From NCBI GenBank assembly GCA_964408775.1, contig CAYPAP010000001.1, positions 153,524 to 217,523 on the forward strand: 64,000 nucleotides of DNA, in the 5' to 3' direction. A model generated the notes under the pieces. It saw only the letters and a program-made list of their open reading frames with translations. It made no database searches and was not told the origin of the DNA. The translations under genes and the position numbers were made by a program. This DNA is from an uncultured Gammaproteobacteria bacterium. Lineage in GTDB: Bacteria; Patescibacteriota; Patescibacteriia; Patescibacteriales; UBA12465. Positions 1 to 64,000 of the stretch are shown piece by piece (the stretch's first letter is position 1; every line of letters starts with the position of its first letter).

Positions 1-890
1 TATCCGAAGCCTTTGAAAGAATTGACGACCTACATAAAAGAAGTGGCGGCTTGCGAGGTTTATCTACTGGCTTTTACGACTTAGATAATTTATTAGCTGG
101 TCTACAAAAATCAGATCTCATAATTCTAGCTGCTCGCCCCAGTGTTGGAAAAACATCACTAGCCTTAGATATTGCCCGTCAAGCTGCTATCAAAAACAAA
201 GCTGGAGTTGGAGTTTTTTCATTAGAAATGAGTAAAGAACAATTGGTAGATAGAATGCTGTGCGCTCAGGCTAATGTTAATTTATGGAAAATGAGAACTG
301 GAAATTTATCAGATAAAGACGAAGATAATGACTTCGCTAAAATTGCTGAATCAATGGGATCACTATCTGAGGCTCCAATATATATTGATGACTCCCCCAA
401 TATCTCGGTTATGGAAATTCGAGCCAAATCTCGTCGTCTCCAATCTGAAAGAGGTTTAGGATTAATTGTTATTGATTACTTACAATTAATGGAAGGGCGC
501 GGAAAACATAGTGATAATCGGGTCCAAGAAATATCTGAAATAAGTCGAGGGCTAAAAGGGATCGCTCGCGAATTAAACGTACCGGTTTTAGCTCTAGCTC
601 AATTATCTAGAGCCGCCGAACAACAAAGCGGGCCATCCATTCCTCGCTTATCGCACCTAAGGGATTCTGGATCTATCGAGCAGGACGCGGATGTTGTTAT
701 GTTTATATACAGAAAAGCGGCTGACCGGGCCTTTAATATCCAGGACCTACCAATTGATGAGAGATACAAAGCCGAAGTGCATATTGCTAAGCACAGAAAT
801 GGTCCAACCGGAAAAGTCGACTTGTTTTTTTCAGAAGAAACTGCTAGCTTTAAGAATATTAGCAAAACACAATCAGAGGAACAAAATTAA
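1..890 (+). CDS. dnaB: Replicative DNA helicase DnaB, C-terminal RecA-like domain (5' part lies upstream of the window; reading frame 3)
   Basis: ORF is open to the window edge. Walker A ARPSVGKTS, Walker B-like LIVIDYLQLM, SRGLKGIARELNVPVLALAQLSR and HIAKHRNGPTG are typical DnaB motifs. Confidence 0.9.
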   Translation, partial: SEAFERIDDLHKRSGGLRGLSTGFYDLDNLLAGLQKSDLIILAARPSVGKTSLALDIARQAAIKNKAGVGVFSLEMSKEQLVDRMLCAQANVNLWKMRTGNLSDKDEDNDFAKIAESMGSLSEAPIYIDDSPNISVMEIRAKSRRLQSERGLGLIVIDYLQLMEGRGKHSDNRVQEISEISRGLKGIARELNVPVLALAQLSRAAEQQSGPSIPRLSHLRDSGSIEQDADVVMFIYRKAADRAFNIQDLPIDERYKAEVHIAKHRNGPTGKVDLFFSEETASFKNISKTQSEEQN

Positions 891-925
891 AAAATAATGA
901 AATAATTTATAATTAATCTAAAATT

Positions 926-1201
926 ATGTTTGGAAAACTAAAGCAATTGAAAGATTTAAGAAGTCAAGCTAAAACAATGCAAAATGTTCTAGCTGATGAA
1001 AAAGTGGAGTTAGAAAAAAATGGCATCAAACTGAGCATGAACGGAAACATGGAAATCATCGACATGAAAATTGAATCTGATTTAAGCAAAGAAGAAATAG
1101 CTCGAACTAGCAAAGAACTTTTTAACGATGCTATTAAAAAAACCCAAAGAATTATGGCTAAAAAAATGCAAGAAATGGGTGGATTTCCAGGATTGGGATA
1201 A
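926..1201 (+). CDS. ybaB: YbaB/EbfC-family nucleoid-associated protein
   Basis: 91 aa with the pattern QAKTMQNVL...ELFNDAIKKTQRIMAKKMQEMGG. Sits directly upstream of recR, the common ybaB-recR arrangement. Confidence 0.8.
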   Translation: MFGKLKQLKDLRSQAKTMQNVLADEKVELEKNGIKLSMNGNMEIIDMKIESDLSKEEIARTSKELFNDAIKKTQRIMAKKMQEMGGFPGLG

Positions 1202-1250
1202 AAAATAGAATAATCTTAGGAGGTTAAAATACAATAAAAAATACAATAAA

Positions 1251-1865
1251 ATGCCCATTACTTATCCTAAGTCCATAGAAAATCTAATAAAACAATTTTC
1301 CTCTCTGCCGAGCGTCGGTCGAAAAACTGCTGAACGCTATGTTTTTCATTTGTTAAAGCAAAAACCGGAGCAAATAAAACTGCTAGCTAGACAATTAGAG
1401 GAGTTGCCAGATAGTTTTAAATTTTGTCAGAAATGTTTATCTTTATCCGAAAAAGACCCCTGCAATATATGCTCCGACCAAAAAAGATCAAATAACACTA
1501 TCTGCCTTGTCTCCAGTCTACAAGACCTAATAGCCATAGAAAACACTAATAAATACAATGGCAAATACTTTGTTTTAGGGGGATTGATTAATCCTATTGA
1601 AGATATAGGTCCGGATAAGTTAAATATAAAACCCTTGGTTAAAGAAATAAATTTAAAACTAAGAACAGAAAAAAATATTGAAATAATTTTAGCCCTAGCC
1701 CCAACTATAGAAGGAGAAACCACTTCTCTTTATCTACAAAAAATTCTAAAAAATCCTAAAATAAAATTAAGTAAATTAGCTCGTGGACTATCCACTGGTA
1801 TGAGCCTGGAATATGTGGACGAAAACACCCTGGCTAACGCTCTTAAATTCCGTGGAATAGCCTAA
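1251..1865 (+). CDS. recR: Recombination protein RecR
   Basis: HhH LPSVGRKTAERY, C4 zinc finger CQKC...CNIC, and a Toprim-like core (LVSSLQDLIAIE, TIEGETTSLYL). Confidence 0.9.
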   Translation: MPITYPKSIENLIKQFSSLPSVGRKTAERYVFHLLKQKPEQIKLLARQLEELPDSFKFCQKCLSLSEKDPCNICSDQKRSNNTICLVSSLQDLIAIENTNKYNGKYFVLGGLINPIEDIGPDKLNIKPLVKEINLKLRTEKNIEIILALAPTIEGETTSLYLQKILKNPKIKLSKLARGLSTGMSLEYVDENTLANALKFRGIA

Positions 1866-1867
1866 TA

Positions 1868-1894
1868 AAAAAACGATCTCAGGATCGTTTTTTT
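1868..1894. terminator. Bidirectional intrinsic terminator between convergent recR and rplU
   Basis: aaaaaaCGATC-tcag-GATCGttttttt: the stem is flanked by an A-run and a T-run. Confidence 0.7.
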
Positions 1895-1914
1895 GAAAAA
1901 TATAATGTTGAGTA

Positions 1915-2229
1915 TTAAGCTATTTTATTTATCTTTATTTGACTAAAGTCCTGCCGATGACCGGTGGTCTTTTTTTGTCTGGTTTTACTCTTGTATTTTA
2001 CCACTAAAACTTTTTTTTCTTTACCTTGAGAAACAATTTCACCCTCAACTTTATCTCCCAAAGATGGCTTTCCTAAGTCAACAGAACTGCCATCAGTCTC
2101 AGCGACCATTAAAGTATCAAATTTTAGTTTTTCGCCTAAATCACCCGAAAGCTTTTCAACCTTTAGAGTATCCCCTTCCTTAACCTTGTATTGTTTGCCT
2201 CCAGTTTTAATTACCGCTATTTTTGCCAT
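1915..2229 (-). CDS. rplU: 50S ribosomal protein L21
   Basis: Canonical L21 N-terminus MAKIAVIKTGGKQYKVKEGDTLKVEKL; 104 aa. No rpmA (L27) follows it. Confidence 0.9.
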   Translation of the reverse strand: MAKIAVIKTGGKQYKVKEGDTLKVEKLSGDLGEKLKFDTLMVAETDGSSVDLGKPSLGDKVEGEIVSQGKEKKVLVVKYKSKTRQKKTTGHRQDFSQIKINKIA

Positions 2230-2259
2230 AAAATTTAAAAATTATTTTTTAATAATGAT

Positions 2260-2288
2260 ATAATAAGGGAAAGTCCCCGCCTTGTCAA
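2260..2288 (-). promoter_or_regulatory. Sigma70-like promoter for rplU
   Basis: Minus strand TTGACA-17 nt-TATTAT, about 30 nt upstream of the rplU ATG and abutting the murA stop. Confidence 0.5.
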
Positions 2289-2289
2289 G

Positions 2290-3549
2290 TTAATCAGTCC
2301 TAATAATGTCTGCCCCTAATTTTCTAAGTCGCTCGTCAAGATTTTCGTACCCCCTGTCAATCTGGTAAATATTATCAATCTCAGTTCTCCCCTTGGCGAT
2401 TAAAGCAGCAATAACCAAACCAATTCCAGCCCTAATGTCAGGACTAATTAATTTTTTTCCGTACAATTTACTAGGCCCGGTAATAACCACTCTGTGAGGA
2501 TCACACATCACAATACTCGCACCCATTTGAGACAACATATCTGTCCAAATAAGTCTTCGATCATAAATTGTTTCGTGCACTAAAGATGTCCCCTTAACTT
2601 GGGTCATTAAAACAGCATAAGGTGATTGTAGGTCGGTAGGGAAACCCGGATATTCATGAGTTTGAATGTTGTAAGGCCTTAGAGCCTTGCTTTTTTTTAT
2701 TTTCAACCAAGTTTTGCCAGTTTCGAAGTTAACTCCCACCTTTTTAAAAACAGCTAGTAAAATTTCAATATTTTCGGGATCACAATTTTTAATTAAAATT
2801 TCTGAATTAGTAGCCGCTGCCATCAAAGCAAAGGACCCTGTTTCAATTCTATCTGGCATAATTTTAATATCCCGTCCTTTAATTTTTTTCACTCCATCAA
2901 TAATAATAGTCGGAGTTCCTGCCCCTTTAATCTTAGCCCCACAAGAGTTTAACCAGTCAGCTAAATACTTTATTTCTGGTTCCATGGCGCAATTCTTTAA
3001 AACAGTTCTGCCCTCGGCCAAGCAAGCCGTCATCATTAAGCTCTCGGTTCCAGTGACAGAAACTTTAGGGAAAAAGAAATTACAGCCCTTTAATTTTTTA
3101 GCTTTAATATAGTAAGATTTTTCTTCAATCTTAATTTCGGCTCCTAGAGCTGAAAATCCATCTAAAAACAAATCTATTGGTCTACCCCCCGCTCCAATAA
3201 CACAACCACCTGGATGCGGAAAGCGAACTTCTTTGAATCTAGCGAGAAGTGGCCCCACAAACATAATAGAGGTTCTAAACTTATCGGCTAATTTAGATGG
3301 CAGAACTGTGGTCTTAATATTTCTAGATCCAAGAATAATCTTATTCTTGTCCTTTTTAATAGAAAAACCCAACTCCCCTATCATCTGTAATGACTTATCG
3401 ATGTCCTCAATCTTGGGCAGATTGCTAATTCCAACTGGGTCAACAGTTAAAATAGTAGCGGGGATAACCTTCAGAGCCAGGTTTTTAGCTCCCTTAACAG
3501 AGATCTCCCCCTTTAGTTCTTTTTGACCATTTATTATAAATCTAGCCAT
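2290..3549 (-). CDS. murA: UDP-N-acetylglucosamine 1-carboxyvinyltransferase
   Basis: 419 aa; active-site loop PHPGGCVIGAGGRPIDL; full-length enolpyruvyl-transferase layout. Confidence 0.9.
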   Translation of the reverse strand: MARFIINGQKELKGEISVKGAKNLALKVIPATILTVDPVGISNLPKIEDIDKSLQMIGELGFSIKKDKNKIILGSRNIKTTVLPSKLADKFRTSIMFVGPLLARFKEVRFPHPGGCVIGAGGRPIDLFLDGFSALGAEIKIEEKSYYIKAKKLKGCNFFFPKVSVTGTESLMMTACLAEGRTVLKNCAMEPEIKYLADWLNSCGAKIKGAGTPTIIIDGVKKIKGRDIKIMPDRIETGSFALMAAATNSEILIKNCDPENIEILLAVFKKVGVNFETGKTWLKIKKSKALRPYNIQTHEYPGFPTDLQSPYAVLMTQVKGTSLVHETIYDRRLIWTDMLSQMGASIVMCDPHRVVITGPSKLYGKKLISPDIRAGIGLVIAALIAKGRTEIDNIYQIDRGYENLDERLRKLGADIIRTD

Positions 3550-3566
3550 AAAAATATAATTAATAA

Positions 3567-4898
3567 TTATTGAATAAATAACTTATATAAACCTTCTTGA
3601 TTACTAATTTTACCCGTAAAATACAGAACACTACCAATCCTGTCGAGTGCTAAATTAGACACTTTTTCTAGAGAAACCAAATTTATAACCTGATTGTCAT
3701 ATTTTAGGTCTAAAATAAAAATGTCTTTATCGGTTGAATATATTATATAATTTTTTGGATGCCAAACCAAACTTTTGACCTCTTTGTTTAAACGACTAAT
3801 TAAGAAATTTTCAGCTGAGCCAGAATTAAACACATATATCTCATTGTCCGAGTGATAAACAAAATTCTCCCCGTCAATAAAATTGAACCCATCCACATTA
3901 TCAACTACCTTCCAAGAACGATCAAACTCAAAGGACAGGTTGATCACATAAATTTTTTCAAAAACTCTATCATAAATATAAATAAAATTTGAATAATTAT
4001 CAGGTGATATTATTTCATAATTATCCGAAATCGGTAGCTTAATAGATCTAATTAAATCTTTTTGACGACGGGAATAGACCTGAAGGGATGTCTCTTGGTC
4101 ATCTTTTAAAACTAAAAAATAAAAATTACTAGAAACTTCAAAATCAATTATATTATCCAGTGAAAATAAAATGTCTTCCTTGCCCGATTTAATACTATAA
4201 GACCTAAGACCATCTTGTAGATAAAATAAATCTCCTGATATGGCCTTAATATTTCCTCCATCTGGGAAATTATTATTTTTTAAATCTACATAATCATTTT
4301 TCAAGTAATCAAAAATTAAATTACTATTTAATAAAACTAGACCTGGTCCCAAAAAATCAATACTAGAAATATTATCACCCAAAAAAATTTCTTGTTCTGT
4401 CTTAAGATCTATTATTTTTTTATTATCTTCTAGAATTATTTTTTTATCTAAGGGACACAGAGATATTTTCTGAGTCAAAGAATCAGTGAATTTAATGGGC
4501 AGATTCTTTCTGAACAAAACAATGTCTTCGATATAAGAAGAATGACCCGGATAAATATTTATTTTTTGTTGCCAGGGCCAATAACCATCTAATTCTAAAT
4601 TTAAAACATATTCTCCTGGTAATAAGTTTTTTATTTTATATGGTGTTCTTAATTTTTTATTACGTAGAACATTATCATTAAAAAGTATTCCTCTAAATTG
4701 TCGCCATAAAAAAATATTTGCTCCCTTGGGCTTTGAATCTAAAACTAATATACCTGTTTTTTGAATTAAGGCCTCCCCTTTCAAAATACTAGACAGGGAT
4801 AATCTATACCCGGCAGCATATAGAGAAAAAAAGGCCGTCATTACAAAAAAGATAATAACAAAAAAAATAAATAAAATATTTCTAAACTTATACGACAT
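3567..4898 (-). CDS. Membrane-anchored PEGA-domain protein with a beta-rich C-terminal region (function unknown)
   Basis: N-terminal TM helix ILFIFFVIIFFVMTAFFSLYAAGY and a PEGA-like segment SKPKGANIF...LLPGEYVLNLELDGYWPW, followed by about 300 aa rich in beta-strand-type repeats. Confidence 0.5.
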   Translation of the reverse strand: MSYKFRNILFIFFVIIFFVMTAFFSLYAAGYRLSLSSILKGEALIQKTGILVLDSKPKGANIFLWRQFRGILFNDNVLRNKKLRTPYKIKNLLPGEYVLNLELDGYWPWQQKINIYPGHSSYIEDIVLFRKNLPIKFTDSLTQKISLCPLDKKIILEDNKKIIDLKTEQEIFLGDNISSIDFLGPGLVLLNSNLIFDYLKNDYVDLKNNNFPDGGNIKAISGDLFYLQDGLRSYSIKSGKEDILFSLDNIIDFEVSSNFYFLVLKDDQETSLQVYSRRQKDLIRSIKLPISDNYEIISPDNYSNFIYIYDRVFEKIYVINLSFEFDRSWKVVDNVDGFNFIDGENFVYHSDNEIYVFNSGSAENFLISRLNKEVKSLVWHPKNYIIYSTDKDIFILDLKYDNQVINLVSLEKVSNLALDRIGSVLYFTGKISNQEGLYKLFIQ

Positions 4899-4912
4899 AG
4901 ATTATTATCAAG

Positions 4913-5788
4913 CTAAATATTAGCGGAAAGATCCTTAATAAATTTCTTTAAATCGTCTTTGATTTCATTGTTTTTTATACCTAATTTCAAGGTAGCCTTG
5001 ATAAAGTTCAGCTTATCACCAGTATCTAGCCACTCTCCTTCTATTTTTTTGCCATAAAGAGGTTTATTTTTTTCCAGCATCAAATCAAAGGCATCGGCCA
5101 GGCGAATTTCTCCGGACTTACCGCTTTTCATGGTCTTTAAATTATCAAACACCTCTGGAGTAATAACATAAAGACCAACAGCAGCTAGATTAGATGGGGC
5201 TTTATCAATATCTGGTTTTTCAACAAATTTTCTGATTTCATAATTTCCATCCCCCAGGTCTAGACCATCTATTACCCCAAATTTATTAACTTCATTTTTA
5301 TTAACCTCGGATAACCCAACCACTGAATCCTGATAGCGATCATAAAGATCAATAATTTGCTTAACTGGAGAAATTGGAGCATCATACAAGGTGTCGCCGA
5401 ACATTATTAATACAGGCTCATCAAAGACTAAGTGTGAAGCACAATTAATAGCGTGCCCATCTCCCAAAGGAACGGCTTGTCTAACATAAGAAAATTTAGC
5501 TAAAGATTCTATTTCCTTAATTTTAGAAACCAAATCTAATTTATTTTTTTCAACCAAGGTGTGCTCTAGCTCAAAGGAATAATCAAAATGATCTTCAATG
5601 GCTCTTTTTCCTCTTCCGGTCACAAAAATAATTTCTTCAATGCCAGCAGAAACAGCATCTTCTACTAAATATTGGATAACCGGTTTATCAACCACTGGAA
5701 GCATTTCCTTGGGCTGAGCTTTAGTAGCTGGTAAAAAACGAGTACCGAATCCAGCCACTGGCATAATTGCCTTTCTAACTTTTTGCAT
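4913..5788 (-). CDS. galU: UTP--glucose-1-phosphate uridylyltransferase
   Basis: Motif MPVAGFGTRFLPATKAQPKEMLPVVDKP. Start placed at MQKV (5788) because the longer ORF (to 5842) overlaps the upstream GT2 gene. Confidence 0.85.
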   Translation of the reverse strand: MQKVRKAIMPVAGFGTRFLPATKAQPKEMLPVVDKPVIQYLVEDAVSAGIEEIIFVTGRGKRAIEDHFDYSFELEHTLVEKNKLDLVSKIKEIESLAKFSYVRQAVPLGDGHAINCASHLVFDEPVLIMFGDTLYDAPISPVKQIIDLYDRYQDSVVGLSEVNKNEVNKFGVIDGLDLGDGNYEIRKFVEKPDIDKAPSNLAAVGLYVITPEVFDNLKTMKSGKSGEIRLADAFDLMLEKNKPLYGKKIEGEWLDTGDKLNFIKATLKLGIKNNEIKDDLKKFIKDLSANI

Positions 5789-5811
5789 AAATTTATTTTT
5801 ATTTATTAATT

Positions 5812-6600
5812 TTATTTTAATTTTATTCTCCCTAATCCCCATTTTCTAAAATAACTCCACCAAGACCTTAGATGTTCTCTAAATAATTTGTCCTTAAAAA
5901 TTGATAAATACCAAGGTCTTTGGGCACTACCCCTGGTATGATAATGAATAACCTCGGCTTCGGGATTATATACCACTTTTTTACCCTCCTCCCAGGCTCG
6001 ACGACAAACATCGATGTCCTCGAAATACATAAAAAAACGTTCATCAAAACCAGAAAAACCATACCGTCTAATCAATAAACAAGAGCCAAGCATCCAATCA
6101 ACCTCTTTTATTATATCATGAGAATAGTCTTTAAGCAAAAACCAATCTAGGTGTTTTTTGAAAAATCTTCCTAAAAAAGTTCGACGAAAAATTGGAGTCC
6201 AGGGACGAGGAAAACGAGCGCAGGAATATTGCAGGGTCAAATTAGGATTAAGTAACTTAGGGCCAACTATATAAACATCATCATTTTTTTTAATATATTC
6301 AAATAAAATTTTAATGGCCTGGGGACGCAAGACTGTATCTGGATTTAAAATCAAAACGAACTCACCTCGAGATTCTTTAATGCCTAAATTATTTCCGCCA
6401 CCCATCCCTAAATTAACATTACTAATTATTAATTTAAAATCAATAATTTTATTAAGATCCAACAAGTTATCGCCAGAAGCATTATCAACCACGATAACCT
6501 CATAATTTAAACCCGAAAGATCAGACTCGGAAATAGATTTTAAACAATTTTCCAACTTATCTTTTGACTTATAATTAACAATAATTATTGAAATATCCAT
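5812..6600 (-). CDS. Glycosyltransferase family 2
   Basis: MDISIIIVNYKS, VVDNASGD and FMYFEDIDVCRR are GT-A/GT2 signatures. Confidence 0.8.
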   Translation of the reverse strand: MDISIIIVNYKSKDKLENCLKSISESDLSGLNYEVIVVDNASGDNLLDLNKIIDFKLIISNVNLGMGGGNNLGIKESRGEFVLILNPDTVLRPQAIKILFEYIKKNDDVYIVGPKLLNPNLTLQYSCARFPRPWTPIFRRTFLGRFFKKHLDWFLLKDYSHDIIKEVDWMLGSCLLIRRYGFSGFDERFFMYFEDIDVCRRAWEEGKKVVYNPEAEVIHYHTRGSAQRPWYLSIFKDKLFREHLRSWWSYFRKWGLGRIKLK

Positions 6601-6615
6601 AGAAAAAAGATTAAA

Positions 6616-7680
6616 CTAAATCTTAAAAACTTTCAAGAGAAACTTAAAAAATATAAAATAAACACTTAAGAAAAAATTTCCTAATTTAAGAAAAATACTG
6701 TCGACCTCTTGATAAGAAATTTTTCCGGAAATAATTTTTAATAACTCACTATCATTAATTTTCCTATTTTTTTGAATCTTTCTTCTCTCTCTTAAAATAT
6801 AAAACCAAGAAAAAGGATTTAAAAAATACAAATAAACTCTAATTTTTTTAATAAACCAACCATTAAAAATAGAAAAAAACAATAAACCCAGCTCCATTAG
6901 AAGAAAAGCTGGTAATAATAAAATTAAGGAAATTGTCTTGTAGTTTTTTAAAGACGTTATTATTCTATTTCTATCCATAAAATAATATTTAGAGATAGAT
7001 TTACTAAACTCATATTTATGATAAACCACTGAATTTAAAGATAGCACACATTTATAGCCACGGAGCCAAATCCTCCAGCCTAAGTCCTGGTCCTCATTAT
7101 ACATCCAATATTTTTCATCAAAAAGACCAACTTCTTGTAAAACTTCTTTTTTAAAAAGGACTGCGGCTCCTGAAGGATAAAAAATATCAGCGCCATCTTC
7201 AATTTTTATTTTACTATAATTGGATCTATAATCCTGACAAAAACCAAAGCCCAAGAAATGAGTACTATTACCCAAACTATTCACTAGGTTATCTTCACCA
7301 AACAACATTAATCGCGATTGAACAGCCCCAATTTTATTATCACTCTCAGCCATTTTGACTAACTCCGAAACCGCCCGAGAGTCTACTGTAGTATCCATAT
7401 TAAAAAGAACTACATACTCGCAACTATCTTCCATGGCCTTTTTCATGGCATCATTATTGCCCTTGGCGAAACCATCATTTTTTTTGTTTCTAATAATTAC
7501 CGCCTCTGGTGCTTTTTCCCTTAAAAAAGAAAAAGACTCCTCCGAACTAGAGTTGTCCACTATATACAGCTTAATTTCACCTAAATAATCTTGCTTTCTA
7601 ATAGATTCTAGGCAATCAACCAAGTATTTTTTAGCGTAATATTTATAGTTAAGTAAAATGATGGCAAGTTTTTTATTCAT
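6616..7680 (-). CDS. Glycosyltransferase family 2 with a C-terminal transmembrane region
   Basis: LAIILLNYK, IVDNSSSE, NEDQDLGWR, then 3-4 hydrophobic helices. The MNKK start overlaps the upstream stop by 8 nt (ATGAATAA). Confidence 0.75.
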   Translation of the reverse strand: MNKKLAIILLNYKYYAKKYLVDCLESIRKQDYLGEIKLYIVDNSSSEESFSFLREKAPEAVIIRNKKNDGFAKGNNDAMKKAMEDSCEYVVLFNMDTTVDSRAVSELVKMAESDNKIGAVQSRLMLFGEDNLVNSLGNSTHFLGFGFCQDYRSNYSKIKIEDGADIFYPSGAAVLFKKEVLQEVGLFDEKYWMYNEDQDLGWRIWLRGYKCVLSLNSVVYHKYEFSKSISKYYFMDRNRIITSLKNYKTISLILLLPAFLLMELGLLFFSIFNGWFIKKIRVYLYFLNPFSWFYILRERRKIQKNRKINDSELLKIISGKISYQEVDSIFLKLGNFFLSVYFIFFKFLLKVFKI

Positions 7681-8557
7681 AATCTTGGGTATTTTTGGTC
7701 TTTCCTTTAAAAATAGAAAAGGTAAAGGCAATAAATTTGCCAGCAGGCCAGAAAAATTTTAAAATCTGATATTGCCAATTAGAGTGCCATTTCTGGAAAT
7801 ATTTTAACATTGAGTCACAAAAATACTTTTGGGCTCTTCCCTTCTTTAATAAGGAAAAACTTTGCCCCACATAATCAAGGCAAAAAGTATTGGGATTATA
7901 CCAAACCTCTCCCCCCATTTCATAGACCTGTTTACAAAAATCAACCTCTTCAAACCAAACAAAGTATCTCTCATCTAGCAGCGGCCTTTCATCTTTATTT
8001 ATTTTCTTAAAAGAATCAACATTGATCATAAAAAAGGACCCGCGGACCGAATCAACTTTTTGAGCTAAATTATAATCAAAATCCAAATAAAGATATGATT
8101 TTGTAATTCTAGGAAAGACATGAGGAAGCTTTAAGATAATGGCCAGTTGGTCAAAAACGCCTGGAAAGCGCCTGATATGTTTAATTGTTTTATTATTATC
8201 ATCTACTAATAAACAACTAGAAACCACGGCCTGAGGATTCTTCTGAGCAAAAGCCAAGGAGTTATAAAGAGTGTCGGGAAAAAGTCTCATGTCGGGATTT
8301 AAAAGTAATATAAAATTACCATTAGATTTTTTAATAGCCATATTATTGGCAGCTGAAAAACCAAGATTTCGATCGTTTTTTATTAAATGAACCTGCGGGA
8401 AAAGCTCTTCTACCATCTCAGCCGAACCATCAATAGAATTATTATCAACCACAAAAACTTCAAAAGAAAAATCACCCTGAGAACCAAAAATTGACTCTAA
8501 ATTTTTTTGTAATTTTTCTTTAACATTATAAGAAACAATAATAATAGATAAATCCAT
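7673..8557 (-). CDS. Glycosyltransferase family 2
   Basis: MDLSIIIVSYN, VVDNNSIDGS and FEEVDFCKQ signatures. Confidence 0.8.
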   Translation of the reverse strand: MDLSIIIVSYNVKEKLQKNLESIFGSQGDFSFEVFVVDNNSIDGSAEMVEELFPQVHLIKNDRNLGFSAANNMAIKKSNGNFILLLNPDMRLFPDTLYNSLAFAQKNPQAVVSSCLLVDDNNKTIKHIRRFPGVFDQLAIILKLPHVFPRITKSYLYLDFDYNLAQKVDSVRGSFFMINVDSFKKINKDERPLLDERYFVWFEEVDFCKQVYEMGGEVWYNPNTFCLDYVGQSFSLLKKGRAQKYFCDSMLKYFQKWHSNWQYQILKFFWPAGKFIAFTFSIFKGKTKNTQDYE

Positions 8558-8562
8558 AAAAA

Positions 8563-8853
8563 CTATTTAATTATTTTTAATAATTTTAATCTCTCGGTCT
8601 TCCCACTAATAATGATAACATTTCTCTTGTCAGTGTCAAACGCCTTGGATAAAAATTTAATTAATTCCTGATTGGCCTTGTTTTTATCAGCCGGAGCTTT
8701 AATGTTAATAAAAATAACTTCTGCCTCTTCTTCATTTATATTAGCTAGCCTTATTTCTTTTATCTTGGTTTCAGATGATCCAGGAAAAGCTTTAATGGAT
8801 AAATAAACCTGGCCATCTTCTTTGAACTTAGTTAAATATTTTTTTAATTCCAT
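8563..8853 (-). CDS. DUF167 (YggU-like) small protein
   Basis: 96 aa; INIKAPADKNKANQELIKFLSKAF...IISGKTERLKLLKI matches the DUF167 pattern (APP.dGkAN..li.fL...sG..sr.K). Confidence 0.7.
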   Translation of the reverse strand: MELKKYLTKFKEDGQVYLSIKAFPGSSETKIKEIRLANINEEEAEVIFINIKAPADKNKANQELIKFLSKAFDTDKRNVIIISGKTERLKLLKIIK

Positions 8854-8858
8854 AAAAA

Positions 8859-10118
8859 TTATTGAGAAAATAAAATAGCGTTAGGAATATTGCGCCCAGG
8901 GCCCACCATAAACTCATCATTGTAATAAAGAGCCGTGGAGCCTCCCCCATCTAAGTTTATAGCATAATCCACTTTCATGATTTTTAAAACTTCAGCCAAA
9001 TCAACCACCGTACTAGAACGAGACACAACTAAATAAACCTTTCCCTTATCACCTCCTAATCCAGATTTATAAGCAATGGCGGTTCTGGTAGTTTTAGTAT
9101 TAGTTTGACCATAATCTAAGTCCCAGTCAATCAACAAATTCATTCCCTCCTCCACTAAGCGTGGCTTATTACCAATGGCTGCCTGAAGTTTTACTCCATA
9201 TTTATTTTCAAATTGGCTAACCCCAGCAAAATCTCGACTATCTTTAAAATAATAAAATTTATTGTTCTCATCGAAGGCCATAATTGGTCCAGTGGTTGGG
9301 TATCTTAATTGAGAAATATTAATAAATTTTTCTAAACGAGAATTATAAACTGGGAAAAAATAATAATTACGCTTACTAGCCGAAGTATCAAAGTAAGTTC
9401 CGTTAATAGCAGCGAAGGCGTTGCTGCCAACAACATAATCTATTAAAGGTTTGGCCGGACAAGGTCCCGGACAATCGTCAGAATTGGCAGTGTCGGTAAT
9501 TATTTTTAAATTAGGGTTATTTAAATCTATTTCAATAATGTCCAGGAAAAAACTTTGCCCTTCCAATTCTACTTCCTGTTTAAATTTATAAGAACTATAC
9601 TTATTAATACTTTCACTTAAAGTATTTTTATGAATTAGGGCCAAGTCTTTGCGACTAATACCCAGTCCTAGTTCTCGCATTATAGCAAAAGCATCTTCCG
9701 GTCGTCCTAAATAATGTTTTTTAAAAGTTAAGGGATTTATATACCAAGCTTCACCATTTTTTTCTACTTGTAAAATAATTTTTCCGGATAATTTTTTAGC
9801 TAAATCAATATCGCCCTCAACCTCCATATCCGCTGAAGCAATTTTTTGAAAATCTATTTCCGAAATTCCCAAGCCAAGCTCTCGCATAATAGCAAAAGCG
9901 TCGTGCGGACGACCCAAATAATATCGCTTATTGTTTTCTGGGTAAATATACCAAGCCTCACCATTCCTTTCGACATCTAATAATATTCTCCCCGACAAGT
10001 TGGCAGATAAATCTTGAGCTGTGACTATAAAAATTGGAAATAACAAAAAAAATAAAAACAATACTGAGAGATAAAAAAAGTGATTCCAAAAAATATTTTT
10101 TATTATATTTTTAAACAT
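8859..10118 (-). CDS. Secreted or anchored phosphodiester glycosidase-family protein with two N-terminal tandem repeat domains
   Basis: N-terminal hydrophobic helix, two ~55-aa repeats (LSGRILLDVERNGEAWYIYP... / LSGKIILQVEKNGEAWYINP...), and a C-terminal AINLDGGGSTALYY motif of the NAGPA/DUF2233-like family. Confidence 0.7.
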   Translation of the reverse strand: MFKNIIKNIFWNHFFYLSVLFLFFLLFPIFIVTAQDLSANLSGRILLDVERNGEAWYIYPENNKRYYLGRPHDAFAIMRELGLGISEIDFQKIASADMEVEGDIDLAKKLSGKIILQVEKNGEAWYINPLTFKKHYLGRPEDAFAIMRELGLGISRKDLALIHKNTLSESINKYSSYKFKQEVELEGQSFFLDIIEIDLNNPNLKIITDTANSDDCPGPCPAKPLIDYVVGSNAFAAINGTYFDTSASKRNYYFFPVYNSRLEKFINISQLRYPTTGPIMAFDENNKFYYFKDSRDFAGVSQFENKYGVKLQAAIGNKPRLVEEGMNLLIDWDLDYGQTNTKTTRTAIAYKSGLGGDKGKVYLVVSRSSTVVDLAEVLKIMKVDYAINLDGGGSTALYYNDEFMVGPGRNIPNAILFSQ

Positions 10119-10175
10119 GTTTTTAATATTAAAATTAATATAATTATAGCATTAAAAAAGCTAAAAATAAAGCGG

Positions 10176-10204
10176 TTGCTAAGGTATTAAATATTTGTTA
10201 TTAT
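10176..10204 (+). promoter_or_regulatory. Sigma70-like promoter for the thyA cluster
   Basis: TTGCTA-17 nt-TATTAT, ending 32 nt upstream of the thyA ATG. Confidence 0.4.
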
Positions 10205-10236
10205 TAAGTTGCTTTTTATAAATTAATAATAAAAAT

Positions 10237-11049
10237 ATGAAGCAATATCTAGATTTACTTAAAGACGTTCTAGAAAATGGTACCGACAAAAGCGATAGAA
10301 CAGGAGTCGGGACTAGAAGCGTCTTCGGGCGTCAAGTTAGATACGATCTTTCACAGGGCTTTCCCCTGCTAACCACCAAAAAGGTTCATTTAAAATCAAT
10401 TATTTATGAGCTTTTATGGTTTTTAAAGGGAGAAACTAATGTAAAATATTTAAATGACCACGGTGTTACTATCTGGGACGAATGGGCCAATGAAAATGGA
10501 GATCTTGGTCCAATTTATGGCAAACAATGGACAGCATGGGAAACAACTGACGGACAAAAAATCAACCAAATAGCTGATTTAATAGAAATGATAAAGAAAA
10601 CACCTGATTCTCGTCGATTGATTGTTAGTGGCTGGAACGTCGGAGACCTACAAAAACTAATATCTGGTCAAAAAACAGCCCCGCCTCCATGCCATACTAT
10701 TTTTCAGTTTTATGTATTAAACGGAAAATTATCTTGCCAACTATATCAACGAAGTGCCGATGTCTTTCTAGGAGTTCCCTTCAACGTCGCATCCTACGCC
10801 CTATTAACCATGATGATAGCCCAAGTCTGTGACTTAGCACCAGGAGAATTTGTTCATACCTTTGGTGATTTGCACATTTACAATAATCACTTTGACCAAG
10901 TTAAAGAGCAACTAACTCGCACTCCCAAAGAATTGCCTCAAATGAAAATTAATCCTGATAAAAAAGATATTTTTTCATTCGAATACGAAGATTTTGAATT
11001 AATAAATTATAATCCCGATCCAGGAATCAAAGCTCCTATCGCGATTTAA
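10237..11049 (+). CDS. thyA: Thymidylate synthase (ThyA type)
   Basis: [21 protein letters not shown], and the catalytic Cys in [11 protein letters not shown]; 270 aa. Confidence 0.95.
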
Positions 11050-11054
11050 AAAAT

Positions 11055-11555
11055 ATGATACCAGTCACCCTGATAATGGCTATAACTGCTGATGGAAAAA
11101 TTGGCAAAAGTAGTGACCATTTTGCTAATTGGACCAGCCCCGAAGACAAAAAAATATTTATTGAGGTTTCTAAAGACTTTGGGTTGATTATGATGGGCCA
11201 AAAAACATTCCAAACATTTCCAGGGCCACTTAAAAATCGCCTTAATGTTGTTTTTTCAGAAAATCCTGGAGAAAAACACGATGATGTTCTTTGGGTTAAT
11301 GGTGAGCCTGAGGAAGTTCTTGAAAAAATAAAAAATTTAGGTTATAAAAAAGCTTTGTTAGGGGGAGGCTCTAATTTAAACACCCTTTTCTTGAAAAAAA
11401 AATTAATAAACGAAATAATATTAACCGTTGAGCCGAAATTTTTCGGATCCGGACTATCTTTATTTAATGATGATTTTGATATTAACTTAGAACTTTTGGA
11501 ATTAAAAAAAATAAACCAAAACTCTTATTCAGTAAAATACAAAGTTATCTATTAA
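11055..11555 (+). CDS. Dihydrofolate reductase-like protein (RibD C-terminal/DHFR-like fold)
   Basis: 166 aa with ITADGKIG, MGQKTF and LLGGGSNL. Lies 5 bp downstream of thyA. Confidence 0.65.
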   Translation: MIPVTLIMAITADGKIGKSSDHFANWTSPEDKKIFIEVSKDFGLIMMGQKTFQTFPGPLKNRLNVVFSENPGEKHDDVLWVNGEPEEVLEKIKNLGYKKALLGGGSNLNTLFLKKKLINEIILTVEPKFFGSGLSLFNDDFDINLELLELKKINQNSYSVKYKVIY

Positions 11556-11561
11556 CAATTT

Positions 11562-12140
11562 ATGAAAAAAAAGAAAATCGTTATCGGTCTAACCGGCCAA
11601 ATTGCTTGTGGTAAAGGAGTTATTAAGAAGTTTTTAATCAGCGAATACCAAGCCAGTGATTATCGCTTCTCTACTATTTTGCGAGATGTCTTAATCAGAT
11701 TGCATGTTGAGCAAAGTCGAGAGAATATTCAAAAAATGTCTACCCTACTTCGTCAAACTTTTGGTGAAGATATTTTAGCTAATGTTATGTCAAAAGATAT
11801 TAAAAGCGATGATCATCATTTTATAGTAATAGATGGAATCAGGCGCTTGGCCGATATTAAACACTTGCGAGAAGTCCCTGGATTCTTTTTAGTAAGTGTT
11901 GAGGCCAGCGAAGAACTTCGACACCAAAGAGTGGTAGAGAGAAACGAAAACCCTGGAGATGATAAAAAAACTTTTGCTGACTTTATAAAAGACCAAAATG
12001 AAGAATCTGAGTCAGAAATACCCAAAACCATGGCAGCGGCAGATTTCATAATTGACAATAATGGATCATGGGACCAATTATGGGACCAAATTCATATCTT
12101 AGTAAAAAAAATAAACGAACTGGACAACGATAATAAATAA
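11562..12140 (+). CDS. P-loop nucleotide kinase (CoaE/dNMP-kinase-like; substrate not assignable)
   Basis: P-loop GLTGQIACGKG; size and layout of small nucleotide kinases; embedded in the thymidylate cluster. Confidence 0.5.
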   Translation: MKKKKIVIGLTGQIACGKGVIKKFLISEYQASDYRFSTILRDVLIRLHVEQSRENIQKMSTLLRQTFGEDILANVMSKDIKSDDHHFIVIDGIRRLADIKHLREVPGFFLVSVEASEELRHQRVVERNENPGDDKKTFADFIKDQNEESESEIPKTMAAADFIIDNNGSWDQLWDQIHILVKKINELDNDNK

Positions 12141-12143
12141 TCT

Positions 12144-12473
12144 ATGCACTTAAAAGATTATCAAAAACAAGCTCAAAAAACAGCCCAATACCCCAACAAG
12201 GGCAAAAATTATATCTACCCCGTATTAGGATTGGTTGGAGAGGCTGGAGAAGTGGCCGAAAAATTCAAGAAGATAATTCGAGACAACGATGGCAAAATAA
12301 ATTCCGAAAAAAAAGCCGAGATTGAAAAAGAATTGGGCGATGTTTTGTGGTATATTTCACAAATTGCTACTGAATTAAAAATAAACCTAGAAGATATCGC
12401 TAAGACTAACATCAAGAAACTTGGCTCCCGTCTTAAAAGAAACTGCATTAAAGGAAGCGGTGATAATCGCTAA
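12144..12473 (+). CDS. MazG-like all-alpha NTP pyrophosphohydrolase
   Basis: Motifs GLVGEAGEVAE and ELGDVLWYISQIA; 109 aa. Confidence 0.8.
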   Translation: MHLKDYQKQAQKTAQYPNKGKNYIYPVLGLVGEAGEVAEKFKKIIRDNDGKINSEKKAEIEKELGDVLWYISQIATELKINLEDIAKTNIKKLGSRLKRNCIKGSGDNR

Positions 12474-12513
12474 AAAAATAGCAAAAAATTAAAATATTTG
12501 CTATAATTTAAAC

Positions 12514-13113
12514 ATGAGCTTAAAAAGAGGGAAATTAATAGTTTTTTACGGAACCAATAACTTGGGCAAAAGCACCCAAGCTCATATTTTGATTGATAAA
12601 TTGAACAAATTGGGAATACCGGCACAATATTTAAAATATCCTATATATAACTTAGTCCCTTCTGGAATAATTTTAAACAAATATTTGAGAGAGGGAAACC
12701 CCCATAATTTGTCAGCTCGCGAAGCTCAGATTATTTATGCTCTAAATCGAACCCAATTTCAAGAAAAATTAGAAGAATATTTAAACCAAGGCATAAATAT
12801 TATTGCCGAAGATTATACTGGTACTGGCTTAGCCTGGGGGGTGGGAGCAGGAATAGAAGAAAATTTTTTAACAGAAATAAATAGCCACCTACTCAAAGAA
12901 GATGTAGCTATTTTATTCGACGGCGAGAGATTTAAAGAGGCTGTCGAAAAAAATCATAAACACGAAGAGGATGAGGGTTTCAGTCAGAAAGTCCGACAAA
13001 TTCATTTAGATTTAGGTAAAAAAAATAATTGGCAAAAAATTAATGCTAATTTAAGTATTGAAGAAATTAGCCAAATAATTGAAGAAAGGGTGATGAAATT
13101 ATTAAATAATTAA
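12514..13113 (+). CDS. tmk: Thymidylate kinase-family protein
   Basis: P-loop FYGTNNLGKST, a LID-like region, and AEDYTGTGLAWG in place of DRY..S..AY. Confidence 0.7.
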   Translation: MSLKRGKLIVFYGTNNLGKSTQAHILIDKLNKLGIPAQYLKYPIYNLVPSGIILNKYLREGNPHNLSAREAQIIYALNRTQFQEKLEEYLNQGINIIAEDYTGTGLAWGVGAGIEENFLTEINSHLLKEDVAILFDGERFKEAVEKNHKHEEDEGFSQKVRQIHLDLGKKNNWQKINANLSIEEISQIIEERVMKLLNN

Positions 13114-13215
13114 ATTCTAAAAATTTTATGTATAGAGATGGATTTTTCCTTATAGAGTATATTAAGGAATATTTAACCTACATATATTTTTTATTTTTCC
13201 GCTAATATCAAGCCT

Positions 13216-13662
13216 ATGTTTTGGCTAAATAAAAAAAACCAGGCAAAAAAAGCCTTCACTATGGTCGAGTTATTAATAGTTGTTTCTATTATAGCCATTA
13301 TTTTAACTATGGCTATTTTTTCTTTTAATAATACCAGAGAAGATTCGCGTAACAGTCAAAGAGTTTCAGATATTAAACAGGTTCAATTGGCTTTAGAAAA
13401 ATATTATAACGATAACGGATCTTATCCGAGTGAATTAACTTTTGGACAATCACTTATTGGAAGTAGCGGAAAGATTTATATGGATAATGTGCCCACTAAC
13501 CCCAATCCCAGGGATGACGGTGATTGTTCTGACAGCGAATATCAATATTCCTACAATTCCAGTAATAAAACTTATCAAATAACTTTTTGTATTAGTAGAA
13601 ACATGGAGGGTCTAACCGCTGGAATAAAATTAGCCACACCGACGGGGATAGGAAATCAATAG
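13216..13662 (+). CDS. Type IV pilin / pseudopilin-like protein
   Basis: Class III signal KKA|FTMVELLIVVSIIAIIL with Glu at +5, followed by a ~115-aa globular domain. Confidence 0.8.
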   Translation: MFWLNKKNQAKKAFTMVELLIVVSIIAIILTMAIFSFNNTREDSRNSQRVSDIKQVQLALEKYYNDNGSYPSELTFGQSLIGSSGKIYMDNVPTNPNPRDDGDCSDSEYQYSYNSSNKTYQITFCISRNMEGLTAGIKLATPTGIGNQ

Positions 13663-13678
13663 GCTGCCCTAATTAAAA

Positions 13679-15883
13679 TTACTTACTAATATCATCGAAA
13701 TTATCTATCCATAAAATCTCTACCCCCTGCTTCTCCATTCGGCGAAACCACGACATCTGACGCTTGGAAAGCTGGCAAATAGCTATAAATAATTTATCGA
13801 CTAACTGCTGATAGGTTATTTTTTTTTGTAGATAATAAGAAACATAGCGATACTCTAAACCAAAACTCTCTAAGCGCTTATAGCTAACTCCAGATTTTTT
13901 CAATCTCTTTACCTCCCCAATCATATCCTCCTCTTCTAGACGTTTTATTAATCTCTGATAAATTCTTTCTCGTAAAATATCTCTACCCGGGTTTAGACCA
14001 AAAATAATAAAATCATAAAGTCGCTCTCCTTTTTGCGGAGAAAAGTCTTTCTCACTAAGAAGAACTTCTAAGAGTCGCGCTAGTCTTCTTTTATTATTTA
14101 ATTCACTATTATTCAATTTAGAGAAAAATTTAGGATTTATTTTTTTAATCTTATTCTGCAATTCTTTAATACTTAGATTTTCATATTCATATCTTTGACC
14201 AAAAACCGGCTTAACGACCGACAAAACATAATTGTCAATTACTGCCTCTAAATATAAACCACTGCCACCGGTTAAAATTGGCAACTTACCACGGCGAACA
14301 ATATCATCAATAGCTTTAAAGGTCATTTTTTGATACTTGGCCAAAGAGAAAACAGTCTTAGGACTACAAACATCTATTAGATGATAAGGGATGTTATTGC
14401 CTTTATAATTATACTCGGCCAAATCTTTGCCCGTTCCAATATCCATCCCCTTATAAACCTGGCGACTATCGGCACTAACAATTTCGCCGGAAAAATCATA
14501 AGCTAGTTTTACTGCCAAAGAAGTTTTGCCACTAGAAGTCGGTCCTAGAATTACTATGACCTTAGGCTTTTTTACTACCAACTCCCCTTCTAACTCAAAT
14601 TCTTTTATTTTATTAATCCTGACTTTAACAAACTCACCAATTAAATCTCGCCCCGCACATTTATTTTTTGAATTTTTTAATTCTATCTTAATAGTCTTGG
14701 CTGTTCTAGTTTTTCCCACTAAAGAACCCTTGCGATCCAACCCTTCGACTAAAACCTCTACCTCCTGTCCAAAATATTCTTTATTGTTTTCCAAAACTAT
14801 TTTTTTTAATAATCTAGTTAATTCTTGTTCTCTCTTTTTTTTCTCTGCTAGAGTAATATTATCATTCATCTTAGAGGAGGCTGTCCCATGTCTAGGACTA
14901 TATTTGCCGACATAAATCATATCAAAACGACACTCCTTAACCAGCTTTAAAGTATTTAAAAAGGCCGATTTGGTTTCCCCGGGAAAACCAACAATAATAT
15001 CAGTAGTAATAGAAGCTGGTAATCCATTTTTGTAGTCCAAAGCTTTTCTAATTTTTTCTGCTAATTTTATATAATCGCTAGACTTATATTTTCTATTCAT
15101 GGCCTGCAAAACCTTATCGTCCCCCGATTGTACGGCCAAATGAAAATGCTCACAAATTTTTTTGCTATCCTTTAAAACTTTTATTAGTTTAGGACTAACA
15201 TCCTTCGGGTGACTAGTAGCAAAGCGTAGCCAAAAATTACCTGGAATTTCGTCAATTTCTGCTAATAAAGCTGGAAAATCAACCCGACCAGATTTATAGC
15301 TATTAACATTTTGTGCGATCAAAGTTATCTCCTTGCAACCATCTTTTACCAACAACTTAACCTCGTTAACAATATCTGATGAGGGGCGATAGACCTCCCT
15401 TCCCCGAGCATAAGGAACAACACAATAAGAGCAAAAATTATTACAACCATTACCAATAGGGACAAAGGCCGAAAAAGAAGATGTTCTGTTGGTGGATAAT
15501 TCTAAATAATTTTTAATTTTACCAAAATCATATTTTTTAATTTTAGGAAAATATCTTTTTAATTTTTTATCCAAAATTAATAAATCCGAAATATTAAAAA
15601 ATATTTCAGCCTTTCCCTCTAGCCGTTTTTGCACATCTTTTCTATCACTTAAACAGCCAGTAATAACAGGAACTGCTTTTTTGTTATTTTTTACAACTTG
15701 ATTAACCAGACCATAAACCCTATCTTCGGCTGACTGACGCACTCCGCAGGTTACTATTACCACTAAATCAGATTTTAAAAAATTAGTCTGATGTTTAAAA
15801 CCAAGCTTCTCTAAATAAAAAGCCAGGCGCTCACTGTCGGCCCTATTCATCTGACAACCAATTGTAATAATATTATAAGTCAT
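13679..15883 (-). CDS. miaB/miaA: Fusion protein: MiaB-type radical-SAM methylthiotransferase (N-terminal) plus MiaA tRNA dimethylallyltransferase (C-terminal)
   Basis: N-terminal: IITIGCQMNRADSE, radical-SAM CNNFCSYCVVPYARG, and a TRAM-like segment ending VRINKIKEFELEGELV. C-terminal: P-loop ILGPTSSGKTSLA and SADSRQVYKGMDIGTGK. One uninterrupted ORF. Confidence 0.85.
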   Translation of the reverse strand: MTYNIITIGCQMNRADSERLAFYLEKLGFKHQTNFLKSDLVVIVTCGVRQSAEDRVYGLVNQVVKNNKKAVPVITGCLSDRKDVQKRLEGKAEIFFNISDLLILDKKLKRYFPKIKKYDFGKIKNYLELSTNRTSSFSAFVPIGNGCNNFCSYCVVPYARGREVYRPSSDIVNEVKLLVKDGCKEITLIAQNVNSYKSGRVDFPALLAEIDEIPGNFWLRFATSHPKDVSPKLIKVLKDSKKICEHFHLAVQSGDDKVLQAMNRKYKSSDYIKLAEKIRKALDYKNGLPASITTDIIVGFPGETKSAFLNTLKLVKECRFDMIYVGKYSPRHGTASSKMNDNITLAEKKKREQELTRLLKKIVLENNKEYFGQEVEVLVEGLDRKGSLVGKTRTAKTIKIELKNSKNKCAGRDLIGEFVKVRINKIKEFELEGELVVKKPKVIVILGPTSSGKTSLAVKLAYDFSGEIVSADSRQVYKGMDIGTGKDLAEYNYKGNNIPYHLIDVCSPKTVFSLAKYQKMTFKAIDDIVRRGKLPILTGGSGLYLEAVIDNYVLSVVKPVFGQRYEYENLSIKELQNKIKKINPKFFSKLNNSELNNKRRLARLLEVLLSEKDFSPQKGERLYDFIIFGLNPGRDILRERIYQRLIKRLEEEDMIGEVKRLKKSGVSYKRLESFGLEYRYVSYYLQKKITYQQLVDKLFIAICQLSKRQMSWFRRMEKQGVEILWIDNFDDISK

Positions 15884-15943
15884 ACACACTTTAAGATTAT
15901 TGATAATTTTTAAGAGACTCGGGATGTTCGGGGTAAAATAAAA

Positions 15944-17722
15944 TTAATATTTAATAATTTTATACAAAGAAAAAACATTATTAATATTCCCCACCAACTC
16001 TATACCCAAGTCAAATTCCTTTAAGCGACGATTATTTAAATATTCTAAATCTGCTTCTGGTAATGTAAAATTGTAATAATAAATTGGCAAATACTTAGCT
16101 AAGCTATAATAATTTCTATTCATATTATTATCGTTAAAACGCCCCACTATCACTTTCCTTTCGGGAAACAGAAACTTATCATGATACTCAGTAATAATAA
16201 CGGCGTTTTCCTCAGTCAATGCAGTAATTTTATCCACCTCAATTTGAGCCGTTCCTAATTGAGAAAAATAATGCTCCAAGCCCTCCTCTGAGCCGCTATA
16301 AACAAACCTAAAAGAAGTAAAAACAATAAAGAGCACTGCTATTACGGATATGCAGGTACTTATTATCCTATAACTCGCCTTATTTTTAATCCAAAAAAAC
16401 AATTTAGAAATATTCAAAATAAAAATAGAAACAAAAGGTATTAGAAAAATATAAATTGGCAACCAATAACGAGTGTAGGAATTACCAATAGTAAAGCTAT
16501 TAGGGTCAGGATTGTCAACAAACTTCCAGGACCCATAATACAAAATTAAAATAATAGAAAGGAGCAACCAAGAAAGTCCGTAGGGCCAAATTTTTTTAAG
16601 AATTTTTCTCTGCCAAATGCCAGCCGACAAAACTCCAAAAACGAAAGGAAAAAATAAATACCAAAACATCTTAATTATATAAACATCAAACATTTGAAGT
16701 GATTGTCGAGGATGAAAGCCAAAGTAAAAAATAGTGTGAAAAATAGTTTTAGCAAAATTTCTGATATCACTTAAATGTCCAGTAAAAAAAGACTTAATTA
16801 TCCCTCCCCCAGCAAGAGATATGCTGTCCAAAGACTTGTTCATCTCATAATACCCTCCGTAAAAAGGCGAATCATATAAAATTTGATTGTGATAAAAAAC
16901 TGGCAACAAAGCAATGAGGGCAAAGGAAAAAATAGTCACCAAGCGAAATGCGTTTAATTTTTTCCATTTTAGTAAAATTAACAATAAGCCAGCTGGGGCC
17001 AACCAAACCAATTCCGAGGCCCTAACCGCGACAGTCAACCCCAAAAAAATTCCCGCCAAAGAAGAATACAAAAAATCATAATTAAATATTTTTTTGTAGT
17101 ATTCTTTTTTATTAGTTTTTAAAAGTTCGATATCTGGCCCCCTCTTCTCTAAAAGCAGGGCTAAAAAATAAAGAAAGATAATAAATAGGGATAAAAATAA
17201 AACATTATGGAACATGCTTCGAGCCGAATAATAAAACAAAACCGGGAAAGAAAGTAAAACAAAAAAAGAAATTAAAGCATTTTTTCTACCAAAAAATAAT
17301 TTAATCAACAGGTAATAAAAAAATAATCCTATAGCGGCAAAAAATGGGGTTAAAAAAGGAATGATACCAGCTCCAAAAACCTTGGCCGCCCCTCCGTAAA
17401 TAATAATTATTCCCAAGAAGCTAACTGGTTTAACCTCGCCCTGATAACTGAAGTAGCTGCGAGGCTTAATAATGTCTTCAGAAATTAAATTATATTTTTC
17501 ATAAAAGGATAGTTGCCCGGATTCTTGATATAACCTAGTAAAAACATAATTAGCGTTTTCATCCGGTGACAAAAACTTAATAAAACCATTGGAATTTTGC
17601 CAATGAGGGAAAATTGAGCTTAAAACAAAAAAAATAGTAGAAAAAAGGGCCACTAAAAATAAAAACCATCGATCCTGGCGTTTTTTATTTATTTCTTTAA
17701 TATCTTTCGCTTCACCTATCAT
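15944..17722 (-). CDS. Polytopic membrane protein, possible GT-C (ArnT/PMT-like) glycosyltransferase
   Basis: More than 10 hydrophobic segments over ~450 aa, then a soluble C-terminal domain. ATG at 17722 preferred over the upstream TTG. Functional call is weak. Confidence 0.45.
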   Translation of the reverse strand: MIGEAKDIKEINKKRQDRWFLFLVALFSTIFFVLSSIFPHWQNSNGFIKFLSPDENANYVFTRLYQESGQLSFYEKYNLISEDIIKPRSYFSYQGEVKPVSFLGIIIIYGGAAKVFGAGIIPFLTPFFAAIGLFFYYLLIKLFFGRKNALISFFVLLSFPVLFYYSARSMFHNVLFLSLFIIFLYFLALLLEKRGPDIELLKTNKKEYYKKIFNYDFLYSSLAGIFLGLTVAVRASELVWLAPAGLLLILLKWKKLNAFRLVTIFSFALIALLPVFYHNQILYDSPFYGGYYEMNKSLDSISLAGGGIIKSFFTGHLSDIRNFAKTIFHTIFYFGFHPRQSLQMFDVYIIKMFWYLFFPFVFGVLSAGIWQRKILKKIWPYGLSWLLLSIILILYYGSWKFVDNPDPNSFTIGNSYTRYWLPIYIFLIPFVSIFILNISKLFFWIKNKASYRIISTCISVIAVLFIVFTSFRFVYSGSEEGLEHYFSQLGTAQIEVDKITALTEENAVIITEYHDKFLFPERKVIVGRFNDNNMNRNYYSLAKYLPIYYYNFTLPEADLEYLNNRRLKEFDLGIELVGNINNVFSLYKIIKY

Positions 17723-17903
17723 ATAAAATAAGATTAGCAAAAAAGATTAACAAAAGCAATAAAACGAACAAAAGACGGATGACCATCTTTTATTTGTTTT
17801 GTTTTAATTAATATTATGCTTAGAGTGCTGTCACCTCCTCAAAGATTAGATTGTCTGTCTCTTTTTTACCTTATTAGAGCTATTAATATTTTCTATAAAA
17901 TCT

Positions 17904-19469
17904 TTATTTCTTTTTATCACCACCAAAAATCTTTTTCCAAAAACCCTTTTTAATCTTACTATCTTTTCTTGAAACATCGTCGTCTCCAGGAGTATCAACT
18001 ACTTCTTGGTCCGGAATTTTTTGGTCAACCTTGTCTTTTCTAGCTTGCTCTGAAAGATCAATCGCTTCTTTCTCCAAATCTGCAAGATTAGGAACGCCCT
18101 TTTTAGCTACCCAAGGCTCCGGATTATCAATATCGCTTTTTTCAGCCTCTGCCCGTTCGTTTTTTACATCAGTATTAGGATTATTTTCAGAAATACCACT
18201 CACTCCCTTAATGTCCTCCTTCGCTATACTATCAGGACTAACTACTGCAGTTTCTTCCTGATTGTCAGCATTTTTTGTCTCTTTTATTTCGTCAGAAGTA
18301 TCGCCTAACTCAACTGGCTGGCTAACTGGTTTTTCGTAGTTGAGACCAGCTTTATCAGCGATGACAAAATATTCTCCTGCGGAATTTTCCAGGACAAGAT
18401 CTCCTGGGTGAACCAAGACGCTAGACGCTGCTTGATCTTTATAAATAGCACCTGTTTCAGCATCAATAAAATTAACTGGGGTATCACCAGACATAACATT
18501 GGTCATATTGTTTTCAACTGTTTTAGTAATAACACCAATTCCGTCACCTGGGTCAAAAACCTCAATCCTGGCAATATCACCAACTTCCTCTAGAATAGTG
18601 TCTAGTACATCATTATTAATTTTAGAGATATCAGCTCCGCTTCTTTCTAATTGGCTTTTTAACTCAATACTAGGGTCTACAACTAACTCTTTGTTGTCAA
18701 CCTTCCTTTCGTTATCCTGAGACGCTTCTACTGCTTTAAAAATTCCCAATCCAATAGCTGTAATCATAGTAGCGGCAATCGTCCATTTTAACTTAGGGTG
18801 CTTTCTAATAAACTCAAAGGTGCGCCCTCTTCTTTCTCTGTTTTCTTCTTCTTGACTGTCCTCCTGGTCATCTTCATAAACAACTTCTTGAACAACTTCT
18901 TGAATACCCTCTTGAGTGTCTTCTTGAAGATCTTCTTGAAAATCTTCTTGAGTATTTTCTTGAATATTTTCTTGATCACTTTCTTGAACATCTTCTTGAA
19001 TGCTCTCTTGAGTGTCTTCCTGAACTATCTCTTCTGTACCCTCCGTTACAAGCTCTTGATTATTATCCACCTGAATATCTAAATCATCGGGTTTCTTTTC
19101 TTTATCATTATCTAAATTGCCTTCTAAAAATCGAATTTCGTTTTCTTTTTCTATCATAACTTTTTCTAGCTCGGATTTTCCTCCGGGAAAATAAAAATTT
19201 GGATCCTTAAAGTTTTTATAATCATCAATCAATTGACTTCTTAAATCATTGATAGGCTTTTCAGCCTCCATTCTTCTTAAGCTATCCTCTTTCTCTAATA
19301 TAGCTTTTTCTAGCTCGGGCTTTCCTCCGGGAAAATAAAAATCTGGATCCTTAAAATTCTTGTAATCATTGGCCAACTCTTCCCTAATAGCAGCTATCGG
19401 GTCCTTTGGGACTTTTTCACCGTCCGCCTTATCACCACCGACTGGGCTATTGTTTTTTTCAAAATTCAT
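17904..19469 (-). CDS. Acidic repeat protein with one TM helix (unknown function)
   Basis: Duplicated DYKNFKDP(D/N)FYFPGGK(P/S)ELEK module, 13 x QE-type tetrapeptide repeats, TM WTIAATMITAIGLGIF, and a C-terminal acidic domain. Confidence 0.6.
   Translation of the reverse strand: MNFEKNNSPVGGDKADGEKVPKDPIAAIREELANDYKNFKDPDFYFPGGKPELEKAILEKEDSLRRMEAEKPINDLRSQLIDDYKNFKDPNFYFPGGKSELEKVMIEKENEIRFLEGNLDNDKEKKPDDLDIQVDNNQELVTEGTEEIVQEDTQESIQEDVQESDQENIQENTQEDFQEDLQEDTQEGIQEVVQEVVYEDDQEDSQEEENRERRGRTFEFIRKHPKLKWTIAATMITAIGLGIFKAVEASQDNERKVDNKELVVDPSIELKSQLERSGADISKINNDVLDTILEEVGDIARIEVFDPGDGIGVITKTVENNMTNVMSGDTPVNFIDAETGAIYKDQAASSVLVHPGDLVLENSAGEYFVIADKAGLNYEKPVSQPVELGDTSDEIKETKNADNQEETAVVSPDSIAKEDIKGVSGISENNPNTDVKNERAEAEKSDIDNPEPWVAKKGVPNLADLEKEAIDLSEQARKDKVDQKIPDQEVVDTPGDDDVSRKDSKIKKGFWKKIFGGDKKK
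18881..19036. repeat. 13 tandem copies of a 12-bp unit (NNNTCTTCTTGA on the plus strand) inside the acidic-protein CDS
   Basis: Read directly: caacttcttgaa caacttcttgaa taccctcttgag tgtcttcttgaa gatcttcttgaa ... Encodes (I/V/D/T)QE(D/S/N) repeats on the minus strand. Confidence 0.85.
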
Positions 19470-19511
19470 ATAATTATTCTAAATTATTAAATAAAAGTGT
19501 ATATAAAAATT

Positions 19512-19868
19512 TTACTTATTAAAATTTCCCATAGCCTCTTTAATAAACTCATTTAAATCTTTTTTCAAGAGGTCTTGAAAATCTTTAATATCTGAAATTA
19601 TCAAGCCTTTAATTTCTACAAAATCAGGATTTTCAACAGAAATTAATTCTTCATATTTTTTTAGTCCCTCCGAGCTAAGATTTTCCAAAATAAATAAATT
19701 AACCCTATCGCTTAAGGCGTCTTCTAAAAAATGGCGGATCTCCTTGAGCTCCTGTTCTGTTTTCCCTAATAAATTTAAACTAGCTAACAAATCATTGACC
19801 ACTGAATTAAATTGGTCCAATAATTTTTCTTTTAATTTTTCCATAAAGAAGGTTTTAATTATAAACAA
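19512..19868 (-). CDS. Small helical hypothetical protein (true start possibly MEKLKEK at 19844)
   Basis: All-helical, charged. The pattern LS.EGLKKYEELI..ENPDFVEI...I.DFQDLLKKDLNEFIKE is recurrent in small CPR-type proteins. No assignable function. Confidence 0.45.
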   Translation of the reverse strand: MFIIKTFFMEKLKEKLLDQFNSVVNDLLASLNLLGKTEQELKEIRHFLEDALSDRVNLFILENLSSEGLKKYEELISVENPDFVEIKGLIISDIKDFQDLLKKDLNEFIKEAMGNFNK

Positions 19869-19970
19869 TAAATATTTAATAAAAACAAATTTATTATTGC
19901 TATTTTAATATTTTATATTTTTAATAAATAGTACCGTAATTATAACATTTTTTTTAAAAAAAGTCAATAT

Positions 19971-22049
19971 TTAATCGGTCTCTGGGGTTATTTCTGGGCT
20001 ATCTTCAATATCAATTTCATCTCCGCCAAAATACCAGCGCAAAATATCTCCAGCGATAGAGGCTGCAATTCGACTTCCGTCACCGCCCTCCTCAACTAAA
20101 ACAGTTAGTACTATTTCAGGATTATGATAAGGAGCAAAGGATGTAAACCAAGCGTGATTTGATTTGTTTGATTGCCATTGAGCTGTTCCGGTTTTACCAG
20201 CAATTTCTACTGGCAAATAATTTAAACGTCTAGCACTACCGCTAATAATAGTTTGACGCATGCCCTCTCTTGTAATTTGAATGTTTTTATCACTGATAAA
20301 CCCTTGTCCGATAATTTCTGGCTCAGTCTTTCTAAGTGGCTGACCCTCTTCTAATAAAACCTCTTTTACTAAATAGGGTCTATAAAGTTTTCCGCTATTA
20401 GCAAAAAAGGCTGTAAAGTTAGCCACTTGCAGAGGTGTTGTTAAAATATCTCCTTGCCCGATAGAAACATGGTAGGTATTACCAATATACCAACTCTCAC
20501 CTCGAGTTTCACTTTTCCACTCTGGCGTTGGAATAAAGCCAACAGCTTCTTGTGATAAATCTATTCCGCTTTGTCGGCCTATGCCAAAAAAGGCTAAATA
20601 TTCAACAATTTTATCAATACCCAACCCTTTAAACTTATCATAACCACCGCCGATGAAATAAAAAAAAGTATTAACTGATTCGGCAATGGCTTTTCGAACA
20701 TTGGTTGGACCATGGCCTCCAGCCTTCCAATCTGGAAATCTCCATGATCCAACTGAAATACCTCCATAACTATTTATAGTAGTATGCTCCGTTATAATGC
20801 CCTCCTCTAAAGCAGCCGCTGCAATAACTGGCTTAAGAGTTGACCCGGAGGGAAAATTACCACTAACTGCTCGATTGAATAAAGGTCTATTGGGGTTATT
20901 TGTTAGGTCACTATAATTAGCCTGGCTAATACCTCCCGAAAAAAGATTGTTATCGTAAGATGGCCAGCTAATTAATGTAAGAACCTCTCCAGTGCGAGGA
21001 TCTAGGGCCACCACTGAAGCTCTTTCCAATTTATTTAAAGACAAATAATCTGATAGAACTTCTTCTGATTTTTTCTGTAAATCGATGTCTATACTCAGAA
21101 CAATCCCATGGCCATCTTCTGGGGGAATCTGCGAAATAACTTTCTTTTCTCGCCCCAGAGCGTCTACTTCTACATATTTTTTCCCCTTAACTCCCTTTAA
21201 CTCATTTTCGTAAAAACTTTCCAGGCCTGACTTTCCAATATAATCAATTAAGGAATACTCATCTCCAAAAACCTCTAATTCCTTTTCCGAAATTTTTCCA
21301 GTATAACCAAGGAAATGGGATAAACTTAATAAATTACTCTGCGAACTTAAATAGTTTCTTTTTGCCTTTATGGACAATGAAACTCCCGGCATTTTTTCAG
21401 CTTCCAAGTGCAATGCCATGGCTGAATCATAATTAATGTTATCAAGTAAAAACAGGGGTCGATAAGATTCCAGAGATCCATATGGGATTTTATCCAGCTT
21501 ACCTTTTATTTCAAAAAAATAAGGACTATCATTAACAAGTTCTAAATCTAAATCATTACCAGAACCACTAACAAGCAGCGGCTTGTCTTCTTCTAATCCG
21601 GAAATTATAAGGGATAGGCGTCTAATAATTTGATCTCTCTCTAAATCTTCTCTGGGTAAATCAATTGGAGTGAGGTACAAAACAAAATTAGCCTCATTTT
21701 TAACAAGCGGTGTCATGTTTGAAGAATAAATTATTCCTCTTTTAGGTTCAATATTAACGACCTTGACCCTATTCCCCTCAGCCAATAAACGATACTCCTC
21801 CCCCTTAACCACCTGCAACCAGAACAAACGCAAAATTAAAAAAGAAAAGGTTATCGCCAAAAAAAACAAGATAACCCTAATCTTACTAAAGTCAAAACTC
21901 TTTCTCAAAACCTCCTTATCGTTTTCACCAAACAAAAAAGAGTCCTCCATCCAACCTATATGATAAAAAGAATCGCGCAGATTACCAAAGCGATATTTTT
22001 TCTCCTTAATTATAAAGGGGTCTTTATTTTTATTAAAATCAGCTTTCAT
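19971..22049 (-). CDS. Class B penicillin-binding protein (PBP2/FtsI-type transpeptidase)
   Basis: N-terminal TM; SxxK (GSTLKP), SxN (ESVN) and KTG (GKTGTA) motifs in the correct order. Confidence 0.85.
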   Translation of the reverse strand: MKADFNKNKDPFIIKEKKYRFGNLRDSFYHIGWMEDSFLFGENDKEVLRKSFDFSKIRVILFFLAITFSFLILRLFWLQVVKGEEYRLLAEGNRVKVVNIEPKRGIIYSSNMTPLVKNEANFVLYLTPIDLPREDLERDQIIRRLSLIISGLEEDKPLLVSGSGNDLDLELVNDSPYFFEIKGKLDKIPYGSLESYRPLFLLDNINYDSAMALHLEAEKMPGVSLSIKAKRNYLSSQSNLLSLSHFLGYTGKISEKELEVFGDEYSLIDYIGKSGLESFYENELKGVKGKKYVEVDALGREKKVISQIPPEDGHGIVLSIDIDLQKKSEEVLSDYLSLNKLERASVVALDPRTGEVLTLISWPSYDNNLFSGGISQANYSDLTNNPNRPLFNRAVSGNFPSGSTLKPVIAAAALEEGIITEHTTINSYGGISVGSWRFPDWKAGGHGPTNVRKAIAESVNTFFYFIGGGYDKFKGLGIDKIVEYLAFFGIGRQSGIDLSQEAVGFIPTPEWKSETRGESWYIGNTYHVSIGQGDILTTPLQVANFTAFFANSGKLYRPYLVKEVLLEEGQPLRKTEPEIIGQGFISDKNIQITREGMRQTIISGSARRLNYLPVEIAGKTGTAQWQSNKSNHAWFTSFAPYHNPEIVLTVLVEEGGDGSRIAASIAGDILRWYFGGDEIDIEDSPEITPETD

Positions 22050-22133
22050 TGTTTTGTGTTTTTAGTGTCTTTATTTTATACAATTATAACAAATATGCAA
22101 AACAATAACAAACGAGCATGAAAATACAACGAG

Positions 22134-22162
22134 TTGAAAAATTACCTTTAAAATGATACTAT
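22134..22162 (+). promoter_or_regulatory. Sigma70-like promoter for polA (possibly giving a leaderless mRNA)
   Basis: TTGAAA-17 nt-TACTAT; the -10 ends only 6 nt before the polA ATG at 22169. Confidence 0.4.
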
Positions 22163-22168
22163 ATTTCT

Positions 22169-24961
22169 ATGAATAATAAAGTAATAATCATAGACGGAAA
22201 CGCCATAATTCATCGCAGTTTTCACGCCCTACCAACAACTTTGGCGACAAAGGATGGCTTAATAACCAACGCTGCTTACGGCTTTGCCTCTTTTTTAATT
22301 AAAGCCCTAAGCGAGTTTAAACCTGAATATGCTATCCTAACCCTAGATAAGAAGGCCCCTACTTTTAGGCATAAATCATACGAAAAATATAAGGCTACTA
22401 GAGTAAAGGCTCCCCAGGAATTATACGACCAAATCCCCCTAGTTAAAAAAATAGCCTCTGCCTTTTCTCTGCCCATCTTTGAATTGGACGGATACGAAGC
22501 TGATGATTTAATAGGAACTATTGCTGGAAAAATAAGAAAAGAAGATCCAAAAAAAGAAGTTATTATTATGACTGGTGATCTTGACACTCTGCAATTAGTA
22601 AACAATAAAACCAAGGTTTATACTATGAGTCGAGGCTTGTCCGACCCAATCTTATACGACATCGATAAAATAAAAGAAAGATTCGAGTTAGATCCTAAAC
22701 AACTAATAGACTTAAAGGCCTTAAAGGGCGACGCCAGTGACAATATTCCTGGAGTAGCCGGAATCGGAGAAAAAACTGCCACCGAATTATTAAAAAATTT
22801 TTCTACATTAGATAATATTTACAAAAATATAAACAGCCCTAAAATAAAAAACCGAACCAGAGAATTACTCACTAAAGACAAAGGGATGGCCTATTTAAGC
22901 CAAGAATTAGGGACAATTATGCTAGAAGCCCCTATTACTTTTGAATTAGCAGACGCTAAATTAAAAAATCTAGACAAGCAAATTATTAATGATGTTTTTA
23001 GTGAACTAGAATTCAAATCACTCTTGCCTCGAGTGTTGTCTTTGGAAAACAATAAAAATAATACCGAAAAAAATATTGATAAATTTACTAGAAATAAAAA
23101 AGCTTTTAATTACCAATTAATAAACGATGAAAAAAGCTTCCAGGCTTTTTTAAAAAAAATTAAAGGTCAGAAAATAATATCCTTAGACACCGAAACAACC
23201 TCAATTGACGCTCTATCAGCCAAACTTTTAGGGATAAGTTTTTCATGGAAAAAAGACGAAGCTTATTTCATAAGCATTAAAGACGACCAATCAGATCGAC
23301 ACAAAACCGCTAGCCTGTTTGATAAAAACGAAGAAAAAAACATCTCTCCATGGTTAAAAGAATTAAAAAAAATAATAGAAGACGAAACAATAGAAAAAAT
23401 TGGACACAATATTAAATACGATTTACAAGTATTAAAAAATTATAATATAGAAATTAAAGGCAGTCTTTTTGATACCATGATCGCTTCTTACTTGCTTAAT
23501 CCAGAAAATCGTCAGCACAATTTAGACTCCCTATCTTTTTCAGAGCTAAACTGGGAAAAAATAAGTAGCGATGATTTGTTCCCCGATAAAAAACAGACCA
23601 AAGATTTTTCCCAAGTAGATCTAAACAAACTTTATCTCTACGCCTGCGAAGATGCTGATTGTGTTTTCAAACTAAAAGCCGTGTTAGAAAAGAAATTAGA
23701 TCAAAATAATTTAAAAAAATTATTTTATGACCTGGAAACCCCTTTAATAAAGATTTTGGCCAATCTAGAAAGAAATGGAATCGCCTTGGATGTTAATTTT
23801 TTAAAAAATTTGGGTCAAGATATACACATTGAAATTGAAAAAATCAGAAAAAAGGTTTTCAAGTTAGCCGGTGAAGACTTTAATTTAAATTCGACTAAAC
23901 AATTAAAAGAAATTTTATACGAAAAAATGGAAATTAGCTCTCAAGGCATCAAAAAAACGAAAACTGGGTTCTCTACTGCCAGTGAAGAATTAGAGAAAAT
24001 AAAACACCTAAACCCAATTATTGAATTAATCCAAGAGTACCGAGAATTAAATAAATTAACATCTACCTATATCGACGCTCTACCTGAATTAATAAGCAAG
24101 GAAACCAAAAGAATACATACTAGCTTTAATCAAACCATCACAGCTACTGGCAGGCTGTCATCTTCCGATCCTAACTTGCAAAATATTCCGACTAAAACAG
24201 ATTTAGGACATAAAATTAGGCAAGCCTTTATAGCCCCGAAAGGAAAACTACTATTAAGCCTAGATTATTCTCAAATTGAACTACGTGTCATGACTCACTT
24301 ATCTAAAGACAAAAAATTAATTGAGGCTTTTAATAAAAATGTCGATATTCACCAGGCCACCGCTGCCAATATTAATAAAATAAAATTAGAGGAAGTTAAC
24401 GAGGATCTGCGCCAGCAAGCCAAAGCTATAAACTTCGGTATTCTTTATGGGCAGGGACCACATGGTCTTAGTCAAGGAGCTAATATTCCCTATCAACAAG
24501 CTCAAGATTTTATTAAAAAATATTTTGAAACCTACACTGGAGTTAGAAAGTTTATTGAAAAAACAATAGCTTCATCCGAAGAAAAGGGATATACTGAAAC
24601 AATTATGGGCAGAAAAAGGGCTCTTTTAGAAATAAATTCGACCGAAATAATGAAAAAAAAGGCGGCCGAAAGAATGGCTATAAACAGCCCCATTCAAGGA
24701 AGCGCCGCTGACATAATTAAAATAGCTATGATAAAAATATTTAAAGAAATTGACGAGATGAATTTGGAGGATTCTGATATTAAAATGCTTCTTCAGGTTC
24801 ATGACGAGTTGATTTTTGAAATAAAAGAAGATAAAATAGATTATTACTACAAGAAGATAAAAGAAATAATGGAAAATGTAATGAAATTAGAAATACCATT
24901 GATAGCCGAAGCTTATTATGGGAAAAATTGGGGTCAAATGGAGAAAATAAAAAATGGCTAA
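22169..24961 (+). CDS. polA: DNA polymerase I
   Basis: 5'-nuclease N-terminus (IIDGNAIIHRSFHA), a 3'-5' exo-like middle domain, and pol motifs A DYSQIELRV, B RQQAKAINFGILYG, C QVHDELIFE. Confidence 0.95.
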   Translation: MNNKVIIIDGNAIIHRSFHALPTTLATKDGLITNAAYGFASFLIKALSEFKPEYAILTLDKKAPTFRHKSYEKYKATRVKAPQELYDQIPLVKKIASAFSLPIFELDGYEADDLIGTIAGKIRKEDPKKEVIIMTGDLDTLQLVNNKTKVYTMSRGLSDPILYDIDKIKERFELDPKQLIDLKALKGDASDNIPGVAGIGEKTATELLKNFSTLDNIYKNINSPKIKNRTRELLTKDKGMAYLSQELGTIMLEAPITFELADAKLKNLDKQIINDVFSELEFKSLLPRVLSLENNKNNTEKNIDKFTRNKKAFNYQLINDEKSFQAFLKKIKGQKIISLDTETTSIDALSAKLLGISFSWKKDEAYFISIKDDQSDRHKTASLFDKNEEKNISPWLKELKKIIEDETIEKIGHNIKYDLQVLKNYNIEIKGSLFDTMIASYLLNPENRQHNLDSLSFSELNWEKISSDDLFPDKKQTKDFSQVDLNKLYLYACEDADCVFKLKAVLEKKLDQNNLKKLFYDLETPLIKILANLERNGIALDVNFLKNLGQDIHIEIEKIRKKVFKLAGEDFNLNSTKQLKEILYEKMEISSQGIKKTKTGFSTASEELEKIKHLNPIIELIQEYRELNKLTSTYIDALPELISKETKRIHTSFNQTITATGRLSSSDPNLQNIPTKTDLGHKIRQAFIAPKGKLLLSLDYSQIELRVMTHLSKDKKLIEAFNKNVDIHQATAANINKIKLEEVNEDLRQQAKAINFGILYGQGPHGLSQGANIPYQQAQDFIKKYFETYTGVRKFIEKTIASSEEKGYTETIMGRKRALLEINSTEIMKKKAAERMAINSPIQGSAADIIKIAMIKIFKEIDEMNLEDSDIKMLLQVHDELIFEIKEDKIDYYYKKIKEIMENVMKLEIPLIAEAYYGKNWGQMEKIKNG

Positions 24962-24969
24962 AATTTAAT

Positions 24970-25254
24970 TCAGCCACTTCTCACCTCGTTTCTAATTTTA
25001 GAAGCGTTGAGGCAAAAATTGTTTTTTTTAAAATTACTTTTTCTATAGAAACCTTTTAGTACTACAAGCAAGAAGACCAACACAAAAGGAAGAAGAGGAA
25101 GCAACAACAAAAAAAATATAACTCTCCTTCTAATTTTACTAACTTGTATTTTGGCCTTTGCTAGTTGAAATTGACTAATTTTTAAATAACCCCTGGTAAA
25201 AAGGAAATCTACAAAAAAATTTCCAAATAAAATTGTGCTGAAAAGAACGAGCAT
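24970..25254 (-). CDS. Small two-TM hypothetical membrane protein
   Basis: Canonical SD (AAGGAGG, 5 nt spacer) before the ATG, which is rare in this window; two hydrophobic segments. No homology recognisable. Confidence 0.4.
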   Translation of the reverse strand: MLVLFSTILFGNFFVDFLFTRGYLKISQFQLAKAKIQVSKIRRRVIFFLLLLPLLPFVLVFLLVVLKGFYRKSNFKKNNFCLNASKIRNEVRSG

Positions 25255-25312
25255 AGGTACCTCCTTTTTTAGAAATTTTATTATATTTTATCATATTTAA
25301 ATAAAAAATAAA

Positions 25313-26629
25313 ATGACTACAAAATTAAACGAAAAAATAGCGCTACTAGGACTAGGCTTAGAAAACAAGGCCCTACTAGACTTTTTATATAAGAAACACA
25401 AGAACTTAGACATAACTATTTGTGACGCCAGGAAAGTATCTGAAATCAAAAAAAGATTCCCAGAAATAAAAAATTACAAAAATATAAAATGGCAAACCGA
25501 ATTGAAATATAAAAGTAATTTAGAAAACTTTTCCCTATTATTCCGTTCTCCAGGCTGGCCAATTTCCTGCCCCCAAATACAAAGTGCCTTAAAAAGTGGT
25601 TCGACTTTATCCAGTCCTATGAATTTATTTTTTGAGCTCTGTCCTAGTAAAAATATTGTTGGGGTAACAGGAACCAAGGGAAAAGGAACAACCGCCTCTT
25701 TGATCCATGAAATAATAAAAAAATCCGGAAAAAATTGTTTTTTAGGTGGAAATATCGGAATAGCCCCATTTAAGTTTATTCAAAAAATTAAAGAAAATGA
25801 TTGGGTGGTTTTAGAATTATCCAGCTTTCAATTAGAAGATTTGAAATATAGCCCCAAGATAGCTGTTATAACTAATCTTTTTAAAGAGCACTTGTCTCCA
25901 GCCGACCCCATCAATCCAAATTTTCACAAAAACATAGACACATATTTTTCCGCTAAACTGAATATCGCCTTAAAACAAAAAAATAATGATTTTTTAATTA
26001 TTAATGAGAAGCTGAAAGGCAATATTAAAAAATATCCAATTAAAAGCAAAAAGATATGCTTTAAAAAGTCAGAAACTCCTAGCAAATTAGTTGGTGATTT
26101 TAATAAAGAAAATATTTCTGCTAGCGAAAAAGTTGCTGAAATATTAAAGATAAATAAAAAAACAATCAAGGGGGTTATTAAAAATTTTTCTAACTTAAAC
26201 CATCGACTAGAGTTAGTAAAAACTATAAACGAAGTTAAATATTTTGATAATAGTTTTGCCACTACCCCCGAAAGCACTATTCTCGATTTAAAATCTTTCC
26301 AGAAAAATATAATTTTGATTGCCGGTGGAGCTGACAAGGGAGCTGATTTTTCTAATCTAGCTAAAGAAATAAAAAAAAGAATTTCATTGCTAATACTTTT
26401 TCCAGGAGCTGGGACAGAAAGAATAAAATCAGAATTAAAAAAAATAAAATTCCCTACCAACAAAATGATAATAGCTCAAAACATGCCAGAGGCAGTAAAC
26501 TTCTCAAAAAATAAGGCCAAAAAGGGAGATGTTGTTCTGCTTTCTACTGCCTGTGCCAGCTTCGGCTTATTTAAAAACTACAAGGAAAGAGGAGATCTCT
26601 TCCAATCTGCGGTTAAAAAATTGAAATAA
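25313..26629 (+). CDS. murD: UDP-N-acetylmuramoylalanine--D-glutamate ligase
   Basis: Mur-ligase P-loop GVTGTKGKGTTASL, NLFKEHL, and the C-terminal domain GGADKGADF. Confidence 0.85.
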   Translation: MTTKLNEKIALLGLGLENKALLDFLYKKHKNLDITICDARKVSEIKKRFPEIKNYKNIKWQTELKYKSNLENFSLLFRSPGWPISCPQIQSALKSGSTLSSPMNLFFELCPSKNIVGVTGTKGKGTTASLIHEIIKKSGKNCFLGGNIGIAPFKFIQKIKENDWVVLELSSFQLEDLKYSPKIAVITNLFKEHLSPADPINPNFHKNIDTYFSAKLNIALKQKNNDFLIINEKLKGNIKKYPIKSKKICFKKSETPSKLVGDFNKENISASEKVAEILKINKKTIKGVIKNFSNLNHRLELVKTINEVKYFDNSFATTPESTILDLKSFQKNIILIAGGADKGADFSNLAKEIKKRISLLILFPGAGTERIKSELKKIKFPTNKMIIAQNMPEAVNFSKNKAKKGDVVLLSTACASFGLFKNYKERGDLFQSAVKKLK

Positions 26630-26630
26630 T

Positions 26631-27650
26631 ATGATAATATTTTTTTACGGAGAAAACGACTTCAAAATAAAGCAAAGAGCTCAGGAGTTAGAGTTGAAAT
26701 TTACAAAAGAAATAGACCCCAGTGGACATAATATTTTTAAATTTGACGGCGCTGGCTCTAAGTCTGAGGAAATTTTAGGCCAAATTGGAAGTGGCTCTCT
26801 TTTTTCTAATAAAAAAATGGTGGTAATTAGTAATCTAATAAAAAGCAAACAAAAAAATATTTTTAAAAATATTTTGGGCTACCTAGAAAATAATAAAATA
26901 AGTGCCTCTAATGACATCTATATTTTTTTAGAAAAAAATATAAAAAGCAAAACTGGAGGAAGCCTAACAAAGAATGTTTCTGATCGAGAAAACCCTTTAA
27001 ACAAAGAAGAAAAGGAATTATACAATTTTCTTTACCGCCAAAAATACAGCCAGGAATTTAAAAATTACACTCCGGGAGAATTAAGTGAATTGATAAAAAA
27101 AGAATTTTCTAATTACTCTCTAAAAATAGCCCCCAAGGAAATCCAATTATTAGCAGCTCTAAACGATAATAATCCCTGGAATATTTATAGCGAAATTAAA
27201 AAAATAGCCAACTTTAAAATTGGTCAAAAAATCGATCAACAAATAAGCTCTGAGGACATAGAAAAAATAGGCTCAGGAATTTTTACAGAAAATATTTTTA
27301 GCTTTACCGACGCTATTTCTGCTAAAAACACCAAGGGAGCTTTAAAAATACTAGAGGAACAATATTTAGCCGGATCTGAACCAGATTATATTTTATCCAT
27401 GCTGCTTAGACAATTTAAAATTCTACTTCAAATAAGAGAGCTTCTAGATTTAAACTATAACTCCAGTAAAATAACATCCTCTATAAAACTACACCCCTTC
27501 ATAATCAGTAAGGGAATCAATCAAGCTAAAAACTTTGAACAAAAAACAATAAAAATAATAATCAATGAATTATCTAAAATGGAACTACAAAATAGAAAGG
27601 GACAAAGTGATATTAAAATAAATATAAATTTACTCTTAAGCAAGATATAG
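26631..27650 (+). CDS. holA: DNA polymerase III delta subunit-like
   Basis: 339 aa; N-terminal IIFFYGENDF...FSNKKMVVI and a C-terminal helical domain typical of HolA. Sequence is divergent. Confidence 0.65.
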   Translation: MIIFFYGENDFKIKQRAQELELKFTKEIDPSGHNIFKFDGAGSKSEEILGQIGSGSLFSNKKMVVISNLIKSKQKNIFKNILGYLENNKISASNDIYIFLEKNIKSKTGGSLTKNVSDRENPLNKEEKELYNFLYRQKYSQEFKNYTPGELSELIKKEFSNYSLKIAPKEIQLLAALNDNNPWNIYSEIKKIANFKIGQKIDQQISSEDIEKIGSGIFTENIFSFTDAISAKNTKGALKILEEQYLAGSEPDYILSMLLRQFKILLQIRELLDLNYNSSKITSSIKLHPFIISKGINQAKNFEQKTIKIIINELSKMELQNRKGQSDIKININLLLSKI

Positions 27651-27676
27651 GTTGAAAAAATAATTTTTTGCAATTT

Positions 27677-27703
27677 AAAAAGTGAACCCAGGTTCACTTT
27701 TTT
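27677..27703. terminator. Bidirectional intrinsic terminator between convergent holA and the prs-like gene
   Basis: aaaaaGTGAACccagGTTCACtttttt. Confidence 0.7.
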
Positions 27704-27733
27704 GTTAGCGCTTTTATTTTTCTGATTTAACCG

Positions 27734-28768
27734 CTAGCTTGATGTCAACACTTTATACAAAGCAGATGCTATTGTTTCCGCTGCTGAAACATCCAGGACC
27801 TTACCCCAAGTTCTATTGGACTGATCCCTAATAATAGTATCCGCAGCTAAGACCCGAGAGAATGGCTCTCCGTCAAAAAGCGTATACTTCCAGCCATTAA
27901 CACAAACTGGATGAGTAAAGGCCAGAAAAATAGACTTAGCTCCGGCTAATTTTAGTTTTTTGGCGGTCTGGTTAGCTGTCCCCCCCGAAGACATCTCATC
28001 TTCTATTATGACAACATTTGCGTCCCTAGCGCCTTCTTCCGAAAAATAATTAATTTTGGTATAACCGAAATATTGCTGATATTCCGTTATAATACCGTTT
28101 ATCACATCATTATCGACCTCAAGAATTTCGGTCTGGTTGTTTGCCTTTCTTTCTTTTAAATCAAACAAAACAACCGAATCCGGAAAATGTTGAGCATGAA
28201 AAACAGCTCTCGAAATTGACCCTAGATCAGGTGAATAAAAAACAATTTTCTCATTTTTTGGGATAATTGTTTTTATAGTCCTAGTAAAATCCATGTACGC
28301 TGGAAAAAAATTAATTCCCAGCTCCTGGCAAATATTTTCCATGGAATTAGAATGCGGGGTGCAAACAATCAAGTCGTCAACTCCGGATACCGCCAAAAGT
28401 TTTAGATAAAACCTCAAATAATTGATTTCATAATGATACTCTGGCTCCTCATGATCACAGCGCCGTGTTAAAATAAAGGGCAAGACAGCAATTAGCCTGG
28501 AGGCTTTATATTGCTCTTTAAAGGCCATGGCAAGGGTAATAAACTCCAACATAGCCTTTTCGGATACAATTGAATCAAAAAGGACAATAGTTTTACCCCT
28601 TACATCCTTAAACCTGGGAATTTTATTATTAGGGCAGGAATCTCTCCACTCCCCAAAATCAATAAAATCAGGGCCCAAAGAGGCTCCTAAGTACTCTTTT
28701 AGGTGTTTTAAAACGCCATCACCCAGGGGTCGATTGTTACGACCACAGAAAAACATAAAATCTTCCAT
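27734..28768 (-). CDS. Ribose-phosphate pyrophosphokinase-like phosphoribosyltransferase (divergent)
   Basis: PRPP-binding loop VVIIEDEMSSGGTA and N-terminal F.DGE-like FGEWRD...VRGKTIVLFDS, but non-canonical RRCDHEEP where Prs has ARQDRK. Confidence 0.55.
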   Translation of the reverse strand: MEDFMFFCGRNNRPLGDGVLKHLKEYLGASLGPDFIDFGEWRDSCPNNKIPRFKDVRGKTIVLFDSIVSEKAMLEFITLAMAFKEQYKASRLIAVLPFILTRRCDHEEPEYHYEINYLRFYLKLLAVSGVDDLIVCTPHSNSMENICQELGINFFPAYMDFTRTIKTIIPKNEKIVFYSPDLGSISRAVFHAQHFPDSVVLFDLKERKANNQTEILEVDNDVINGIITEYQQYFGYTKINYFSEEGARDANVVIIEDEMSSGGTANQTAKKLKLAGAKSIFLAFTHPVCVNGWKYTLFDGEPFSRVLAADTIIRDQSNRTWGKVLDVSAAETIASALYKVLTSS

Positions 28769-28957
28769 CTCTATCTGTTTTTGTTGATTAATATTTTTAA
28801 AGATCTCTGCCTAGATGCTAGTACAAAAAATAATAATTGTCAAAGTCCAGCCTCTTGCCTTTTTTAAATTTATTTGATATATTTATCTTAAATAGATGAC
28901 CTATCTATTTTTTAGTGTTTTATCAACATTTATCTATATTTATCTTTAATTTTATTA

Positions 28958-29035
28958 GGGGCAATTAGCTCAGTTGGTTAGAGCGCAACACTGATAATGT
29001 TGAGGTCGGAGGTTCGAATCCTCCATTGCCCACCA
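28958..29035 (+). tRNA. tRNA-Ile (anticodon GAT), CCA encoded
   Basis: Hand-folded cloverleaf: GGGCAAT/ATTGCCC acceptor, anticodon arm CAACA-CTGATAA-TGTTG, T-arm GGAGG-TTCGAAT-CCTCC, 3' ACCA. Confidence 0.9.
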
Positions 29036-29043
29036 GAATACAA

Positions 29044-29116
29044 AGCGGGATAGAGCAGTTGGCAGCTCGCCAGGCCCATAACCTGGAGGTCGTCGGTTCG
29101 AGTCCGACTCCCGCAA
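29044..29116 (+). tRNA. tRNA-Met (anticodon CAT), initiator-like
   Basis: Cloverleaf with a 1-72 mismatch (A.A), an A11:U24 pair, two G:C pairs next to the anticodon loop (CCAGG-CCCATAA-CCTGG), and C at position 33. Close to the Bacillus initiator tRNA as I recall it. Confidence 0.7.
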
Positions 29117-29122
29117 CAAAAA

Positions 29123-29194
29123 GCCTCGGTAGCTCAGTGGTAGAGCAAAGGACTGAAAATCCTTGTGTCGTCAGTTCGATTCTGACCCGAGGCA
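29123..29194 (+). tRNA. tRNA-Phe (anticodon GAA)
   Basis: GCCTCGG/CCGAGGC acceptor, anticodon arm AAGGA-CTGAAAA-TCCTT, T-arm GTCAG-TTCGATT-CTGAC. Confidence 0.9.
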
Positions 29195-29204
29195 CGTGAT
29201 TTAG

Positions 29205-29278
29205 CGGGGTGTGGCCCAGTTGGCTAAGGCGCCTGGTTTGGGACCAGGAGATCGTGGGTTCGAGTCCCGCCACCCCGA
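29205..29278 (+). tRNA. tRNA-Pro (anticodon TGG)
   Basis: CGGGGTG/CACCCCG acceptor, anticodon arm CCTGG-TTTGGGA-CCAGG, T-arm GTGGG-TTCGAGT-CCCGC. Confidence 0.9.
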
Positions 29279-29320
29279 CCGTGGTCCGCCGTAAAAATAA
29301 TTATAAAATATAAATAATAA

Positions 29321-29393
29321 TCCTAAAGATCCCAAAGGTCCTCTTGCCCGTTCACGAGTGAAGCGAGCTGAGCGGGAATGGTCCTAAAGATCC
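29321..29393 (+). repeat. GC-rich palindrome (CCCGTTCA-N14-TGAGCGGG) bracketed by direct repeats TCCTAAAGATCC
   Basis: 12-nt perfect direct repeat at 29321-29332 and 29382-29393; GGTCCT also duplicated; 8-bp stem at 29347-29354/29369-29376. 21/30 identical to the palindrome at 39854-39883. Confidence 0.6.
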
Positions 29394-29404
29394 TATATCA
29401 AAGT

Positions 29405-29668
29405 ATGCCAAATAAAAAATCAGCCAAAAAAGAACTACGTAAAGGCGTGAAAAGACAATCAGACAATAACCTGGTTAAAAACAAAACCAAAGATTTAGTT
29501 AAAAAAACCAAAAAAAGAATCGAAGCTAAAGATTCTGGTGTCGAAAAAGATTTTAACCAAGTTGTTAAAGCTATTGATAAAATGGCCAGAAAAGGTATTA
29601 TTAAAAAAAATACCGCTTCTCGACAAAAATCAAAATTACAAAAAAAAATAAATAACTTAAAGAAATAA
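29405..29668 (+). CDS. rpsT: 30S ribosomal protein S20
   Basis: MPNKKSAKKELRK N-terminus matches the S20 family. The upstream ATG at 29378 lies inside the repeat element and is rejected. Confidence 0.85.
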   Translation: MPNKKSAKKELRKGVKRQSDNNLVKNKTKDLVKKTKKRIEAKDSGVEKDFNQVVKAIDKMARKGIIKKNTASRQKSKLQKKINNLKK

Positions 29669-29732
29669 TAAAATTACCTTATCTTGGATTTTAGTTTTAT
29701 TTTAAACTTTTTCTCGGATAGGGCGCAAAAAA

Positions 29733-30089
29733 ATGTTAGACAAAAAAACAAAAGAAAAGATTATCAAAAAATTTCAAATTCATCCTAGCGATACTGGATC
29801 CTCTCAAGTTCAAATCGCTATTTTAACCGCTGAAATTGAAGAATTAACCGATCATTTAAAAAAACACAAACATGACTTCTCTTCTCGTCGAGGTCTTTTG
29901 AGAAAAGTATCTGAAAGACGACGCTTGTTAAAATATCTACAAAAAGAAGACGAGCAGGCTTTTATAGAGTTAGCTAAAAAATTAAAATTAAAAATAGCTA
30001 ACAAAATGATGAAGGATGAAGAGGAAAAGAAACTGAAAGAACAAGAATTAGAAAAATTAATGCAATCAGAAGAAGAGGAAACCGAATAA
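29733..30089 (+). CDS. rpsO: 30S ribosomal protein S15 with a ~30-aa Lys/Glu-rich C-terminal extension
   Basis: HPSDTGSSQVQIAILTAEIEELTDHLKKHKHDFSSRRGLLRKVSERRRLLKYL. Confidence 0.9.
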   Translation: MLDKKTKEKIIKKFQIHPSDTGSSQVQIAILTAEIEELTDHLKKHKHDFSSRRGLLRKVSERRRLLKYLQKEDEQAFIELAKKLKLKIANKMMKDEEEKKLKEQELEKLMQSEEEETE

Positions 30090-30096
30090 TAAAAAT

Positions 30097-30615
30097 ATGA
30101 TTAAACACAAAGAACAACGAGTTGGAGTTTTAGTGGATGTTTCAAACATGTATCACTCAGCCAAAAATTTATTTGGCAAAAAAGTAAACTTTCAAGAAAT
30201 ATTAAAACAGGCGGTCGCTGGACGAAAACTTATTCGGGCGACTGCTTATGCTATTAAAACAGAAACCGAAGAAGAAACACCTTTCTTTGAGGCCTTAAGT
30301 CAACAAGGCTTTGAAGTAAAAATGAAAGATTTACAAATTTTTGCTGGAGGAGCTAAAAAGGCTGATTGGGACGTAGGAATCGCTATTGATGCTATAAAAC
30401 TGGCTGACAAATTGGACGTGCTAGTAATAGTATCAGGCGATGGAGATTTTCTGCCCTTAGTTTCTTATTTACAAAATAATAAGGGATGCTTGGTGGAAGT
30501 AATGTCTTTTGGCAAAACCACCTCCAATAAATTAATTGAGGAGTCAGACGATTTTATTGATTTAAGTAAAAACAAAAATTTCTTAATAAACAATTATAAT
30601 TTTAAGAAAAAATAA
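30097..30615 (+). CDS. NYN-domain (LabA/DUF88-like) putative RNase
   Basis: GVLVDVSNMYHSAK (Asp-containing N-terminal strand), AIDAIKLA and VIVSGDGDFLPLV motifs. Confidence 0.8.
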   Translation: MIKHKEQRVGVLVDVSNMYHSAKNLFGKKVNFQEILKQAVAGRKLIRATAYAIKTETEEETPFFEALSQQGFEVKMKDLQIFAGGAKKADWDVGIAIDAIKLADKLDVLVIVSGDGDFLPLVSYLQNNKGCLVEVMSFGKTTSNKLIEESDDFIDLSKNKNFLINNYNFKKK

Positions 30616-30623
30616 TTAATTGT

Positions 30624-30680
30624 TTGGCCATCAAATACTGAGAACTGTATCTTAATACAGGGCTTTAATTTGATGGTCAA
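30624..30680 (+). promoter_or_regulatory. Long leader hairpin immediately upstream of pnp
   Basis: 13-bp outer stem TTGGCCATCAAAT/ATTTGATGGTCAA (one G.U) enclosing the inner hairpin CTGTAT-ctta-ATACAG. Ends 11 nt before the pnp ATG. Confidence 0.5.
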
Positions 30681-30691
30681 CAAGAAAAACT

Positions 30692-32968
30692 ATGAATGAA
30701 GAAAAAATTATTTCTGGAGAATGGTTAGGAAAAACACTAACTATTAAAACCGGGAAGTTAGCCAAACAGGCGGATGCATCTGTTTTGGTCCAATACGGTG
30801 ACACCGTTATTATGGCCACAGCCGTACAGTCAAAAGATGAAAGAGAGGGTATTGATTACTTCCCTTTAATGGTAGAATTTGAAGAAAAGCTTTATGCTGC
30901 TGGAATTATCAAAGGTTCTCGCTGGATAAAACGTGAAGGAAGACCAAGTGACGAATCAGTTTTGACTGGTCGCATGATAGATAGATCAATTCGTCCACTA
31001 TTTAACGACGAAGAAAGAAGAGACGTGCAGGTCATCGTTACTGTATTATCAGTTGATGGTGAAAATGATTATGATATCATTTCCCTATTAGCCGCTTCTG
31101 CTGTTTTAAGTATTTCTGGGGTTGATTGGAAGGGACCAATTGGTGGAATACGAGTTGGGTTGATCGACAATCAATTTGTTTTTAATCCAAGCTTTGAACA
31201 ACAAGACAAAAGCTCATTAGATTTAATAGTAGCTGGGACTGAAAAAAAAGCTATTATGATTGAAGCCTCGGCTAACGAAATTAAAGAAGAAATAATAGAA
31301 GACGCTATTAATCAAGGCCAAGAAAAATTACAGGGAGCAATTGATATTATTAAAAAATTACAAAAAGAAATTGATGTAGCCGAAAAAATAGCTAGGAAAA
31401 AACTTCTTAGCGAAGAAGAAATAAAAACTAAGGAAGAAAAGGAAAAATTATTAGAGGTTGGAAAGGCTTGGTTAAGCGAAAATATTGCGCCAAACTTATT
31501 TAATCAAACTTATTACACCAAAAATGAAAGAAAAATGGCTGTGAGAGTTATAAAGGAAGGATTAGACGAATATTTATTTTCACAAAAAATTGAAAAATCT
31601 CAAAGAAGCTATGTGATTAACTCTTTAGTAGAAAAAATGGTTGAAGCTGAGGTTACCAAGGCTATCTTAGACAACAAAAAAAGAGTTGACGGCCGAGCTT
31701 TAAACGAAATCAGAGAAATATCAGCTGAGGTTAGCTTATTACCAAGAAATCACGGGACTGGACTTTTCTCTCGAGGAGAGACCCAGGTTTTGTCTGTTGT
31801 TACTTTAGGGTCTCCAGGAATGGAACAATCTTTAGAAGGGCTTGAAGGACAAAGCAAAAAAAGATATATGCATCATTATAACTTCCCTCCTTTTAGTGTT
31901 GGAGAAGCTAAGCCTTTGCGTGGCGCCGGAAGACGCGAGATTGGTCATGGCGCTTTAGCTGAAAAAGCCCTAGCTCCAGTTTTACCAAAAAAAGAAGATT
32001 TTCCATACACTGTCAGAGTTGTTAGTGAAACTCTGGGATCAAATGGATCCTCATCTATGGGGGCAACCTGCGGATCGTCTCTATCTTTAATGGATGCTGG
32101 TGTGCCAATAAAAAGTCATGTTGCTGGTATCGCTATGGGACTAGCCTCAAATGAGGATATGAGTCGCTGGGAGGTTTTAACTGACATTCAGGACCTAGAA
32201 GATGGTAAGGGTGGTATGGACTTCAAAATTACTGGGACTAAAAATGGACTAACAGCAATTCAACTCGACACAAAAACTGATGGAATAAATACTGAAATAA
32301 TTAAAAAGACTTTAGTTCAAGGACGAGAAGCTTTAAATAATATTTTGGATGTTTTAAATAAGGAAATACCTGAGCCAAGAGCAGACCTATCACCATATGC
32401 CCCAAGAATTATCAGCTTCCATGTTGACCCAGAAAAAATTGGAGCTATTATTGGACCCGGAGGAAAAATAATTAATAAAATTATTGACGAAACTGAAGTC
32501 TCAATTGACATTGACGATGACGGCTTAGTAATGATTTGCTCAACCAACAGCGAAAAAGGTCAAATGGCTGAAAAAATGATCAAAGAAATAATCAGGGAGT
32601 TTGAAGTTGGAGAGATTATTACTGGAAAAGTTGTTAGGTTAATGGACTTTGGCGCTTTTGTCCAAATCTCCAGCAGCCAAGATGGTATGGTTCATGTAAG
32701 TGAATTAGCTCCTTATCGGGTTGAAAAACCTTCTGACTTAGTAAATATTGGCGATACAGTCCAAGTAAAAATTAGAGAAATTGATTCTCAGGGTCGTATA
32801 AATCTAACGATGAAGGACTTGCCTGAAAATGAACTACTTTGGAAAGACAGAAAAGGTGAATCTCAAGGTGGAGGATTTAATCGAAGCAGAGGAAATGGCT
32901 TCAATAGAAATGGTGGTAATGGTAGCAACGGCTTTAATAACAAATCTAATTTCAATAAAAAATACTAA
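30692..32968 (+). CDS. pnp: Polyribonucleotide nucleotidyltransferase (PNPase) with a Gly/Asn-rich C-terminal tail
   Basis: Two RNase PH domains, KH (IGAIIGPGGKIINKI), S1 (GEIITGKVVRLMDFGAFVQI), and the tail GGGFNRSRGNGFNRNGGNGSNGFNN. Confidence 0.95.
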   Translation: MNEEKIISGEWLGKTLTIKTGKLAKQADASVLVQYGDTVIMATAVQSKDEREGIDYFPLMVEFEEKLYAAGIIKGSRWIKREGRPSDESVLTGRMIDRSIRPLFNDEERRDVQVIVTVLSVDGENDYDIISLLAASAVLSISGVDWKGPIGGIRVGLIDNQFVFNPSFEQQDKSSLDLIVAGTEKKAIMIEASANEIKEEIIEDAINQGQEKLQGAIDIIKKLQKEIDVAEKIARKKLLSEEEIKTKEEKEKLLEVGKAWLSENIAPNLFNQTYYTKNERKMAVRVIKEGLDEYLFSQKIEKSQRSYVINSLVEKMVEAEVTKAILDNKKRVDGRALNEIREISAEVSLLPRNHGTGLFSRGETQVLSVVTLGSPGMEQSLEGLEGQSKKRYMHHYNFPPFSVGEAKPLRGAGRREIGHGALAEKALAPVLPKKEDFPYTVRVVSETLGSNGSSSMGATCGSSLSLMDAGVPIKSHVAGIAMGLASNEDMSRWEVLTDIQDLEDGKGGMDFKITGTKNGLTAIQLDTKTDGINTEIIKKTLVQGREALNNILDVLNKEIPEPRADLSPYAPRIISFHVDPEKIGAIIGPGGKIINKIIDETEVSIDIDDDGLVMICSTNSEKGQMAEKMIKEIIREFEVGEIITGKVVRLMDFGAFVQISSSQDGMVHVSELAPYRVEKPSDLVNIGDTVQVKIREIDSQGRINLTMKDLPENELLWKDRKGESQGGGFNRSRGNGFNRNGGNGSNGFNNKSNFNKKY

Positions 32969-33035
32969 ATTTTAATTATTGACTTTTTATAAATATTAAT
33001 ATAATATCTATAAAAAAATAATATTAATAAAAATT

Positions 33036-33503
33036 ATGCTTACAATAAAATTAGCCAAAGTTGGTAAGAAAAACAAGAAAATGTTTCGCCTTGTAATCTC
33101 AGAGAAATCTAAGGATCCTTACGGTAGGGCTTTAGAGATCCTAGGTTCTTATAACCCCTACTCCAAGGAATTAAAGGTAAAGGGCGATAGAATAAAATAT
33201 TGGATTAGCAAGGGATCCTCTATGACGCCTTCTGTTAATAATCTACTATTAGAAAATAAAATAATTGAAGGGGAAAAGAAAAAAAATTCAAAGGTTGGAG
33301 AGCCTAATAAAAGAAAAGTTGCTAAGGCTGAAAAATCCAAACAAAAAGAAGAAGAAAAAAAACAACAAGAAGAAGAGGCTAAAAAGGTAGCCGAAACTCC
33401 AGTAGAGGCCCCGGCTGAAGTTCCAGCAGAGGAATCAACCGAAAAACCAGCAGAAACACCAGCCGAGACTACTACCGAAGAAAAAACCGAAGATAAACAG
33501 TAA
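33036..33503 (+). CDS. rpsP: 30S ribosomal protein S16 with an acidic PAE-repeat C-terminal extension
   Basis: MLTIKLAKVGKKNKKMFRLVISEKSKDPYGRALEILGSYNP; extension ETPVEAPAEVPAEESTEKPAETPAETT. Confidence 0.9.
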   Translation: MLTIKLAKVGKKNKKMFRLVISEKSKDPYGRALEILGSYNPYSKELKVKGDRIKYWISKGSSMTPSVNNLLLENKIIEGEKKKNSKVGEPNKRKVAKAEKSKQKEEEKKQQEEEAKKVAETPVEAPAEVPAEESTEKPAETPAETTTEEKTEDKQ

Positions 33504-33516
33504 TTTTTACCCTAAT

Positions 33517-33545
33517 TTGACTTTTATAGACAATGGGGTTAAAAT
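33517..33545 (+). promoter_or_regulatory. Sigma70-like promoter for the KH-domain gene
   Basis: TTGACT-17 nt-TAAAAT. Confidence 0.5.
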
Positions 33546-33553
33546 ATAAACAT

Positions 33554-33587
33554 AGCTGAATTCGTTCAGCTGGCACCGCAAGCGGTG
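33554..33587 (+). promoter_or_regulatory. Twin 5'-proximal stem-loops of the KH-gene leader
   Basis: AGCTGAA-ttcg-TTCAGCT (33554-33571) and CACCG-caag-CGGTG (33574-33587), starting ~9 nt after the -10. Confidence 0.45.
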
Positions 33588-33643
33588 ATAATAATTAAAA
33601 TGTTCTTACAAATTTGTTTTCAGCAATTTGCAAGAATTGACCG

Positions 33644-33988
33644 ATGACTATGTCAGAAAATCTAGACAAGCAATTTCTAGAAAGCATCATCAAATCTATT
33701 GTAAGCGTTCCTGACGCCGTAACAGTAGAAAGAACAGTTGATGAGCGTGGAGTTCTTTTAACCTTAAAAATCGATCCGAGTGACATGGGATTTGTAATCG
33801 GACGTCGCGGACAAACAGCCCAAGCTATTAGAACATTATTAAAAGTAGTTGGAGCTAGAAATAATTCTCGCGTTAATCTAAAGATTTACGACCCAAACAA
33901 TGGCAATCGTCCTGAAAGACCTGAAAGAAGAGAATATTCTCAAGACAACACCATTGACACTTCAGCTATCGATGATTTAAAAATCTAA
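33644..33988 (+). CDS. KH-domain RNA-binding protein (YlqC-like) with a C-terminal extension
   Basis: LTLKIDPSDMGFVIGRRGQTAQAIRTLLKVV carries the KH GxxG core. Occupies the position between rpsP and trmD. Confidence 0.8.
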   Translation: MTMSENLDKQFLESIIKSIVSVPDAVTVERTVDERGVLLTLKIDPSDMGFVIGRRGQTAQAIRTLLKVVGARNNSRVNLKIYDPNNGNRPERPERREYSQDNTIDTSAIDDLKI

Positions 33989-34014
33989 ACTTTAAAAATT
34001 TCGATACAAGAAAA

Positions 34015-34045
34015 ACAAAAGACCACAGCCTGGTCTTTTGTTTTT
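34015..34045 (+). terminator. Intrinsic terminator after the KH gene
   Basis: ACAAAAGACCA-cagcc-TGGTCTTTTGT followed by TTTT. Confidence 0.7.
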
Positions 34046-34066
34046 ATAATAAGTAAATTTAATAAT

Positions 34067-34723
34067 ATGAAGTTTGACATTATAACAATATTTCCTCAAA
34101 TTTTTGACTCTTATTTTAATGAAAGTATTATTAAAAGGGCGCAAAAATCTAAAATAATAAAAATAAAAACGCATAATCTGCGTGATTTTACTAATGATAA
34201 ACACAAAACAGTTGATGATACTGTTTATGGTGGTGGAGCTGGCATGCTGATAAAAATTGAACCACTATATCGGGCTATAAAAAAAATTGCTGGAAAGAAA
34301 AAAACTAAAGCACAAAAAATTATTTTGCTTTCGGCCAAGGGTAAGAAATGGGATCAACAATTAGCGCAAAAATATTCTAAATTAAAAAACGTTACTTTTA
34401 TTTGCGGACGCTATGAAGGAGTAGATGATAGAATTACAAATTTTATTGACGAAGAAATTTCTATTGGAGACTATGTTTTAACAGGAGGAGAATTGGGCGC
34501 TATGATTATAATTGATTCTATTACTCGCCTCTTACCAGGAGTTTTAGGAAATTCAGAGAGCCTAGAAGATGAATCTCATAATAAAAAAGGATTGCTGGAA
34601 TATCCTCAATACACTAAGCCGGCAGTTTTCACGGCTGGGAAAAAGAAATATAAGATTCCTGATGTTTTACTGTCAGGAAATCATGCTTTAATAGCAAAAT
34701 GGAAGAAAAATTTTAGGACTTGA
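34067..34723 (+). CDS. trmD: tRNA (guanine37-N1)-methyltransferase
   Basis: ICGRYEGVDDR and IGDYVLTGGELGAMIIIDS (SPOUT knot); 218 aa (short form). Confidence 0.9.
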   Translation: MKFDIITIFPQIFDSYFNESIIKRAQKSKIIKIKTHNLRDFTNDKHKTVDDTVYGGGAGMLIKIEPLYRAIKKIAGKKKTKAQKIILLSAKGKKWDQQLAQKYSKLKNVTFICGRYEGVDDRITNFIDEEISIGDYVLTGGELGAMIIIDSITRLLPGVLGNSESLEDESHNKKGLLEYPQYTKPAVFTAGKKKYKIPDVLLSGNHALIAKWKKNFRT

Positions 34724-34748
34724 CTTTATTTTGAAAATATGCTACTAT
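34720..34748 (+). promoter_or_regulatory. Sigma70-like promoter overlapping the trmD stop, upstream of the high-GC lipoprotein gene
   Basis: TTGACT-17 nt-TACTAT. Confidence 0.45.
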
Positions 34749-34887
34749 ACGAGGTCAAGTATAGCGATCTTTGACAAAAAAGGCGTTAATGCCCTAAATA
34801 TATACCTAAAACAGGCTTTAAAAGGTCTTTTTAGTCCATCCAATTTTATTATAATTTTCAATTTACTAACAACCAAAATCAAGAAAG

Positions 34888-42057: not shown

Positions 42058-44769
42058 CTACAATTTCTTAGCTTTTTGCACCTCAACCTCTCCCTTTTTA
42101 TTAATAAAAATAGCATCTCGACGATTAAGACTTTTGGTTAAAATTAGGTTAGCAATTTCATTTTCAATTTTATCTTGCAATAAGCGACGCAAAGGACGAG
42201 CACCAAACTTGGGATCATAGCCAGCTTTGGCTAAAACCAATAGACCATCATCGTCATACAATAAACCAATTCCCTTCTTGGATAAATTCTTTTCAATTTT
42301 CTTAACCATTAATTTAGAAATAGACAAAACATTTTCCAAAGTTAAGGGCTTGAATACTATAATTCCATCAAAGCGATTAATAAGCTCGGGACGCATTACC
42401 TTGTTTAAATGCTCATCTATTAAGGCCTGCTTGATAACAGCCATTTCGGTATTACTTTTAACAGCGTCTTGAATAAATAAAGCTCCGGCATTGGATGTGG
42501 CAATAATAATAGAGTTAGTAAAATTAATAGTTCTTCCCTGTCCGTCGGTTAAACGACCATCATCCAAAATTTGCAAGAATAGATTTAAAATATCAGGATG
42601 CGCTTTTTCAATTTCATCAAATAATATTAAAGAGAAAGGTTTTTTGCGGACAGCTTCTGTCAAATAGCCCAAGGTACCGTCGACATCACCCAACATTTTT
42701 TTAACGCTATCAGCTAATTGATATTCACTCATATCTAAACGTATCATATACTTTTCATCACCAAAATAAATATCAGAAACAGTTTTGGCTAATTCGGTTT
42801 TACCAACCCCAGTGGGGCCTAAGAATAAAAAACTAGCAATAGGGCGACTACCCTCTCTCATGTCAGCTCGAGCTCGACGCAAGCTTCCAGCAACCGCGAC
42901 AACAGCCTCCTCTTGTCCAATCATCCTTTCATGAATTTTCTGCTCTAAGTTCATTAGTTTTTCACTCTCGGACTCACTAACCTTAGAAACCAATATTCCG
43001 GTAATTTCACTAACAACCTCAGCAATATCATTTTTGGTACATATTTTTTTCTCTGGATCCTTGGCAGCTAATTTAGAATTTCTAACAGCCGCCGCCTTAA
43101 TTATGTTAACAGCTTTTTCTGGTAGAAACTTGTCATTAATATATTTAGAGGACAGTTTAACTGTTTCTTCGATAGAATTATAATCAAAATAAATACCATA
43201 CTTATTTTCCAACCAAGAAACTTTACTTTCCAGCATACAAATAGCGTCATTTATTTCTGGTTCGGCCACATTAATTGTAGTCATAGCGCTAGCAATAGCC
43301 CGACCCTCTAAATAACGAGAGTAATTTTCACTACTGACGGAAGCCAGGCAATATATTCCTTGGCGACTAAGAGTTTCGGCTAAAACTTCTGATAACTCTA
43401 GACTCTCCTCTGAGCCAGAAGATATACCCATCATATTCTCAATATTTTCAATAAACAAAATAATATTTTTAGATTTTTGCATCTCTCCAATAATTGAAAG
43501 CAGTCGCTCTTGAGCCTGGGCTGGATTAGACCCACTTATTAAACGAGAAACATCAAGCTCTACTAAGCGCTTGTCTTTTAAAAAACTGGGTACCTCTTCT
43601 TTAACCATTAGCTGTGCTAGCCCCTCTATGATAGATCTCTTGCCAACACCAACATGGCCAACTAATAAAACTCCGTTTTGTCCGCCCTCAAAAGCTTCAA
43701 AAATTTGGCGAACCTCCTTATCGCGAGAAACACAAATCTCAAAATAGCCATACTTGGCCATAACTGTCATGTCACGAGAAAAATGATCAATAGTAGGAGT
43801 GGCAACGGCTGTATAAGCCTTGTTCATGTTACCACCAGGCTTAAGACGAGCCATTTTTCGAAAAACTTTATAATCAGCCATCATTTTTTCATTGATTCTA
43901 AACCAATTTACAGCATTTTCAATTTTATCCTGAGAAATTTCTAGCTCATAAAGTATATCTTTTAGAACAGGATTACGATGATAACAAAATAAAATAATAT
44001 TTAAGACATTAATACTAGGATGACGATTAAAGTAAGCGTCGGAAAACGCTGATAATAGTATTTCCTGAACATGATCTGATAAATTAATTTTGTCCCCCTG
44101 ATTTTCTTTTTTATTATCAGCTAAATATTTTTTTAATAAACTTGTCAGCTTATCAACGCTAACATTTAACCTAACAAATAGACTGCTAACAACAGGAGAA
44201 TAAAGAAGATTCCAAAAAAGATGAATAGTGCTGACCTCCTTTTGCCTTAATTTATGAGCCAATAAATATGAATTTTCTAAAATAATCAAAAAATCATCGC
44301 TCAAAGTTTTGTAAACATCGATTCTAGGAATTTTTTTATAATCAATAACCTGATTATTACTATTTTTCTTTTCTTTAATGTTCTTTATTTTATTTAAAGA
44401 AGCCTTCTTCTCACTCATTCTATAAATAATAAACATTAGAAAAATTAATGAGATCAAGAAGACTAAAATTAAGGGATGATCGCTCTTATAAAATAAAATT
44501 AATTCCTCTGGCCTATAGTTTAAGAGGTCTATATTTAAGTAAACCCAAAAAAGCAGAGATAAAACACCAGCTATAGAGAAAACATAAGCTGTTAAATTGA
44601 CAATTTTATCAACCCTGGCCTTAGCACGGTGTAAAAGTATTAGCGATTTTTTAAAACTAGGAGCAAAATACAAAAGACGACCCAAAAAAACGGCTCCGAC
44701 TTTATTCTTAGAGATTTTAATAAAATCATCTTCCTGAAAAACAATTGGTTCTAATAAGTCATTTCTCAT
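42058..44769 (-). CDS. Membrane-anchored ClpB/ClpC-like AAA+ paralog with degenerate NBD1 and no M-domain
   Basis: Two N-terminal TM helices and Clp_N-like repeats. NBD1 has Walker A GHVGVGKRS and Walker B ILFIENIEN (both non-canonical). NBD2 is canonical ([30 protein letters not shown]). Confidence 0.8.
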   Translation of the reverse strand: MRNDLLEPIVFQEDDFIKISKNKVGAVFLGRLLYFAPSFKKSLILLHRAKARVDKIVNLTAYVFSIAGVLSLLFWVYLNIDLLNYRPEELILFYKSDHPLILVFLISLIFLMFIIYRMSEKKASLNKIKNIKEKKNSNNQVIDYKKIPRIDVYKTLSDDFLIILENSYLLAHKLRQKEVSTIHLFWNLLYSPVVSSLFVRLNVSVDKLTSLLKKYLADNKKENQGDKINLSDHVQEILLSAFSDAYFNRHPSINVLNIILFCYHRNPVLKDILYELEISQDKIENAVNWFRINEKMMADYKVFRKMARLKPGGNMNKAYTAVATPTIDHFSRDMTVMAKYGYFEICVSRDKEVRQIFEAFEGGQNGVLLVGHVGVGKRSIIEGLAQLMVKEEVPSFLKDKRLVELDVSRLISGSNPAQAQERLLSIIGEMQKSKNIILFIENIENMMGISSGSEESLELSEVLAETLSRQGIYCLASVSSENYSRYLEGRAIASAMTTINVAEPEINDAICMLESKVSWLENKYGIYFDYNSIEETVKLSSKYINDKFLPEKAVNIIKAAAVRNSKLAAKDPEKKICTKNDIAEVVSEITGILVSKVSESESEKLMNLEQKIHERMIGQEEAVVAVAGSLRRARADMREGSRPIASFLFLGPTGVGKTELAKTVSDIYFGDEKYMIRLDMSEYQLADSVKKMLGDVDGTLGYLTEAVRKKPFSLILFDEIEKAHPDILNLFLQILDDGRLTDGQGRTINFTNSIIIATSNAGALFIQDAVKSNTEMAVIKQALIDEHLNKVMRPELINRFDGIIVFKPLTLENVLSISKLMVKKIEKNLSKKGIGLLYDDDGLLVLAKAGYDPKFGARPLRRLLQDKIENEIANLILTKSLNRRDAIFINKKGEVEVQKAKKL

Positions 44770-44777
44770 ATTAAAAA

Positions 44778-45140
44778 TTAAAAAATCTTGTTAAAAATTA
44801 ATACAACCACCACCACTGGGAAAGCTATCCAGGCAAAAACCCCTAGTAAGCTTAAAAGAATAAAGAAAATAAAAGCAATGAAGCGGAAAATTATTTGAAA
44901 AAGTCTAATAAAAAAGCTGATAGCCCGGCTAGTAAAATCTCTTTGCCCGTACATTGGGACAAAAATATTTTTTAGCCAAACACCAGCTCCAATAACCATC
45001 CAGCGCTCCTGTAAAAATAGACCCAAACTCTTTAAAAGGCGCAATAAACCAGTACTATACCACCAAAGGGGAAAATACAAAAAATCTAACACTATTTGAG
45101 CCGAAATTTTACCTAAATAAAATAAAAAATGATTACTCAT
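44778..45140 (-). CDS. Small polytopic membrane protein (120 aa), co-operonic with the ClpB-like paralog
   Basis: 3-4 hydrophobic segments; 8-bp gap to the downstream AAA+ gene. No family recognised. Confidence 0.5.
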   Translation of the reverse strand: MSNHFLFYLGKISAQIVLDFLYFPLWWYSTGLLRLLKSLGLFLQERWMVIGAGVWLKNIFVPMYGQRDFTSRAISFFIRLFQIIFRFIAFIFFILLSLLGVFAWIAFPVVVVVLIFNKIF

Positions 45141-45183
45141 AGTAGAAATACAGTAATTTAATATACTCCTTTTTTATACTAAT

Positions 45184-45212
45184 ATATTAGCAAAAAAAGA
45201 GTAATTTGGCAA
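45184..45212 (-). promoter_or_regulatory. Sigma70-like promoter for the 120-aa / ClpB-like operon
   Basis: Minus strand TTGCCA-17 nt-TAATAT. The -10 lies inside the 12-bp palindrome CTAATATATTAG (45179-45190). Confidence 0.45.
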
Positions 45213-45221
45213 AATTTCGCT

Positions 45222-47867
45222 TTATTTAACTAATACTGAAATATTATCCTTTGCCCCAACATCCAATAGAACCTTATCGCCGTCCTTAACCTTGCCCTCT
45301 ATTATGTTCAGGGCTAATTCGTCTAAAATCATGCTCTGAATAACACGTTTTAAAGGTCGAGCTCCAAAAGCAGGATCGTATCCTTTTTCAGCTAAATGCT
45401 TTTTAACTTTAGGGCTAATTTTAATGGCAATATTCTTATTTTTTAATCTTTGCTCTACTTTATTAAGCTCTAGATCTATAATCTTTTCTAATGATTTTTT
45501 ATTAAGATTTTTGAAAATAACGATTTCATCAATCCTATTTAAAAATTCTAGCTTAAAGTGATCCCGTAAAATTTCATCAATCTTCTCCTTCATTTCTTCT
45601 TGGCGATATTTAATATTTTGCTCTTCGTTCTCACCACCAGAAAAACCAATGGAATACTGTTTGATAACCTCATTGCCTAAGTTTGATGTCATTATTATTA
45701 TTGTATTTTTGAAATTAACCTTACGCCCCTTAGAATCAGTTAAAACCCCATCATCTAATATTTGAAGTAAAATGTTGAAAGTTTCAGGATGAGCCTTTTC
45801 AATTTCATCAAACAAAATAACACTATAGGGGCGGCGACGGATTTTATCGGTTAACTGACCCCCTTCATCATGACCAATATATCCTGGAGGAGATCCGATT
45901 AGCTTAGCAACGCTATGTTTTTCCATAAACTCACTCATATCTAGTCGTATTAAAGCATTTTCATCATTAAACATAAATTTAGCCAAAGTCTTGCCTAATT
46001 CGGTTTTACCAACTCCAGTTGGACCAACGAAAAGAAATGACCCAATAGGCCTCTTTTCCTCATTAATACCAGCTCGACTGCGACGGATGGCGTTAGACAC
46101 CGCCGTGATAGCCTCATCCTGGCCAATTACTGACCTAGTTAGCTCTTCTTCAGCCCGAGCTAATTTTTGGATCTCGCTTTCTAGCATTTTATTAACCGGG
46201 ATTCCAGTCCAGCGAGCCACAACCTTAGCAATATCCTCTTCGTCCACCTCTTCTTTCAAGATGTGATGACCTTTCTTCTGAATTTTAATCAAGTCCTCCT
46301 GTTGCTTTTTAACCTCTTTCTCTAATTCTGGAATAAGTGCATATCTAATTTCAGCTACCTTGGTTAAGTCATCTCCTCGACGTTCAATGATATCGGCCTC
46401 CATCTTCAATTCATCAATCTTGCGCTTTGATTCTCTGATTTTAGAAATTATTTCTTTTTCATTATTCCAATGAATTTCTAATTGATTGCATTTTTCTTTT
46501 AGCTCGGCTAGCTCTTTATTTATTTTTACCTTCTTGCTAGAGTTATTATCCTTCTCCTTGCTAATCAAGCCAGCTTTAACTATTTCTAAGCGCTTAATTT
46601 CCCTTTTCATATTATCAAGCTCTTCGGGCATGGAATCTATTTCCATACGCAAAGCTGAGGTAGCCTCGTCCATTAAGTCAACCGCCTTGTCTGGTAAAAA
46701 ACGATCTGTGATATAACGACTAGAAAGCTTAGCGGCTGATACCAGCGCTTCATCAGTTATGCGAACCCCGTGATGAACCTCATACTTTTCTTTTATTCCT
46801 CGTAAAATAGAAATGGCATCCTCGATACTGGGTTCAGCTACATAAATTGGCTGAAAACGTCGCTCTAGGGCTGCATCTTTTTCAATATATTTTTGATATT
46901 CCTTGGTAGTAGTTGCCCCAATAGTTCTCAGCTCACCTCGAGCTAAAGCTGGTTTTAACATGTTAGAAGCATCCATAGATCCTTCACTAGCACCAGTTCC
47001 AACTAAAGTATGAAGTTCATCAATAAATAATATTATTTTTCCTTCTTGGGCCTTAATAGTTTTTAAAACTGATTTTAGCCTATCTTCGAACTCACCCCTG
47101 AATTTTGCACCAGCAACTAGCGCCCCTAAATCTAATGAAACTACCTCTTTGTTTTTCAGCATCTCTGGAACATCACCACTGACGATTCTCTGAGCTAAAC
47201 CCTCGGCAATAGCAGTTTTTCCTGTTCCAGCTTCACCAATTAGAACTGGGTTATTTTTAGTACGACGAAGAAGGACCTGCATAATGCGGCGAATTTCAGT
47301 GTCACGACCAATAACTGGATCTAATTTTTCTTGGCGGGCAAGATCTGTTAAGTTTATTGTATATTTTTCTAAAGTTCTAAATTTATTTTCTGGCTCAGGA
47401 TCAGTAATCTTCTGAGAGCCACGTAATTCCTTTAATATTTCTAAAACCTGGTTATATTCTATTTTAAATCCTAACAAAACTCTTTGAGCCGGGGTGTTTA
47501 CACCAATTAAGGCCAGGAAAATGTGCTCAGTGGAAATAAATTCATCGCCCATGCGATCGGCTTCTTTTTTAGATCTATCAAAAATAGCCACCACTTCGCC
47601 AGTTCCCTGCACTGCTTGGACTGAGGCAAAGTCGGCGTTATTGGTTTTAACCTTGGGCAATCTTTTTAATTCATTACTAGTTAAATTTTCAATTAGCTCT
47701 GGATCAATTTTTATTTTATCCAAAACCACTCGTACCAAGCTATCATTTTGCTGGATTAAGGCCAATAATAAATGGAGGCCCTCGATGTATTGCTGACCAA
47801 AATCAGAGGCAATAACCTGGGCATTAATTATCGTTTCTTGAGACTTGTTGGTAAATTTATTAAACAT
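45222..47867 (-). CDS. clpB: Chaperone disaggregase ClpB
   Basis: Clp_N repeats, NBD1 [12 protein letters not shown] / [12 protein letters not shown], a ~130-aa coiled-coil M-domain, NBD2 [12 protein letters not shown] / [11 protein letters not shown]. Start placed at MFNKFT because the upstream ATG lies inside the CIRCE-like operator. Confidence 0.9.
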
Positions 47868-47898
47868 ATATTTATTGTAAATTATTAATGATTTTAAA

Positions 47899-47925
47899 TT
47901 AGCAGTCATAATGTCTGACTGCTAA
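47899..47925. promoter_or_regulatory. CIRCE-like inverted repeat (candidate HrcA operator) on the clpB promoter
   Basis: TTAGCAGTC-N9-GACTGCTAA versus CIRCE consensus TTAGCACTC-N9-GAGTGCTAA: 8/9 per arm with a compensatory change. Starts 2 nt downstream of the clpB -10. Confidence 0.65.
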
Positions 47926-47926
47926 T

Positions 47927-47955
47927 AGTATAATTGATAATTGGAAAGTAGTCAA
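47927..47955 (-). promoter_or_regulatory. Sigma70-like promoter for clpB
   Basis: Minus strand TTGACT-17 nt-TATACT. Confidence 0.55.
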
Positions 47956-47974
47956 TATTAGAAAAACATAGGTA

Positions 47975-48003
47975 TTGACACTTATAAAAAAATGTGCTAT
48001 AGT
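47975..48003 (+). promoter_or_regulatory. Near-consensus promoter of the orphan 107-aa ORF
   Basis: TTGACA-17 nt-TATAGT with an extended TG. The TTG that opens the tracked ORF at 47975 is the -35 element. Confidence 0.6.
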
Positions 48004-48043
48004 GTGTTTTCTTGATAAAAATCAAACAAAGGAGGACAATAAG

Positions 48044-48367
48044 ATGAAAAAAAACACCCTCAACAACATCTGTTTTATCAACCCCCCGGAATCGGGACAT
48101 TCACAAATTGAGGCTGTATTCTATTACGGCCTAACAAAAGTTAATGAAACGTGGTATTGCGATGTGATAATAATAAACGAGGAAATAAAAAATCCTCGCA
48201 TTGTCACCATCAAATACGACAATGTATCCTTTCCTGGGGATGACGACCGCAAAAAGTGGTCATACATCCTAAGGTTGGCGAAAGAACAAAAGGACAAACA
48301 AAGGGAAAAAAGGGAAAAAATGAAGATAAAAAAAATCGCAACGGAATATCCGTTGTGTTTCAACTAA
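48044..48367 (+). CDS. Hypothetical protein (107 aa)
   Basis: SD AAGGAGG 8 nt before ATG (MKKNTLNN...), its own promoter and terminator, Lys/Glu-rich C-terminus. No recognisable family. Confidence 0.55.
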   Translation: MKKNTLNNICFINPPESGHSQIEAVFYYGLTKVNETWYCDVIIINEEIKNPRIVTIKYDNVSFPGDDDRKKWSYILRLAKEQKDKQREKREKMKIKKIATEYPLCFN

Positions 48368-48386
48368 ACCCTACTACCCCTACTCC

Positions 48387-48412
48387 AGGCGAGCTTAGCT
48401 CGCCTTTTTTTT
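48387..48412 (+). terminator. Intrinsic terminator after the 107-aa ORF (its stem-loop contains the radA stop codon)
   Basis: AGGCGAGC-tta-GCTCGCCT followed by T8. Confidence 0.75.
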
Positions 48413-49810
48413 ATTATTGAAAGCCACCTGCAAAGTTTCAAACAAACTTTTAACAAAAACAAACTTCAACTTCTTAAAATTATTCATTAACTTTTTTTTA
48501 TCAGCTTCATTAAAATAATCACTTAAAATAATTTCCTCAAAGCCCATCTTTTCTAATTCGCGCAGTCTCATTTCTAGATAAGAAATAGGACGAAGTTCAC
48601 CACCCAATCCTAATTCTCCTAAAACCGCTTTTTTCTTGCCTAGCTCCTGATTTAAAAAAGAAGAAACTATCGCCAAGGAGACTGCCAAATCTAGAGCCGG
48701 ATCATTAGTTCTAAAACCACCAACAATATTTAAAATAATATCTTGATTTATGAGATCAATTTTTTGTTTTTTAGAAATAACCGCTGACAAGACTTGCAAA
48801 CGGTTTAAATCGAAGCCCGACGACTTTCTCTGCGGATAACCAAACACCGTTCTACTGACTAAGGCCTGAACATTTATCAAAAAAGGACGATTACCTTCCA
48901 CAACACAAGAAAAAACTGAACCCGGGAAAGACAAGGAGGTATCCCCTTCCAAAAAAGAGGCGCTAGGATTTTTGACCTCCACAAATCCAGCTCCGGTCAT
49001 CTCTAAAACTCCGATTTCATTAACACTGCCAAAACGATTTTTAACTGAACGTAAAATAAAATGACTACCGCGACCATCATTTTCTAAATACAAAACAACA
49101 TCGACAATATGCTCTAATGATTTAGGCCCAGCCACCTGTCCATCCTTAGTTATATGACCAATCAAAAAAACTGGAATATTATATTTTTTAGCTAATTCCA
49201 TAAACTTAACAGCCACAGCTCTAATCTGAGAAACAGAGCCAGCTTCTGATAAGACAGTAGATGAATAAATCGTTTGAATAGAATCAACTATTAACATTGA
49301 AGGTTTGAGCTTTAAGGCTGAAGAAATTATTTTTTCTAAATTAGTTTCTCCAATAAATTTAAAGTTTTCTAAACCACAATTAAGCCTTTCTAACCTCATT
49401 TTAACTTGACTAGCTGACTCTTCGCCAGAAACATACAGAACCTCACTCACTTCCTTGTTTTTAATAACCAAAGAATTGGCTATCTGCGCTAATAAGGTTG
49501 ATTTTCCGACCCCAGGCTCTCCGCTAAACAGAGAGATTGAACCGGAAATAAGACCCCCTCCCAAAACCCTATCCACCTCGGAAATACCAGACTCTAAACG
49601 AATCTCTTGGGAATCTTTTATGTCTTTTAAATCTACTATATTAGCCATAGAAACATTAGCTAATAAATTTTTTTCAGCTATTTTTTTATCATCCCGAATA
49701 TCCTCTTTAAGCGATCCCCACTGACCACACTCCAAACAACGCCCACTCCATTTTGGGGATTGGGCGCCGCAATTTTGACATTCATAAATTTTCTTAATCT
49801 TTTCTGCCAT
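48395..49810 (-). CDS. radA: DNA repair/recombination protein RadA (Sms)
   Basis: Zinc finger CQNCGAQSPKWSGRCLECGQWGS, Walker A GEPGVGKST, the KNRFG motif, and a Lon-like C-terminal domain. Confidence 0.9.
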   Translation of the reverse strand: MAEKIKKIYECQNCGAQSPKWSGRCLECGQWGSLKEDIRDDKKIAEKNLLANVSMANIVDLKDIKDSQEIRLESGISEVDRVLGGGLISGSISLFSGEPGVGKSTLLAQIANSLVIKNKEVSEVLYVSGEESASQVKMRLERLNCGLENFKFIGETNLEKIISSALKLKPSMLIVDSIQTIYSSTVLSEAGSVSQIRAVAVKFMELAKKYNIPVFLIGHITKDGQVAGPKSLEHIVDVVLYLENDGRGSHFILRSVKNRFGSVNEIGVLEMTGAGFVEVKNPSASFLEGDTSLSFPGSVFSCVVEGNRPFLINVQALVSRTVFGYPQRKSSGFDLNRLQVLSAVISKKQKIDLINQDIILNIVGGFRTNDPALDLAVSLAIVSSFLNQELGKKKAVLGELGLGGELRPISYLEMRLRELEKMGFEEIILSDYFNEADKKKLMNNFKKLKFVFVKSLFETLQVAFNNKKKAS

Positions 49811-49832
49811 ATAAAATAAGAACCGATAAAAA

Positions 49833-50618
49833 TTATTTATTTAATTCTGTTTCAATAATGTCTTCTAACTCTTCCTCGCTAATATTCCCTATCATATCTA
49901 TATCATTAATATAGATATAAGGTATTCCGACTATTCCCAATTCTTCCGCTTCGAGAACATTTTGCATTATAGCATTATCAACCCTATCACTAAATAAACA
50001 ATTGTTAAAATTATCTAAATTTAATTTTAAATTTTCAGCTAAATTCACAAAAAAACTTCCTTGATGTGCTTGAAATTTGCTACCCTCCTTGTACAACAGC
50101 TTGCTATAATCCCAAAATTTTCCTTGCTCATGAGCACAACGAGCCGCCTTGGCCGCTTGATAGGAAAAATCTTCTAAGGAGTCAACATCTGGATAATCCT
50201 TCCAAACAAAACGAACCTCCTGACTAAATTTTTCATAAACCCTCTTAATCATTTCTTCTTGCTCTAAGCAAAAAGGACAAGAAAAATCGGAGAAATAAAA
50301 TATTTTTACATCAGCATCTTCTGGACCTAATGCCGGATCCTGTTTATTATCTATTGGGGCTCCTGACCCGTCTCCTAACGATGAATCCCTCACACCAATT
50401 AAAGGATCAGGGCTCTCTAATACTAATCCAGCGTTATATTCCTGAATGAACTCTATTGCCGCCTCGTCTTTAGCCATATACAAAGATTCTTTCAACCATT
50501 GGATAGAAAAAATTAATAATAAAAACATAGCAATAGAAACAGAAATAAAAATAACTTCGAAATAATTTTTATTTTTCTTGTTACTTTTATTTTTTTGCGT
50601 TTTCTTGACCTCGTCCAT
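49833..50618 (-). CDS. Membrane-anchored DsbA-like thiol:disulfide oxidoreductase
   Basis: N-terminal TM helix and a thioredoxin-fold CxxC (FSDFSCPFCLEQ). Confidence 0.75.
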   Translation of the reverse strand: MDEVKKTQKNKSNKKNKNYFEVIFISVSIAMFLLLIFSIQWLKESLYMAKDEAAIEFIQEYNAGLVLESPDPLIGVRDSSLGDGSGAPIDNKQDPALGPEDADVKIFYFSDFSCPFCLEQEEMIKRVYEKFSQEVRFVWKDYPDVDSLEDFSYQAAKAARCAHEQGKFWDYSKLLYKEGSKFQAHQGSFFVNLAENLKLNLDNFNNCLFSDRVDNAIMQNVLEAEELGIVGIPYIYINDIDMIGNISEEELEDIIETELNK

Positions 50619-50642
50619 ATTTTTTATATTATTTTAATTAAT

Positions 50643-51269
50643 TTACTGCCAAAAAGCACCATCAACCAACCATTCCCCGCCTTCTTTAATGAAAATAACT
50701 TTTATATCTTGGGAAAAAATATTACTAGGTTTAGAAGAAAAACTTTCTTCACGCTGGACAGTTAAAAGCAACTCGACTCTAGACTCGTCTAAATCAAATT
50801 CTGTTATTTTTGGCTCTAATAATGACTTAGTCGTTACTCCATAAAATTCTTGCTCAACTGGAGCAGATACTTTTAAGTCTCTGATATAATCATCGGCCCA
50901 ATCTCTCATTTTACTGGTCATAAAGATTTTTAAATCATCAATGTTACTATAATTAGATTGGTTAGAATAAGATCCAAATCTCTCAACAAAAGGTCTTGAT
51001 ATTTGACGAAAATCATCTTCATCCCATTCACGACCAAACTCGGTTTCTTGATCAAAAGAATAAATAAACTCATCTCTCTCACGAACTCGCTCTTCTTCGA
51101 AAATTTGCTCTGGAGTTTTATCACCTTGTTCTACCTTGGGCTCACGATTAAAAATTCCTTGAAAAATATTTTTTTCAGGATTTAAGAAAAATAAAACAAA
51201 TAAAATTAATAAAATTATGGCTAATATTATTAATAAAAATCCAATTTTTCTTTTATTTTGATTAATCAT
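50643..51269 (-). CDS. Membrane-anchored hypothetical protein (208 aa) in the T4SS-like operon
   Basis: N-terminal TM IGFLLIILAIILLILFVLFFL and an acidic extracytoplasmic domain. No family recognised. Confidence 0.5.
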   Translation of the reverse strand: MINQNKRKIGFLLIILAIILLILFVLFFLNPEKNIFQGIFNREPKVEQGDKTPEQIFEEERVRERDEFIYSFDQETEFGREWDEDDFRQISRPFVERFGSYSNQSNYSNIDDLKIFMTSKMRDWADDYIRDLKVSAPVEQEFYGVTTKSLLEPKITEFDLDESRVELLLTVQREESFSSKPSNIFSQDIKVIFIKEGGEWLVDGAFWQ

Positions 51270-51307
51270 ACTTTTTTATTATTTTATAATTTATAACACA
51301 ACTAAAA

Positions 51308-53203
51308 TTAATCTTCATCTTCTAGGCTATCAGCAAATTCTTTTTTTGCTTCTTCAATTTCTAATAATTGCTTTGGATCTGAGGTTATTAATTGATCTTC
51401 GCTGTAAGAGGCCACAACTTTAATGGCCACATGCTTGTTTCCGGCAAAAAATATTCCCTCTCCTAAACCACACTCTAACAATAAATATTTTTCTCCCTCG
51501 GTTAATAGGAAAGTTTTTTGCACTAAATCAATAGCAGCTGGAGATTGTTTTAATAAAATTTGTAAAGAAGAATTGGTAACAATAGCCTGGCCATAAGGAG
51601 AGGTTAAAAAGTCATTAACATCCTGTGTAATAGTGACTACTCCCAAATAATATTTACGACATCTTTTTACTAAAGCAAATATAAATTTAGCACTATCTTC
51701 GTTTTGCATCATCCACCAGGCCTCATCAATAACTAAAATTCTTTTTTTAACCTCACTTCTAACAACATTCCAAATATAATTAACAATAGTATAAATAGCA
51801 ATTGGTCGAAGCTCATCTTCTAAATCACGCACTGAAAAACAAACTAATTGATTATTCATCTCAACGTTAGTAAGATTGTTCAACAACCCAGAAAAAGTTC
51901 CTTCAGTGTACTTTTTTAATCTAAGAGCTAATTCATTTCCACCTTCCATTCCCTCTAAAACCTGTTGGAAATCTGATAAGGTGGGCGGATCGATTTGAGA
52001 TAAATCTGAATCAGGAGTAATATCTTTTTTGGCGTAAGTCTCTAATAGAGCTCTGTCAACCACAGAATCTTCATCATGATTTAAGTCACCAATCATTAAA
52101 CGAACCAGACCCTTTAAAGTTATAACTGCACTTCTAATAATATCCTTGGGCTTGGCCTCTCCGCCAATAGAACGAGGCAAGTCAAATGGATTAAGCTTGC
52201 TTTCACTGGACAAGGAAATATTAATATATGTTCCTCCTACTGCTTCCGATAAATATTTATATTCATATTCGGGATCAATAATAATAACATCGGTACCCAT
52301 CATTAAGGAGCGCAAAACTTCTAGCTTAATACAGTAACTTTTACCGGCTCCCGAGGTTGCGAAAACTACCGAGTTGGCATTTTGTAAACTAAACCTATCA
52401 AATAAAATTAAGCTATTATTATGTCGATTAATTCCATATAAAATACCTTTGTCACTAGTCAGCTCACTGGAAATAAACGGAAAAGATGAGGCAATAGGAG
52501 ACGAGTTCATGTTAAAGGTTATATAAAGCTCGTCACTTCCTAGTGGTAAAGTAGAATTAAATCCCTGCTCAGTTTGATAAAAACCCCTCTTGGAATAAAC
52601 CAAGCGTGAGCCAAAAATATCCTCCACTTGATCAGAAAGACGATCTAGTTGCTCTAAGTTGTCGGCGTAAATAGTCACATAAAGAGAAAATTGAAAAAAC
52701 TTTTCAGTTCCCTGAGTTAAGGCATCTCTTAGATATTCAATATCGCGCAAGGCTGTTTCTCGAATAGGGTCACGAGGGGCACCTTTTTCTGAATCACTGA
52801 CAATTTGAGCTTCTAAATTACCTACCCTATTTTTTAATTGCTTTAAGATGATAGCGCTCTTAACGGGGTAAAAAAACATCGCCACATCAAAACATTCATT
52901 TAAGTTAATGATAGGGGCAAACCAGCCGACACTAATATAACGTGGATAACTGACAACAAAAATTGTTCGAACAAATTTTTGCCCTAAACTTAAATAAGTT
53001 GGATTAACCTTTAAACTAGCCGGAGATATTAAGTCTCGGACTGACAAAACTCCACGTCTAAAAGCTTTTTCTTCTTCAATTAGTTCCTGAGTTATCTCTA
53101 AGTCTTCCCTTCTAACTCCAATACGACTAAGCTCTTCATCTAAAAGACCCTTCTTTTTTTTCTTTGATTCACCCAAGCTTTCTTGTTTTTTTAAATCTAT
53201 CAT
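51308..53203 (-). CDS. VirB4/TrbE-family type IV secretion ATPase
   Basis: Walker A FATSGAGKSY, IIIDPEYEY, Walker B RILVIDEAWWMM, plus an N-terminal VirB4-type domain (FVVSYPRYISVGW). Confidence 0.85.
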   Translation of the reverse strand: MIDLKKQESLGESKKKKKGLLDEELSRIGVRREDLEITQELIEEEKAFRRGVLSVRDLISPASLKVNPTYLSLGQKFVRTIFVVSYPRYISVGWFAPIINLNECFDVAMFFYPVKSAIILKQLKNRVGNLEAQIVSDSEKGAPRDPIRETALRDIEYLRDALTQGTEKFFQFSLYVTIYADNLEQLDRLSDQVEDIFGSRLVYSKRGFYQTEQGFNSTLPLGSDELYITFNMNSSPIASSFPFISSELTSDKGILYGINRHNNSLILFDRFSLQNANSVVFATSGAGKSYCIKLEVLRSLMMGTDVIIIDPEYEYKYLSEAVGGTYINISLSSESKLNPFDLPRSIGGEAKPKDIIRSAVITLKGLVRLMIGDLNHDEDSVVDRALLETYAKKDITPDSDLSQIDPPTLSDFQQVLEGMEGGNELALRLKKYTEGTFSGLLNNLTNVEMNNQLVCFSVRDLEDELRPIAIYTIVNYIWNVVRSEVKKRILVIDEAWWMMQNEDSAKFIFALVKRCRKYYLGVVTITQDVNDFLTSPYGQAIVTNSSLQILLKQSPAAIDLVQKTFLLTEGEKYLLLECGLGEGIFFAGNKHVAIKVVASYSEDQLITSDPKQLLEIEEAKKEFADSLEDED

Positions 53204-53241
53204 ATTTTAATTTTACTTTTTTACTTAACAATTATCTAAGC

Positions 53242-53922
53242 TTATGTTTCGACCTGAATTTTATTAATATCTACTAATTTTTGATTTTTAGATGTTTCTG
53301 GGTTATAAGAGTTATAATACAATTCTATTAACTCCTGTGTTTTCATCTGCTTAACATCAACCCCCAAAGACATTAGGGCCGAAGAAACACTATCAACTCT
53401 TCGAGATAAATTCTCTTTATATTTGGCAAATTTAGCTTCTTTCAGGCGCAAAATAGACGCTGGCTTAAAGGTTTCTGAAAACTGAGACATAAAACTTTTA
53501 TGCTTATCGGAAAAAGGGCTATAAGGAACTACCACAAAAAACTTTTTATTCATAATTTTACCAATAGAAACTAATTCCTTAATATATTCTATATATTCAG
53601 CTGTCTGAGCCTTGAGCAACCTATTAGTCTGAGATCTTTCCTTCCCTTTTAAATATTCAATATAATTATCAACGTTTAAATCACGAGATTGGATAACAAT
53701 TTGAATCGGAGTGCTAATATTATTCAAAAAACTAATATAAGAAGATATAATCGCATTTTGCTCATCTTCACTTTTTAAGGCAAAATTAATACTAGAAACC
53801 AACAAAACTGCTCGTATGGTTCCGTCTCGCATAACTACGACATCATCTTTTATTTCTAAAATGTCTAGATATTGCTGAGTGGACACGCTAGAAATTTTTT
53901 TACCTTTCTTTTTTTCAGCCAT
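53242..53922 (-). CDS. Hypothetical T4SS-associated protein (226 aa)
   Basis: No TM. The layout YLDILEIKDDVVVMRDGTIRAVLLVSSINFALKSEDEQ loosely parallels the N-terminal domain pattern of VirB4 proteins. Assignment is tentative. Confidence 0.4.
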   Translation of the reverse strand: MAEKKKGKKISSVSTQQYLDILEIKDDVVVMRDGTIRAVLLVSSINFALKSEDEQNAIISSYISFLNNISTPIQIVIQSRDLNVDNYIEYLKGKERSQTNRLLKAQTAEYIEYIKELVSIGKIMNKKFFVVVPYSPFSDKHKSFMSQFSETFKPASILRLKEAKFAKYKENLSRRVDSVSSALMSLGVDVKQMKTQELIELYYNSYNPETSKNQKLVDINKIQVET

Positions 53923-53943
53923 TATATTTTAAATTATATTTAA

Positions 53944-54390
53944 TTAATTATCTTCTAAATTAATTTCCGAACTATCTTCCCCCTTATATCTACCCTTGGT
54001 ATCAATAATAAGGGACAACTTGGTTAACTTTTCTTTAGAGAAGTATTTATCAGGTGTTATAACCTTTTCATATTCAACCTGTTTATCTTCTTTGTTTTCG
54101 AAACTAGTAATTTTATGATTCCATATTCTTAAACCAGGTTTTTTGAGGGACTGAATTAAGTTTAGCACAAAATAGTGGAAAGGGCGACCATTTATCTTTA
54201 AAAAAGCAAAAATACCGGCAAATGCAAAAACTAAAATACTTAAAATAACAAAGGTACTAAAATCAAAAACTTTATAAAAAATAAAAATAACCAAAGATGT
54301 GGCTAAAAATATCAAAAACTGCCTGGCCGTAATTGGGCCAATGATTTTAGGTTCCACATCGATAAATTGAGGTACAGTAAACTGTTGCAT
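53944..54390 (-). CDS. PrgI/VirB3-like two-TM T4SS protein
   Basis: MQQFTVPQFIDVEPKIIGPITARQFLIF followed by two TM helices; position immediately upstream of the VirB4 region. Confidence 0.55.
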   Translation of the reverse strand: MQQFTVPQFIDVEPKIIGPITARQFLIFLATSLVIFIFYKVFDFSTFVILSILVFAFAGIFAFLKINGRPFHYFVLNLIQSLKKPGLRIWNHKITSFENKEDKQVEYEKVITPDKYFSKEKLTKLSLIIDTKGRYKGEDSSEINLEDN

Positions 54391-54402
54391 AATTAACTTT
54401 AA

Positions 54403-55836
54403 TTATAAAACTAAAGACTTATTAAACCTTATCAGAGCATTAATCTCCTCGCGACTTAAATATTCTTTCTTGGAATTTTTTAAATTTTCAATAACTTTAT
54501 CGACACTAATACCCTCTTCACTGGATTTGGAAAATATTTTTAAATATATCTTGTAAACCGGGCTCTGTCGCCAAGCCTTAATACCCTCTAACATCTTGCC
54601 ATAGTCAATCTCCTCTAAAATCTCTAATTTTTGTCTAATTTTCTCAAATGATTCTTCTGGATTATTAGACAATCGACGGAAGTTTACTAGATCCATATAC
54701 TTGATTTCATCAATAGGTCCAGTCGTTTTAATTCTCCTGACATCAGCCATTTTTATCTTACCACTGCTATCAGGCTTGATATCCACCTTGCCAGCCATAG
54801 ACCTTGTTTTTATGGGGACATCTATCAGACCAGACAAAAGATCATCTTCTTTGTCTTCTTTGTCGGACTTTATTTCCTTAGGCGCTTCCTCTTCTTTTTT
54901 GCTTTCGGTAACAGCAACTTTGCTCTCGGCTTTTTGTGAGAAACTTTCTATCTTTTCAAGGTCGTTTTTAATTCCTTCAAGCTTACCTTTAACTTTTTCT
55001 GGTATGTCTTCTACAACCATTGGAAAGTCTGACTCTGGAATAATCGCCGGAACTAAAGGAGCTAAAAGCTCGGGTTCTTTTTTCTTAGCAACAACCTTAG
55101 AATCCATTGAATCTGAAATATTTCCATGTCCCAACTTATTAATTTTAGACAAAATATCGCCTTCAACCCTTAAATCTTTCTTGGCTTTTTCATACTCTCT
55201 TTTTTCTGATTCTTGGGCCATTATAAAAATACTATCTACAGTTTTATCCGTTAAACCAAATCCTCCCTCGGATAAATTAGCAGTAAAGATTTGTCGAGCC
55301 GAAAAACGATCTTTAATTCCACGCAAATATTTATCTAATAATACCAAAAATTTAATCTTTTTGTCCTCGTCTTTAAATCTAATGCCCAGGGAGCGAATAA
55401 TTTCTGCGGCCACTGAATTGGTTTTATTCTTAGCAACCGGAAATTCTTCTTTTCTCTCACTAATAGATTTGGAGCTCTCAATATCTTTTTTTTCTGTTTC
55501 CATAACACTTTCCAGGTTGGCTGGAATATCTGGTTTTTTAGTAGGCGTAACCAATGGTAATATTCCTAGATAATCTCCAGCTCTAGAAAATATTTTATTC
55601 TCCAAGGTCTTGGCCAATTTTTCTGATTTTTCTTGTCCTAGTTTAAATTCAGTAAAAAGAGTTAAGGGCAACATCTCAACACTGACATCTTTAACCATAA
55701 CCCGCATAATCAAAGAAGCTAGTTCAATATTATATTCGCCCTCTAAGTCTTCAATAATTTTAAGAGCCTCCGGATCAGAGACCGAAGCTTTTAAGTCAGA
55801 ACTTAGGGCATTAAATTTATCTAAATAATCAAACAT
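54403..55836 (-). CDS. Hypothetical soluble Lys/Glu-rich protein (477 aa)
   Basis: No TM; a helical N-terminal module shared in pattern with the 382-aa neighbour; C-terminal W.QSPVYKIYLKI...LSREEINALIRFNKSL. Confidence 0.5.
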   Translation of the reverse strand: MFDYLDKFNALSSDLKASVSDPEALKIIEDLEGEYNIELASLIMRVMVKDVSVEMLPLTLFTEFKLGQEKSEKLAKTLENKIFSRAGDYLGILPLVTPTKKPDIPANLESVMETEKKDIESSKSISERKEEFPVAKNKTNSVAAEIIRSLGIRFKDEDKKIKFLVLLDKYLRGIKDRFSARQIFTANLSEGGFGLTDKTVDSIFIMAQESEKREYEKAKKDLRVEGDILSKINKLGHGNISDSMDSKVVAKKKEPELLAPLVPAIIPESDFPMVVEDIPEKVKGKLEGIKNDLEKIESFSQKAESKVAVTESKKEEEAPKEIKSDKEDKEDDLLSGLIDVPIKTRSMAGKVDIKPDSSGKIKMADVRRIKTTGPIDEIKYMDLVNFRRLSNNPEESFEKIRQKLEILEEIDYGKMLEGIKAWRQSPVYKIYLKIFSKSSEEGISVDKVIENLKNSKKEYLSREEINALIRFNKSLVL

Positions 55837-55842
55837 ATAAAA

Positions 55843-56991
55843 TTATTTTTTTCTTTTTTTTATTTCACTTTCAATTGCTTTTCTTTCTAAAGATTTGTTA
55901 GGATATTTTTTAAGCATTTCTTGCAAGACACTTAACTCCTGATCGGCTAAATTCATCGGAACAATAGTTTCTGGTTTTTCCACCTTTTTAGTTTTTTCTG
56001 TTTTTTCTTTTTCGATAGAAGGGCTCATCTCGGCTTTTCGACTTACCTCTTTTTTGTCTACTGAGATTTTTTTTATTTTTTTTTCAATAAACTCCGAATC
56101 TCTATCAACAGGGATTATTTCCCAATTCTCAAAAGGGGTGTTGCTCATAGAATCAGGAAAAAAGGACAGACTTCTGTAGGTTTTTAATACTTTTCGTAAT
56201 ATTTTTATCTCCTTATCTTTTAAAGCTTCTTTTATTGCTGATGATGTTAAATATTTAGCCAAAACTATATTGCTAAAACCTTCACTACCATGCTCGGAAA
56301 TAAAATGTTTTATCCAATTGGCAATAGTTGGTTCCTGCTCCTTGCCAGATAAAATAATTTTTTTACTTCCCAATTTTTCCTGGTTATTCATGAAGGCTTT
56401 AATAAATTTATTCAAAGAATCTTTTTTATTGATTAACAAGTAAATTAAAGAGCCGTTTATCTTTCTAGGGCCAGAAATATCACTATCTTTATAAACGTTC
56501 ATTAAATCTTTTTCCAGCATGTGCGAAATTAAAGCTTCCTCTTCTTTCGGAGAAAAATTTTTGTCTAAATCTTCTAAAACTTCGTTTAAATTATCTAAGT
56601 TTTTATCCTCCACTAGATCATTAAATTTTTCAATGTATTCTTTATAGTCATCAATTTTTCCTTTATATTTCTTTATGGCAGAAGAAATATCTTTTTTAAT
56701 AAATAGCTCTACTGGAAAAAACAATTTACCCAAGAAATCAGAAGAAAAATTATTAATTTTATCTTCGGTAATATTTTTGATATTATCAGAAATTAATTTA
56801 GGTAATAAATCGGCTTGAAAATCGGAAATGAAAAAATCGTAGATTACTTCATCTAAATCATCTCTAATAATATCGTAGGTAGAAATTAAATCTCGGCAAG
56901 CGTCGGCACTAGGGCGAGAAGAGAAATAAAGGCTAACCTCTTTTGGAAGTTCTTCTATTTTTTTTAGAAATTGTGATATTTTGTCGTCCAT
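55843..56991 (-). CDS. Hypothetical soluble protein (382 aa)
   Basis: No TM and no recognisable family. Tightly packed in the operon (6- and 12-bp gaps). Confidence 0.5.
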   Translation of the reverse strand: MDDKISQFLKKIEELPKEVSLYFSSRPSADACRDLISTYDIIRDDLDEVIYDFFISDFQADLLPKLISDNIKNITEDKINNFSSDFLGKLFFPVELFIKKDISSAIKKYKGKIDDYKEYIEKFNDLVEDKNLDNLNEVLEDLDKNFSPKEEEALISHMLEKDLMNVYKDSDISGPRKINGSLIYLLINKKDSLNKFIKAFMNNQEKLGSKKIILSGKEQEPTIANWIKHFISEHGSEGFSNIVLAKYLTSSAIKEALKDKEIKILRKVLKTYRSLSFFPDSMSNTPFENWEIIPVDRDSEFIEKKIKKISVDKKEVSRKAEMSPSIEKEKTEKTKKVEKPETIVPMNLADQELSVLQEMLKKYPNKSLERKAIESEIKKRKK

Positions 56992-57003
56992 GTAAATATT
57001 TTA

Positions 57004-59817
57004 TTAAGAATTAACTTTTTCCCAAATTTTCTTAAGAACACCTCTTTGTTGTGGAGATTCGTCAAATTGACATTTATCTGTTATTTTATTCATTTTTTTA
57101 CGAAAATCGTCCAAATTTGTAGCGGTCTTGAGCTCGACTAATTTACCATGTCTAGAAAGAGCTTCCTTTAGGCTTTCAAGTCCTCCAATTGAATTAGATA
57201 AATCTTGAAATTGAAAAAACTTAGCTTTTTTAAAATACTTTTCTAAATCTGCATCTTTAATCGGCTTAGTTGATTTGTTCATGATAGATAATTTATTATC
57301 AGCTTTAAAGGTTCCGGCTCTTTCTAGGGATAACTCGATTTCATCTTGTCTTTCGTTAGTTTGCCTATCATACATACTAACAAAGTTGCTATCGGTCATG
57401 TCTTCGGCTAAGTTAGGCATAATCAAATCAAGCGAATCCTGCCCATCAATACTACTAATAGATATTTTTTGATCAATAATATTACGGGCAATTTTATCCT
57501 TTGTTTTCTCATGTTTTAATTTTACTTCATCACTTCTATTGTCAGACCCACTCTTAGGAGCGGCAGTAGAATGTAAGTCAGTAAATAATCTAGACAATTG
57601 TTGGTAATTACTAGCTAAAGAAGCGTCTAGTTGATCTAAAACCCGACCATCATAGCCATAGGAATCTACAATTTTATCTTTTTCAACTCTGGCCTCCTCT
57701 TGACTTAGTTCCTTTCTTTCTAGCAGAAGCATGGTGGCCGCTGTTCTAGAATGGTTACTTTTAGAATAATCATCTTTAACAGCCCTCAACTCCTCTTCTT
57801 TTAATCCTTTTAACTTATCTTTTTCTTTTGATATTTGAGAGCTATTGTAATTTGAAGCTAAATCTAAAGAATCAGAGCCAGCATTAATTAGTCTATTTCT
57901 TACAGCTGTGCCAGCTATACCGCCATAGGCAGCTCCGGCTACTCCGCCCAATGCCCCCAAAGGTCCACCTAAAAATGAGCCAAAGGCCCCTCCGGCGACA
58001 ACTGCACCCCATTTGCTAATATTTTCGACTTTCTTCCTGCTGTCAGATAGATCTTTGTGGCCCGACTCTATATCCTTAGTCTTAGCTTCGATATCTTGAA
58101 CATTTGAGTCAATCTCAGCTTTTTTGATTGTTATATCATTGTCTTTATCAACTCTAGCTTGAGGCAAGTTTGTACTTACATCATTTAATGAATTTAAATT
58201 TTGCCCAGTAACACTATTAAAGTCATTCAAAATTTCGTTCTCTTTTTCTTGTATTCTTTGATTGTAGTCGCTCTCCATATCTGTTTTTTCTGTTCTTAGT
58301 CTGCCAGATAAAGCGAAATCACCCGCATTTTGAGCATTTGTTATCTGTTGGTCAAAATCACGTGACTTAACTCCTTTTTCATTTTCTAAATCTGAAATCA
58401 TTCTTAGATCACCCTCGATTCTAACTAACTTATCTTTGTCTTTCTCTAATTTACCTAAGTCGGAACTTAATTGTGATCCCTGGTCTTTTAGAACTCCCTT
58501 TTCTTGCTCGGCGCTCTTAACACTTTCTTCTCTTTCCTTTATTTTTTTATCGGAAACCCCAGCCATAGCTCTAAATGGCTTGGATATAAAATTACCTATA
58601 GCTTGCGCCGGCTTAGCGATAACTGCCTCCTTTACTCGTCCTTCAGCTTTTAATAAAGCTCCGGCATCTCTTTGGGCCAAATCTTGGCGCTTGGATTCTT
58701 TTTGTTGTTTATATGACTTATAAGCATTCTCTGCTCTCTGAATACCGGTAGCCCTCTTACTCATCTTTAGAGCTCCGGTACCCATGGCTTGTAATTTGCC
58801 CATTCCCTTGCCAGCGACCTTGCCAGCAACTCCACCCATCTCTTGGGCTATCATCATTCCACCTAAAAGCATGCCAATGGAAATGATATATTTAATAATA
58901 TTCTCAGGGGTCCCAGCCTCACTTCCTGCCACCTTTACTTCCTCTTCGCTCTCCTCCGGAGTCATTTCTTTTATGGACTCGGCACTATTACCAGAACCCA
59001 TAGAAGCAAACGACAACCAAATAAAGAAGGCTAAAACTGGACCAATAATTAAATTTTTAGAGAAATCTGACCACCATCTCTGAGAATATTGTTGACCCTG
59101 AGGAAAAGAGGCTAATAAATAGGCTAAAGGAGATAAAACCACATAGATCCAAATCATTACTATCCTCATTACTAGCATAACCAACATTGTCAAAATAACT
59201 ACACAGGCAATAACCACAAAGATAAGCGCCAATATAACAGACCCGATAATTGATTCAAAGGTTTGTTGCGCTGTTCTATCATCGCTGTCCCCGAAGCTCA
59301 ATATGTCAGTTATGCCCAACATTTCTGTTAAGTTTGCTCCGGCCATGTCTTTAAAGGCGTTGACAAAGGTAAGCATGATAACCTGAGTGAAATCGATAAA
59401 GACACCACAAATTAATTTAGAGAAGTTTATAAGAACAGCCATTATCACTAATTTTGGTAACCATGTTTTTAGATTGTAACTTTCTATTCTTAGAATAGAA
59501 GCAAAGGCAATAACAAGAAGAATCAAAACAAAAAACATGTTGCACAAGTCTCTCACCACCACCCAGCCGTTTGTTACTGCCGGAGAATGAATGAAATTGC
59601 TATAGGAGGCTACTTTCACTAAAATGTTTAAGAAAACGACGGTCAACTTACCAAAGAGAGCAATGAAGGGAAATATTATCCAACCCAGAACCTTAGCTAC
59701 TCCATTTCTAACATCGGCATGGCTAGCTTCTGGAATTAAAAGGAAAATCATTACCAAAAAAAAGACCGGCAAAGCTATTGCTAAAATCTTTTTCTTGTTT
59801 TTTAATATTTTTTTCAT
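57004..59817 (-). CDS. VirB6/TrbL-like polytopic membrane protein with a ~600-aa C-terminal extension
   Basis: Signal-like N-terminus, ~8 hydrophobic helices in the first ~330 aa (e.g. LINFSKLICGVFIDFTQVIMLTFV), then a coiled-coil-type charged region and a Gly-zipper segment GAVVAGGAFGSFLGGPLGALGGVAGAAYGG. Confidence 0.55.
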   Translation of the reverse strand: MKKILKNKKKILAIALPVFFLVMIFLLIPEASHADVRNGVAKVLGWIIFPFIALFGKLTVVFLNILVKVASYSNFIHSPAVTNGWVVVRDLCNMFFVLILLVIAFASILRIESYNLKTWLPKLVIMAVLINFSKLICGVFIDFTQVIMLTFVNAFKDMAGANLTEMLGITDILSFGDSDDRTAQQTFESIIGSVILALIFVVIACVVILTMLVMLVMRIVMIWIYVVLSPLAYLLASFPQGQQYSQRWWSDFSKNLIIGPVLAFFIWLSFASMGSGNSAESIKEMTPEESEEEVKVAGSEAGTPENIIKYIISIGMLLGGMMIAQEMGGVAGKVAGKGMGKLQAMGTGALKMSKRATGIQRAENAYKSYKQQKESKRQDLAQRDAGALLKAEGRVKEAVIAKPAQAIGNFISKPFRAMAGVSDKKIKEREESVKSAEQEKGVLKDQGSQLSSDLGKLEKDKDKLVRIEGDLRMISDLENEKGVKSRDFDQQITNAQNAGDFALSGRLRTEKTDMESDYNQRIQEKENEILNDFNSVTGQNLNSLNDVSTNLPQARVDKDNDITIKKAEIDSNVQDIEAKTKDIESGHKDLSDSRKKVENISKWGAVVAGGAFGSFLGGPLGALGGVAGAAYGGIAGTAVRNRLINAGSDSLDLASNYNSSQISKEKDKLKGLKEEELRAVKDDYSKSNHSRTAATMLLLERKELSQEEARVEKDKIVDSYGYDGRVLDQLDASLASNYQQLSRLFTDLHSTAAPKSGSDNRSDEVKLKHEKTKDKIARNIIDQKISISSIDGQDSLDLIMPNLAEDMTDSNFVSMYDRQTNERQDEIELSLERAGTFKADNKLSIMNKSTKPIKDADLEKYFKKAKFFQFQDLSNSIGGLESLKEALSRHGKLVELKTATNLDDFRKKMNKITDKCQFDESPQQRGVLKKIWEKVNS

Positions 59818-59831
59818 TTTTATTTAAAAAT

Positions 59832-60893
59832 TTAATCGCCTAGACCAAGCCACCCCTTGGTAGCCTCCCAAGCACCCTCGGCTATACTATATAAAAACTC
59901 CCAAACAACGCTCCAAGGATTAAGTATAAAATAAATAACGGCTACTAATATTATAATGACAAATAAATGAAACAGGCAAAAACATCCTGCTGCTGGTTTC
60001 TCGGCTATGCCAATTTTATCTCCCATTCTCTCAGCTTGTTCTGGATATTTTTTTTTAATATCTGCTGGGACCCACTCATGCCCCAACTTAGAAAAATAGC
60101 TAGGGAAAACACCTCTAAGAAAAACATGTAAATATACATAAAAGGCTGACAGAGTAAAAGTTGCAAAAATCAATAAAATCATCTTTTTAAGCATCTCGTC
60201 AGTAGCTAGTTTTATTTTTGACGCCTTGCTCTCTCCGCTCTGATTAATCTTAACTTTTGCTTCAGCTTTATTTTTATCGTTTTGCTTAGCTAGCCTCAAA
60301 TTAGCCTCCTTGCCTTCGTCGCTAAATGCAGAACCATTATCACTCTGCGAATCACTTTGATCGACCTTACTATCTCCTTCGCGAATCTCTCTGACCCCCT
60401 CTCTTAATATCATGTTCTTATTAGCCTGAAGAGAAGCCATTTGTCGGACTAAGGTCTGTGGTCTTTTTTTTATATTTAAAAAACTTTTTTCTTTATTAGC
60501 TTGAATCTTTTTTTTCCTTCTTTCCATTTCTGATGATTGGATATATTGCTTGCGACCCTCACCGAATTTATCTGGAGCTACCCTATTAACGCCACCTCCG
60601 GCGGGGACATCTTGCAAAGCACTTCCCTTATCACTTTCGATAGAGTCAGTTAAGTCTCTTTTTTTATCATAAAAATATTTTCTATCAACCTCTCCGCCTG
60701 ACCTACTCCCCTTAAGATAATCTTTCAGGCTTTCATCTGGTTTAGCAAAATTACTTTGGGTTTCCTCTTTAAGCCGAAGAGCTTCTTTTTTAGCACGAGT
60801 CAAAATGCTCTCGGAAATTTTGTCTTTAGTCGCTTCGTCTGGACCAGAAAGATCAGCTGAACCTTCGTTAATAGTCAATTTTTCTTCGGGCAT
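59832..60893 (-). CDS. Hypothetical protein: disordered charged N-terminus plus two C-terminal TM helices (first gene of the operon)
   Basis: About 230 aa of Lys/Glu/Ser-rich sequence, then MILLIFATFTLSAFYVYLHVFL and CFCLFHLFVIIILVAVIYFIL. Confidence 0.5.
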   Translation of the reverse strand: MPEEKLTINEGSADLSGPDEATKDKISESILTRAKKEALRLKEETQSNFAKPDESLKDYLKGSRSGGEVDRKYFYDKKRDLTDSIESDKGSALQDVPAGGGVNRVAPDKFGEGRKQYIQSSEMERRKKKIQANKEKSFLNIKKRPQTLVRQMASLQANKNMILREGVREIREGDSKVDQSDSQSDNGSAFSDEGKEANLRLAKQNDKNKAEAKVKINQSGESKASKIKLATDEMLKKMILLIFATFTLSAFYVYLHVFLRGVFPSYFSKLGHEWVPADIKKKYPEQAERMGDKIGIAEKPAAGCFCLFHLFVIIILVAVIYFILNPWSVVWEFLYSIAEGAWEATKGWLGLGD

Positions 60894-60949
60894 AGGAATT
60901 AATAAAATAATAAAATAATAACGGAAAAATAAACCCTCTACTATTTAAT

Positions 60950-60978
60950 ATTATACAATAAAAAAAATATTTTGCCAA
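60950..60978 (-). promoter_or_regulatory. Sigma70-like promoter of the T4SS-like operon
   Basis: Minus strand TTGGCA-17 nt-TATAAT, ~55 nt upstream of the first ATG. Confidence 0.5.
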
Positions 60979-60993
60979 ATAATTTTAATAGCC

Positions 60994-61022
60994 AAAACCC
61001 ATCATTTTTTGATGGGTTTTTT
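60994..61022. terminator. Bidirectional intrinsic terminator after the dCMP deaminase gene
   Basis: aaaaCCCATCA-ttttt-TGATGGGtttttt. Confidence 0.7.
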
Positions 61023-61039
61023 ACTTATATTATCAATTT

Positions 61040-64000: not shown

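What the first reader, a model, noticed from the sequence alone, without database searches (positions are those of the whole stretch)
42058..45140. Membrane-anchored ClpB-like paralog with an inactivated NBD1 and no M-domain, paired with a small membrane protein next to canonical clpB
Seen: the 903-aa protein starts with two TM helices, then Clp_N-like repeats and two AAA+ modules.
- NBD1 has Walker A GHVGVGKRS (Arg where Thr/Ser is required) and Walker B ILFIENIEN (EN replacing DE).
- The neighbouring true ClpB has GEAGTGKT and ILFIDELH at the same positions.
- NBD2 of the paralog is canonical.
- The ~130-aa coiled-coil M-domain of ClpB is absent; the NBD1-NBD2 linker is short.
- A 120-aa polytopic membrane protein lies 8 bp upstream, and the pair has its own promoter (TTGCCA-17-TAATAT).

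Established: ClpB needs both ATPase rings and the M-domain for DnaK-coupled disaggregation.

Inference: this is a neofunctionalised, membrane-tethered unfoldase or extractor. It might handle membrane-protein quality control or power an envelope machine, possibly working with the 120-aa partner.
Basis: partly seen in the sequence, partly recalled or inferred. Interest (0 to 1): 0.6.

Follow-up and report, generated by a model that had tools for sequence, protein, structure and literature searches.

The report
Membrane-anchored Clp ATPase with small partner
This is a real two-gene module, conserved across several candidate phyla of tiny uncultured (Patescibacteria) bacteria and not found described in four literature searches: a membrane-tethered relative of the Clp/Hsp100 protein-unfolding ATPases with a dead first motor ring, no substrate-gripping tyrosine in either ring, and a conserved 120-residue membrane partner.

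Summary
The 903-aa ORF (42058-44769, minus) has two hydrophobic helices, a divergent Clp_N domain and two AAA+ modules. It has no M-domain. The 120-aa gene lies 8 nt upstream.

NBD1 is degenerate family-wide:
- Catalytic Glu is Asn in 113 of 114 relatives.
- Both Arg fingers and the pore-loop Tyr are absent.
- Walker A Thr/Ser is Arg/Lys in the window's clade.

- NBD2 is catalytically canonical, but its pore loop is 5 residues shorter and lacks the Tyr (GYVG becomes GTLG).
- The protein scores closer to ClpC than to the neighbouring ClpB.
- That ClpB carries an invariant IGF insertion at the ClpP-docking position, which the paralog lacks.

The small gene sits directly upstream in 77 of 80 genomes, and in 7 of 7 loci from Uhr-, Magasanik- and Komeilibacteria-type genomes. 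Some relatives add an N-terminal CxxCxGxG zinc ribbon. Flanking genes vary between proteostasis (clpB, dnaK operon) and envelope or division (WecA-like GT4, ftsL/ftsW).

Best reading: a ClpP- and DnaK-independent, single-motor membrane remodelling ATPase that works with its small partner. The substrate is unknown. It is a new variant of a known kind.

The parts
44778..45140 (-). Gene for the 120-aa small membrane partner. It is predicted as a helical hairpin (helices 5-50 and 69-119) with an invariant tip loop N-x-x-x-P-M-Y-G-Q-x-D and an F-P-x-W-W-Y motif.
   Evidence: ORF. No Pfam, NCBIfam or PADLOC hit. 178 close homologues. 466 representatives at 50% clustering. Alignment and invariant columns. 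AF2 pLDDT 91.7. No structural match in the PDB. Directly upstream of the paralog in 77 of 80 loci.
42058..44769 (-). Gene for the 903-aa membrane-anchored Clp/Hsp100-type AAA+ protein.
44650..44769 (-). N-terminal cytosolic beta-rich segment (residues 1-40). It occupies the position of a 2x CxxCxGxG zinc ribbon present in some relatives. There are no Cys residues here.
   Evidence: AF2 strands 16-20, 23-28 and 31-34. Zinc-ribbon motifs in L052, L062, L063, L064, L072, L074, L082 and L083. The Pfam match to DnaJ_CXXCXGXG is only E=0.07.
44536..44604 (-). Predicted transmembrane helix 1 (residues 56-78).
   Evidence: Hydropathy 2.03. Helix 41-78 in the model. G68 and W75 conserved.
44416..44478 (-). 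Predicted transmembrane helix 2 (residues 98-118). It is followed by a Lys-rich stretch, which is consistent with a cytoplasmic C-terminus.
   Evidence: Hydropathy 2.70. Helix 99-125. F104, F113 and Y116 conserved.
43852..44322 (-). Divergent Clp_N-like N-domain (residues 150-306).
   Evidence: Pfam Clp_N E=0.0025, below cut-off. hhalign against ClpB N-domains E=4.6e-5 over 147 columns. All-helical in the model. Foldseek alignments span full-length ClpC.
43735..43851 (-). Family-specific, highly conserved linker (residues 307-345): ARLKPGxNMNxAYTAxATPT(L/I)DxFSxD(L/M)T.
   Evidence: 72% mean pairwise identity, higher than the N-domain and NBD1. Invariant K310, M315, Y319, T320 and P325.
43045..43734 (-). 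Pseudo-ATPase NBD1 (residues 346-575). Walker A GHVGVGKRS is at 43633-43659 and Walker B ILFIENIEN at 43435-43461. It has no Arg fingers and no pore-loop Tyr. It carries a conserved acidic loop, GSxESL(D/E)LSEVL.
   Evidence: 66.7% mean pairwise identity shows purifying selection.
42070..42972 (-). Catalytically canonical NBD2 with the D2-small domain (residues 600-900). The pore loop GDVDGTLGY (42649-42696) is shortened by 5 residues and lacks the canonical Tyr. There is no ClpP-docking tripeptide.
   Evidence: Pfam AAA_2 and ClpB_D2-small. Motifs 114 of 114 canonical. Pore loop. No [ILVMA]G[FL] in 114 of 114.
45184..45212 (-). Sigma-70-type promoter of the small-paralog pair: TTGCCA, 17 nt, TG-extended TAATAT.
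   Evidence: Scan hit of 9 of 12, not significant alone. -35 and extended -10 conserved in 16 same-strand relatives. Those relatives usually have a clpB terminator hairpin just upstream, which the window lacks.
45222..47909 (-). Context: the neighbouring ClpB, with a full M-domain and an IGF-bearing insertion at the ClpP-docking-loop position.
   Evidence: TIGR03346 1208.8 bits against a cut-off of 1232.1. M. tuberculosis ClpB 923 bits in one stretch. IGF in 55 of 55 relatives. Adjacent to the pair on the same strand in the window's clade and divergent in the 44-51% identity clade.
47899..47925 (.). Context: CIRCE (HrcA operator) inverted repeat overlapping the clpB start codon. It belongs to clpB, not to the pair.
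   Evidence: Found upstream of clpB in 15 of 16 same-strand and 40 of 40 divergent loci, at a median of 27 nt from the clpB start.
40073..41623 (-). Context: WecA-like GT4 fused to QueH. It lies downstream of the pair in nearly all Falkowbacteria-type loci. A GT4 alone is found downstream in Uhrbacteria-type loci.
   Evidence: Pfam. NCBIfam WecA 109 bits and MraY 77 bits, both below cut-off. Synteny.

Best explanation
What it is (shown). A conserved two-gene operon of the Falkow-, Magasanik-, Uhr- and Komeilibacteria lineages of Patescibacteria. The large product is a class-I Clp/Hsp100 AAA+ protein held at the cytoplasmic face of the membrane by an N-terminal two-helix anchor.
- The first ring (NBD1) is a conserved pseudo-ATPase. 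It has no catalytic Glu and no Arg fingers, and its Walker A is variable.
- The second ring (NBD2) keeps every catalytic residue.
- There is no M-domain, no ClpP-docking loop, and no aromatic pore-loop residue at the canonical position in either ring.
- The small product is a membrane-inserted helical hairpin with an invariant polar tip loop.

How it most likely works (inferred).
- The protein forms a hexamer in which NBD1 is a structural assembly ring and NBD2 is the only motor.
- It acts without DnaK coupling and without ClpP.
- The Clp_N domain recognises clients. In ancestral forms a DnaJ-like zinc ribbon may help.
- The small partner forms a membrane complex with the anchor helices.
- NBD2's ATP cycle is used to remodel or dislodge membrane-associated proteins, plausibly components of envelope or division machinery. 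With non-aromatic pore loops this would be low-grip rather than processive.
For: Architecture and motifs.

Family-wide NBD1 degeneration together with 67% mean identity, which indicates a selected structural role.

NBD2 catalytic residues conserved 100%, with 81% mean identity, so the protein is an enzyme and not a relic.

No ClpP tripeptide and a fixed 37-residue loop in 114 of 114. M-domain absent.

Obligate pairing with the small gene:
- 77 of 80 loci, with intergenic gaps of a few nt or short overlaps.
- 7 of 7 loci from more distant lineages with otherwise different flanks.
- A conserved promoter upstream of the small gene.

Neighbours:
- WecA-like GT4 downstream in Falkow- and Uhrbacteria types.
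- Insertion between an ftsL-like gene and ftsW in the mraZ-rsmH cluster of Magasanik-type loci.
- clpB, or hrcA-grpE-dnaK-dnaJ, upstream in others.

Positive residues flank both TM helices on the N- and C-terminal sides (sequence), which is consistent with an in-in topology.
Against: - No experiment, no expression data and no multimer model; hexamer formation and the complex with the small protein are inferred.
- Loss of the aromatic pore-loop residue in both rings argues against classical threading. In ClpB, mutating the NBD2 Tyr abolishes disaggregation (established knowledge).
- Gene contexts are heterogeneous and could reflect inherited synteny in compact genomes rather than function.
- Two relatives (L063, L072) have no small gene next to the paralog.
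- TM topology rests on hydropathy and the positive-inside rule only.
Confidence: 0.45

Rival explanations
1. Non-threading switch or assembly factor, working like Torsin with its membrane cofactors. The NBD2 ATP cycle drives a conformational change that regulates or assembles a membrane complex. That complex would include the small partner and possibly envelope-synthesis or divisome proteins. No polypeptide passes through the pore.
For: - Aromatic pore-loop residues are missing in both rings across all lineages, and NBD2 loops in Uhr-, Magasanik- and Komeili-type members have no aromatic or bulky hydrophobic residue at all.
- The partner is an obligate small membrane protein with an invariant polar tip loop.
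- A family-specific linker and an acidic NBD1 loop are strongly conserved, suggesting fixed protein-protein contacts.
Against: - Unlike Torsin, NBD2 keeps its own Arg finger and sensor-2, so no cofactor is needed for catalysis.
- A Clp_N domain, and a zinc ribbon in some members, suggest client binding.
- In the Falkowbacteria group the hydrophobic position of the pore loop (Leu in 101 of 114) is retained, and non-aromatic loops can still contact substrate in p97/Cdc48 D1 (own knowledge).
Confidence: 0.25
2. Motor of a membrane translocation device. The 12 anchor helices of a hexamer, together with the partner's helices, would form a channel. The ATPase would feed or gate cargo across the membrane, working like HSP101 in PTEX or like Bcs1.
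For: - Two TM helices per subunit plus a co-conserved membrane partner.
- No protease coupling.
- Envelope-related neighbours.
- A VirB4/TraG-like ATPase lies 6.5 kb away in the window.
Against: - The VirB4-like cluster is not syntenic outside the window's clade.
- No secretion-system components are conserved next to the pair.
- The loop between the TM helices is short (about 20 residues), and nothing indicates a pore.
- The lack of gripping pore loops argues against translocating unfolded chains.
Confidence: 0.1
3. Membrane adaptor or hetero-oligomer partner of the neighbouring ClpB. It would recruit that disaggregase, and through its IGF loop possibly ClpP, to the membrane.
For: - clpB is adjacent in about 56 Falkowbacteria-type loci, even after an inversion of clpB relative to the pair.
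- The domain layout and oligomerisation domains are shared.
- In the window no terminator separates clpB from the pair.
Against: - Adjacency to clpB is absent in Uhr-, Magasanik- and Komeili-type loci.
- Most relatives have a clpB terminator and a separate conserved promoter lacking CIRCE before the pair.
- NBD2 is itself fully catalytic.
- NBD1 identity to ClpB is only 32%.
Confidence: 0.08
4. A decaying, functionless duplicate of a Clp ATPase.
For: NBD1 motifs are eroded and variable. The Walker A position after Lys is S, T, R, K, N or G.
Against: - Intact ORFs of constant length (about 890-930 aa) occur in at least 174 species.
- NBD2 shows 81% mean identity and NBD1 67%.
- All NBD2 catalytic residues are invariant.
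- The operon partner and promoter are conserved.
Confidence: 0.02

Closest known systems
ClpC / ClpA / ClpB (class-I Clp/Hsp100 double-ring AAA+ unfoldases)
   Same: - Clp_N-type N-domain, two AAA+ modules, AAA_lid_9, AAA_2 and ClpB_D2-small domains.
- Best PDB sequence and fold matches are ClpC and ClpB.
- Like ClpA it has no M-domain, and it aligns to ClpA in a single stretch.
   Different: - Two N-terminal TM helices.
- NBD1 lacks the catalytic Glu, the Arg fingers and the pore Tyr.
- The NBD2 pore loop is shortened and lacks Tyr.
- There is no IGF/IGL/LGF loop, unlike ClpA and ClpC.
- There is no M-domain, unlike ClpB and ClpC.
- All NCBIfam scores fall far below the family cut-offs.
ClpI of Actinomycetota (Jiang & Schmitz 2023, PMC10149685)
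   Same: A precedent for a phylum-restricted, bioinformatically defined extra class of double-ring Clp enzymes. ClpI has sub-classes with and without the ClpP-binding motif.
   Different: ClpI has intact ATPase modules and translocation motifs, a ClpC-length M-domain and no membrane anchor (abstract).
Torsin ATPases with the membrane cofactors LAP1/LULL1 (own knowledge)
   Same: Related to Clp/Hsp100 NBD2, membrane-associated, lacking aromatic pore-loop residues, and functionally dependent on small or transmembrane partners.
   Different: Torsins are single-ring, eukaryotic and ER-luminal. They lack their own Arg finger, which the cofactor supplies. Here NBD2 keeps its Arg finger and sensor-2. 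No sequence test of relatedness was done.
FtsH and Msp1/ATAD1 (membrane-anchored AAA+ extractors; own knowledge)
   Same: An N-terminal TM anchor places a hexameric AAA+ ring at the cytoplasmic membrane face.
   Different: These are single-ring classical-clade AAA proteins with aromatic pore loops, and FtsH carries an M41 protease domain. No such domain or loop is present here.
Degenerate structural rings of type-II AAA+ proteins (NSF D2, Pex1/Pex6 D1, p97 D1) and plant SMAX1/D53 (own knowledge)
   Same: One of two tandem AAA+ modules has lost hydrolysis and serves assembly or regulation. p97 D1 pore loops are also non-aromatic.
   Different: These belong to a different clade or are eukaryotic. 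None is a bacterial membrane-anchored Clp/Hsp100.

Membership tests
Clp/Hsp100 class I (double-ring) superfamily | Two tandem AAA+ modules, with an AAA_2-type second module and a ClpB_D2-small C-terminal domain | tested here: met
   Pfam AAA_2 5e-53, ClpB_D2-small 8e-20 and AAA_lid_9 3e-11. Foldseek against ClpC and ClpB gives E as low as 7e-55.
Clp/Hsp100 class I (double-ring) superfamily | Clp_N double-repeat N-domain | tested here: inconclusive
   Pfam E=0.0025, below the gathering score. hhalign against ClpB N-domains gives probability 69% and E=4.6e-5 over 147 columns. The fold alignment spans ClpC's N-domain.
ClpB (TIGR03346) | Long coiled-coil M-domain inserted in NBD1 | tested here: not met
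   About 135 ClpB residues (417-552) have no counterpart. The NCBIfam match is split into two stretches.
ClpB (TIGR03346) | Score above the curated equivalog cut-off | tested here: not met
   551.6 bits against a cut-off of 1232.1.
ClpB (TIGR03346) | Both rings hydrolytically competent (Walker B DE, Arg fingers) with pore-loop Tyr in both | tested here: not met
   In NBD1 the catalytic Glu is Asn in 113 of 114 and Arg fingers are present in 0 of 114. There is no Tyr in either pore loop at the canonical position.
ClpC / ClpA / ClpE (ClpP-coupled unfoldases) | [I/L/V]G[F/L] ClpP-docking tripeptide in the NBD2 surface loop | tested here: not met
   The tripeptide is absent from the window protein and from 114 of 114 relatives. 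One of the 75 locus-derived sequences has a single IGL, likely by chance.
ClpA (TIGR02639) | Score above cut-off and no M-domain | tested here: not met
   465.5 bits against a cut-off of 993.15. The no-M-domain architecture is shared.
ClpV / TssH (TIGR03345) | Score above cut-off and type VI secretion gene context | tested here: not met
   422.7 bits against a cut-off of 884.95. No T6SS genes were seen among the annotated neighbours.
FtsH | Single AAA module followed by an M41 zinc-protease domain | tested here: not met
   No Peptidase_M41 hit, and the architecture is double-ring Clp.
Anti-phage defence AAA+ proteins (PADLOC: DolB, PDC-M37B) | Full-length match and a variable, island-like context | tested here: not met
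   Hits cover only the generic NBD2 region. The pair is vertically conserved within housekeeping synteny.
Torsin-like AAA+ | Single ring lacking its own Arg finger, activated by a membrane cofactor | tested here: not met
   NBD2 Arg finger R799 and sensor-2 R858 are invariant and the architecture is double-ring. The resemblance is functional only.
DnaJ-type zinc finger (PF00684), for the N-terminal extension of some relatives | CxxCxGxG repeats matching the Pfam model | tested here: inconclusive
   Two CxxCxGxG-like motifs occur in L052, L062-L064, L072 and L074. L082 and L083 carry related CxxC...CxxC ribbons, of which only one L083 motif fits CxxCxGxG. The Pfam E-value is only 0.07. The motif is absent, with no Cys, in the window protein.

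The most novel reading that the evidence does not exclude
The pair may be a new kind of bacterial membrane AAA+ machine. A Clp/Hsp100 hexamer would have given up polypeptide threading, with both rings lacking aromatic pore loops. It would instead use its single active ring as an ATP-driven switch on a dedicated membrane partner. The partner's invariant PMYGQ-tipped helical hairpin would dock on, or insert into, the ring. This would be a prokaryotic counterpart of the Torsin-cofactor principle, and it might control envelope or division machinery in these ultra-small bacteria.
Probability: 0.15. Interest if true: 0.85.

Novelty: new variant of a known kind. Interest (0 to 1): 0.62.

Why it matters
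All characterised Clp/Hsp100 proteins are soluble. They grip substrates with pore-loop tyrosines, and they couple either to ClpP (ClpA, ClpC, ClpE) or to DnaK through the M-domain (ClpB). This family breaks all of those rules at once, yet it is strongly conserved across several candidate phyla with minimal genomes. In such genomes, retained genes are likely to matter.

It offers three things:
- A natural test of what a Clp ring can do without aromatic pore loops and with a dead D1 ring.
- A candidate for membrane or envelope proteostasis in organisms whose cell biology is almost unknown.
- A tractable target for heterologous expression and cryo-EM.

Public annotation calls these proteins 'ClpC', 'AAA family ATPase' or 'hypothetical'. 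That hides the distinction.

Tried and rejected
- Small protein homologous to the paralog's N-terminal region: hhalign probability 0.2%, rejected.
- Heat-shock co-regulation through CIRCE. CIRCE is real, but it sits about 27 nt from the clpB start. Most relatives have a clpB terminator and then a separate conserved promoter without CIRCE in front of the pair. The idea that the pair is a regulated member of the HrcA regulon is therefore rejected, though read-through from clpB is possible in the window.
- Recent tandem duplication of the neighbouring clpB: rejected, because the paralog scores lower against its neighbour than against ClpC or E. coli ClpB.
- Defence system: only generic NBD2 similarity in PADLOC.
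- Fold of the small protein: no PDB match with E<1. The afdb50 library was not available.
This is uninformative at genome level.
- Literature: four full-text searches found no description of a membrane-anchored Clp/Hsp100 or of this family. One search was rejected for syntax.
- MraY identity of the downstream GT4: the best match is WecA-like, and both scores are below cut-off.

Full report
**1. What is in the sequence**

Three co-directional genes lie on the minus strand:
- clpB, 47909->45222, 895 aa.
- A 120-aa ORF, 45140->44778.
- A 903-aa ORF, 44769->42058.

Eight nt separate the stop of the small ORF from the ATG of the large one. The window is AT-rich (31-39% G+C). Its genes are housekeeping: IF-2, RbfA, RadA, PolA, PNPase, PBP and MurD. 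All named relatives are Patescibacteria, mostly 'Candidatus Falkowbacteria'. The exact proteins exist in public assemblies without a name, or as 'ClpC'.

**2. Anatomy of the 903-aa protein**

Pfam finds AAA_2, ClpB_D2-small, AAA_lid_9 and a sub-threshold Clp_N. All NCBIfam Clp equivalogs score far below their cut-offs: ClpB 552 against 1232, ClpA 466 against 993, ClpV 423 against 885.

Hydropathy gives two strong segments, at 56-78 and 98-118. ClpB has none.

An AlphaFold2 model built on 78 family sequences has pLDDT 83 and pTM 0.71. It shows:
- three short strands at residues 16-34;
- long helices at 41-78 and 99-125;
- a helical N-domain at 150-306;
- two AAA+ modules.

Foldseek aligns about 800-830 columns to full-length ClpC. 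Profile-profile comparison of residues 140-310 with ClpB N-domains gives E=4.6e-5 over 147 columns.

Basic residues flank both hydrophobic helices on the sides away from the short connecting loop. This fits an N-in, C-in topology with the ATPase in the cytoplasm. This is an inference from the positive-inside rule.

**3. NBD1 is a conserved pseudo-ATPase**

In 114 full-length relatives:
- The catalytic Glu of Walker B is Asn in 113 and Asp in 1.
- The Walker B Asp is D in 66, E in 41 and another residue in 7.
- The two Arg-finger positions are never Arg.
- The pore-loop KYRGEFE is replaced by a Tyr-less S/D-P/A-x-Q/A-A-E/Q-E.
- The Walker A Lys is kept in 112, but the next residue is S or T in only 61 and R or K in 51.

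The R/K state is that of the window's clade. More distant lineages are further eroded: GTGRGT, GIGKGN, and Walker B PD, HN or ED.

NBD1 nevertheless retains 67% mean pairwise identity. It also carries a family-specific, nearly invariant acidic loop, GSxESL(D/E)LSEVL. It is therefore under selection as a structural or regulatory ring, not decaying.

**4. NBD2 is catalytically intact but its pore loop is altered**

Walker [10 protein letters not shown], Walker B DE, sensor-1 Asn, Arg finger and sensor-2 Arg are invariant in 114 of 114. The region has 81% mean identity.

The canonical pore loop is G(A/S)PPGY(V/I)G(Y/H)(D/E)xGGQLTE in ClpB and ClpC. Here it reads GDVDGTLGYLTE.
- The loop is five residues shorter.
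- The GYVG Tyr is replaced by Thr (78), Ala (18) or Ser (11).
- The remaining Tyr702 aligns with the residue after 'GG', at the start of the following helix, not with the pore Tyr.
- In Uhr-, Magasanik- and Komeilibacteria-type members the loop has no aromatic residue at all: NPAGLLTE, QKGTGILTE, AGTPGLLTE.

**5. No M-domain and no ClpP loop**

About 135 ClpB residues are missing between NBD1 and NBD2. ClpA, which has no M-domain, aligns in a single stretch.

The surface loop between sensor-1 and the Arg finger is a fixed 37 residues. It lacks any [ILVMA]G[FL] tripeptide in 114 of 114.

By contrast, the neighbouring ClpB carries a roughly 23-residue insertion, '[15 protein letters not shown]...'. 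That protein is clearly ClpB: 923 bits to M. tuberculosis ClpB in one stretch, including the full M-domain. The insertion has an IGF tripeptide at exactly this position, and the IGF is invariant in 55 of 55 relatives.

**6. Relationship to ClpB**

The paralog scores 367 bits against its neighbour ClpB. It scores 441 against S. aureus ClpC and about 419 against E. coli ClpB. It is an old, distinct lineage of class-I Clp ATPases, not a recent copy of the adjacent gene.

**7. The small protein**

It has no hit in Pfam, NCBIfam or PADLOC. It has 178 close homologues of about 120 aa. A profile search of 1.84 billion representatives finds 466 (276 at E<=1e-10), and almost all are 105-160 aa.

Invariant or near-invariant residues form three motifs:
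- F-P-x-W-W-Y-x-x-G;
- W-x-K-N-x-F-x-P-M-Y-G-Q-x-D;
- S-F-x-x-R-x-x-Q-x-x-x-R.

AlphaFold2 (pLDDT 92) predicts two long helices, 5-50 and 69-119, joined by the invariant loop. Only residues 98-116 are strongly hydrophobic, and residues 5-23 are weakly so.

A plausible reading (inference) is that the two ends are membrane-embedded. The middle would then form a cytoplasmic stalk tipped by the PMYGQxD loop. The model has no structural match in the PDB and no homology to the paralog's N-terminus.

**8. Co-occurrence and synteny**

A pattern scan of one genome per species found 174 genomes with a relative, and 80 loci were fetched. The small gene lies directly upstream on the same strand in 77 of the 80. 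One locus starts at a contig edge, and two (L063, L072) truly lack it.

Falkowbacteria-type loci share the order clpB, small, paralog, GT4-QueH. clpB is co-directional in the window's clade and divergent in the 44-51% identity clade.

Seven loci from the wider small-protein family were inspected. They carry names such as Magasanik-, Uhr- and Komeilibacteria. All seven have a TM-Clp paralog immediately downstream, with differing flanks:
- hrcA-grpE-dnaK-dnaJ-tgt-[pair]-GT4-DUF192;
- mraZ-rsmH-ftsL-like-[pair]-orf117-ftsW;
- tgt ... pilin-[pair]-glyS;
- clpB(divergent)-[pair]-GT4-QueH.

The ftsL-like assignment rests on NCBIfam E about 1e-7, below cut-off. The GT4 is WecA-like rather than MraY. 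Only the pair is invariant.

**9. Regulation**

The predicted promoter TTGCCA-17-TAATAT (45212-45184, with a TG extension) is a 9 of 12 match and is not significant alone. Its -35 and extended -10 are, however, conserved in 16 same-strand relatives.

In most of those relatives it is immediately preceded by a hairpin plus T-run that terminates clpB. The window's shorter 81-nt spacer lacks this hairpin, so read-through from clpB is possible here.

A CIRCE element (47899-47925) overlaps the clpB start. It is conserved in 55 of 56 loci, at a median of 27 nt from clpB and 129 nt from the small gene. In divergent loci a separate TTGTCA-17-TGCTATTAT promoter serves the pair. The pair therefore has its own promoter and is probably not under HrcA control.

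**10. Variation**

A sub-clade (L052, L062-L064, L072, L074) and the Magasanik- and Komeili-type proteins carry an N-terminal CxxC...CxxC zinc ribbon, with CxxCxGxG motifs in most, ahead of the TM helices. The Pfam match to DnaJ_CXXCXGXG is only E=0.07. The window protein has strands at that position but no Cys. This suggests loss of an ancestral zinc ribbon, which is an inference.

**11. Interpretation**

Shown:
- Architecture.
- Motif states.
- Conservation.
- Pairing.
- Promoter conservation.

Follows from established knowledge of Clp/Hsp100 proteins:
- No catalytic Glu and no Arg finger means NBD1 cannot hydrolyse ATP efficiently.
- No M-domain means no DnaK-coupled activation.
- No IGF-type loop means no stable ClpP docking.
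- Pore-loop Tyr residues are the main substrate-gripping elements.

Inferred:
- Hexamer formation.
- A complex with the small partner at the membrane.
- NBD2 as the sole motor.
- A remodelling or extraction role on membrane or envelope proteins.

The loss of both aromatic pore loops makes a non-threading, switch-like mechanism a serious rival.

**12. Novelty**

Four literature searches found nothing on such a protein. The nearest precedent for a new phylum-restricted Clp class, ClpI, has intact motors and no anchor.

I file this as a new variant of a known kind: a Clp/Hsp100 with a new architecture and a new obligate partner.

Noticed in passing
window 45222-47909 (minus), residues about 745-770 of ClpB: The neighbouring ClpB has a full M-domain and its best match is M. 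tuberculosis ClpB. It also carries a roughly 23-residue insertion with an IGF tripeptide ('QYSIGF') at the position of the ClpP-docking loop of ClpA, ClpC and ClpX. The IGF is invariant in 55 of 55 relatives. It looks like a natural counterpart of the engineered ClpP-binding ClpB ('BAP'). Its NBD1 pore loop is KFRG (Phe rather than Tyr). Whether these genomes encode ClpP was not determined.
   Followed up: partly
window 47899-47925: A CIRCE (HrcA operator) inverted repeat, TTAGCAGTCAGACATTATGACTGCTAA, overlaps the clpB start codon. It lies just downstream of a TTGACT-17-TATACT promoter (47955-47927). It is conserved upstream of clpB in 55 of 56 related loci.
   Followed up: yes
window 40073-41623 (minus): A 516-aa fusion of a WecA-like GT4 polyprenyl-phosphate sugar-phosphate transferase with the epoxyqueuosine reductase QueH. 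It is split into two ORFs in many relatives. In Uhr- and Komeilibacteria-type loci tgt (queuine tRNA-ribosyltransferase) lies just upstream of the pair, so queuosine genes flank the module in different lineages.
   Followed up: partly
window 13679-15889 (minus): A 736-aa protein fuses MiaB-like domains (UPF0004, radical SAM, TRAM) to a MiaA IPP-transferase domain. The two consecutive steps of tRNA-A37 ms2i6A modification are thus in one polypeptide.
   Followed up: no
window 51308-60893 (minus): A VirB4/TraG-like P-loop ATPase (631 aa) is followed by several large ORFs without Pfam hits (226-937 aa). This may be a type-IV-secretion or competence-like cluster. It is syntenic with dsbA-like, radA and clpB only within the window's clade.
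   Followed up: partly
L052, L062, L063, L064, L072, L074, L082, L083 (N-termini of paralogs): Some family members carry an N-terminal 2x CxxCxGxG (DnaJ-type-like) zinc ribbon ahead of the TM helices. L063 and L072 lack an adjacent small-protein gene.
   Followed up: partly
P0285 (414 aa, from the representative search): A high-G+C protein contains the small-protein domain (residues 161-258) followed by a sequence resembling the paralog's N-terminal strands and TM helices. It is probably a frameshift or mis-called fusion of the two adjacent genes. It indicates the same gene order in yet another lineage.
   Followed up: no
window 41724-42008 (plus): A 94-aa Lys-rich ORF on the opposite strand lies between the paralog and the GT4-QueH gene. 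It has no Pfam hit and is followed by a hairpin terminator at 42026-42050 that could act in both directions. Relatives of the window's clade have a 300-430-nt gap at this place.
   Followed up: no
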